A stretch of DNA of 64,000 nucleotides from Chrysomallon squamiferum (GCA_012295275.1 CM022679.1:9176001-9240000); one strand, 5' to 3'. Positions 1 to 64,000 are shown, counted from the stretch's first letter. Made by a program: numbers and translations. Notes: a model not told the origin generated them from the letters alone.

Positions 1-417
1 GAAAGAAGAAAAAATCAAAAACATTATCACTTAATTTCAACCAATATATTAAAAAGTAAATAGAGCAAACCTTAAATTATTTCAGTTACGAGTTCTTTAA
101 TTTTAATATATGCTGACAAAATATGCAGTAAAAAAAAATTCAAAAGTAGTAAAAAAATAAAAATGAAAAATAAAAAAATTTCAAAATGCTGTTTAAGTGC
201 ATCGTGTCATTATTTATTTTTATCAAAATGTTTCAACAGCCCATCTGTTTTGTGTTTATTCAGCAGTTAACTTGCCATTTTGAATAACATAAATTAATCA
301 TGTGTGTGTGTGTATGTATGTGTGTGTGTATTTGTGTGTCATAACTAAAAGTGAGATACATGTTTTATATGCACATAAACTTAAGTCACAGTTGTGTTTT
401 TAATAATAATAATAATA

Positions 418-448
<31 letters not shown>

Positions 449-718
449 TTATAATAATAATAATAATAAAAATACAAAAAACCTTGGATTTGTTTAATGC
501 AAAAGTTAATTTCAAGATAAGTTTAGGAAATTTAAAAAGAAACAAATTAAAAATTTTAAATATATAATATTTAAAACTTACCAAAAAATCCCCATTCAGT
601 TAATTTTATTATAAAAAAAAGAAACCCTAAAAAGTAAAATAAAATTATTTTACATCACTGAGCAAATCAATCATAATTATGTTTTAAATTTACATGTAAT
701 ATTTTCAGTATTACATAC

Positions 719-2061
719 CTGATTATTTGCCAATACATGGAGGGCAAAATGATCTACAGATTGCAAAAGGTCATGCATACTACTGAAAAGAAAATTAATA
801 CTCAAATTTAAATAACATCACACACTGATATAAATGTTGACTGTTTATAATAGTCATATTTTTACTTACACCTAATAAAATATAAATATATATATATATA
901 TATTTATTATTTTTTTTAAAAGAAGGAAACAAAAATTTTAATTTTCAGTGTGTGATTCTCATAGAATCAATTTATACATGACAATATAATACTAAGGATA
1001 TCTTATGCCAATTAAAAATGATTATCTTTATTATAAACATTTTGAATTGTTTGTTTTTTAAATATTATTTAAATCATGCTGTAGGATATGGCTGGTTGTT
1101 TTTAAATATTGTTTAAAATCCTGTTACAGTATTATTTATTAGTTATAAGAAAATGAAAAACCTGTTTTTGTAGAGACAGAAACTGACTATGGGAGGAGAG
1201 AATGACACGCTGGTGAAGGAAGTACATGTAACTCCACGCTTTATCCATTTGTTGTTTTCTTTGTCAAACGTTCCAGCTGTTACTACCACCACTGAATTAA
1301 AATAAATTCAAATTAAAATAAAAATTAAAAATTATAAAGAAATTAAATTTAAACCTAATATATAATCATGTTTTCATTCAAGAACATTTACTTAATATAA
1401 AGTGTTACAGCCCTAAGTTCTGTCTTTTCAACAAGATTTCATTCCATCCCAAAATAAGCTTCATGTATGATGTATAATAAAGTTCTATTTAATCTGAATG
1501 AAAAATTTATTTAATTTTGAATTTTCACTGGATACATTAAATAAAGCTAATTTAAAATTTTGTCTTAAAATGCTGGATTCATTAATTTCCACATCAAGTG
1601 CCACAAGTATAAGCAATATCTACCAAGATTTAGTTACACAAACTGTCATATTATAAACTAATTTCTCGATTAATGTAAAGTTAACGACGTCTGCAACAAA
1701 ACAAACCTTGCTGAGGTACTTTTCTCATTACTGCATGTAAATTATCTATCACAGCCTTGTCATCAGGCTTAGTGGTTTTCAGAAGCTCAGGAAAATTAGG
1801 CACTGAAAATAAACAGATAACAGTATGTAACATACCAGAATAAACAGAAATTAACATTTTACACGATTATCTGTTTTTGTGATATGTCTAAGGTATGGTA
1901 CCTATCAAATGGGTGTCAGATGTTTGGACAGGGATGCAGCTTCAGTGCTTGTCACAAGTTGCCAACTACTTTCCATAGATAACTTACCCAATTTGGTAAC
2001 TGTTCTGTGTGCACTCTGTCTTTAAGTTGTAATGACTTATCTTAATTTTTTAATTAAAAAT

Positions 2062-2122
<61 letters not shown>

Positions 2123-2485
2123 TTTTTTTTTTATTATTGTTTTTTTTTTTTTTTGTTTTGTCTGTGTTTATGTATGATTGCTGGAATGCTACAATCAAAT
2201 ATCAATAACTTATTTATTCAATAATTGCACTGCTAGTTTAAAAAATAATGTATTTTAATACTTTGACATCTGTACATAATAATTAGTGCAAAATTGTGCT
2301 ATGACGAGTTACTAATCAACTGATTCAACTCAAAGGAGCTACTCAAAATCAAATGTTTTCAAACGTAATGTTTTAATGAAAAAGAACACGTTTTCAAAAA
2401 ACGTTTTCAAAATTAAAAAAAAATGGCACAAGGAAGAAACAAAAATTTACTTGGAAAAATATATACTCCTCTTTGACATTGACAT
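719..2485 (-). CDS. Flavin reductase-like domain protein (HpaC/RutF, Flavin_Reduct family); 5' part, continues beyond window start
   Basis: Phase-consistent GT-AG exons 1707-1802, 1162-1291 and 719-782 translate to ...LHAVMRKVPQQVVVVTAG...KRGVTCTSFTSVSFSPPIVSFCLYKNSSMHDLLQSVDHFALHVLANNQ, matching the MR..P..V.VVT / G.T.SSF.SVS..PP.V / F.VHVL...Q signature. Tentative upstream exons 2451-2485 (ATG) and 1988-2019 give a basic, Ser-rich, acid-free N-terminus. Confidence 0.8.
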
Positions 2486-4032
<1,547 letters not shown>

Positions 4033-4179
4033 ATTTCATATTATTAACGTAACAAAAACTGATGTGATCTCAGTTAAATCAAGTTTTATTTTATTTATGT
4101 ATCTGTATTACCTTGTTCATCTCCAAGTAAAAGTATATGTTATATACAATTAAAAATATGTATTATTTTTAACAAGCCT

Positions 4180-4216
<37 letters not shown>

Positions 4217-5199
4217 ATTATTAGAAATAATGTGATATCATTTTAATAAAATAAAATTATTGCTTTGGTAGTAATATTTATTATTCATGTATATTCAAAA
4301 TATATTTTTTTAACAAGCTCTATTTAAAAAAAACAAAAAAACAAACAAACGACAACAAAGAAAAAAAACAAAACCAAAACAAACTAATGTGATCTAAATA
4401 AAATACAGTTTAATAAAACATGTTTTATTACTTTATTCTTCCTTAGGTACTATATTTATTAGATAATCAGAATGTATTGTTTTGAACTAGTTAATTATTA
4501 AAAAATCTAAATTAAATAAAATTATTGTATTATCTATATTATACTTTTCTTCCTCAGGTAGTAATATTAATTATATAAACCAACACATGTTATGTTTTAA
4601 CAAGCTTTATTTAAACAGTAAAACAAACAATATATATATATATATATTTAATAAGCTCTTAAAACAGTACTGTATTCAAAAATACAGAGATAAACAATAA
4701 CTAAAAATAAGTAAAACATTGTTTATTTTTATAGCATTTTCAATATTACATGCACAATGCTTTTATCTATAGCACATATTAAATACATATAGTGAGTTTT
4801 GCATTAACAGGCAATTGATATATATTTTAATACGAAAACCAGGTAGTTAAATCATTACAGTAATTTCAGCTGATTTGTCATTATGAAAATAATGAGCAAC
4901 AACACTGTGAAAAATACTGCTATTGACATCTGTTTTGATACAATTACTATTAACATTTTTTTTTTTTTTTTTTTCTGAATTTTTAAAAATGTTGTTAAAA
5001 AAATGAATTTAAAAAAATAAAAATAAAGGGGAGACAAATGTTGTGGATAATTAAAACCTTTGAAACAGTCTCCAGATAATAGGTTGTTGCTGCAGGGCAG
5101 TTGTTTTCACAGATGTCACCATTATTTATTAGTTATCTATTTGCAATATGACTCAGCCATTTTGTTTCTCTATTTAGAAGTTATTAAGGCAGACATATG

Positions 5200-5239
<40 letters not shown>

Positions 5240-6641
5240 CAGTCAATAAAACTGTATTTTTGATCCAGTTTATTATCAACAATTCAAATTATAACAAAAA
5301 CAATTTTTTTTTTTAGTTGGGTTATGTCATTGTAAAGATGCAATCAGACAGATTTTCATTTATTACTTTGAAAAAAATTACAAAGTGCACAGCATCACAT
5401 CAAAATAAGCAGTTCATGAGTTATATTATGGAACAGAAGGAATGTTTACTGGAAATAACATGTGGATTCCTTTCAATCCTAAAGTAGAAAATACAAAATG
5501 TGTAAAAAGAAATATATTAAAGAATAGACTATTATTATTACCCTGTATTTCAGAAAATACATAAATATATTATATTCATATTTTATGGAATTTTATTATG
5601 TAGTCATTCTGTCAGGAATACATAATAACTAGTTACACTCTTAAGAGTATAAGAATTTTATAATTAAAATTATTCTCAACATAACTTATATTTCTTAATA
5701 ACAAAAAGTATAAATAATAATATTTAATATTTAATCCTACCTTTCAGAAAAAAACCACAACGAATTTACAAAAAATATTTCCTGAGAATCATCTTTTGAA
5801 TCTGTTAACCTGATTGTTGTGTCCAAGGCAAGAAACAGTATTTCTAATTCTTGCACAGCTTTGAAATTTCATAGCATATTTCAGCAATAAGGCTTGATAC
5901 TTAAAAAAATACATTATTTATTTCAAAAATAAAAAACCCTTTTTGCAAAATCAATATTTTTTTGGCAAACCCATATATCAACAAAGTTAGAATTTATTGC
6001 TGATTTATCTAAATAAAATTAGAATTTCTTACAAGGTCTTTTTTTACGACCCGTCACTGAAATGTATTTAAAAATTTACAAGATGTTTAAAAATAAAATA
6101 AACATGAGGGGATAAGCATGAAATACATGGCTTAATGTAAAGCAATAGTATTGGTAGAACAATAAAAAAAAAATGCCTTAGCCATTGCTAAAAATGTGGT
6201 TTAGATTAGAAATAAATAAGCAGTTAAATGTCTTTTTAATAAACTTTCAAAGCTTAGTACTTATAGCACAGTGTCGTTAAGTAAAACACCATCTTGGACT
6301 TAACTTGTCAGTCCTTCTCAGTCTACAAAGATGAAATCATTTCCTGACTCAAAAAATATGAAAGACAGTTTCTATTTACTTAAAATCTGAGAAAGCAAAA
6401 GCCACCACTGTGGATATTTAATGAGATCAAAGGCGTACACAACCATGAAGACTTCTGGTAAAATCCGCAGGTCACGTATCTATATTTGCATTATCACAAG
6501 CAGATTTTGAAGCTTTTTAAAAAGGTTGACAACATCGCAAGAATTCATATAAGACTTGCACAATGTCTACTATGCAGATATATTATTATCACATCACCAG
6601 AAAGCATGGAATTACGTTAGGCAGAACAAAAGCACTGAATG

Positions 6642-9600
6642 TCAAGGAGAATCATTTCCAATTCTCAGAGTCCCTCTCGCCATCACAGAGATCTTAACAC
6701 ATGGAGATGAAAAGCTGTATTCTTTTGGATAATTTTCTGCCTTCTTTAATTAAAAAAAAAAAAGAAATCGATTAAATATTTAACAGTGTAAATTATAAAC
6801 ATATTAAGAAATAATTAAATATATGTGTGTGTGAGTGTCTGCATGTACATATATATATATATATTTTTTTTTTAAATTGTATCTAACAATTAATCTGTAC
6901 AATGATAAACCGAAATACCAAATGTGTTAATGTGAAAATATAAATAATATATCATTAATTACACATATAATGATATATAAAATACCAAATGTGTTAATGT
7001 GAAAATATAAATAATATATCATTAATTACACATATAATGATATATAAAATACCAAATGATCTCAATAAATCTAGATAAAAGGAATAAATTGGCAGACTGA
7101 TATGAATATTCATGAACCTGAAGATATCTGTTTATTATAATGACACTACTAATTGTTATTTTAATTCACAGACAAATTCCAAGATGAACAAAATAAAAAT
7201 ACCTCATCTATTGTTTGTAAACCTTCAAATTCTTGAGACATTTCTTCAATAAAAGATGGTGAACACAGAATCTGCAAGAAATTTTACAAGTTTTAGTGAC
7301 AATTTACATACAAAAGAAATTATGATTTAAAAAAAAAAAAATTAATAATTAGGCAATGAAGTCTCAAAAAAAAGATATTAAAATTATCAGCTGCCCTCAC
7401 TTATATCTTGAAAATAATACTTTAAATAAAATCTTAAAAAGATTTTTACTATTGTGATCCTTCATTTCAAGAATTAAAAAAAAAACAAAAAAAAAAAAAT
7501 TTAAAAATATAATTAAAAGTATAAGAAGAAGAAGAAAAACAATGGGTTTTAAAAGAATTAGTATTTACCTGTATGTATGTTCCTTGAGCCATCATAGGAT
7601 TAGCATCATCCACCATTAAAGTGATATCTGCTTTGGAGTTGGGTGGAATGAAGTGAATGGCTTCATGTTCAGCATTATGGAATATAAAGTACTGACCTTT
7701 CTTTAATCTTGCTCTGAAATATGAAGAAAATCAAGAATGCTAAATATGTACATTTTTGTTTTCTGACACAAGTATTTTAAAAACATTAAATAAATTAAAA
7801 AAATGAATGTTTTAATTATTGATAATAAATTTAATAAATTATTATTTTTTAAATGACAGTTCAATAATAATTTTAATATTAATGATTATTAAGTGCCCAG
7901 TGTGTACATTTTTATTATTATTATTATTATTATTATTTTTTTTTTTTGTTTGTGGAAATTCTAAAAAGGAAATTTTCAGTTGTTACACTAAGACCATTAC
8001 TGTCACATATTGAGGCTAGTTATTATGCACTACCAACAGGCAGAAAAAATCAAATATACAGTTCTGGCTATTAAATCAAGACAAATGGTACAAAGATAAA
8101 AATGAAGGCTGTAATAAAGAAGCAGTGGTTCAACCTAGCAACCAAAGGTAAAAGTTCAGCAGCCTCAGCATCAAAATACAGATGAACAGCATCTATCAGC
8201 TCTGGTTCAGGAGAACTGTTTTCTTCTTCTTCTCCTTCACTGCCACCCGTGGCTCCCTCTACATTACCAGTCTTGTCTTCTGTCATTGTTTGAGATTCAT
8301 GTGAGCTAGATATCAAATAGAAGTAAAATCATTCAGGCATTTACTCATCATCAGTTTCCAACTTCTAAATGAATTTTGAGTCTTGCTAATGTAAATGATA
8401 ATATATAAGGTTCAGCAATAAAAATATTCATCTGTGTCAGTGCTCTGCAATAATTAAACCCAGTTTTGTTATGAGTGTAGGTTCTTAAGAATGGTTTTTC
8501 TTCTTTCTTTTTCAGTGATAGATCAGTCTATTTGGGGTTTATCATGTAGAGCACGAGAGAATCATAAAACAAACAGTAATGCTGATTCAACACACAAACA
8601 GAAAAATAATAAAAATAAAAACAACAAACAATGGTAACACCTGAAGAATGCAGTGATGATAACTCTTTAGTGAATCTGCATACTCTTCATGAAATTTGAA
8701 TTAAGAACAAGTCAGCTATCCCTTAGCTGAAAAACTTGGATACAGACCATAAATTCACTAAAAGCTTTAGATAGGCTTGTACGAAATGTGCAAATCATAA
8801 AAGGAAATAAAAATTGGTTGGATAGGTTTACAGACTCAGAATGGACTACTGACCTGTAATTATACATGTTCATATTGACAAATGTGCATAAATAAATATA
8901 TGTATATACGTACATATATCAGGAAATTGTTTTTATATATTATTTTAAAACAAGTCTTACTTCTGACTAATGTTTTCCCAGGTGCAGATGGCTGTAACAT
9001 GACCAAGGTTAGATCCATCCTTTTCCACTCCCTCATTCACCAACTGGAAAAAACTTGGATCGTGTTCAAATATAGATTTTTCTCTGGACAGATCTGTGAC
9101 AAAGAATGGCCCAACTCTAAAAGAAAAAAAAAAAAAAGTGCATAAGAATTTCAAATAATACCAACTAGATATTTGGAAGTGGCTAGAAATATGAACACTT
9201 ACTGAGGATGCTTCACCAGCATTTCCAATATACCAGCTCCTTTCCACTTCTGGGCTGCTTTCACCTCATCAATAGTTACCCCAACAATCTGTTTGGAAAA
9301 AGTAGCAGGCATTTCAAAGTTCCTAACAGAAGTCCATGTCTTACTCCTTTATGGTGGGTGATTAAAATCATAACTAACAAAGAAAATGAAGTTGACGTTA
9401 TCCTGTCTTGCAGGTTTATCAATCCTTCAACCCAAGACGTTGAAAAATATTTATAACAAACTGTATTAAATCAAAAATAAATTTCCAGAATTTAAAAATT
9501 TGCAGCTGAAGTTAAGAGGGAAATTTCTGATGATAAATACAGAATTTAGCTCTCTTGGTAGTAAAACCTCTGTTAAGAAAATGTTAAATGAGAAACCTGT

Positions 9601-9815
9601 CTGAAGTCTACGGTGCCATATGGTGTGTCCAAGTCAAACAGCTGAGGATCTTCTGCTATCAGCATGCTCTGAATCTTTGAGAAAGATTTTCCATCTAATG
9701 GCTTGTGCCATGGGATGTGGTCACCAACAAGAAGAACATTACCTGTTGACAAATTAAAAGTATGTTTTATAAGGAAATGTAAACAAAACAACAAAAATAT
9801 TTACAATAAAATTAT

Positions 9816-9846
<31 letters not shown>

Positions 9847-11467
9847 GTAATAATAATAATAATAATAATATCATAATAATAAAATATTTAAAATTTCACT
9901 GACATTCATTAAATGAATATCAGGAAAGTTAATCTATAACTATAAAGAACCAAATCACTTTCTTACAAAATTCGTACAAAAACCCCACCAAAATAAAACT
10001 GTTAAATAAAATATATACTAACATACTTTTAAGGAACATTAAATCTTTTGTTTTTTAACTACTTAAATCTTCCCTTATATTTTTTTTATTAAATCTGCTG
10101 GTAATGTTCATATATATTTAAAATCAAAATCAAAATTGTTGTAATTAGTACTGAAATATACCATGAAAAACAGCTTAAGACCTTAAGAAATTACAGAAGA
10201 GAAACATGGTAGAATACCTGTTTGAAAGACATAACCAGCAAGCCTGTTCATCAAATTCTGTGGCCAGAGAGGTGGTTCATCTTCACTTTCTTCTTTTTTC
10301 AGTCGAAATGTTAACTCAAAACCAAACCCACTCACTTCTCCCCTTGAAGCTATTCTGCAAAACAAATAAATGATAATATAAATAAGTAAAGATATTTTAA
10401 TTTTTTTGTTAAAAATTTGGACGGCAACATTAAAAGTATCCTCAGACCCAGTAGTAAAAACATTTGATTAAAAACGTTTTTTTATAAATAAAAAAAAAAA
10501 AAGGAAAAAAGTGCCAGAACAATTAATGATTTTATGTTATTATTTTCAAACATCTAACATGTTGAAACATTTTTAAAATAAACTTGAAAGTTATTTTTAT
10601 TTGTGTTAAACTCTCAAACGTTTAAATATTAGAAAAAAATAATTACAAATGTTGTTGTTAGAACAGTATTCACTTAACATAAACTTTACAGTGTTGCCAT
10701 CTTTAAAACAAAATTTAATTTTTGTTTACAGCAATTACAAAATAAGCAAAAAAAAAAAAAACAAAAAAAAAAACGTTTTTTATACCTGTGTACTCTGCCA
10801 TCACCATAAAGATCACTGAAGCCATAACTGACATAATGCCAATGCGGTGGAATATTTTGTGAAATGTCTCCTTCGTTGTGGTACATACTTACAAAATCAA
10901 GAGGATCAGGCCCACCCATCCTGTAAAACAAAAACAAAGGCTTGAGTCAGTGAATCACTTAAGAAATAACATGATTATTAGTATTTCAAACCTATACAAA
11001 TTTTTATTTTTTTAACAAAAAAATTAAATAAATCAGGCACATTGTTAATTCTGCAAGATATTTAGTTTAACTATTAGGAAAAATTATATATACATTTAGG
11101 ATCATTTACAATATCTAGTTGATAATCAGAAAAAACAGGAAAATAATAGATAGTTATACAGCATAATGTAAAGCTGAATAATTAATTAGTTGTAATCATA
11201 AGTTTGATATAAGTTATACTGTTCATGAGATTTCGCTGTTTTCAGTTAATTTAATTCAATAATTCTAGCCATTTACCAGTATTTTTTAATTGCAATTGCC
11301 TGGAGTGGATTAGGCTGATCAGCATATATCATTTTACAGGCATCATTAACAGCTTCTAGGCCACAATTGTCGAATTCGTCTAGCTCATTAGAGTCATCGG
11401 AAAATTCTGCTGGATCTCCTGTATCGCTGTCAGATATTTGACAGCGGGCACCTTCCATTGCAGTCAT
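6642..11467 (-). CDS. SUFU: Suppressor of fused homolog (Hedgehog/Gli repressor), ~445 aa, divergent
   Basis: Ten phase-consistent exons: 11277-11467, 10786-10920, 10218-10354, 9597-9742, 9203-9288, 8961-9116, 8135-8305, 7569-7713, 7203-7271, 6642-6743. Motifs DQPNPLQ, KYWMGGPDPLDFVSMY, HWHYVSYGFSDLYGDGRVH, SGFGFELTFRLK, GDHIPWHKPLD, DGSNLG, YPKEYSF. Confidence 0.92.
6913..7058. repeat. Direct tandem duplication of ~67 bp in the last SUFU intron
   Basis: aaataccaaatgtgttaatgtgaaaatataaataatatatcattaattacacatataatgatatata occurs twice, followed by a partial third copy. Confidence 0.9.
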
Positions 11468-11775
11468 GTAAGAGTTATTCCCCCACCTACAATAGTGTAT
11501 TCTTGAACCCAAATGATAAAGTAAAAAATATTATTCATATATTGCAATAAAATTATTAATATTAAGGGCATTTTATTTGGTAAAATATGTAATATACTCA
11601 GATGGTTTAGAAATCAAAATTCGAAAATTAATTTTAGAGACTACAATAGGCAAAACATACAAAATGGCTGCCTACATCTCGTTTGCATGTACATGTGTCA
11701 TTATCGCGTGCTCTTCTTCACGTGTATTTGACGTTTAGGATACTTGTAACATGTAACAGTATCGAATACGTAAGT
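11468..11775. promoter_or_regulatory. Bidirectional promoter SUFU/RPTOR with YY1-like CAAAATGGCTGCC (11660-11672)
   Basis: ATGs at 11467 (-) and 11776 (+) are about 310 bp apart; YY1-type AAAATGGC core; local CpG enrichment. Confidence 0.65.
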
Positions 11776-12372
11776 ATGGCTGGTGAGGCTGACAGTGGAG
11801 TATTTGAAGAAGGCGAAGGCGAACTTAATGACTGGCAGTTGCCTATTGCGTTTAATGAACCTCGGCACAAGGAACCAATTGAGGGTTCGCACTGTCTCAC
11901 CCAGACATGGAGAATGAAAGAGAGGGTAAGTATTGGAACATAAAATTATGTTCTTACTTTAACTCATCTATATTTTGGCAAAAAGAGTAAAAATTAGTAA
12001 TTACTGACAGGAATTAATATGATATTTTAAAATATTAAAATGTAATTTTAATTATTAATTCCTTAGTTAAGTTACTGAAGTCTCTTAGTCTTAGTCTCTA
12101 AGTCTGTAAATGTGTAATAATTTAACTCTTATAATCATTAATAATTGCGTTGTATCAGTGTCATGATTCGATACTGTGTCGATGTTTTCATCCATTATTT
12201 GTATACCAAAATATACCCTTAACAAATAACATTCTCATATTTGTTAACATGACAAAATAATAATAATAATAATAATAATAAATAATAATAATAATAAAAC
12301 ATATTTATTTATTTATTTATTTTTGTTATTATTTATTCATTTATTTACGTTCCTTTGGACTGTTGCTTTGTT

Positions 12373-12405
<33 letters not shown>

Positions 12406-12922
12406 AAATAAAAGGTTTACCAATAGTTACAGAATATGTCATGATTTGTATTTTTTTATAATTAGTACAGAAACTGTTGATCTTTTACAAAATGAACTTA
12501 AACAATAAAATATGCATATGCTAAGATTCTGTTATTACTCATGTGTCTTCCTTTCAGTGGAAATGTACTTATTAAAACTAATTGACAATAATAGTTTATT
12601 AAATGTACTGTAGGCAGTCTGAATTTACTTGACAGGTTTAAATTTTCCTCAAGTTATTGACAAGGAACTATAAAGAGTATTTACTTCCTTTTTACTAATA
12701 CTGTTAATGTGATAAGGAATTTATTATTATTTATTTATTTATTGTTATTATTTTTTTAAATATAAATTATTGTTGTTATTATTATTATTAATGATTTCTG
12801 TTTAGATGAAAACTGTGAGTGTTGCTCTTGTGATGTGTCTCAATGTTGGTGTGGATCCACCAGATGTGGTAAAAACAACACCTTGTGCAAAACTGGAATG
12901 TTGGATTGGTAAGTTTATATAT

Positions 12923-12953
<31 letters not shown>

Positions 12954-13036
12954 TTTTTTTACATATATATTTTATTCATTTATTCTAAAAATTTATTGAG
13001 ATTATTAGTTTAAAAATATATTTAAAAAAAATTAAA

Positions 13037-13129
<93 letters not shown>

Positions 13130-16100
13130 GTATTGTTGTATTTTTTTTATATTTTTTTTTCATTTGCTTTTTTGCTTGCCATTGAGCATGGTTAAACCAC
13201 TGGTCTTAGGAATCAGAGTCGTATTTTAGAAGTCCTGACTGCTGTAATTTGAATTTTGTCTTAAGAAAGTAATTTTGTTGCAATAACTTTGTCTAGATCC
13301 TTTGTCAATGAGTCCCCAGAAGGCCTTGGAAACTGTAGGAGCTAATCTTCAAAAGCAGTACGAGCGATGGCAGCCTAGGGCTCGTTACAAGCAGAGTTTG
13401 GATCCCACTGTGGATGAGGTCAAGAAATTATGCACATCACTGAGGAGAAATGCAAAGGTACACCTAATAACACATTTTACATTAAATACTTTTTTTTTCA
13501 AATTTACATTTTCAGAATTCCTGAGATTCAATTTTGAAATGTGTTACAACAAAACTGAAGTAAAAATAATCAAAAGATGAGCAGATATGAAGATATTTGA
13601 ATTTTTTTTTTTTTTTTTTGCCTCCTGACTCTCTTAAAATTTCAGTCTGGGAAATTTTTTAATTGCAGTAATATTTTATAATCACATCAGTAATTAAGGA
13701 AATATTTCATAAAGTATAAAATTCATTCAGAAAATATCAGGGTGATATTCTACTTAACAAGAAAATTTGGTTTTTATAAAGTATGGTATCCATGGAAGAA
13801 ACTTGATAATTAACTACTAGCATCAATACTGTTGTGCAGGCACATGTAAAAACTGGTACATTCATAAAAAGAATAAATGCTGACATTCATTTCTTCGGGT
13901 TAAAACAAAGGAATTCTTTATTTTATTTCTACATGTTTGTTAATTTTAGGAGGAGCGTGTTTTGTTTCACTACAATGGACATGGTGTTCCTCGGCCAACA
14001 GTGAATGGAGAAATTTGGGTTTTCAACAAGGTACTGTACATCAAACTGCTAACAAAATTTCTTTTTTAAACTCTTAATTAAATTTCTGTGAATATATTTT
14101 TAAAAGTCTTTAAAAAAATTGGTGTTTATTTGCAGTATGAGTAAAATCAAAATATCAATGTGCACTCATTTTTGACAATATTTTATATTTTTGAGTACTT
14201 GATTTGTTGAAATGTTGTTATGTTGGTGAAATTTGGGGTTTTAGTTAACTGTAATTGTCCTCAACTGAATAGACTGTCATTATTTTCATCCATATTTATA
14301 ATAAGACCAGTATGAAAAAAACACATTTAATTTTACCATATTATTTCTTGAGTTTAGTAAGTTTTAATGAAATAAAATGTTTTGTTACAGAGCTATACCC
14401 AGTATATTCCGTTATCTGTATACGATCTGCAGACATGGATGGGCAGTCCATCCATCTATGTTTATGACTGTACTAATGCTGGCATTATTCTGGAGTCTTT
14501 CAAACAGTTTTCTCAACAAAGGGACCAAGAAATGGCAGTAAGTTGAATTGTTTTTTAATTAATGACCACTGATATATAACAGTCTTGAAAGAACCATTTT
14601 TATAAATTTGATTTAATTCTGATTATGGGTGGATCATTATTTTATTTTTTTTATTTTTTTAATGCAAATTATATTTATTCAAAACATTTCTGTTTTTCAA
14701 ACACATTGTAGTATATTTCATTACATGTTGGTATTTTTACAATATATAAATTCATTCAGACAAGTAATTTACATTCTTAACTAATTTCTGTGTGTGTAAC
14801 ACTGTAAGTACAAAAATAAATTGTTCTGTCAACTTTTAGCTGAACAAATGTTTCACTGAATTTTAGATGTAGTGGAAAACAATAAATAAATAAATATATC
14901 GATCAATATGATTTTAGTGTATTTTTTTTCTTTGTGGGGTTTTTGAAATTTATTTTTATTATTATTATTTTCAGTCGACCAGTACAAATGGAAACCAGGT
15001 TTTTTAAATTTATTTTTATTATTATTATTTTCAGTGGACCAGTACAAATGATAACCAGGATTTTTAAATTTATATATTTTTATTATTATTATTTTCAGTC
15101 GACCAGTACAAATGAAAACCAGGTTTTTTAAATATATTTTTTTAATTATTATTTTCAGTCAACCAGTACAAATGGAAACCAGGTTTTTTAAATTTTTTTT
15201 TTTTATTATTATTTTCAGTCGACCAGTACAAATGGAAACCAGGTTTTTTAAATTTATTTTTTTTAATTATTATTTTCAGTCAACCAGTACAAATGATAAC
15301 CAGGTTTTTTAAATTTATTTTTTTTATATTTATTTTCAGTCGACCAGTACAAATGATAACCAGGATTTTTAAATTTATTTTTTTGATTGTTATTTTCAGT
15401 CGACCAGTACAAATGATAACCAGGATTTTTAAATTTATTTTTTTTATTATTTTCAGTCGACCAGTACAAATGATAACCAGGTTTTTTAAATTTATTTTTT
15501 TTAAATTTTTCAGTCGACCAGTACAAATGGAAACCAGGTTTTTTAAATTTATTATTATTATTATTTTCAGTCGACCAGTACAAATGGAAACCAGTGGTAC
15601 TCGGGTGGGCAGGTGCAGCCGTCGTCCACTAAGCACTGCATACAGCTGGCTGCGTGTGGTGCCACCGAACTGCTGCCTATGAACCCAGAACTGCCAGCCG
15701 ACCTATTCACTTCTTGTCTCACCACTCCAATCAAAATAGCACTCAGATGGTACAGAACAAAACTCTAATAGTTAATTTATTTCTTGGTTTTAATATTAAA
15801 TTTAAAAAAAAAAAAAAAAAAAAAATCCTCTTTTTTTTTTAACAAATTCAGATGGTTCACAGCTTTTTAAAAAAAAGAGCCATTAAATTTTTTCTAATTA
15901 TAAAACTTGGATAGTATACACATTTAAAAAATAAAATAAAACAGAATTCATATGAATTAATTTGTTTATCCTATGTTCTTCAGTTCCATTTTGTTTATAC
16001 CTGTATATTGTTAAATGGGTTTTCTTCTATGAAAGTGTAAACGTGGTTTAGAATAGTTTTTTAATTTATATTTCAGGTACGTCTTACAGAAAACAAGTCA

Positions 16101-19100
16101 GTTAGTTCCTCGATTGACATTGGATATGGTTGACAAGTAAGTTGAAATATCAAAAGAGGTTTTAAAAGATGTTTTAATTTATTTTGTTTTTAGTTTGCTT
16201 TTAAACTGTAATTTCAAAGTTAATTGCTGTACAAATCTATATGATAGGTAGAATTATTTCTCATATCTCTATGTACCAAATTGTTTTTATTTTGTTAAAA
16301 GAAGAATATTTACCACTAGTGACCACTGATTGAAATTGTCTATTAACTAACATTGTTTATTGTTAATATGTGGAAGTCTTTAATGTTTTCTACATTTATT
16401 TTTAAAAACATTTACAGGATACCAGGGCAGCTAAATGACAGGAGGACGTTGTTAGGTGAATTAAACTGGATTTTACTGCTATCACAGACACCATAGCTTG
16501 GAATACTCTTCCTAGAGGTAACACATTATCCATATTTAATTGTAATTATTAATAAAATATCAGGAGATTTGAGAACATCAGAAAAATAAGACAAATCATT
16601 TTATTTTAATGACACAAATGGTAATACGTCATTCTTTGTTGTATAAATTAATTTTTAGTTATAAAAACTAAAATTCTAAAAATCTATATTTCTTACATGA
16701 TGCCTTTTACTTTAATGAAGAAAGAAAACAATCACAATAACAACAAAAATAGTAATAAATGCAAGTTGCATGTTGTTTATTCCTCTTAATTTGTTTTGTA
16801 CATTGAGTCAGCATTAAGTTTATCTGTTAAACATGGATTGTTTCACTATATTTAATAGTTTGTAATAAAAATTTCAGAGCTGTTTCAAAAGCTGTTCAGA
16901 CAGGACCTCCTTGTGGCGAGTTTGTTTCGCAACTTTCTGCTGGCTGAAAGAATCATGCGATCTTACAACTGCACCCCTACGTCCTGTCCCAAACTCCCAC
17001 CAACATACCAGCATCCCATGTGGTAAGTATTATCTTAACTTTTAGATAAGAATTTTCTTTTTATTAAAATTACATTTAAAAAAAAGAAAAAAAAAAAGAT
17101 TGTTTTAAATGTGAATTTATTTATATGCTTTTTTATGAAACTTATTTAACCAGGTTGACAGCTTAATTTGAAACAGTTTGAAAAGGATTTATTTTTTTAA
17201 TGTTTCTGTACAAAAACAAAGATAAAGACGAAAAGTAATATTAATGTATAATGAAAAGCAGTGATAACAGTGAATATTTTTTTTGGTTTTTTTAAATTTG
17301 AAAAGCATTTGGTTTCTTCTGTTTAGTTTTTAATGGAAATAAAAAAAGATATATATAAATACAAAAAAAGAGGAAACTGAGACATTTGATACAAATTGAA
17401 AAGTTTGGCCATTAAAACTGACAACACTTAGAAATTGTAAACTTACAAAATTTGATTTCAATTTTCAGGCAAGCATGGGATCTGGCTTTAGACCTCTGTT
17501 TGCGACAGATTCCTGACGTGACTGATGATGACAGTGCAACTTTCGAACACAGTCCTTTCTTTGCAGAGCAGCTTACAGCTTTTGAAGTGTGGCTTGGTTA
17601 CGGCTTTGAAAATCGCAGACCTCCGGAACAGCTACCTATTGTTTTACAGGTATTTTAGGTTCAAAATAAGATAGTGAATGCTTTACTTCTCTCCCTCTCT
17701 GTGTTATTGGATTTTAAAAATATATTTAAAAATATGACAAAAGCATTGAATTAATAACATGTGAATTGATACATTTTCTTCCAGGTTTTACTAAGTCAAG
17801 TACACAGATTAAGAGCCTTGGATCTTCTTGGTAAATTCCTTGATCTTGGCCCTTGGGCAGTTAGTCTGGTGAGACACATTAAAGTTTTTTATCATAACAA
17901 ATTTTGTTTCTTGAAAATATGTTTATATTTTATACAATGTTTTATCACTGATAATAATTATATTTTATATAATACAGTGTCACCCAGTTAAAAGTTTCTT
18001 TTAAGCAAAACTTTGTTCTGTATTTGATGTTTGTAATAGTACATTTAAACCTCATTTAGATCATTGTTTTCATTTCAGTACATCACATGATTTTTATCAA
18101 TAGACTTGATCAATCTGTTGCTTTATTGTTTTTCTCACAAAATCATTGATAATCAGATATAGTTCCCTTAGAATTTTCAAAAAGTTAAAATTTAAGATAT
18201 TAAAAAAAAGCCCATTTATTAATGTCTTGATTATCTAGTTTTGCTTTTCTTTAACTTCTAGTAAACATTTAACACTATTTATCATTATCATTATTATTAT
18301 TATGCAAGCATGTCTCAGTATGTATGCATTCTTATATGTAACAGAATAATTATTAAACTATCAGTTAGTTTTTCTTCCGATGATTATTATTATTATTTAT
18401 GTTTATTACATAGCCATTCTAACATGAAACAGAAATTATCATGATTATCATTATTGATATTATTATTATTATTATTATTTATTTTTTTTTTTTGTTTAGG
18501 CTTTGTCAGTTGGCATCTTCCCATATGTTTTGAAATTACTTCAAAGCTCAGCTCGAGAACTTCGCCATTTGCTTGTCTTCATATGGGCCAAAATACTTGC
18601 AGTTGACAGTGTAAGTTTATTTATTTACTATTTATTTGAATTTTTAAATAATTATTCTGATTTGAAAAAAAATAATAATAATTTTACCTATTCATTGCAT
18701 GAGGAATTATTGAATCAGTCTCAGTGAGAAGTCAGTTTTCAGGGTTAAATTATATATTTTTAAATTATTTTTATTTTTTTCTAATGACAAACATTTATAT
18801 TTTGGTAATATAACTTTTGTTCCATAGATCAGTTCTGCATTGGAATTCCATAGTATATGTATATATATGTGTGTGTATATAGATGTATACATCATGTATA
18901 CATACATAATACTGTCTACAGAAATACGTATTTAAAAAAAAAAACCAAACAGTTCCTAGCAAACTATTTCAGAAATCATAATGTAGTTGCAGTGGATTTC
19001 TTGTTTATTGACTGTCATTGTTAAAAAAAAAAAAAAGAAATTGTATTGTTTCACAAATAAAACCATTGATATAATTGTTCTGATGTGTCTATGTAATTGT

Positions 19101-22100
19101 TACAGCATTAATTTGTTACTGTATTTTTGCAGTCTTGCCAAGCAGATCTTGTGAAAGACAATGGTCACAAGTATTTTCTCTCAGTTCTTGCTGATCCATA
19201 CATGCCAGTAAGTAATTTGTTGTTTTTAGCTTTTACATTTCAGAATCTGGTACATTTTATAGATCTTTTTAGTATTATAATGAATTTTAATTGTAATTAA
19301 TCTTATGCCAAACTCTGTGATTTTCTTCTTTTTTTATTTAAAGAGATATAACAAAGCTATAAATGAGTACATTAGAAGTTATTTTTGATTACAGGCTGAA
19401 CATCGTACAATGGCTGCATTCGTTTTGTCAATGATTGTAAATGATTATAGACAAGGGCAGGTAACTCATTGATTTTTTTTTTCTCATAATTATTGACTCA
19501 GGACAATGGTTTCTTTATTAATAATAATAAAATAATCTGAACAGGAATAAAACAAAGCCTAATTATAGTGACAGAATTTTAATATCAACTGTATATTTTT
19601 AAAGAGCAAAATTAAAAAGAATTAATTTTTATTTTGTATCAAATTTTTTTTTTTTTTTTTTAAAGTTTTAAATAAAAGTTACATTTTTTAAAATTTTACT
19701 TTAATATTTTGTTTAATACAATTTTTTGTAGATATTTTTATTTATTTATTTATTAGATATTTATTTTAGAAAATTTTAAAAAATATAATTTTTTTTTATT
19801 ATTATTATTATTATTTTTTTTTTATCCTTATTGAAAAGCTAACTGTTAAATTTTAGGAAGCTGCCTTACAGGGAAGTGTCATAGCAAACTGTCTGGAGCA
19901 GCTTAATGACAAAAACCCTCTACTGAGACAGTGGCTAGGTCTTTGTCTAGGCAAGGTAGACACTGTTTTATAAAATCTGCATTAATTCTTTAAAAATAAA
20001 TTTTAATCTTCCATCCTTTTATCTTTTTTAATCACTTGCTACTTCTTATATAAAAAAAAAAAAAAATAATTTTTAATTCTTTAAATTTAAATTCAAAATT
20101 TCATCATTTTATCTTTTTTAATCACTTGCTTCTTTTTTATATATATATAAATTAAAAAAATAATAATAATAAAAAAGATGTAAAAATTCTTTACAAATAT
20201 TAAATAACTGAAAACCTAAATATCAATTTTTAACTGAATTGCTAACATAGTCACGGATGACAAGCTGGTTTTCAAACAACTTTAATCATTGCCACTTAGC
20301 TAATCTACTCAGTTAGATGTTTCAGTATGTTATTAAAGCTGTTTTAAAACAGATACTGAAAGATCACTGAAAATAATGTCTTTTATTGATAATGTTCCGA
20401 TGGTATTTTTCAAGGTGTGGACTAATTTTGACAATGCTCGTTGGTGTGGAGTGAGGGACAGTGCACATGAAAAACTGCAGACGCTGTTGTTGGATTCAGT
20501 GCCTGAGGTAAACATAAAACAATTATCTGTGCATTCAGTCTACCACATTCAGTCTTTACATACTTATATAGATACTTTTGATATATGATTTTAGTTTTCT
20601 TTTCACATGAAATTGTTATGGTAATAGTGATGGTAGGTTAAATCATCTAAAATTGATTTTCTTTTAATTCCTTTTCATTCTGATATAAATTCCACTTTGT
20701 AAAACTGCTGTCATTATTTTAGAAATTTATAACTTCAAAAACAAGCTTCATTTTCCCATAAAACTCATTTTTACACTGTTTTTGCATAAGTACACAAAAC
20801 ATAAAAATGACATCTGTTAAGAAACGGGGAAAATTATACAAACAGATATAACAATATTTTGAATGTAATAAAACCAAAACAGCCTTAAAAAATATAATTA
20901 TGAATAGACTTGTATTGTGTAAAATGATTTTTTGAGGTTCTTATTTCCGTGTATGTAAAAATAAACTTTATGTTCATTTATTAATTAATTTTGTCAAAAA
21001 TCAACCGAGGTCTTCTAGAGAACGTGACGCACCTCTCACTGCTGTTGTGGTTGTTTTTCAGGTGAGAGCAGCAGCAGTGTTTGCTCTGGGTACGTTCATC
21101 AGTAACAGCTGTGAGCGAAGTGACCACGCTACAAACATCGACCTTGGTGTCGGTTTTAACCTGGTTCCTGTGGCACAAGATGGCAGTCCTCTGGTCAGAA
21201 AGGTATTTGAGTTCTACATTTCATTTATTTAAAACAAACCTCCTCATTATGTAACTTTATATCAAGTTTGAAAGCTTAAGTAACGTTAATAGTGGAGCAT
21301 AATTGTGCATATTTCAGAATCTATATGATAAGACAAAAAATGAATACATCGGCGATAATATACTTTTTGCAGCAGTATTGATGTATTAGCTAATTTTTTA
21401 CAGTTGTGTACATAAATTCATATGAGTGTGTTTTTGTTAAATAGTCTTATCAACTCATCATTTTGTAGATCTTTCACTCTGTGGAGTAAGATCAATTTTA
21501 GGGACCTGACAGTAAATGTTGAATGAACAAGTCTTTACTAAATTTATTATTATTATCTATTTTTTTTAACATTAGAAAATACACAATAAAAAGAATGTTA
21601 GTTGCTGATTATTAAGAGAGGTAATTCACTTTTTATACTGTTTAATACATAAAACTGTTGTGTATTAATTAACTAATTAGTTTTTATTTTAGTAGTTTTT
21701 CTTAATTTTGCAATTCTTGAATGTACGACATTATCATGCAGTCAGTTTCTTTATTTTTATGAAAGTTCACATTATTTAGTCCAGAGTTAATTATCTTCAG
21801 CTGCTAAACCATTTTTTCTTTTTTCTGTTGCACTGTAGTCTTCTCTGAGCCAGTAAAGTCTTTTTGTCTCCCAGCATTTTACAACAAACTTCTCAACATC
21901 TGTTGTTGTTTTTTTAATGCTTATTTCAGGAACTGACAGTTGCCTTCAGTGGCCTGGTACATCAGTTTGATACGCAGTTTGCTGCAGTTGCTGCTCAGGT
22001 TTTGGAAGAAGAAAAGAACAAGGAGAGGTTGCCGCCCGTGATTACAGCAGAGACCCCTGGTGGGTGGAATTTAGTCAACCAGTCTGCTGGTAATGTCCCC

Positions 22101-22996
22101 TTCCACTTCCTTCTGCTTTCTTTCTTCAACCTGTCTTTATTTTTGCTATTGTTATTCATATCCCGTTCTGATAATGTGTGACAATCATAGCAGGTATGAT
22201 AGTTTGAATGTAAAGCTGTTATGAGGTGAGTACAGCTTTTTTTAAATTATTATTATTATTACCAGTCCTTGCTTGTACATCGAGAAAAAACTGAATTTGT
22301 TTTCATTTATTTTATTTTTCCAAAACATTTATCAATCATTACATGATTCTGTTTTTTTATCATAAACCTGTCAATGTAGCTGGATAGTTTTAATTAAATT
22401 TAAACCAGGTAATACATCATTTTGTGCATTCAGTTGTTTTCCATAATATTAATTTTGATGCATCAAAAATGTTCACATTACTTAGTTAAGTTATCAGTAA
22501 TATTGCTAAATTTATTTTTAATTTCATAATGCCAAAGCCATAATAGTAAAGCAAGATTTATTCGTACATTTTAACTGTATTCATTATTACTTTGGCTACT
22601 CATTACAAAATGAAAATTGAGAAACATTTTATAAGTAATCATTAAAAAATTGTTATTTTATTAGGTATGTATATTCTGCCTTATTTTTTAACTTAAGGAA
22701 AAAAGCCATATAAAATGCTAACAAAAGCTAACATTAAAATTGTTTCATACTGGCATTTGTGTACCTTTGGTGTGACACCCAGTAGCCAAAATGTTTTTCA
22801 TGGTGGCATGTTGTTAAGCATTCATTCATTGATATTACTTTGACCTGTATTCAAAATTTAAATCCTACTGAATCTCCAACAAAATGATTTACTTCTTCAT
22901 TATTCACAAAATTATTAAATCCATACTGTAGTTTATCATTGTACTTTCTTCATGTTTGTTTATTTTTAGTTTTGTTGTTATATTTCATAGTTTTGG

Positions 22997-23028
<32 letters not shown>

Positions 23029-26000
23029 GTCCTTGTAATATCAGCTTTCTGGTTAAATAAGGCATCTGCCATTTCAGATGGGTCAATCACATCTGTATCA
23101 ACTATGCGACGCAGTTCATCTCGTGGAACTTTTAAAAGCTTGGGCACATGTAAGCTCCGTAGAACATCAGCCTTTGTTATATACTGCATTTTTTTTTATT
23201 TTAGTATTTATTACTTTTTAGCTGTTCTGATAATGAATTCCAGTACCTTCCTTCACATTTTTTTAATATAAATACTAAATGCTTCTCCCTAAATGCATTT
23301 ATTTCATGTATTCATGTGTGTATGTTACTATCTGTGTGTGTATTTGGTGTGTGCCTGTGTAGATACATATGTATATACATATATATGTGTGTGTGTGTGT
23401 ATTGTAAACACACACACACACACACATATGTTTATTCCAACAAATATATTTAAGTTTCAGAATACTATATGAAAAGTGAATGCTGGTATCATTCAATGAT
23501 TTTGATATCTAGTTTTTATTCATCTCTGGCATAATTTTCATATTATTTTTAAAGAAAAAATGTTTCTCAAAACTCATTAGAATGTAAATTTAACAAAAAT
23601 ATGATGGAAGGGAATTTAATTTTGTTCATAGTTAGAAATTTCTGAAAATAAGAACAGTAATTTTCCTATTAATGCTATTAGTTTTGTGATTGTAGTATGT
23701 CACATATAGAAAATTAACCATTATAACTATACTGCTTTTTGTAACTATACTGCTTTTGAGCTTGTGAAGGTTTACAATGGCAGTGTTAAGATGTTTTGTA
23801 ACACCATATTTTTCTTGACATTATATATAATAATAGATAATCCAAAACAATAACTTGGAAATATAAAGAATTTGTCTTATTTATTAGTATCGCCATAGCA
23901 ACACCTTAAAATGCGTGTTATCTTGTAGACATCACCAATCACATTTTATACTGACAGTTAACAGTCATGATTAGTGTATATCCTAAAAATTAACCAAGTA
24001 CTGACTAGTAGACGTTAATTTGTGTATTTGACTTAAAATGATAATTTAAAGGGCAATATTTGGTAACATATGATTTAATTATTCAAAATATATGTTCACT
24101 TTTTAGCCACATCAATAACAATTATATTTTTAATAATTTGAAATTTATTTTTAACTTTCAGCCACATCAATGAATGTTTTATTTTTGATTATTAAAAATT
24201 TATTTTACCTTTTAGCCATCTTAGTCACTCTTTTTATATTTTTAATTATTCAAAATTTTTTATTTTTTTGACCTTTTAGCTGCGTCAAGCATTATTCTGA
24301 GTCCACTGTTGAGTTATGGCAGTGCAAGTTCAGCTAGCATTGAAAGTGGTAGCAGCATGGACTCATCCTGCGGTACTGACAGGCTGCGGCGAGTCGGTTC
24401 CAATACATCTATCTCTGGCCTTACCACCTTCAACAATGTCTACCTCAGCGTCTGGCGAGCGTTGCTGCAGTTGGCTGCCGATCCTTTCCCAGACGTTGCT
24501 GACATGGCCAAGAAGATAGTCAATTCAGTGAAACTTCGTGTGAGTTGTAGTAAATTAATTTAACACTGTTAATAATAGACTCAGTTTAGGTAGCTGGTGA
24601 GTAAAAATTTAATTGTAATATTCCGAAAGTGATAGAAAATTTTAATGTAAAAGTTACTTTATTGTTGTTAATATTGTCATTAAGATTTGGCAGTGTGTTA
24701 TGCATGGGAAGATATGGTTTGTGCTTCGGAGAGGTTGAATCCATTGCAGGTGAATAAACAGCTCTAAACAAATATCAAGGGCAAAAAAATACTAATAAAA
24801 TAAAATAAGAAAGTATTCATTTTTGCAAAATGATATTATAAATGTTACTACTGTTTCGTTCATAGCACTTTTATATTTAAACTATTACTATACGTTCTTC
24901 AGTTTCAAATAAAACAAAAATTACATTAATATTCAAAATGATCTGAACTGTTTAAAAATAAACATATTTTTACAGGCTTGTATGGGAGCAAAGCCCAAAC
25001 AGGTTTCAAAGACTACAAGTTCTCAGTCTGCTCCTTGCAGTCCTACAAACAAACCAACACCTGCCATTCACCATGGGTAAGCATCCAAAGACTAGTGAGG
25101 TACACTTTAAAATATCGTCCTGGCAAAGTGTTGCCCCATGTTATCACAGAACACTGACCCTTACCAGATTTCCAAGACTCTCTAAACACTAGCTGAGTTT
25201 TGTTGAAAAAAGTTTTTTTTTCAGTATTTTACATCAGTTAGTTTCCAAAAGATGTGTCATTGGTACAACTATTGTAATTCATGACTGACCTCATAAGATT
25301 ATTTAAGTATCATTTTTAAATAAGTATTCAGAGAACAGAGATGTTTAGGTGTATAAGAATCCTTGCACATCTTAGAATGTGTTTCCAAGATAAAGTAAAT
25401 CATTTACGCCTGGATTCTCCATTATGCTTAACAAGTGTTAATAATTGGAACCGTGATGCCTGAAAATTATTATTTCATAAGGAAAGATATCAGAATCATG
25501 TGAAATCTTGTTTACCGTAACACCAAAGAGAAAACAACTTTCATGAAAATGAACTAGTAATGTAGTATTAATATCTCATTAATTTAATTGTGTAAATTTC
25601 ATCATAACTTGTGCAGCTGAATAAAACTTGAAGAAAATTTATTAACTAGAGTTTTTGTCATAATAAATGGGGTTAGACCATTCCATGAGAAAAATTGGTT
25701 GCTTGTATTTATTTATGTTTAAAAAAAATTCTAAATTTTAAATTTGAATTTATTGATTGATTGATTGATTGATTAATTGATTGATTTTTATTCATTTTTT
25801 TATTTTTATTTATTATTATTATCTGTATGTTTTAGAACTCCACCACAGAATGATGTAGTGTGCAATGATGATCTCTCAGCAGTCTACTGTGCAACCACTT
25901 CCAGTTCCAGTGGATCGCACGTTCATTCATTACAGTTCTCACGACACAGAAAAATATTTGACAAAGGTCCTACACATGTGAGTGTAAATTTTAATTATCT

Positions 26001-29000
26001 AAATTACTGAATATTAATCTTACATTAATTTAATTTTTTTTTTTTTGTATTGAAACTTGTGGTTTTAAAAAATTCAGGTTTTAAATTTATTTATTTGCCA
26101 GGTTTTTTTTTTTTTTTTTAATTTAATATTTATTGTTTATTATTTTAATTATAATTAATATTCATTGTAATAACAAAATAAATAATATTGCTGATTGTTG
26201 CTGAATCAGATATCTGTTATCTTTGTGTCATTTGTATAGAGATATTACATAGTTGATTAAATAAAACTTAAATCTGAGTTAATTTCTTTCTGATGTATCA
26301 GTGGACAATACAGTTTTAATATTATATATTTATAATTTTAATATAGACTTAAATTATCATTGAAAGCAGTTTAGAAATGATTTTTTTTTTTTCTTACATA
26401 TTATTGAATAAAACATAATTTTTAGGTGTGAAATCTTTAGTATATATCCTATGAATTTGATTTCTGAAACTCAGATAGAAGACAAAGAAGACGAACCTAC
26501 GACAACGCACATTACCTCGATATCGACCGAGTTCTTTCAGTGGAGCTGTAGACATTTTGCTCAGCCTGTGATGCGACTGGCAGAAGAAACTGACCCAGAG
26601 AGCACAGCCTATCACAGGCGGGAGTACCGCTTTGCTCGCAACGACAGAGTTCGTCGACAAGCCCTTGAAGAACAGTCAAGAGCAGGTTTGAAAATTAGAG
26701 ATTATTTTTTTTATTTTTTTATTATTTATAAAAACATTTATTTTGATCATTATTTTATTTTACTTTTAATTTACTTATTTACTTTAGTATTTTTTTTTTT
26801 TTTTTTTTTTTATTTTTTTTTTTTTTTTTTTTTTTAAATTTTATTTTTATTTTTTTATTTTACTTTTTTTTTTTTTTTTATTTTACTTTTATTATTTTAT
26901 TTATTTATTTATTTATTTTTATTTATTTTTTTTCATTTTTTAATTATTATTTATTTATTTACTTATTTTTTTATTATTAATATTTTTATTTTATTTCATT
27001 TTTGTTTTATAATTAATTTTTCATATATAATAGCTTTAAGATTGTTTTTTTTATTAATTGTGCTGGAAATAAAAAATAAAAAAAATTAATTAAAAGAATA
27101 AGCTGAAAGTACATTGATAGAACACTGAAAATGCAATGGATTACTGACATAACTTTATAACATTTTTTTTGTTAAAGAGTTTCAGCCACGAAATGTAATC
27201 TGAAGTAATTATGAGAAATGCAGAATATTTAATCATTTTGAGAAAATCATCCATCAGAGTTTTATAAAGTTTTAAATAGAAGTCTTGTTTCTAAAACTAC
27301 TGTTCATTTGAAAAATCACTTCATCTAAACTTTCAAGGTGTGTACATTTTTAAAATTTTAATATTCACACATTGTTTAATTTTACTCTTGCAGGTTTTAG
27401 CAGGCTGGATGACCAGATTTTTGTCAATCGTAACCATGGGATCCCGTCAGTAATAAAATTCCATCCCAATGAGTCGTATCTGGGGGTTGCTGATAAAGAC
27501 ACAGTCAGGTGTGTGCAGAATTAGTAACAAATGCATTAAAAAAACAAGTTATTTCATTTTATTCTTTAAAAGAAAGGTGTTATTTTATTGAGAACTGCAG
27601 AAGCCTACCAATAAAAAGAGTAAATGTCATATCAAAATTTTGATCTTTCTCTCAGTCTCCCAAGAAAATAATAAATCTCAAATAAATTTTCAAAAACATT
27701 TTTGTTTTCTTTTTTTTTAAAGTATTATTTGGTATGTATGGAAATAATTTTTATTAAAAACTATTTTTGAAATGATAATTCATGTTAATTTTATATAACA
27801 ATTGTCAATATTTCCTGATTTGCCTATTTGTTAATAGATCTGAATTTATTATTATTTTTTTTTAATTTTATTATTATTTTTTAATTTTATTATTTTATTT
27901 TTAATTTTTTTTAACTGGTTTCTTTAAGTATAAACAAGTGGATATAATATTATGCATGATTATGTATACTGTTACATGTAGATAGACAGATAGATAGATA
28001 TGTGTGTGTTCATCATTTAGAAATAATATTTTGTTGCAGTATTTGGGACTGGGAACATGGTACCAGATTAAGTTCTATTCAGAACAACAACCCCAAAGTT
28101 ACACGTATCACTGCCATGGATTTCATCAATGCCCACGATCTCACTCTGCTTATGTGTGGTACAGGTTGGTTTTACAAGAATATAGCACACTTTTCTTATC
28201 AGTATTTTTCAGCAATTTTCTTTCTTTCTTTTTTTTTTCTGTAAGTTGTGGGTGGGGATTTTGTGGAAGTATTTATTGTTTGAGCATGAGATGAATCATT
28301 AGAGTTAATCTAAACAAGCAACCTAGCTTCAGTGTAAAATAAAATTCATTCATTTTTTTTATTTTATTTTTTTTTTACGGTCCTTCTGATATAAGATCTT
28401 CTGCATTAGATTATTATTATCATTATCATTATCATTATTATTATTGTTATTGTTATTTTATCCTTGTTTAAAATACTTCTATTATAATGTTATGCCAGAT
28501 GCTCCTTTTCAATTCAGTATAATATTTATACTAATCACTTTTAGTTCATTTGTTGTACTCGTGGTAAATACGCGAACTTGTCTGATAGATGGTAGTGTCA
28601 AACTGTGTATTTATGTTAAAAACTTGTATTCACTGTGTTAAAAACTTGTATTCACTGTGTTAAAACTGCTGTTTTATTCGTTCGTTAGATGACGGCTCTG
28701 TTCGGATCTGGCGGAACTACATGCACGAAGAAAACAGGCGTAAAGAATTAGTGACTGCTTTTCAGGCTTTGTCAGACATGATTCCTCTGGTCAGAGGTAA
28801 ACAGCTCGTCCTAAGTACAGTGTAACTTTATCATTTATTGTCAACACCTCATTCTAAATACAGTCTAACTTTGTCATGTCAGACATTAGTTTTAAGATAA
28901 TTGTACAGTGTAACTATCGCACTTGGGTTTTTAATATTTTATACAGTTCTTAAATGTTTTTGCTGGTAATGATAGTTGTTGAGATAGCAAGCGTGTGTTT

Positions 29001-32000
29001 TATTTAAAGATTTCACCATAATAATCAGTTTGGTGTCTTGTGTGATGTAAATAATGTCAGTTTGTGTATAATTACCTCTGCAGGGTCTGGTCTGGTTGCT
29101 GAATGGGAGCAGCACACACAAACACTGATAGCCTCAGGAGACGTCAGGGTCATCCGAATTTGGGACACACACAAAGAATGCAAGACTATGGTAAGTACAC
29201 ACTTCATTCTGGACATAATAAGTTTTTTTTTTAACTATGACTGTTAGGTAACATTATCTTTTATGCAAGACAGTTTAATTACTGTTTAGCTGTGTTTTTT
29301 GAAATTTGGTTTATTAATACAAGTGTATGCTTGTCAGAAATTTATAAAACAGAGTCAAAGCTTCTGTTAAATAACTGTTTTCGTCAAAATTGATCTTGAA
29401 ACTGTTAGCTGAACTATGGCCACTTTAGCTACCTCTGTATCAAAATATGTTTTTACATTCAAGATTTACAAATTCAAATTAAAGACAGTTTATTTCAGTC
29501 ATTTTTCAAATAAAAACAAAATGAAAAGGATATCAGTTTATTTTGGTTTTTTTTTCCCTATTCATTAATGCTGAAGCAGTTAATCAAGTTTTTTTTTTAA
29601 TTTAATTTTTATAGCTGTTAAAAACAGATAAGATATTTAATGTAATGTAAAAATGATTTCTTGTTTTCAGGATATACCAACAGGAGCAGACAGCTGTGTG
29701 ACGAGTCTAGCATGTGACTCAATGCGTAGATCTCTCCTCATAGCTGGCTGTGGTGATGGAACAGTTCGACTCTTTGACAGAAGGCTGGCTCCAACAGAGT
29801 GGTGAGTGTGTGTGTCTGTCACTCAGTGTGTATTCTTAAACAGTGCCTCAATCTTTCTGATTCTGGACTGTCAGTTGTACTGTTAACCTTTTGGCATTTT
29901 TATCCAGCCAAGATAGCAATTATTATTGATATTATAATTGATGTGGTAAAGTGGTCTTAAATTATTATTATTATTAGCAATTTTTGTAACTTGAATAAAT
30001 ATTTTAAAAGAAGAGAAAAATAATTATTGCAGTTGACTGGAAGATTGTTTATATATATATATATATATGAAGTAATAATAAAACTAATATACCATAATGC
30101 TTAAAATTCAGAAAATAATTTATATTTAATTAATGCTTATAAATGTTTATAAATGAATGATAAATTATGAATTATTGTTTGAACAATGAATTTTAAGATG
30201 TTTTTGTTTAAAAAGCCATAAAATTCTGTTCTGTTTTCAGTCGAGTGATGACTTTGCGAGAACACACAAGCAGAGTTGTCAAAGTACATCTACAGAGAGG
30301 TGCTGAAGGGAAAATTATCAGTGCAGGGTATGTTTAACTAAAACAGCCTCCAGCTCAAAATAAGGAGTGTCTACAAGATTATTGCCACAGCTTTTGCAGT
30401 TTCCAGCTTTTTATAATTAGTATTATTGATAGTGTTAAATGGAAACAGTTACATGGGAAAATGTATTGTCTTAGATGTGTTAGAAATTTCATTTCTAATA
30501 TATAAATAATAATAAAACATTTTTGTATGCATATCGATGTTTCTGACATGCTGTGCATTTCTGTTGTACTAAAACATATATTAGATTCTTGGATTTTGTT
30601 ATTTTCATGACATAAACTTAATCATTTCACTACAGTTATCTGGGGAAATCCATTGCATTTATTTAGTAGATAACACTACTTGTGAATAATTTCATTTTTA
30701 AAAAAATATATATATATTGTATACTTCACTAGTAATGGAGGAGATATCCGGTTCTGGGATCCCCGGTTTACAGAATCTGTACGTGTGTTACCAGTTCTAC
30801 AAGGTTTAACAGCTATGGATATTCATCCTCGTGCAGATGTTATTGCTTGGTAAGACATGAACTATTTCTTCTTTCAGATCATCCACACACAACAAAAAAG
30901 CATAGTTTAAAATAATTGTTATCCAGTAGTTTTGTGTAGATTGGTGCCGTACAAAACTCATGACAAGAACCATAAAAACACAAGATGGCTGTTATTTGTT
31001 TTTAAATAAATTTTATTATTTTTCTTAATAATGTGTATGTAAGATAACAATTACAGTAATGGTCATGAAATCTATTGTTTCTCATTGGAAATTTTTCTTG
31101 TTTTTTAAATTTATTAATGAAATGTAATATTATTATGTATTGGTTTTCTTACACTCAGCTAAATTTCTTTGTGTTGTGTTTGAAAGTTGTGTGTCGTCAT
31201 TAACTATTCATTTCTTCTTCTTATTTGTTGATTCCACTTCTAGAAGAGAAAAATTCTAAATTCTGTTAATATTTCCAATTTCTTTTAAACTCAGAATTAA
31301 CAGATGTTCTTTTTCATAACCAATATGTAGCAGTAAAAGTATAATTATTTATTTATTTATTTATTTACTTATTTATTTACTTACTTACTTTCTTACTTAT
31401 TTATTAAGGAAGCTGTTTGCTGCTGTGTTGAGATTAGAATGTATTCTGTTTTATTAAACTATTTTTGTGCTGCAGTGGTTCTGTCAGTCAGTCTATCAGT
31501 GTGTTCAACCAGTCAGGTGACAGTCTCAGCACAATCAAATACCATGAAGGTTTTCTAGGACAGAGGATAGGAACTATCAGCAGTCTAGCCTTTCACCCTT
31601 ACAGTGTAAGTTTCAAACAGCCTTTTACCCTTAACAGTGTAAGTTTCAAACAGCCTTTCACACTTACAGTGTAAGTTTCAAACAGCCTTTCACCCTTACA
31701 GTGTAAGTTTCAAATAGCCTTTCAGTGTAAGTTTCAAATAGTCTTTCACCCCTTACAGTGTAAGTTTCAAATAGCCTTTCATTTGAGTTTCAAATATTAT
31801 AATAAGTTTCAAATAGCCTTTCACCCTTACAGTGTAAGTTTCAAATAGCCTTTCACCCTTACAGTGTAAGTTTCAAATAGCCTTTCACCCTTACAGTGTA
31901 AGTTTCAAATAGCCTTTCACCCTTACAGTGTAAGTTTCAAATAGCCTTTCACCCTTACAGTGTAAGTTTCAAATAGCCTTTCACCCTTACAGTGTAAGTT

Positions 32001-32758
32001 TCAAACAGCCTTTCACCCTTACAGTGTAAGTTTCAAATAGCCTTTCACCCTTACAGTGTAAGTTTCAAATAGCCTTTCACCCTTACAGTGTAAGTTTCAA
32101 ATAGCCTTTCACCCTTACAGTGTAAGTTTCAAATAGCCTTTCACCCTTATAGTGTAAGTTTCAAACAGCCTTTCACCCTTATAGTGTAAGTTTCAAACAG
32201 CCTTTCACCCTTATAGTGTAAGTTTCAAATAGCTTTTCATTCTGATAGTGTGAGATACACATATATCAGTTCAGATATTATGATACATTATCTTATAACA
32301 ACATTTTGTTTATTTTCTCATCCAGCCTCAGAACTTAATGTGTATGGTTTAAAATATTATAAATCAGCTTTTTATAATGATTTATTTTTAAAACTACATT
32401 CATTTTATTATTATATATACCAATATATGACACCAAGCAGTTGATCATTATTTTGTGGTTAAACAATCATATGACAAGTCATAATTTTCAGATACTTTAC
32501 AGTGACAATAATCTGATATTCTTGGAAGCAAATTAAGGACATTTTTCTCTTATTTTACCCAGATATCCATTTTAACATAATAGAAATAAGTTCTTGTATG
32601 AAATGAGATGAGACCTGAAAAAAGTTTTGTAAAGTTTCTAATCTGTGAGAGTTACTGTTATTATTATCAACTGTTTCTGTTTTTAAAGGTGAAACTAGCA
32701 GCTAGGGAGTACAGACTCGTTTGTTTCGGTTTATTCTACATCAACCAAGAAGAGCTGA
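11776..32758 (+). CDS. RPTOR: Regulatory-associated protein of mTOR (Raptor), ~1314 aa after correcting two 1-nt indels
   Basis: Exons 11776-11925, 12806-12908, 13297-13457, 13950-14030, 14391-14537, 15571-15749, 16077-16136, 16418-16517, 16878-17022, 17469-17649, 17785-17868, 18500-18610, 19133-19207, 19395-19460, 19857-19955, 20415-20507, 21062-21202, 21930-22089, 23045-23149 (cassette?), 24280-24539, 24976-25076, 25836-25977, 26475-26685, 27394-27508, 28040-28164, 28689-28796, 29084-29190, 29671-29801, 30241-30327, 30733-30849, 31476-31605, 32689-32758. RNC motifs ([30 protein letters not shown]), HEAT repeats and WD40 repeats are present. Frameshifts at ~16471 and ~32704. Confidence 0.97.
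14935..15594 (+). repeat. ~60-bp tandem array (11 units) made of the RPTOR exon-6 splice acceptor plus the first 24 coding nt
   Basis: Unit (T/A-rich tract)TTTTCAG|TCGACCAGTACAAATGGAAACCAG|G(T/A)TTTTTAAA with period 57-64 nt; the last unit is the functional exon start at 15571. Confidence 0.95.
24090..24285 (+). repeat. Degenerate ~55-bp tandem repeat (4 units) duplicating a RPTOR splice acceptor
   Basis: cactttttagccacatcaat / aactttcagccacatcaat / accttttagccatc / accttttagctgcg; the last unit is the functional acceptor at 24279/24280. Confidence 0.65.
31586..32237 (+). repeat. 32-bp minisatellite (~20 units) made of the RPTOR penultimate exon end plus its donor
   Basis: Unit AGCCTTTCACCCTTACAGT|GTAAGTTTCAAA(T/C); the first unit is the functional donor at 31605/31606; about 19 intact GTAAGT. 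Confidence 0.97.
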
Positions 32759-33074
32759 CAACAAGTTTAATTAGTAGAGACTAAATATGACTAACATTAA
32801 TCCATTGTGCTGCTACTGACTGTTGCTACCGGTAAAATTTTAACAGGGATGATGTGATTACAGACAGACAGACTTATAACAGCAGGAGACACAAAATGGC
32901 TCTGATAAAAGATCCATCATTGTTCAAATTACACTGACAGACTTTTAACTGATCAGCAATAGAATCTGAATATCCTGATTTAAGCATTCAGACACCTCAA
33001 AGACAAAAGTTATAACTTGCAAAAGGACTAAATTGTGATCAGTACTGCAGTCAGAAAATTTTGACTTGAACCAG

Positions 33075-33810
33075 TGTCAGTGGAATCAGCTCAAAGATAA
33101 TTTTTAATCAGTGTCAGACAGTAAATAACAACCTGATCATCAACACTGTCAGAACATGTTGATTTAACCACTGATTTAGCTCAAAGATGAAACTTTTAAT
33201 CACTGTCAGACCAAATAAATAACAACCTGATCATCAACACTGTCAGAAAATGTTGATTTAACCATTGATTTAGCTCAAAGATGAAACTTTCAAACCAAAT
33301 AAATAACAACCTGATCATCGACAGTGTCAGAAAATGTTGATTTAACCATTGATTTAGCTCAAAGATGAAACTTTTAAACTTTCAAACCAAATAAATAACA
33401 ACCTGATCATCAACACTGTCAGAAAATGTTGATTTAACCATTGATTTAGCTCAAAGATGAAACTTTCAAACCAAATAAATAACAACCTGATCATCGACAG
33501 TGTCAGAAAATGTTGATTTAACCATTGATTTAGCTCAAAGATTAAACTTTTAATCACTGTCAGACCAAATAAATAACAACCTGATCATCAACACTGTCAG
33601 AAAATGTAGATTTAACCATTGATTTAGCTCAAAGATGAAACATTCAAACCAAATAAATAACAACCTGATCATCGACAGTGTCAGAAAATGTTGATTTAAC
33701 CATTGATTTAGCTCAAAGATGAAACTTTTAATCACTGTCAGACCAAATAAATAACAACCTGATCATCAACACTGTCAAAAAAATTCTGAATTAGCCATTG
33801 AAACAGCTCA
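33075..33810. repeat. 84/94-bp alternating tandem repeat (~8 units, ~178-bp dimer) just 3' of RPTOR
   Basis: Core aataacaacctgatcatc(a/g)aca(c/g)tgtcagaaaatgttgatttaaccattgatttagctcaaagatgaaacttt recurs at about 33124, 33218, 33302, 33394, 33478, 33572, 33656 and 33750. Confidence 0.95.
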
Positions 33811-34574
33811 GGTGTAACGAAGCTTCTAAAAAACAAAAAACTGACAGCTGCAGAGTTGTTGGTGAAAACTTGGTTCCAACACTGTGAACCTTCTGACAGC
33901 TGTAATTGTGGTCTCATGCAAAGTTTCAGCATTCACCAATAGCACAAGAGAAATTTAAACCAGTGGCATTAAAATAGACGTCTCGTTGTAATAAAAACGT
34001 ACACTTTGTAATACTAAACCATTTATGTAATAGTTGTGTGACTTTTTGTATTATATACTTATATATATACATATATATAAAGTTTATATCTTCTATATCA
34101 GTTCTGCTTATCTTTCATATCAAGAGAAAGAATGTTGTCAAGTAATTGTCATGAATATTCGTTAGTGCTACGTATGTTAAGTATTCAGTTTTAAATCAGG
34201 TCCTATGGAAATTGTTTTAATGCTGTTAATTTTTTTCACCTTCTGCTCAGGGAGTGTTGAAATATTTCACTATTGAAAATAATCTAAACTGAAAGTAACC
34301 TTGTTTTGTTATATTATTTTTTATCTTTTCAACTTTAATACAGACATTAATTATCATTAATTCGACATACTGAGGTGCAAAGATATGCTGCTGTCTGCAA
34401 CCAAAAATAAATGGTGAAAATCTCCTTGTTTTCCTCCACGTTATTTTTTTAATTTTTAATTTTTTTATTTTTTTTTTTATTTAATCTCAGCAAGGAGTGT
34501 GACTATTTAAAAATACTGCCACAATATTATTATTAATATGTTTTTTAAAAAAAGCTTGCAGAGGTTTCATTTTA

Positions 34575-34611
<37 letters not shown>

Positions 34612-36281
34612 GTTCTTATTGTTAAATTGCCAATTTTTGGGTTATTCATTCTTTTTTTTTTTTTTTTTTTTTTTTGTTTTTTCTTGCTCTCTTTATTTTT
34701 TATACTTTTAAAAAATTTTATTTATCTTATTTTTTTATATTTGAAAACACCAGTCTTAAAAATAAAAATGATTCCATACAAGATCTCATTTTTGGTTTTT
34801 ATTTCCACTTTATCCATTTAAACAGAAAACTTTGATCAGTGTATACATTTTTTATTTCTTCCCATATTTATTTATTTTTGTTTCAGTTTAAACCAGATAT
34901 TATATCAGAAATTATTGTGCTGTCTGATCAACAAGAAACTTGTCAATATATTTTTTAATTCAGCAATTTTAAAATAGTTCAGTTTACAAGATATAGTTAA
35001 TGAAACAAAATAAACATGATTCTGTTTTTAGAAAAAAATTACTTAATTAAAATTGATAAGAAAATATATTTATCAGTTTTAAAGATATTACAAACAGGTT
35101 TAACACTGGTTTGGGGTTGTTTTTTAAATGACTGTGAGATCATATCTAATATCAGATGTTTAAAGAAAGACTAGATGTGTGTGTGTGTGTGTGATGCAGT
35201 TAAAAGTTTCATCATACATACATGCATACATACATACAGATATATATAAACAGAAAAGCTTCCTTATATATTTATATTAAGGTAGCTTTTCTTTTTTTCT
35301 TCTTTTATTTAATTTTTTTTTGATTAAATATTAGTGATGTGATTTCAGTTAATTGAGAACACAAATGAATTTGTCCTTTTCATTCTCTACATGTCTTTCA
35401 TTAATATATTTATATTTAATTAATTGTTATTACCACATGAAATTCATAATCATATTATTTATGTGATTCATTGATCTTATGTTTTATATAGTTTGATTAT
35501 TTGCCAGATTGTTGTATGGGAGTTTCTGGAGATGGGATCGAAGTTATGTTTTTTATTTTTTATTTTTTATTTTTTTTTTATATGTTTATGTTAATGATGT
35601 TAGTGCCAATGCAATACATTTTAACCTGCAATGTTTACAGAGTGTAAGATATTAGAAATAACTGAAAGATTAATATAGCTCATTGTAGATGATTAAACAT
35701 CTTTATAAAAAATTAGAATTTTTTTTTTTTTTTTTTTTTTAACATATATAATTTTAGACAGTTATGAATGTAAGACATTATTTTGATGGTAAAATTAATT
35801 TTCCTTTAAGTTGGTCCTCATTTGTTATGGATTATTATTATTATTTATTTATTTTTTTAATTTTTTTTTTATCACATTAAAGTCACAAAACTAGACAGAA
35901 AAGTAAATCAAATTTGTGTTTGTTGTTGGGTTTGGAGAATGCTTGCAAATATATATTGTTTTTAGGTTATGTTGGTATGAATATTTCTAAGTATGCAGAT
36001 GTAGTCCTAACAAGTTTATTCATATGTGATATGTGTGTATTATTTCTGTACATTCATAACTATTGTTTTAATAGTAGGTATACTTGTACCAACCAAATTA
36101 CTTAAAACCAGGAGAATTTCTTCCTTTTATTGTTGAAATTTTCATACAGATATTCTGACTAAATAATTGTAGCATATAATGAGTAAGTTAGTACTACTAG
36201 TCATTTCTAGTCAGTTCTCTAAAGATTTCTAACTGAACCAGCAATATAAAAAGCTTAATTCATTTATCTGCTTAAAACCAC

Positions 36282-36379
<98 letters not shown>

Positions 36380-37543
36380 CCCAAGCTTTATTCAACATTC
36401 CACTTATGTGATAATTTTTTTTATATATGAAAGATGCTCAGTGAAAAAAAAAAAAAATGTGCCTGTGTGTGATAAATGAAATTTATGGTACACAGCTGTT
36501 TTACTGAATGTCTCACATTTGTTTGGGAATTTTTATTATTTTTTTGGGGGAAAGGGTTTCTTGCAAAGAACTGGTCAGTTGTAAGTATATGAGGATTCTT
36601 TTGTGTGTGTGTGCGTGTGTGTGTGTGTGTGCATGCTAATTATCATGCACACAGTACAAGAAAAAAAGGAGAGAGAGAGTATTATGGCATTTCTTTTAAA
36701 ATTTGATAAATAGGAAAAAAACTAAAAAAAAAAAATATTGGTATCTTTAGAACCTTTTATTCATGTTAAAATATAAAAATTCTCTCACATGTATGTGGAA
36801 GATACTTTGTTCTTTTAATTTCTACATACATTTAGCTTACATGTGAAATGTTATTTATTATTTATACAATTTGTTTAATTAAGTTCTTTAAGTATATTAA
36901 TTTCTTAATTATTATTTTTAAAAGAATTGCAAAATTATAAATTAAATGTTATCTTTATAAAACATTTATATTGCTTTATAGATTTAAAACCCTTATAAAC
37001 AATAGATATATTTTAGATTTGAAATATATTAAATTGTTGGTATGTAGATAATGCAATCTTTTGAAAATATTAAAATATTCATATTATTATATTTATTTCT
37101 TCTGTTAAAATATTAAGCTCATGCTAAATTTTTCACTTCCATTTACTTATCATTTATTTCATTTTCATTGCTTCTTAGATTCAAATACGTCTTTAATCAG
37201 TTTAGTTTAATGCTTTTGATGAAAAACAAGATATTCAGTTTTGTTATTGTTAATTATTGAATCATTAAACATCACTTTATATTTATCATCAGCAATTATA
37301 GTGCTATGTAGGAAACACGTTAAAAATGAACAAGTTAGAAAAGCAATGTTTGTAAACATTCATTTATTATTTATTATTTAGATCAGTCCTGGGCAAACAG
37401 GCTTTCTGAATCACCCACCTAATGATGGATAAGCAGTATCTCCTGTCACCTGCTCTCAAAAAAAAAAATCTTATTTAGACTGTATTTATGTGTTGCACAA
37501 ACATGTATTTTGTGATTGTTAATAAGTCTAATCTGACCAAATC

Positions 37544-37574
<31 letters not shown>

Positions 37575-39092
37575 GTAAATAATAATAATAATACTGTTAA
37601 ATCATGGATTTAATTAGAAATTGGTGAATATAGACTTTCAAGCTTGTTTATTCCCAGCCTTTTTTTTTTTTTTTTTTTTTTTTTTACCCCCACAAACAGA
37701 CAGGTGGATATTCATTTAAAATGTTTGCCCATGTGATAAAAATCACAGCTTTTATCAGCAGTTGTTGGTCTTGATAATGCATGGAATGCATTCAGAAATA
37801 ATTGGGAATCAAATATGAATGATTAAAAAGTGTAAATAAAAAATGTTTGCTTTATACTGTCAACATGATGTATATAATGTGTAGCAAAACAGGAATGTTA
37901 TTAAAATATTTAATAACTGAAGTGTTTTTTGTTAAATTATTCTTGTATTTTTTGTCTTCACAATCAATGAGAAGGGGTTTATAACTAGAAACTTTCACTC
38001 ACTTGCAGAGTGATTCTTAATATTAAAATGTGTTGGTATGATTAAACATTAATCCATTACAAAAACCTTTATGATTGATGCCATAGTATGTATGATATCA
38101 CACACTTACATTAATTTATCAACAACAAACAAAAATTTATACAAATTCCAAATGTATTTCCATTATCTTTTTACCAGTGTCTTCTATTAAGTTGTAATAT
38201 GACACAGTTTAACAGCTATAACTTTTTCCACAAGGTAAATGTTACTATTTAGTTTTTTTAAACTTTATAAATTCCTGTCATTTAACAGTATCACATGGAG
38301 TCAGTTGCAAAGACTTACAGATGATACTGGAATGTTGAAACAATATGACAAACAATATGTGTACATAACAGTGCAATACTGTAAACTAACAACCACCACA
38401 AATAAATGAGAAATAGTGTAACTAATGTTACATAAAGAACACACATTTTAGAGATGTAATAGAAAAAATACAGACAAACAGAATGAAGGATCAATGCAAC
38501 ATTCTGAAGATAATGAACCACAACATTCTTTCATTAATAAATGCACAATTATCACATTATTTCAGTATGAGAGATGCACAGTGCAGGTGAATGCAAGTGT
38601 GGATGTATGTGTTTAATGACGTAGCTACTGTTTACAATAGACTTCATACACAGATTCACAAGGCAATTATCACTGAGCTACATTTACATGATAATAAATA
38701 CAATGATTATACATGTCATCTGAACAGGTTATCTGTAATGCTGTCTTATCTCTAATGTTTATTTATACAAAAGAATGTTGTTGTTTTTTTTAAATGAAAA
38801 AAGTAAAGACCATTGTACTTTTATTGCAAATGAAAAATAACATAAAAATATTTATAAATTAAAAATCAACCCAAAAGCGGCTTTAAATATTCACGTCTTT
38901 GGGATATTTCTGTCCTGGGTTTCCACGTCAGTTGCTTCATGGTCATGACAAAATGTAATCCATTTTTTTTCGGATCTTTTTTTTTTTTTCCCTCTCTTTA
39001 AATTATTTAATTTTTTTAAGTGCACGTATTCAAATATAGTCAAACTGTCAGTATCAAGATATGCCAGTATCAGGTTCAGTGACTTTTTTTTC

Positions 39093-42000
39093 CTATGCAT
39101 TGTGTTGTGCTGCTGGCAATGCAGACTTGTCCAGATCTGCGAAGTAGGGATGACGTAGTGCCGTTTTGCACGATATTCTTGCTGCAGGGTCGTATGTCAG
39201 AGTTTTCTGAAAAACCAAAATTTAAAAGATAAAAAAGAAAATAATTTAATAATAATAATAATAATAATAATAGTAATTGAAAGAATCACAATAATGAACT
39301 GATAATACAAAAGGTTTTTCTTGGTGGATCAAAAATTCTGCTGCAAGTCAAGTCTAGACAAAAGCTGAACTAGCACTGGAAAGGGTTGAAAGGACTCTTA
39401 AAATATTTTGGTCAAATTCTAGCAATATGTTTTTACAAAGTAACTTTAAGTTAATTATACAACAGAAAATACAATTTTATTAGATTTGCAGAAAATGATG
39501 ATGTTTTCAAAACCAACTTTGAGACAGATTTTTGTTTCTCTGTTTATTTGACATTCTGCATAACCAAACAGTATACCCAACAAAAAAAAATTTCAGGGTT
39601 CATTTTTGCTGATAAAGAGTACAAGAAAACTACATAGGGCCTTTATAAATAACTCAGTAAGTTTAAGATTGGGTATGAAGCAAAACAATTTTAAATCTTG
39701 GAACGGTAAATGACAAAAATAACACAGAAATTGAAATTTGTTCTTAAACGTGACCAACAGTATACCTGTAAAAGATCTAGTCCTACGTTGTCTAGCTGTT
39801 TGACGGCAGTGTGTAGCTGGTTTGTTTTCCAACAAGGGAAGGTTGGCTTGTAGTCAGGTAAGTTGCTAACACCTGGCCAGGTCTCTTCTGTCGGAGTTGT
39901 CAATGTTCTGAAAGGTGTCACACAGAACATTAATATCACTTTCAGATCATTTATGTTGTAAGTCCAAGTTAAATACACATTAGAAACACCAAGTTTTAAA
40001 GTATGTGATGACTCGTGCAAATTTGTTTGTGCCTTTTTAAAAATAATCTCCTCTAAAGCTTGTTTAATCCTCAAAATCTTTAACATTTACCAGTCATTTA
40101 GTAATTTATTCAGTGCTTCATACTGACTACAATATTTATGGAATTTTTTTTATATATATGCACACAAAAAATAATAATCGAGCTTTCACCTGAATATCCT
40201 AAAGAGCTGATCTATTTCGGAATCACCGTGGAAGAGTGGTCTTTTTGTAACCATCTCTGCAAAGATGCAGCCGATGCTCCACACGTCAACTGGAGTTGAG
40301 TAACGTGGTGAACCAAGCAGAATCTCGGGTGCTCTGTACCACAGTGTAACAACCTGCGACAGATGGGAAAAGTTAACACACTGCTTTTATAACTAATCAG
40401 AAACAGGCTGGTTGCAATAGAAAGGTAGACTGATACAACTAACTCTTGAAAATATAAAAAAACTAGTTAGATTTGACAGTGTGCTGACCAAAATGGCAGT
40501 GCAGGAAACCAGCACCTGCCAAAATATGACAACACGAATCAGAGAATTATTTTTTAAAAACTGTAATATAAATCACATTGCAAGTTTCCTTCTTTGATTT
40601 TTATGTTGCTAGAACAATGTCCAGTACAATATGCTTCTTGTTACAGTTATTTAATAACATGATGAAAAATGAACGAAGTAGTTTATTTATAATAAACAGA
40701 ACAAACACATTTCATCACCATAATACTTCCAAAAGAATATCAGATTATCTCTCTTGTTAAAAAAAACCAAACAGTCTCTGCAGTCTTAATTCAGTCTGAA
40801 CTGCTGCGCAAGATAAGTCAGTAACAAGAAAACAAACCTCATGAGTGTAAACTCGGACTGGAATACCAAACGCTCTGGCTAGACCGAAGTCTGCCAGTTT
40901 GATAACACCTTGATTGTCTATGAGTAGATTCTGTGGCTTGAGATCACGGTGCAGAACTCTTCGCTGGTGGCAGAAAAGAATGCCTTGCAAAATCTGGTAC
41001 GTGTAACTTTTAACCAACATTTTGTCCATAAACTTCCCCGATGGGATGGTGTCCATATAGTGCTTTAGATCCATCGAGAGAAATTCAAACACTAAATACA
41101 ATTTGCTCTCTTGCATCAAGACGTCTTCCAGGCTGGTGTAAGTGAAATAATGTGAGTCATTAATACACTTATTGTAATTATTAAAAACAAGATAATAGCT
41201 TGTACATTGTTTTATGTTACAGAATTTTGAAATGGATTATTTAACAAGGGTGACTGTACTATAGAACTAAAATACGTATGGGTTCCTTTACATTCAGTAT
41301 ATATATATATTTATTAAAAAAAAAAAAAAAAAAAAAAAAACCAAATGACATAAAATATACAAATTCTTTAACTTCACAAAGATACTTTACAAACTGAAAT
41401 CTAAGAAATCTATTTACCATACAATATTAGGATGTTGGAATTTTTTCAAAACAGAAGTCACTAATTGCTCTTGAAGGGACATATCAGTTTAAAAAATAAA
41501 CATACCACACAATGTTTGGGTGTTGGAGTTCTTTAAGAAGAGATATTTCACGGATTGCTGTCGAAGGTACACCTTCCTCTTCACTTTCCAAACGAATCTT
41601 CTTCAAAGCCACCAGTCGATTAGTCTTCTTGTGTCTCCCCTTATAAACTACACCATAAGTACCTTAACAATTCATGCAAAAAAATTCATTAAAATTAATA
41701 ATCGTAAATGTCTGATTATAGTTTAAAGTGAAATAAGTGGAAAACCAATTACAGAAGTACATTATTAAAGCCTTTATTAAAACTTATCTCATTTTACCTC
41801 TTATAAGTACCACACCATAAGTATCAGTAATAATAAATACAAAAAGAAAGAAAGAAAGAAAGAAAGAAAGTGAAAATGTATTACAGGTGTCTAATTAAAC
41901 ACTGAAATGGTTTAAGACCAATTATTAACAGTACGAAAAGTGCCACTAAAATGAAACAAATGTCTTCACAAGTGTATACTAAGCAAAAGTGAAGTTCTAG

Positions 42001-42199
42001 GAAAAATACTAAATGAGATAACAAGAGTTAAAGAGCAACATATTTTAATGATACTGAAATTATGTACATACATATATATATATATATATAATTGTTGTAA
42101 AATGTTTTAAAAAATTAAGTTTCAGTTATGTCTGAATGAAAGTTTTAAAATAAAATCATTACCTTCACCAATTTTCTCAATCTTTGTATAGTCCTCCAT
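39093..42199 (-). CDS. CDK1: Cyclin-dependent kinase 1, 302 aa
   Basis: Exons 42163-42199, 41506-41662, 40838-41132, 40190-40353, 39766-39907, 39093-39206. [91 protein letters not shown]. Confidence 0.98.
41416..41480 (-). pseudogene. Decayed duplicate of the 3' half of the CDK1 PSTAIRE exon with its donor
   Basis: Minus strand GTCCCTTCAAGAGCAATTAGTGA..TCTGTTTTGAAAAAATTCCAACATCCTAATATTGTATG|gtaaa aligns to the exon end GTACCTTCGACAGCAATCCGTGAA..CAACACCCAAACATTGTGTG|gtatg with a 2-nt deletion. Confidence 0.75.
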
Positions 42200-43299
42200 G
42201 ATTCTGTTTATATTTTATTAAACTGGAATAGTAAAAAAATTAGAATCATTTTTTGTTTTATATAATAATAACTCAATTTTTCAAAACAACACTATACACG
42301 TATGCTATAGGATTTGTAAAAGTTTAAACTTTTGTATAAGAAATTCCATATGCTTGAAAAATAATAAGACATTATGTGTATTTTTTGTTTTATAAAAATT
42401 AAATCAAAAATTCATACAAATAAAGTCAAATGTAATGTGAAAATTGTATTGCTTGGACAGAATGCTGAACAATGCACTGTTGGAGATAGGCCTTACAATA
42501 ATAACATTTGTTATCCTGACAACAGTGACAAAACTGACATGAAGGGCAGGAAATATCTGTTAAACTTTTGTTTTTAAATTTCCTAATCATCTATTTTGTT
42601 TCTCAGTTTCAAGGTGCATTGTTTTCTGAGTATTATTTTCTCTGGTGGAAATCTTTTAATTAAAATTATACTATATTTTTATCCACATCCAAAACATGCC
42701 ATCATTATGCAATCTAAATGAAAATATACAAATAATTTATTATAAAAATATTTTTAAATTTCTAAAATGTTATCTATTACTCAGTACAAAAAAAAAAATA
42801 GCTGTTCCTTTTCGTATGATTCTGCTTCTTCTTTGTAAACTTACCTTTATGATATCAAAAGGAAATGGGGTCTCGGTTTTTTTCCCCCAATTTAATTTAT
42901 CTGATTTACTGATTATTCAATGTATTGTCATTCCACAAAAGAAATTTGAAGCTGACAAACGAAATAAATTATTTTGAAATAAAAACTGAAACTATTTATT
43001 GTACTACTTCGTTTATTCTAAATCAGTTCTGATATTATCAACTTTATAACAACAACAACAAAAAACGATTTCGGATGCTGACAGTGAGACGCATACTGCT
43101 GGTACAGTAAGCGCAATGAACAATTTCAGACTCGTTCCACCTCGCTGAAACTTGACTAACTATTCGTTAATGAAAAATTATTTACTGCCTGTATTATACC
43201 AGAGTCATATAGAAAAACATAATTATTAATAAAAATGGATTATAGTTGTTCTTTTTTTCCCCTAAACTATATGTACGACAAACCTATAATCTAAAGAAC

Positions 43300-43380
43300 G
43301 TCTTCAAAGTATCTTGTTCGAAATAACCAATGTATTCCCTGTACATTCGAACCAACCAATTAGAATCGCTCTTTCAAAAA
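43300..43380 (-). promoter_or_regulatory. Putative CDK1 cell-cycle promoter: CHR-like hexamers plus two CCAAT boxes
   Basis: TTTGAA (minus) at 43303-43308 and 43373-43378; TTCGAA at 43317-43322 and 43346-43351; CCAAT at 43327 and 43356 (29 bp apart); about 1.1 kb upstream of the ATG exon, which is preceded by an acceptor at ~42223. Confidence 0.55.
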
Positions 43381-45556
43381 GAGTCCTTGTCAACAGATCA
43401 CATTCGGTAGAGGACGCCACGATCCTCATCTCGAAGTTGACGAGAAATCTCGAGATTTATAAGAAACTAATTTATTATAAATCAGTCAAGAGTTGCTTCA
43501 GATGAGATACTTGTATCGAATGCAGTCGTTCGTTCGTTCATTTATTTATTTATTTACTTATTAATTTATGAATAATATAAATGGAAAAGGAATTTTTAGA
43601 CTGTAAGAAATAGTGTATCGTATAATACATTTTTTTCTCCATTTTTCTCATAATTTAATGTTTTTAATAATAATTACTGAATATGTTTAATTCTACGCTC
43701 CCACTTCTAATTAAGAATTTGTAGCTTCATTTATGTGAGGCTCCCAGTAATATTTTCAAAAGTAAAAATTAAGAGAAAATTAAATAACATTTTACTTACC
43801 TATGAAGGGCTCTGAATTACTTCATCTTATCAAAAGACCGCAACCGGTGGTGCTGCGCAAGAGGGGGAGGGGAAAAAGAAGAAGAAAAGAAAAATATTAA
43901 TAAAGCTGCTCGATTTACTGATCCTAGGCTTGGGATTCAAACTTCAGAAAATATATTTCTAAATAAGAGAACAGTTAGCAGGCCTATTCAGCAAGATCTT
44001 TTGTGGTAGGTTCCTGCTATTTTGATAGGAAGGAAGGAAAACGTTGGGGGTGAAACTGGGATGTGCTTTTTGGCTTATTTCATACTGACATTTTGTACCA
44101 CATTACCCGAAATTCTATTTGGTACCCCATGCACAATATTAAATTAAAGGTCTTTCTTAAACATTGAAAATTTGCTTGATACTTTCACTTGTATAATTAC
44201 ACGTGAATCAGTGCTGCGTTTTCTACGGCTGTTACTAGGTATTTCAAACCGCCTGTATTAATTTCGTGGTCCGCCATGCTGCTTTGATCTAATTTTATTG
44301 ACTTTTGAACGCTTGATTTATTCTTGAATAAAAACAAAAAATGCATGAATGGAGTATTTCAAATGTTGCCTATGTGTTTATTAAACGAATGTAACGTCGT
44401 ATTATGAAACAAGAAAAGAGAATAAAATAACCATTTAATTTTAATTGTCATTCATTCACTACTTTTTACGTTCAGCAGGTTAACTCAACGATCTCCTTGC
44501 TTCATTTATGTATCCAGTATAAAACTTTTAGCGACAAGAAAGCGATAGAAAACCATGATGTAAATCTTATTTAAAGTGTCTTGACTAATTTCTGAGCAAC
44601 ATCCCCTTTTCAAAAAGATATCATCGGAAAGAGAAATATTTCATCGTTTAAAGAACAACAGTACTGAATCTTAAAGCAACTGCACGACCACCCTCCCGAT
44701 CCGAGCAGACGTCGTCACCAGAGCATGTTTCCTATCGAACCACGTGTTAAGTCGTTGATGAATTCAGTACGAAGGTTTTTGTTTGTGAGCAAAATGATAA
44801 TTCTTTTCACAAGTTGTCGATTTATATCGCTGGTTCTTCGCCAACCGAAATATTGCAATGAATTAGGCTAGTTTACTCATCTGACAGTAGACTTTAACTT
44901 TACATTCCATTAGATCGGTCATTTTGGAGTTCGCTACTATCACAAATGAAACTCACACTACAAAAACAAACCTGGTGTATCTCGATGCTGAAGAAAACTG
45001 CAATTTATTTAAAAAAAAAATAATAATAACACCCTAAATTTTAACATTTCAGGTTTTCTAATTTATCCCTTTTAATTCTATTTCATCATTCAGATCTTTT
45101 TACTCAAATTAGTTTGATCTAAAAATTATGTAGTGTAAGTAGAAGTGGAGTGATGAATTGTAACAGCTTTCTTTTTTATTTTATTAATTTTTTTTTTTTT
45201 TTTTTTTTTATAATGTAAATGGTCTAGAGCAAATTAATGATTTTACTAACTTTGGCTTTACATAACAAGAAGTATACTTTTTATATATATATATTATGAA
45301 ATACGTTTTGTCAGAGACAGTCTCTCATCAGAACGGGCCCTTAAACGTCGAGATTTGTTTCAAAATGGCAACTGTTTAAATTATATATTTTTTATAATCC
45401 ATAACTTTGGAACTATCTGATTTTTTTATCACTGAAATCCGAATAAAAAGATCTACTGTTATAGCTTGGAGTCAACCTGGTATTCCTCAAATAGAAAATA
45501 ACTTTTTACCATCCAAAAGTGGGTTATGGGGTGTTTGCCAGTATAGGGCTTGCCTA

Positions 45557-45622
<66 letters not shown>

Positions 45623-45680
45623 AAGAAGAAGAAGAAGAAGAAGAAGAAGAAGACAACAACAACAACAACAACAACAACAA
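45557..45680. repeat. Compound microsatellite (AAT)n(AAG)n(AAC)n
   Basis: Directly visible; it explains the poly-N/K/T ORFs in the track. Many other (AAT)n, (TA)n, (GT)n, (TCTA)n and (GATT)n tracts occur in introns. Confidence 0.95.
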
Positions 45681-45729
45681 AAAACAAATAAAAAATAAAT
45701 TTGATGTCCACATCTGTACATACTCATCT

Positions 45730-46300
45730 ACTGCTATCTAGTTGACATCTAGAACGGCAGCAAGTGGGACGGTTATAATACCCTAACAAAATACCTGGAA
45801 TACAAAACAGCAGGCACAAGTGCCGACTGCCTCGTGTCATTTGTACACCTCTAGGAACCGCTGGAGGTACACGAAAACACTTTCTTGAGAGCCTCCAGAA
45901 CAAAGCAACATTACATTGTCGCTGATTACGATCAGCCAGAAGGAGCAGCCAGTGCTCTGAAACTAGATGCCAGCTTCCCATCTTGGCTGGATGACACAGT
46001 AAATATAGCATAAGCATCAGCGAAAAGACCCCAGCAATGCAAGGAACTGCAAACACTTAACCAGAACTAGCTGGCAAAAAAAAGACTTCTGAAGAGGACG
46101 ACAGAGCATCCAATCTACCTGAGCTGAATGAACTTCAAGCAGAATTTCACCGTAGATCAGAAAAGACAAAGCAAATAGTCAGCTCATGCAACAATTGCTG
46201 CCGTCCAAATATCCACATTTTGCTGCGATTGCTGGCCAAATTTCTAGTAACCACAGTTTGAATGGGAAGGAAGCATCAGTGGACTTTGATATCTGAAAAG
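45730..46300 (+). mobile_element. Degenerate hAT-type transposase remnant (C-terminal dimerization region)
   Basis: GC-elevated intronless block with stops. One frame reads ...LPELNELQAEFHRR...CRPNIHILLRLLAKFLVTT*, resembling the PNI..LL....LPVTT motif that precedes ERSFS in hAT dimerization domains. Confidence 0.5.
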
Positions 46301-46663
46301 CTGTCTTAGATCAATAATTGAAAAAATATATAAATTAATAAAATAATAAAATTAAATTAAATTAAATTAAATGAATAAACCACTCCTTTCTGATTGTATT
46401 GCGTCAGACGTTATTTTTATATGGGTTTTTCCATAAAATCTATTTTTATCTTCAAACGTTGATTTATTTTTATCTGTTATTATTATTATTGATTTGATTT
46501 GATTGATTGATTGATTGATTTATTTATTTATTTATTTATTATTATTATTATTATTTTATTTATTTTATTATTATTTTTTTATTTCCGTACTTCCACGATT
46601 ACTTGTATTAACAGTATAAATTAATGAATATTTTGTATGTGATGACAAATAAATAATTCAAAC

Positions 46664-47163
46664 CAGGGCCGGTGCCAGACTATCTGGTGCCCTTGGCAAG
46701 GTCAGATTCTGGCACCCCCAGGAAAATATCACTTTCAAAATTTATAAACAATATTTTTACAACATTTATTTTCAACATCCTAAGCGATCTCTAGAGGCAA
46801 GTTTTTTTTTCTGTGACGGACATTTAAATACACAACACAGGCCATTTCTTTCCTAGTTTATACCATTAAAAACAAGGAGTTACCGCCCTTAGTTTGGTTT
46901 CCATGGCAAAACTGAAGGCTGGCCTATAAAAACACGAGAACGTAATTCCCATATCGATTTTCACTCAGTCATTTTGCTTGATCCGATTATTTTTCCCTGT
47001 TTGAATTAAACCAGGATAAAAAAAAAAAAAAAAAACAATGACCCTCAATAAAATTGAATTTGTTTATTTTTTTTATTTTTTTTTTTAAATGGTTGTTGAT
47101 TTGGAGAAATTCGCCCCCTGAAATTAGCTCCCAAGTTTCCCTAATATGCTAGTGCCGGCACTG
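46664..47163. mobile_element. 500-bp hAT-family MITE
   Basis: Imperfect TIRs CAGGGCCGGTGCCAG...CTAGTGCCGGCACTG; 8-bp TSD ATTCAAAC (46656-46663) / GTTCAAAC (47164-47171), 7/8 identical. Confidence 0.8.
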
Positions 47164-47669
47164 GTTCAAACAATTCATGTTTCCACAATTACTCCGTAAG
47201 CCATGCATGCCCCTTAGTTACGTCCCAGAAGCTGACATCCAAAATGACGGAATCGGCAGCAGACAACGTGAGTGATCTAAAAAATATTCCAAATGGTTTA
47301 AATTATTTTACGCAAAACTTCATCCACGATATAAAAATATCCGACGAAAATCAAACGAAAGTGAACGCCATATTCTGGAGTTCTGTGAGGAAAAACGACT
47401 CGGCACACACTCTGCATATTCAAGTTTGCTTGGAGACAAAACATCAGCCAGAAGCTGACTGCTCCTGTTAAGCTGGGTTAGTATATTTTGGATTTGGTAC
47501 TGCAGACCTTTATTTTGCAAAAGAAAAAGATATGACGTGTCTTAAAGCTGCATTGTCAAGACTATTTGTAATAGCAGAACATTTAAACTGTTTAAAATTC
47601 ACCTTTGGTCATATGCATCAAACATTTGTTTTGTTTTTCTTCTGTTTTTTCTGTTTTTTTACTGTGTGT

Positions 47670-47845
47670 TGGCATTGGGCCATTTCTTGTTCCAAACAGT
47701 GCACCATGACTGATATATACTACACTGTCGGTGAGATGGTACTGCTAATCAAAAATAGTAGCCCAAGAAGTGGCAACAGCGGGTTTCCTTTCTCAGTATA
47801 GTGTGGTCCTTAACCATATAACCCGGTAATCATGAAATAAAAATT
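47670..47845 (+). mobile_element. SINE-like dispersed repeat fragment (3' part)
   Basis: cattgggccatttcttgttcc...gtagcccaagaagtggcaacagcgggtttcct...gtgtggtccttaaccatat...aaataaaaat resembles, from memory, an abundant gastropod SINE; not verified. Confidence 0.55.
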
Positions 47846-49336
47846 TTTTCTTTTTTTTTTTCCCCAGTTTGACTCATATTTAGCTTTTCGTTTTAGTTAA
47901 AATCAACTGTGTGTATTATTAATTATTTGAAAACAACAGGTGTTCATGTTCATAAATGACTTTCTTTTTCAACTTCCAGGCTGAGTGGTCACTGCTCACA
48001 CATTATTGGGATCTTAAAAATCTTACAAGGATTCAAGCTGCACAGTTTAACATCAGTCTCAGAACAGCAGAGTGGTACGAGCATTCCAAAACAGTGGGGC
48101 TATCCAAGAGGGGTGAATGTAAATCCAATACCAAAGCCATGTTGTGGTAGAGACCCACAGAAGTCATAAAATGTTTGCCTATATTGTGTCCGTTGAACAC
48201 AAAGAAAACTTATATAGTGTTGATTTGTTCTTTAATACTATAGGCAGTATACCATGTATTCATTTTGAAATTTGAATACAGGAATAAGTATGTTGCAAAT
48301 TCTTTGCGTATTGTAAAGTTGCATTTTTCCGTAATAATACTCTGAAAATGTAGAGAAATAAATAATAAACAAAAACTGAATATTCATGTATATTTTAATC
48401 AGTATAATAAAACACATTAAAACTGATTATATTTTGAAGTTATAAATTAATATTTAATATTTAACTGGAAAGATTGTTGTGTTTTCGACTGCGGAAACGG
48501 TATTTGCTGGGCTCATCCAATTTGCATGTCCTCCAAGCACATGCTTCACCACTGAGCCTCTGAAAAGTTCCTTCTAATGACGTAAGTATTAACGCATGCT
48601 GAACTGCTGAACTAAACAATGATCAGTATAACGCCGCCGGCCGAAAACAAAGCAGTTTGCGTGGGTGTGGTAAATAGCGCGATGATTGGTTGAGTTCGTG
48701 ACCAGTTAACCTATTTTTAGATATGAAATGTGCGTAAATAAAATCGGGAAAAATCATTTGAAAAGTACCTGTCGTAGACGTGCTTCACAACATTTCGGTA
48801 ATTAAATTTTTTTGTAACGTTTTACAAATCGCCAGAAGTGTTTAATAATGATGAAAAGAATGGATCCCAAATGATGATTAACACTAACGTGTTCGGTGAT
48901 GATAGTGTTCAATGATCGACAAAAATAAATGAAGAAGAAAATTTGTGGGCCCATGGAATGCAGTGGTCAAAACAATTTTGCCAAGTTCAATTTAAAATTA
49001 AAATGTATTTTTAATTTTAAATACTAATTGATTTTGACTATGATATATATTTAAATTTATTTTGTATTTTTAAAATTAAAATGCTTTTATTTTAAATACT
49101 ATTGTTTTTTTAGATTTTAATTTTACGTTTTACGTTTTCAACGTAAATGGCATATATTTTTATATATATATATATATAAATATACATATATATATATATA
49201 TTAAATGAATTCAATTTATTGTTAAATTTCTCCATAAAAACTAATTATTTTCTAATATATTAAAACATATATACATTACCCACAGACATAATTTAACCTT
49301 TCTGTTTTACATTTTTACGGAAATATAAAAATAAAA

Positions 49337-49371
<35 letters not shown>

Positions 49372-49375
49372 AATA

Positions 49376-49408
<33 letters not shown>

Positions 49409-50489
49409 AATAAATAAATAAATAAAATTAATCAACGATGTAGATAAAAATAGATTTTATGGAAAAACCCATATAAAAATAACGTCTCACGCCATACAAT
49501 CAGAAAGGTTTTTATATTTATTAAATTGCTCTGCTTTCATAATTATTATATTATCTCTTTTCTAAAATAATAATGGAGAAGAAGAAAAAAAAGATTTAAA
49601 AAAAAAAAAAAATCAAATCAAATCAAATCATACAATTAAAATTAACCAAAGCGTACTATGCACTTCATCAAGTCCTATTACGTATTAGCCTAGCAATCTA
49701 TTTTCAGACATGACATCCTCCCATTTAAAAACTTTTCAAATTATTTTAATTATAAATAATTTGAAAAGTTTTGCCCACGGTCATAATTTATTTCTGTTTT
49801 GCATTTACAAATATATTAATTTTATTAATCAAAGAAGTCTATTCTTTTACGGTTCGTAAGGCAAAAAAAAATGTTTTGTTATTTTTAGCATTTTAGATGG
49901 GTTTTTCCACAAACTTAATTTTACCAACAAACATCATTCACTTGAATTCTTTTCATTTTTATTATTTATTTACTTCTTTTTTTTTTTTTCACATTTATTA
50001 TATTAAGATATAAAATACTCTTTTGTAAAATAATAGTAATAATAAATAATTTAAACAATTAACATATATATTGTATATCAATGCATATTATTACCAAGGC
50101 TATTTTTAAAATCGGGAAAATGTATAAAGTTTAACACACACACGAACGTAAATGTAATTCTTTGTAAGGAGTAAGTGAATAATTACAACAATAATAATAA
50201 TAAATGATGATGATGATGATAAATAATAAATAGATAAAATTAAATTAAAAACTATTTTTATCATTAACAAATCTTAGTTATATATATATTTTTAATATTT
50301 GCATGACAGCCAAACATTATTATTTTTATTTTTTTTTTTCCATTTTTAATCTGAGATATGTAGGCTTGCTAAACCCACTTTGTGAATATCATTCTTTTTG
50401 TTAATTTATTTTAATTAATTAATTTGTTTGTTTGTTTGTTTGTTTGTTTGTTTGTTTGTTTATTTATTTATTTATTTATTTATTTACAG

Positions 50490-51807
50490 ATGAACAAGAT
50501 GTAACAAGTTCCACAATGACGCCACCCACGACCCCACCCATGACCCTGTATGAAGGATATAAACGTATGTTTCTCAATAAACTTCATAGACAAGATTTCC
50601 ATCACTATTCACCTTTAAAAACTTCTTAACTGCTTTCAATGAATATTATGAACCTTATTCTGTGTGTCACTTACATGATAAAACTTGGGTTTACATAAAC
50701 TTTATAGAAAACATTTGTCATATTTTTTCTAGCTCTAAACAGTTAAAAATAATTAAATGAACATTTGGTTGCCATAAACAAAACTCCAGTGTTTTTAAAT
50801 GATGCATATTTACGTTGTCCTGTATGTTTAAACACTGCTGCATGCATAATATCAGAACAAAATTTCTCTCCGGTTCAAATACTATCCTTAACTCTGCACC
50901 TGACCAATAATAACAGTGGAAGTTAAATTTAATTAAAATCTTCTGCAAGGATTTGAACCATTACACCAAAAGTTTAATATACAGCTTAGTGAAAATGAAT
51001 TGATCTTGCAGCACAAGAATGGATCAAATTATGTAAATAGTGCTCAACTAGCAAACGCTATTTTCACATAAAATATTTATTTTACTAAGAACTAGACTTT
51101 ATTATATATATATTTATTGCTTATTTAAAGGGTTTGTTTTACAGAAAATCACACTAGTTGCCAGAACACTTATCATCTGCCAACTTCAGTTAATTAGAAT
51201 AGTTGTTAACTTAGCAGTGATTTTTTTTTTACTTTTTATTTTACTGCCACATACCAGATCTGCATATATATATATATAAAATGCCAAAAAATATTCTCAG
51301 TATTTGCTAATAATTTTAATTAATTAATATATCAGTATATATTAATTAAATGTATTAGTAAAGATTCAGAATTACCATTTTCATTTTTATTTAATTAATA
51401 TTTCAGCAGACCCAGTCTCACTCATCACACTGATTATAGTGTCTCTCATCTTGATTCTACTGATCTTCATAGTCATTTTTGTAATATTTAAACGAAAAAA
51501 AAAAAAAGTAAACCAACAACCAGAGAAGAAGCCTTTCCTGACACCAATTTATACACCTGTATCAACACATACAGAAGATTTGGAAAACCAGGTTTCTGGT
51601 CCACCAACATATGGTAAGACCAAGTATGAATTAATTCACCTGTAACTTACAAATATAATTTTTTTTTTTTTTTTTTTTAATTCAGTGAACTCAGATCAAA
51701 GTTATAACAAACGCAGTATTGTTTGGTGGGGTAAACCCTCAATGTATTATGATAACATACTGTTTAATTTATTTTTTTATTATTATTTTTATTTATTTAT
51801 TTATTAG

Positions 51808-51851
<44 letters not shown>

Positions 51852-52727
51852 GTTGTTGTTGTTTTTTTGTATGGTCAAACCTTGTTCGATATGAATTATT
51901 TTTTCATTCCAACGTTGGGCTGAGAGCATCTTAGATAAATTATTTACAGCATACTGGTACAAGACTTCAGGGTTTCAAACTGTCATCAGCAGTTTGCATA
52001 TGGTCTGTAATGAAGGAACAATTAATGTTAGAAATGGGATTCAGGAACTACCAATTTATCAAGACCATCCAAACCACCATGTTAGTTTGCCAGTAGGCAT
52101 GGCCAGAAATAAAGCTATTTGTTCTTTATATAAAGATATATATATTTTTTTTTTTTCAGCTAGGATAACTTAATAACTAAGTACTATGCACAACTATATC
52201 TCCCACTTTATAACAGATATACATCATAAACAAATTTTATTTTTTAAATCTCATCAACCAGCATAATTCAGATTTGCATCACTACTGATAACCAAAAGCC
52301 CGTTTGCTTTAAACTTTATTGTATCCAAATTTACGTGTGATTTGTTTTTTGAGAGATTTAAGTACTTATTTCTGTTTTATTTCATGTTTTCCTCTCATAG
52401 CAATGTGTGATCTGGTAAAACACAAGAGTTCTATGTTTATTTATTAGGTAACAAATTCTGTGTTTGGAATTTTTTTGTCACCTTCCACTTTCAACTGATG
52501 CCGAATTTTATTATTTCTTGTATCGTTGATGTTCACTTTTTGGTCTTCTTTAAGACGTCAATTAAGTTTACATTTTACTTTTAGAATCCAATCATCCTCC
52601 TATTCCCGAACAGAATGACAGCAGCTCAGAAAGTCATCCTGCTACTTATAATTTCCTTGATGAAGATGCCAAGTGTTCCAGGCCAAAGGAAGACGACATA
52701 CATAATGTCACACCAAAAACGCACTAA
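50490..52727 (+). CDS. Uncharacterized single-pass membrane protein (partial model)
   Basis: Phase-1 GT-AG exons: 50490-50564 (Thr/Pro-rich EQDVTSSTMTPPTTPPMTLYEGYK), 51407-51613 (TM LITLIIVSLILILLIFIVIFVIF + KRKKKK + tail) and 52585-52727 (acidic tail, TAA). The 5' end is unresolved. Confidence 0.55.
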
Positions 52728-55700
52728 CAACATTAAAAGATAAATCTTCATACAGGATGATGTGCAACTTAAAGATCGGACAATGTTTTTTTTTCTTTCT
52801 TTCTTTCTTTCTTTTTATTTATTTATTTATTTATTTTTTTTTTTTTTATTTTTTTTTTTGGATTGTGAAGTAAATGTATACAAGGCCCTCTGATACATAC
52901 ACACTTCAGCTTGTACGATCAAAAATATAAAAAATTGTGGAAAGGTTTTAGTTTAAAAGGTTATGATGGTAAATCGTTTTTAATCTTAGGTTTTTTAATA
53001 ATACCCTAAAAGGGCCTCGATCAAGCTGCACACTGTTTTAACAGTGATATTTAGATGTAGTTTTCTGTGTTTCTTGAACTTACTAAATTGGTCCCAACTT
53101 ATTTACTAAGCGTTGGATTGCAACCTGGGTTAAACATACTTGTAGAATTCGCTGGCAGTTATGTTTTTTTTTTAACTTTTTATAATATTTTATATTGTTG
53201 TACATTATCAAGGTACAATTTTTTAAAATGTTGGTAATATACCTAAATAGCTTACGTAATATACCTAAATGTATCAATTAAAAATGTATCGTTAGTTAAC
53301 AGTAATCCAATTACTGAAATCACCTAACAATCAACGATTATTAGCAAGAGACACAAGGAACTTTTGTCAGCTACGCTCTACTGACTTCAGACAAGTCTGG
53401 GATGTGTTTATTTAAGTAAAAGACAAAAGAACCCAGGGAGAGACGACAGAAAACAAAGAAGAGAAAGACACAGAGAACATATGGACCAATGGAGTTGGTG
53501 GGCATTTTTAGGCAATTATGTTGGTGCCTGTATTTTGCTTCAAATTTGTTTGTTAGAATGGACAAATGGTCATCTTGTTTCGGTATGCTCTGTTCAATTT
53601 GCTGACCCCACTTGACATGTAACCTGTATATGCTCCACTGATTTCATTTATTTCTGACATAAGCCGTTAGGAAAAAATGAAAGAATTAAGAATTCTAGTA
53701 TTTCATTTAACACCAATTCCCATGTCCTCCACAAAGTATGCATGTGTAAAATAAATAATTATCTCTGAAATAGAAATATTAGTTTTTGTTTCTGTTCGTA
53801 GTGGATACTTGATGTCATATACAGTTTATGCAAATATATGTATATTATAATCAACCATCACAGTTTCTTAATTGCATGGACAGCAGGTGTGTAGACAAGA
53901 AATGAGCCATATTTTAAAAGAATTGTTAGCACTTGGAAGCTAAAACTTCTTTTGCTTTGGGCCCTGTGATAAGATGAAATTTAAAAAAAATTTTTTTTTT
54001 TTTTTTTTTTTTAAAAAGTTAAGAAATTGAAGAGAATAATAAAGACATTTTTTTTTTATGGTCATACATAACATTAGTGTATTGTATTGCTCTATTGAAG
54101 TCTACTTAAACTAGCTGAAAAGGTTCACAAATCTAGAAACCATCTTAACAGCAGTTTCTGTAACATGTATATTTTGTAACATTTATGAATTAAGGATTAT
54201 TGGAAGGCAGATGAAGATACTGTATTTTTTTTTCTTTTTGTAGAATGGGTATTTTATTGGTAAAAATGAACTGATATTTTGTTTTGTGCTAATGTGTATT
54301 ATATTGCTGTATCAGATTCATTTTGTAACATTTTAGAAAAAAAAAAAAATCAATAATCATTTATTACTTCAGTAGAATTAGTCGTAGATGCAAGTGTGAT
54401 ATTTCTGTAAATATAATTAAATCAAAGTAGTTATTTTTGTGAATTTTTTCAATTATTTTCAAAAATATATATCTTGCATTTGTAAAAATGTATGTATGTA
54501 TGGTTTGCTTGTACTGTACATTTGTTCTCACTTTTGCATACAGAACTTGATGGCCTTTTTCTTTTCATGTTCAGACTCTGTAGTGTGCTGATGTGGATTA
54601 TTTTTCTGTAACAGTAAATTTTTAAACTTTCATGCATTAAAAAGAAAGAAAAAAGTAATAATAAATATGCGACACATTTCTTCAGAATCTTTGAAGATAA
54701 AGGCTTCATATTTCATTTGTAAATATAATCTATGTTTTACTCATTTTGTAACATATATGCAAAAAAATAAATAAATAAAATAAAATAAAATAAAAAAGCG
54801 CTTATTATTTAGTATCATTGGTTGCAGGTGAAATTGAGATACTTCTGTAAATGTAATTTTTAATTCAGTTCATTCATAATGGTTGTTTTTGTACATTTTC
54901 TTTTTTTCAATAAAGTTTAAAATAGTTTAAAAGTACTTAAATCCAATTTTTACATCACACATTCATTATTAAATTATCATGACTTAGTAAATTTTTTTTT
55001 TTTTTTTTTTTACCAAATACCAAATTGAATAATATTCATTTAGCTTTTTCCCTTTCTTAAAGAAAATTAAAGATTTTGGAAAAAAAGGAAATGAACATTT
55101 CTTTATATTGGCAATTTCTAGATTCAAGTGGCACACATTTCTATGATTAATTTTCATCATACATCTGATACATTCAGAGCAAAAATGAATAAGGATTTTA
55201 CACTGTGACAAAATTTCAAGGAGCCATTTGATCCATTTCATAGCCTTCACTTTTATTTTTTTTTACCATGTTTTTTTTTCTCTCTTCAATACCCTGTTTA
55301 AATAATTAAATAAATGAATAAATGGCATAATTTTTTTTGATTCCTGTAAATAGTCTTATCAATGGTAATGCCAAATCAGGTATACTAATACTTACATTTC
55401 CTTGTTACACAACTATTTAAAAACATTTTCTTAACTTAAAAATATTTATTTTACAGCCATTTAACACATTTGTAATAAGAATTATACAGTAATATGGCTA
55501 AAATTAATTTACCACATGATGACAACCAGATAGTTATTAACTCTACAAGTCTACGTAATGTTAATAAAGTTTATTTGACTTATTAATGTTCGACATTCAA
55601 ATTTTGCATTCATTTACTAACTCCACGATTCACAGATAACTATAATTTAACAGCATTTGTGAGTTTTTGAGTTTGATAACTTTGAATATATATTTTTTTA

Positions 55701-56089
55701 AACCATTATAACTAACAAAAAAAGAGCAGTTTGACTGTTAATACTAAATATTAACTGTTACGGAAGACTTATCCCAATATGCAACTCCTTAAAATTAATT
55801 CCAGTGAGGCTGACTACAAAGTCTCCAGGTTTCAAAACCTACAACACAACACATTCAAGTACTTTCACAGTCTTTCACAGGAATTTTATTGTCTGCAATT
55901 TCAGAATGTGAACACAATTATCATTAAAAACATTTATACATAACATTCTGTATTCAACTGAGAAAAATATGCTTATAATATAGAAAAAGCTTGATAAAAA
56001 AAAAAATAAAAAAAATAATAATAAATAATAATAAAAAAATAAATAAAATGATAAAAATAAAATAAAATAAAGGTTTGAAAAAAAGATTG

Positions 56090-56159
56090 TGTCACCAACA
56101 ATTAGTTGGGGGTTATAAGAACCCAACAGCAAAGAAGATTGCTGTGACCAACTTGCCTT
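56090..56159 (-). other. Structured RNA motif copy A behind a GC donor
   Basis: AAG|GCAAGUUG-GUCAC-AGCAAucuucuUUGCU-GUUGGGuucuuauaacCCCCAAC-uaauUGUUG-GUGAC. Confidence 0.7.
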
Positions 56160-56212
56160 TCATTGGTTTCTTTGGCTCACTGCCGATAGCTTCGAGGAAC
56201 ATCCTCAAATCA
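56157..56212 (-). other. Putative 56-nt non-coding exon (AG acceptor, GC donor) in the ZNF207 3' region
   Basis: Minus strand ttttttctttactttgaccag|TGATTTGAGG...CCAATGAAAG|gcaagt; GC-richer than its flanks. Confidence 0.5.
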
Positions 56213-57273
56213 CTGGTCAAAGTAAAGAAAAAACAAAAAAACAAAACGGTGTAAGATTTTTCTCAAAATGTATATGCGTGTGTGTGTATATATATATATA
56301 TATATATTTTTTTTTTTTTAAATGGTACTTTTTTTTTAATTAGTTTAAAATTACTTAAATCTAATATTCAATTCTGGTCAGTGACTTTTAAAAGTTTCAT
56401 TTGCTTAATGAAATTATGCAACTTATTTTCTTTTTAATGTCTGTTTCTTGAGAAACCAATTTGATTTCTTAATTTGGAGCATTTATTAATATTATATTGT
56501 TTGTTTTTTCTTTTTTTTTGATGCTCTATACAGTACTATTTCCATTCAAACCTGACAAATCAATAAGCAAACTGTACAGTTTACATTAGATGTTAAGATA
56601 TTTTTGAAATTAAAATTTAAATGAATTTCATGGAGATTCTTTCATTCCACCTTGCAAAATATTGTAATATTTCTGTGATATTTAACATTTGTAAATATAT
56701 TTTTATTAATATTTTTTAAAGACTGACTCAAATGCCAACCCCCCCCCAGCAAAACATTGACTCATCAGAGAATTTAATAGATGTTTTCTCTCTACTCCAC
56801 TGAAATATTAATTTTGTCATGAATACCTTTCTCAGTTCAACACTATGTAGTAGAAAATATGTATGTATGTATATATTCATATGAGTGATGTGTACATTAC
56901 TATTTATCATTTTATGTGTGATATATATAAAACTTAATATTTTTGTACAAAGTGTGAAATGGCGAAAGAAAGTTCTCAGTATACCAAAAGCTATGTTAGA
57001 AAAATAATTATTCTGTACATTTCAGGTAATGGTATGTAATAAAATTCTATAAAATAAATGGGTTTTTTTTTTTTGTGTGTTTTAAAACTGGAATCAGTAT
57101 ATACAAAATAAGAACATTTCTTCTCAAATAATGAACACCAAACAGTGCATGTCATTTAACACAACAAAATGTTCACTATTTGTAATAGAGATTTCTATGA
57201 AAACTTTCTTTTGCCAGAGAACTGATTCTCTTTGATCTCGCCTCATTCATTTCTAAATCATTCTTCACCATGC

Positions 57274-57440
57274 AGTACTGTGTATTAAATACAAGTACTA
57301 CATATTAAATACAAGTACTGTGCATTAAAAACAGGTACTGTGTTATGAAATACAAATATTCTGTATTGAAAAGTTACTGTGCATTAAATACAAATACTAT
57401 GTATTAAAAAGAGAGATTGTGTATTAAATACATATACTGA
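57274..57440. repeat. Degenerate ~20-bp tandem repeat
   Basis: (agtactgtgtattaaataca)-like units, about 8 copies. Confidence 0.8.
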
Positions 57441-57610
57441 GATACCTTGTCTGTTTGTGTTTATTATAAGATTTTTTTTTTTTTTAAAAACCCATATCTT
57501 ATAAGTTAATAAATATATATTTACCAAGCATTTGTTCTTAAATACAACAAACCATGATGATATATATTTCTAAACATTTAAGGGATGGGGGAGAAAAATA
57601 ATATTAAAAA

Positions 57611-57676
57611 TGTCACCAACATAACGTTGGGGGCTATACAGCTCACAATCAGTTTAATTTGCTGAGACATTTACTT
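57611..57676 (-). other. Structured RNA motif copy B (degenerate, GU donor)
   Basis: AA|GUAAA-UGUCUC-AGCAAAUUAAACUGAUU-GUGAGCUGuaUAGCCCCCAAC-guuaUGUUG-GUGACA. Confidence 0.55.
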
Positions 57677-57711
57677 ATGTAAAAAAAATTCACCAGTATT
57701 TTTCTTGAAAA

Positions 57712-57784
57712 TGTCACCAACAAAACAGCTTGATGCTAGCTATATAGCTCAACAGCATTCAAAGACGCTGTGACTACTTGCCTG
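57712..57784 (-). other. Structured RNA motif copy C behind a GC donor
   Basis: CAG|GCAAGUA-GUCAC-AGCGUcuuugaAUGCU-GUUGAGCUAuauAGCUAGCAUCAAGC-uguuuUGUUG-GUGAC. Confidence 0.7.
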
Positions 57785-57906
57785 TGATTTTTGTTTTTTG
57801 TCTTATCTTAAAAAGCAGACACTTATTAAAAAAAAACAAAAAAACACCAAAATTAAAATTTAAAAAAATATAATAAAATATTTTCTTTTTTTTTTTTCCT
57901 TAAAAA

Positions 57907-57972
57907 TGTCACCAACAAATTGTGGGTGCTTTTTACTCAAAACCAGTTTAAGATGCTATGACAACTTGCCTG
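57907..57972 (-). other. Structured RNA motif copy D behind a GC donor
   Basis: CAG|GCAAGU-UGUCAU-AGCAucuuaaacUGGU-uuUGAGUaaaaagcACCCAc-aauuUGUUG-GUGACA. Confidence 0.65.
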
Positions 57973-58063
57973 TATTTTATCTTATATTCAAAACCTTTGA
58001 AATTACCAGAACAATAATAATTATTATAATTATATATATATATAAAAAAGATTTAATGAAACG

Positions 58064-58130
58064 TGTCACCAACAAATGTTGGGTGCCATATAGCTCAACA
58101 GCATTTTCACATGCTGTGACAACTTGCCTG
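58064..58130 (-). other. Structured RNA motif copy E behind a GC donor
   Basis: CAG|GCAAGU-UGUCAC-AGCAugugaaaaUGCU-GUUGAGCuauaugGCACCCAAC-auuUGUUG-GUGACA. Confidence 0.7.
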
Positions 58131-59491
58131 TGAAACATGGATCAGAATGATTATTTAATTTAAATTTTCCACACAGCAAAAAAAAAAAAAAAAAAAAATA
58201 TATATATTATAATTAATACAACTTAAAATATTTCAGAATAATAAGCAGAAAATAATAAAAAAAATAATAACTTGCCTGTTACGTTATTAAAATATAAGAG
58301 TTATGATTTTTGTGTTAATTTAAGCTTTAGAATTCAATTTTTTTAACATTTATTATCGTTTATGAAAAATTATTAAGGAAAAGTTAACAAATTCAAGTAA
58401 CAACAGAAGTTAAATTTAAAACTGATAACCGTTTACATCAAAACTGCAAAAATATGCATGTTAAAAATATTATATATCTGGAACCCAGTAATACCATACA
58501 AATAATTTGCGGTGGGTTTAAAATAATAATAATAATAATAATAACAACAACAATAATAATATCAATAACAATAACAATAATAAACTGTTCAGATAAAGTT
58601 TAAATGTTAATCAGAATATTGTGAATTTTTTTTTAAAAGGTTTTGCCCTATTTTTTTTCTTGAATGCTTAGTTATTATAAAAAAACCAATTCATGTAACT
58701 ACATAATAACAGTAAATTATCAAAATGAAATAAGAGAGGATAAAATCTTATTTTAAATTGAGAAGAAAAATTAACTAAATTATTATGTAAAATAAAGGTA
58801 AGTAGAAAAGCAAGAAGCATTTCGTTAACATTTACCCCTGAAAATACTACATATTTACACTTTACTAAAATGCAGACCATGTATTATTTATATATATATA
58901 TATATATTTTAATGAATTTTCAGCACAACATATTGTAAGTTAACTCGAAGAAAAAAAACAAATAAAATATAAAATAAAGAAGCACGCAAACAAAAAAGAA
59001 AAGGCTTTCATTATTATTATTGTATTTTATCCAGTTTTAAAAGTTCTTTTATACAAATTAAAAGAAAGAAAAATTAATCACTTGCCTTACATGAATGTGG
59101 ATAACAGAATCCTAAATGTAACAAGGCAAGATATACCAAAAGAACATTAAACCAACTGAAGCACAATCTGATGTATTTTATTACTTTTTTTTTTAAATTT
59201 TAAAAATACATTTTATATCTTTTAATTCTCTTTTATTTCTTTTTTTTTAAAATGACAAACCTTGTCAAAAGTCCTCATGGATGAACAGGTCTGGCTTGAA
59301 AATTCTTATCACTTACCACTAGTATCGTTAACAAAACAACATGCCAGCTCGTCTAGCTTACCTTTGCCAGAACTTTTTAGAGATGATACTGAACACATCG
59401 TAAAGGACAGAAAATGAAAATGTACAATGAAAAATTAAAATATCTAATTAAAATTTTTTTTTTTTTTTTTTTTAAATGATATGCTGCTCAT

Positions 59492-62400
59492 TCAGAAACG
59501 ACCTCCCTGTGACATGTGCTGCGGCCTCATTGCGGGCTGAAATCCCATGTGGTAGCCTGCTGGTCCAGGCCTCGGACCCATGGCCATGTTTGACATCCCC
59601 ATCATTGGACCTGAAACAAACGGACATTTAATCACTTAAATTCAAACACGTAACATGCAAGAATATAAACAAGAAGTGAAAAAAAAAATAAAAAAAAAAT
59701 AAAAAAAATAAGAAGGAATACTAATTATTATTTTTGACACTTGAAAATCCCACTACAAATATAATAAAACACTAGTTTCCTCAGCCTTCTTTCTTTTTTT
59801 TTTTTTTTTGACAGTAAAAAGATTGCCTATAACAGCATGTAAAATATAACTTTTTTCCAATACACATATTTTCAGCTCCATTTAGGATTATAATTTGTTA
59901 CATATTCTTTTTGTCTGCTGTAAGATTGATGATGCATTAATTACCTTGAGTCATCTGTCCTGGCATTGTTCTCTGAGGCATGTGACCTGCTAGAAAAGAA
60001 ATACATTCTTCAGTCACTGACAAACATTCTAAATGCAACTTGAAACACCACATCTAACATGCTATAGATCAGACAGTTCACAACAACTGGCCATTTCCAA
60101 CAAAGCTCTGTGTGTGAGTGTGTGTGTGTCTAAATATACACTAATATACTGAAACTGGGTTTTTTGTTATTCTAATGAGCTTCTATTCAGTTTGACAAAA
60201 ATAGTGTTTTCTTATATAATGTTTGATTACAGTGCATGAATACAGACACTTTGCTATAATTAAAGTGCAGTTGGGAAATTATTTTCTTACTGTGAATTAA
60301 CAAGCATGAAGGATATTTTATTTTTAAAGATACTCTTGGAATAATTTATTATAAAAACAAACATGTGTAAGTTAAGATCTTTAATATCATTCAGTGTATA
60401 TATATATATATATGCTGTGACAATATATTTAATGACATATACATTAGTAATATTTAAGATTCACATACATTTTTAGATAATCACTGTCATTAAGGTTCAT
60501 TCAACAGAAATAACTTTTAAACTGCAAATTTCACCAACCTGTTGACATTCCAAAATTTTTCTTATATTTCGGTAATTGGGCTCTTCTTTCTTCCTGTGAA
60601 AATAATAATAATAATAATAAAAAAAAAATAAATAATAATAATAAAACGAAATATGATTTCTGCAAAGATCATGCCACAAATTAACAACTAACCACAAAAA
60701 GTTAGCAGTTGACCAAACAACACTTACCCAAAATCCTTGGCACAGACTAAATACTGTAAAAGTTTATTTATGGGAAAAACAGAAACACACACAAAAAAAA
60801 AAAAAATAAAAAAAAATAAAAAAGATAGGAACGGTCAATTTTAATTTTAAAAAAAGTGGATCCAAAACATAAGAAATAAAATGGCCACATTTTCTCCAGC
60901 CTAATCAAAAATAAAATAAAATAACAATCGTGATAAAAAGGCAGAAATAGATCAAAATATAAATTTTGTTTTTGATACAGTAAGTAATGTTCTTACAGGC
61001 AAATATGCCTATTAATTCAACTTACAATTGACGTTGTTGATGGATGGTCTTGGTGAATTAACTGACAAAAAACAAATTATTAGATACCAAGACAAGAACA
61101 TTATTACATTAGAAGCCTCAGTAAACCAGGAAAAGAACTGAAAATTCTTTTACTTGTAAAAACTCTGTAAAGAATAATTGAAAAATTTGATCAAAAAAAA
61201 AAAATAAAAACACAAACCATATCTTGATCAAATTTACTAGCAACGATTTCATTCCACACAAGCAGAAAGTGGCAATTTGTTGTTGGCTTTTTTTTTTTTT
61301 TTTGCATATTCTCACCGTGAAAAACAAAAAAACAAAGAAAACTAACCTGTATTAATAGCATCAGAATGATGACACTATGGCGATGAAATGCAGTAGACTT
61401 ACCAAGGAAATGTCCTCATCAGGATGCATTAACCTAGAGGTCAAACCTGAGCTAGACTCTGGTTTTTTAATCACTGGTGCTCCTGTAATGGTGGCGTTCG
61501 ACAGATTGCTGTTGGCTGTTGATATTGCAGCAGCTGCAGGGAATGTTGGTTTCGACTGACTCACAGACATCACTGGCTTGAAGTCTACACTTCCCGAACT
61601 TGATGTACTCATTGGCTGAGACTGTACGAAATAATAATAACCAAAAAAATATTAAATTGCTAAACTCAGAATTTATAATTTAAATTTTTTTTTTTTTTTT
61701 TTTTTTAATTACTGTTTACATTCATTTCGATGGTGATTTTTATCCTTGAACATTTATCACATGAAACAGAAACATAATTTTTTTAGCAAAAGGCAAAAGG
61801 TGAATATATTTTTTTTTTCTGTGTGTGGATGAGTGTATGTTCACACACACACACATTTGAGGTTGGTTTAGTATCTTTTACTCAAAGTATACCTAATGAT
61901 TTTTATTATTCTGTTTATTTCTCAGTATCTAAATAGGGAAAACAAAAAATATATATAAATTATTTTTCTACTCTATTATTATAAATGTCAAGTATATTAA
62001 CAAAAAGCTATACACATGTAAATACATACAAGTCAAAATATATGTGATGTTAGGATGAATGAACAAAATATACTGAATCTGCTCTCTTTAAGAAATAAAG
62101 ATAGTGCTACTCACTTGTATAGCTGCCGGAAACAGAGGTTTCTGTGGACCCATACTGGCAACTGGCATCCTAGGAGGCATGCCCATAGGCCCAGGACCCC
62201 TCATGGGACCTCCCATTTGTGGAGGCATTGCAGGAGGCATTCTTAAAAACAAAGACGAATGTCTGAATTTGGCATTTTAAAAATAAATATCAATAAAAAC
62301 GCATTTCAATTAAACTAATGATTACATTTTATTTTTTCAAAATATCTAAATTAATAGTTACAGAACAGGTTTATCTTCAATGTATGGATTTATTGGGACT

Positions 62401-63693
62401 GAGAGATTGATTTTGTAAGCATATGTCATTTCTGACAGCTGAAGTCAAAAAATATTGTATTAGACTCTACACCATGACTTTATGTGTGTCAAATCAAAAT
62501 TAGTTATTTTTAAGAACAGTAACATCTTCTGTGTATCTTACTGGTACCTATCAATTTAAATAACATTTTTTTTTAGCATTAACTATTTTAATTCATTGCT
62601 GAATTTACATAATGGTTTATTTTGTATGGCACTTCCTTCTGAATTTATTTTATTTTCAGGATGGAGCATCATCCCTCTTTCATTTTCTTTTTACGAGCTT
62701 GAACGAGCTATTAAAAATGTTTAGAATAAAAAATACGAATAATCACTTACCCCATCGGTCCCATGTTCTCTGAAAAAGACACAACAAAGCACTTTTAGTC
62801 ATCAATACACCAGGTTTTTTTTATTCAAAATTATATATTTTAGGCTTCTTTTCTTCGATTTTTAGCTTTTTTAAATTTGAAAAAAAAACCAGTAAATTTA
62901 TCCTTGGTAGATCAGAATTATAAGCTGTAATCAAGGTTTTCAATGCTTACGCATAGGAGGAACTAAGCCCACTGGGCCCATAGGCCCCATTCCACCAACA
63001 GGTCTCATTGGCCCCATCGGTCCTGGCGGAACAGGGGGCATCACTGGAGGAGCAAATGGCATGCTTGGTCCAGGAACAAACTGCTGATTCGGCAAAGGGG
63101 CAGTTTCTTCATCTGAATCTTTCCCGTCACCCCTCCTGAAATAATACCAAAGAAACACAGTACAGTTCAGGCGAACAGTTGTGTTATTCGAGGACTCTGA
63201 AAAACATTCGTCTTCGGCAAAATTCTGAAGTTTGTCAAGTGGCAAATGCACCAGTTAGGTTGTTTAGAACGTGTCTTGTTTTTAGACCAAAATAAACAAA
63301 AGTGAATCCACAGGGAGAGTTATTTTTGAGAATGCTATTTCAAGATATTCCAATACCTTTACTTTAAAATGGAGTAAGTACGTTAAAATTAACATGTGTG
63401 AGACCAGAAAAGAAAAGAGAAGAATATACTGTTCATTTAATATATAATGAATTTTATTCATAATGAAATTCCTTACATTTCTTGCTAAATATCATCAAAC
63501 CATATTCATTTTCAAGCTTTCAGTTATTAATGACTTTTAATCGAATATACCAACCTCCCGGTCTTCCTGCACGCATTTTTTCGTGTTCTCTAGCATCTTG
63601 TTCAGGTATACCTTCCATTCCATATATCTCAATTTCTATGTTGTATCTGCCAGGAAGTGAATTTGGAACTTTGTCAACCTTTTCTTTATGTAC
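59492..63693 (-). CDS. ZNF207: BUB3-interacting and GLEBS motif-containing protein ZNF207 (BuGZ); 3' part, zinc-finger exons lie beyond the window end
   Basis: Exons 63551-63693, 62951-63135, 62751-62769, 62115-62241, 61403-61621, (61026-61061 optional), 60539-60593, 59945-59989, 59492-59610. Motifs VHKEKVDKVPNSLPGR.NIEIEIYGMEGIP, KPLFPAA, KPTFPA, LMHPDEDISL|EERRAQLPKY, and C-terminal MSQGGRF*. Confidence 0.93.
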
Positions 63694-64000
63694 CTAGACC
63701 ACAAACAAAATATGTAAACATGTGAAAATAAAATTAAAACATTAACTTTATAATGCTTCATAAACATTAAACTTTTAATAAATGCAACCACTGCAGTTAA
63801 AACTATACAAAATGCAAGGATATCCAATTCAAAAATATTTCAACTTCATAATTCAAACTGTAATTTATTTGAAACACTTATTTTTAAGATTCATTTTACC
63901 ATGTAGTTTTAATCAGGTTCATAAAAAACCCATTGCTATTGTATATAAAGAATGGGGTATTTTAGATGATTAACTTCAAATACAATCTTTCATTTTTATT

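Follow-up and report, generated by a model that had tools for sequence, protein, structure and literature searches.

A repeated, predicted four-way RNA junction beside GC 5′ splice-site motifs downstream of the ZNF207 stop codon in molluscs

Behind the stop codon of the ZNF207 (BuGZ) gene of Chrysomallon squamiferum, we find five copies of an RNA element whose best-supported fold is a four-way junction, or clover, and most of which are preceded directly by a GC 5′ splice-site motif. Paired double changes, together with the recurrence of the element behind ZNF207 in a second mollusc, bear out the original prediction of selection on an RNA structure linked to this gene, and we regard such selection as almost certain. 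The element probably serves U1-linked control of ZNF207's own level. As to how, the reading we favor—at a rough probability of 0.45—is that U1 docks at these sites, mostly without splicing, and that the mRNA is thereby retained in the nucleus and decayed.

Five elements in the ZNF207 3′ region

The window analyzed here, i.e. the whole stretch of 64,000 nucleotides, holds the last eight coding exons of ZNF207 on its minus strand (59492–63693), recognized by exon similarity to Gigantopelta aegis. In protein comparison, the exon at 63556–63693 matches that snail's ZNF207-like protein with 98% identity across 46 aa, with other named proteins reaching at most 85%; the last coding exon (59610–59492) closes with a TGA that ends at 59492. 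On the plus strand, 47146–54000 contains a gene of short exons that converges on the ZNF207 3′ region and probably encodes a transmembrane segment around 51405–51500. Elsewhere in the window are open reading frame fragments that we take to resemble an FtsJ/MRM2-kind rRNA methyltransferase (2926–4032, plus), SUFU (~8000–11500, minus), Raptor (~12800–31700, plus), and CDK1 (~39600–41200, minus), and intronic minisatellites lie at 14893–15594 (period ~60 nt), 31592–32346 (~32 nt), and 33122–33909 (84–178 nt).

All five elements were re-located at the positions originally proposed, downstream of the stop and on the ZNF207 sense (minus) strand. E1 (58064–58130) carries CAG|GCAAGU, with the G at 58127, and a four-way core at 58120–58065 that has one A·A mismatch in arm 3. 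The core of E2 (57907–57972; CAG|GCAAGU at 57969) is partly decayed (57962–57908), and only part of the pairs of its hairpin 2 are kept; that of E3 (57712–57784; CAG|GCAAGU at 57781) lies at 57774–57713, with arms 3 and 4 altered. E4 (57611–57676) combines a partly decayed core (57668–57612) with a weak GT site, AA|GUAAAU, at 57674. Finally, E5 (56090–56159; AAG|GCAAGU at 56156) forms the cleanest four-way junction of the set (core 56148–56091), with a mean pair probability of 0.94 in the predicted fold.

These five elements are real and far above chance. The motif TGTTGGTGAC occurs six times in the 64 kb, as compared to 0.09 times expected, with five occurrences inside the elements and one at 9720–9729. 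A covariance model built from ten copies and run over the window returned E1–E5, which are themselves members of the model, and as its next-best hit 57124–57203 on the minus strand (19.9 bits, E 0.019). We consider the latter a doubtful, strongly decayed sixth copy; its predicted fold is one long hairpin, and it was left out of the alignments. The spacers between copies are unrelated when aligned.

Copies in other animals and the predicted fold

We scanned a metagenome collection with one degenerate pattern that combined the donor with the first part of the stem and the 3′ end, and three stretches in the whole collection matched (L001, L002, and L003). L001 represents the ZNF207 of a different animal, of which it spans the 3′ half, and harbors four element copies (L1a–L1d) behind the stop, again on the sense strand. 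Its nearest named proteins are molluscan (bivalves, octopus; 61–77% over one exon), and a bivalve is therefore its likely source. L003 contributes three further copies (L3a–L3c) on a contig devoid of coding sequence. The pattern itself matched three of these seven outside copies, and the remaining four were located beside them. L002 falls within a bacterial reading frame, scores 13.8 bits, and does not take the four-way fold; we judged it a match by chance and excluded it from the alignments. Two pattern matches in prokaryotic genomes were likewise judged to be chance (best model score 7.9 bits), and viral contigs contained no match for either of two element patterns or for the ZNF207 protein.

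Apart from one coding exon, alignment of the window with L001 and L003 is limited to the elements, their flanks being unalignable. In both ZNF207 genes, a coding micro-exon occupies an equivalent place (19 nt at 62769–62751 in the window, ~16 nt at ~4749–4734 in L001; both minus). Both outside loci end in a long form of the clover, L1d at 1206–1084 in L001 and L3c at 275–172 in L003 (both minus), which has no GC donor and whose arm 2, CAAUU..AAUUG, is a hairpin of 67–86 nt; no long form was found in the window. The long arm 2 contains a pyrimidine-rich stretch ending in AG and could gate an acceptor. Two short AG/GT-bounded stretches behind the L001 stop (1279–1241 and 2145–2128, minus) resemble small non-coding exons.

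On ten copies, RNAalifold gave a consensus four-way junction that reads, in order, GUCA, CAG..CUG, UU, GGGC..GCCC, CCAAC..GUUGG, and UGAC. Loop length is free, and across copies the arm 2 hairpin measures between 13 and 86 nt. The 2-nt linker after arm 2 is UU in 10 of 12 copies; otherwise, the junction is without an unpaired base. Over the 12 copies, 89.9% of cells are paired in this fold (slid controls: 29–62%), and double changes occur at nine of 20 pairs, a count reached by none of 500 shuffles—a control that takes no account of the copies' relatedness, so that 0/500 is not a probability. Arm 3 accounts for four of the double changes, arm 2 for three, arm 4 for two, and the closing helix for none, and in seven cases a change on one side alone gives G-U, as would suit an RNA of the minus strand, i.e. 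ZNF207 sense. The search pattern contained neither arm 3 nor the 5′ strand of arm 4, whose conservation in L001 and L003 is therefore independent of it.

The original prediction had proposed a three-way junction, from an arm list that missed the hairpins CCAAC..GUUGG and G(G/A)GC..GC(A/C)C. Such a fold is compatible with the sequence because UGUUGG is present twice in the motif, and over the 12 copies it pairs 90.4% of cells. However, the four-way junction fits better: in the three-way fold, double changes are found at four of 15 pairs, a result reached by 32 of 500 shuffles, and its energy under constraint exceeds that of the four-way fold in all 10 of the copies compared, with a margin of at most 1 kcal/mol for E2 and E3. 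Counted as cells with a double change, the three-way fold is also reached by none of the 500 shuffles; in the hairpin 3 particular to it, pairing is 84% and a single double change occurs. A switch between the two conformations is conceivable.

Pairing had been proposed to be largely kept across copies, but E2 and E4 show partial decay. E1 (z −2.0), E5 (−4.0), L1b, L1d, L3a, and L3b fold better than shuffles, with z-scores from −2.0 to −4.7, and L1c reaches −1.65. E2 (−0.08), E3 (−0.16), E4 (+0.10), and L1a, all with z above −0.5, as well as L3c (−1.0), fold no better than shuffles.

Repetition of this kind could also stem from a short transposon remnant with TGTCAC..GTGACA ends or from a local satellite. 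The perfect 6-bp inverted ends of E1 and L1d would suit the former, and the GAG common to arm 3 of E1–E4 points to possible local duplications; indeed, these four copies look like a local expansion that is partly decaying. However, every copy lies on the ZNF207 sense strand, with none elsewhere in the 64 kb, and the G-U changes are strand-specific. The motif also stands behind ZNF207 in L001 while the flanks are unalignable and the spacers unrelated, and just three stretches surfaced in the metagenome collection, one of them the bacterial chance match. We thus agree with the original prediction in preferring selection on an RNA structure over a satellite, and we deem a mobile or satellite origin extremely improbable.

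Splice-site-like motifs and transcript evidence

The sequence AG|GCAAGU is the ordinary consensus of GC-AG donors. In the window, AGGCAAGT occurs seven times, as compared to 1.5 times expected, and six of these occurrences are on the minus strand (56151–59087), within 3.4 kb behind the ZNF207 stop. GC-donor matches on the minus strand number seven in the window, six of them in these 3.4 kb. Four coincide with E1, E2, E3, and E5, while two GC donor-like sites stand without a clover (AAG|GCAAGU, 59080–59088, at 59085; CAG|GCAAGU, 58270–58278, at 58275); L001, too, has one clover-less site, at 1854, ahead of its copies that combine GC motif and clover. As had been proposed, a GC 5′ splice-site consensus adjoins most copies: AG|GCAAGU is found 1–2 nt upstream of the closing helix in eight of 12 copies from three animals, E4 has its weak GT site instead, and three of the 12 (L1a, L1d, and L3c) have no adjacent donor. 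This count includes the GC motif of the three outside copies caught by a search pattern to which that motif belonged; of the four outside copies that the pattern had missed, one has AG|GCAAGU.

Two GT donor-like sites on the minus strand, D1 (AAG|GUAAGC, 59356–59364, G at 59361) and D2 (GUG|GUAAGU, 59311–59319, G at 59316), also lie behind the stop. Both 9-mers are identical in L001 (2309 and 2265, minus), where they are spaced 44 nt apart rather than 45 nt as in the window. D1 is 131 nt behind the stop in the window, inside a predicted hairpin loop, and 258 nt behind it in L001, again within a predicted hairpin. In E1, the AG of CAG|G doubles as an acceptor look-alike, with a branch-like TCTGAT and a pyrimidine tract ahead of it (58158–58127, minus), so that acceptor and GC donor coincide, like in a recursive splice point.

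A rival reading makes the clover a splicing switch, whereby ZNF207 or a partner bound to the four-way junction activates the adjacent GC donor or D1/D2; the consequences would be removal of an intron downstream of the stop, inclusion of small non-coding exons, and either NMD or another 3′ end for the mRNA. Save for the four-way fold, this is the mechanism of the original prediction. The GC site of E5 closes a candidate 56-nt non-coding exon (56157–56212, minus) that, from the sequence, has a pyrimidine-rich acceptor at 56212. With a distance rule of 50–55 nt, D1/D2, conserved between the window and L001, are far enough behind the stop for NMD; the long arm 2 of L1d and L3c offers its pyrimidine-rich stretch closed by AG; and LUC7L, LUC7L2, and SNRNP70 have NMD-coupled exons under the control of ZNF207. 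Conversely, between E1 and E4 there is no good acceptor except E1's own AG, so that four donors within 520 nt would compete for one intron.

The available RNA data speak slightly against splicing as the common outcome at E2–E4. They consist of contigs from four runs of one study, which are unstranded, have lost rare forms, and possibly derive from DNA or pre-mRNA. The four runs contain 29–35% of the sampled words of 55800–63700, with coding exons making up ~11% thereof. Contigs were placed on 56540–58155, with no cover at the E1 site or at 57080–57235, and 56540–56800 was partly covered in all four runs. A 791-nt contig (X1, 58004–57236) reads across the sites of E2, E3, and E4, and a second contig (X4, 57644–57821) reads across that of E3. 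Over 56540–58155, no splice joint is listed in the contigs of the four runs, in a listing from which one joint row is missing, as are two loose ends, all at skipped repeats. Hence, of the junctions anticipated in the original prediction, those at E2–E4 were not seen, their sites being read through in these contigs, which offer a weak test and are compatible with rare splicing; the common RNA form among them, on this weak observation, keeps E2–E4 unspliced.

The read-through of E2–E4 and the presence of four donors in 520 nt without a clear acceptor between them led us to rank retention and decay first. A splicing switch, for which we see a minor but tangible chance, comes second, mainly because of E5, D1, and D2. 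A different role comes third and a transposon last, and the first two mechanisms may act together.

Known RNA families, vertebrate clovers, and a U1-dependent model

Searches with Rfam 15 over window positions 48000–64000, L001, and L003 returned no match near the gathering score. The best scores over an element were those of SNORA13 (21 bits; 53 needed) and frnS (21 bits; 60 needed), and the U1 family gave no match up to E 10 in the same sequences. A tRNA was rejected, as ARAGORN finds none in the window, L001, or L003 and the size of arm 2 is not fixed. So were H/ACA and C/D snoRNAs, with ACA inside the closing stem and boxes missing, and an Sm site, the U-rich loop not being kept between copies.

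The clover might nonetheless have another job, with the donor being secondary—mRNA localisation, cell-cycle timing of ZNF207 translation, or the release of a tRNA-like processed small RNA. Three of the 12 copies retain the junction without a donor, the closing stem stacked on the 5-bp last arm approaches the outline of a tRNA cloverleaf, and the available text of PMC12952242 describes a mitotic role of ZNF207. The failure of ARAGORN and Rfam to find a match in the sequences just named, the variation of arm 2 from 13 to 86 nt, and the placement of the donor at a fixed 1–2 nt in eight copies from three animals make this reading doubtful in our view.

The element had been presented as undescribed. 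However, clover folds in the human ZNF207 3′UTR and in an alternative intron were already predicted by Pedersen et al. in 2006 (PMC1440920), and in the accessible portion of that paper the end of ZNF207 contains the long clover folds ranked first and fourth in the EvoFold screen. As far as this portion goes, the mollusc elements resemble the human ones in gene, position at the gene end, and clover shape with compensatory changes, as well as in having at least two copies inside 3.5 kb, central stems that are nearly identical, and loops that vary by indels. The human clovers comprise one short and one long form, and a long form is also present in L001 and L003. They differ in copy number (five in the window and four in L001, as compared to two human clovers; PMC1440920), and neither an adjacent GC 5′ splice-site motif nor a function features in the parts of the 2006 description available to us. 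Among the papers searched, none was found to follow up the human clovers or to study their function; ZNF207 is not named in the main text of bioRxiv 10.64898/2026.10.24.761493, nor BuGZ in PMC6288889. The two agree in gene, location, shape, and manner of variation, which makes homology likely, and we consider it very probable that mollusc and human clovers, likened here by description, belong to one family.

Structured autoregulatory elements in mRNAs include the P5SM of plant TFIIIA, the MAT2A hairpins, and the PIE of U1A with its U1 site. The plant 45ABC and DEAD elements are further examples in the excerpts at our disposal. All five likewise place a cis-acting RNA structure in an RNA-binding protein's own gene, where it controls splicing or 3′-end formation, but they involve other folds and other genes than the ZNF207 clover. 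The 5′ domain of U1 snRNA is itself a four-way junction with a short closing helix and a short single strand before it. The clover shares this topology but is without an Sm-type 3′ domain; that it imitates the U1 junction is a guess by analogy.

Two further systems resemble the arrangement behind ZNF207. The USSE of U11/U12-65K and U11-48K (PMC5473595) is likewise a 5′ splice-site-like motif that is conserved downstream of the coding sequence in genes linked to the spliceosome. According to the accessible text, the USSE is bound by an snRNP, long-3′UTR RNAs are kept inside the nucleus as feedback, and both were tested experimentally. In contrast to the ZNF207 element, which is known from sequence, the USSE binds U11 rather than U1, and no cloverleaf is part of its description in that text (PMC5473595). 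The second is the 5′ splice site-plus-poly(A) pathway of U1, ZNF207, LENG8, and PAXT (preprint PMC12363940), which acts on unused 5′ splice-site motifs between stop codon and poly(A) signals. ZNF207 itself is a factor of this retention and decay pathway, which, in the portion of the preprint available, was shown on reporters without RNA structure and not on ZNF207 mRNA (PMC12363940).

Several reports in these partly accessible sources connect ZNF207 to U1. Human ZNF207 interacts directly with U1-70K, binds U1 snRNA through its zinc fingers, and governs the poison exons of LUC7L and LUC7L2 (PMC12952242); condensation of ZFP207 with U1 is, by its title, the subject of Zhou et al. 2025. According to the preprint, an RNA with a 5′ splice site placed after the stop and before the poly(A) signal is kept nuclear and degraded in a U1-dependent manner. 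When ZNF207 is depleted, reporters with a 3′UTR 5′ splice site and the fraction of them in the cytoplasm increase about fourfold, and tethering of ZNF207 reduces the reporter mRNA (PMC12363940). The effect of ZNF207 on retention is smaller than that of LENG8, and the 5′ splice site of the pulldown reporter came from NXF1, i.e. was not a GC site with a clover (PMC12363940, as far as available).

For ZNF207 itself, we propose that the U1 snRNP would dock on the GC 5′ splice-site look-alike beside the clover, likely for the most part without splicing. U1 would pair with positions −3 to +6, and the clover would start 1–2 nt beyond. In its predicted fold, the clover could be a landing site for ZNF207 or a partner—binding by ZNF207 being a guess—and could block the later steps of spliceosome assembly. 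ZNF207 protein would then hold U1 in place and channel its own transcript into nuclear retention and decay, with several copies presumably sharpening the response. By analogy, a ZNF207 gene with a conserved run of 5′ splice-site-like motifs behind its own stop, most of them structured, would be built like a feedback sensor, which renders the self-regulation put forward in the original prediction plausible. Counting against retention, AG|GCAAGU is the ordinary GC-AG consensus, so that the GC sites may well be spliced.

What is new here as compared to the human predictions is the depth of conservation, a consensus with pair changes, and a GC splice-site motif 1–2 nt upstream. One could go further and picture a bilaterian-wide clover, kept only in ZNF207, that mimics the U1 junction, traps U1 together with ZNF207, and acts as the homeostat of the retention and U1-helper pathway; we rate this picture as speculative and rather improbable. 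If the human clovers are the same element, its age would reach back to the protostome–deuterostome split. Given the binding of ZNF207 to the U1 snRNP and its role in 5′ splice site-dependent retention, an orphan prediction from 2006 would thereby become a testable model for the autoregulation of a splicing and mitotic factor.
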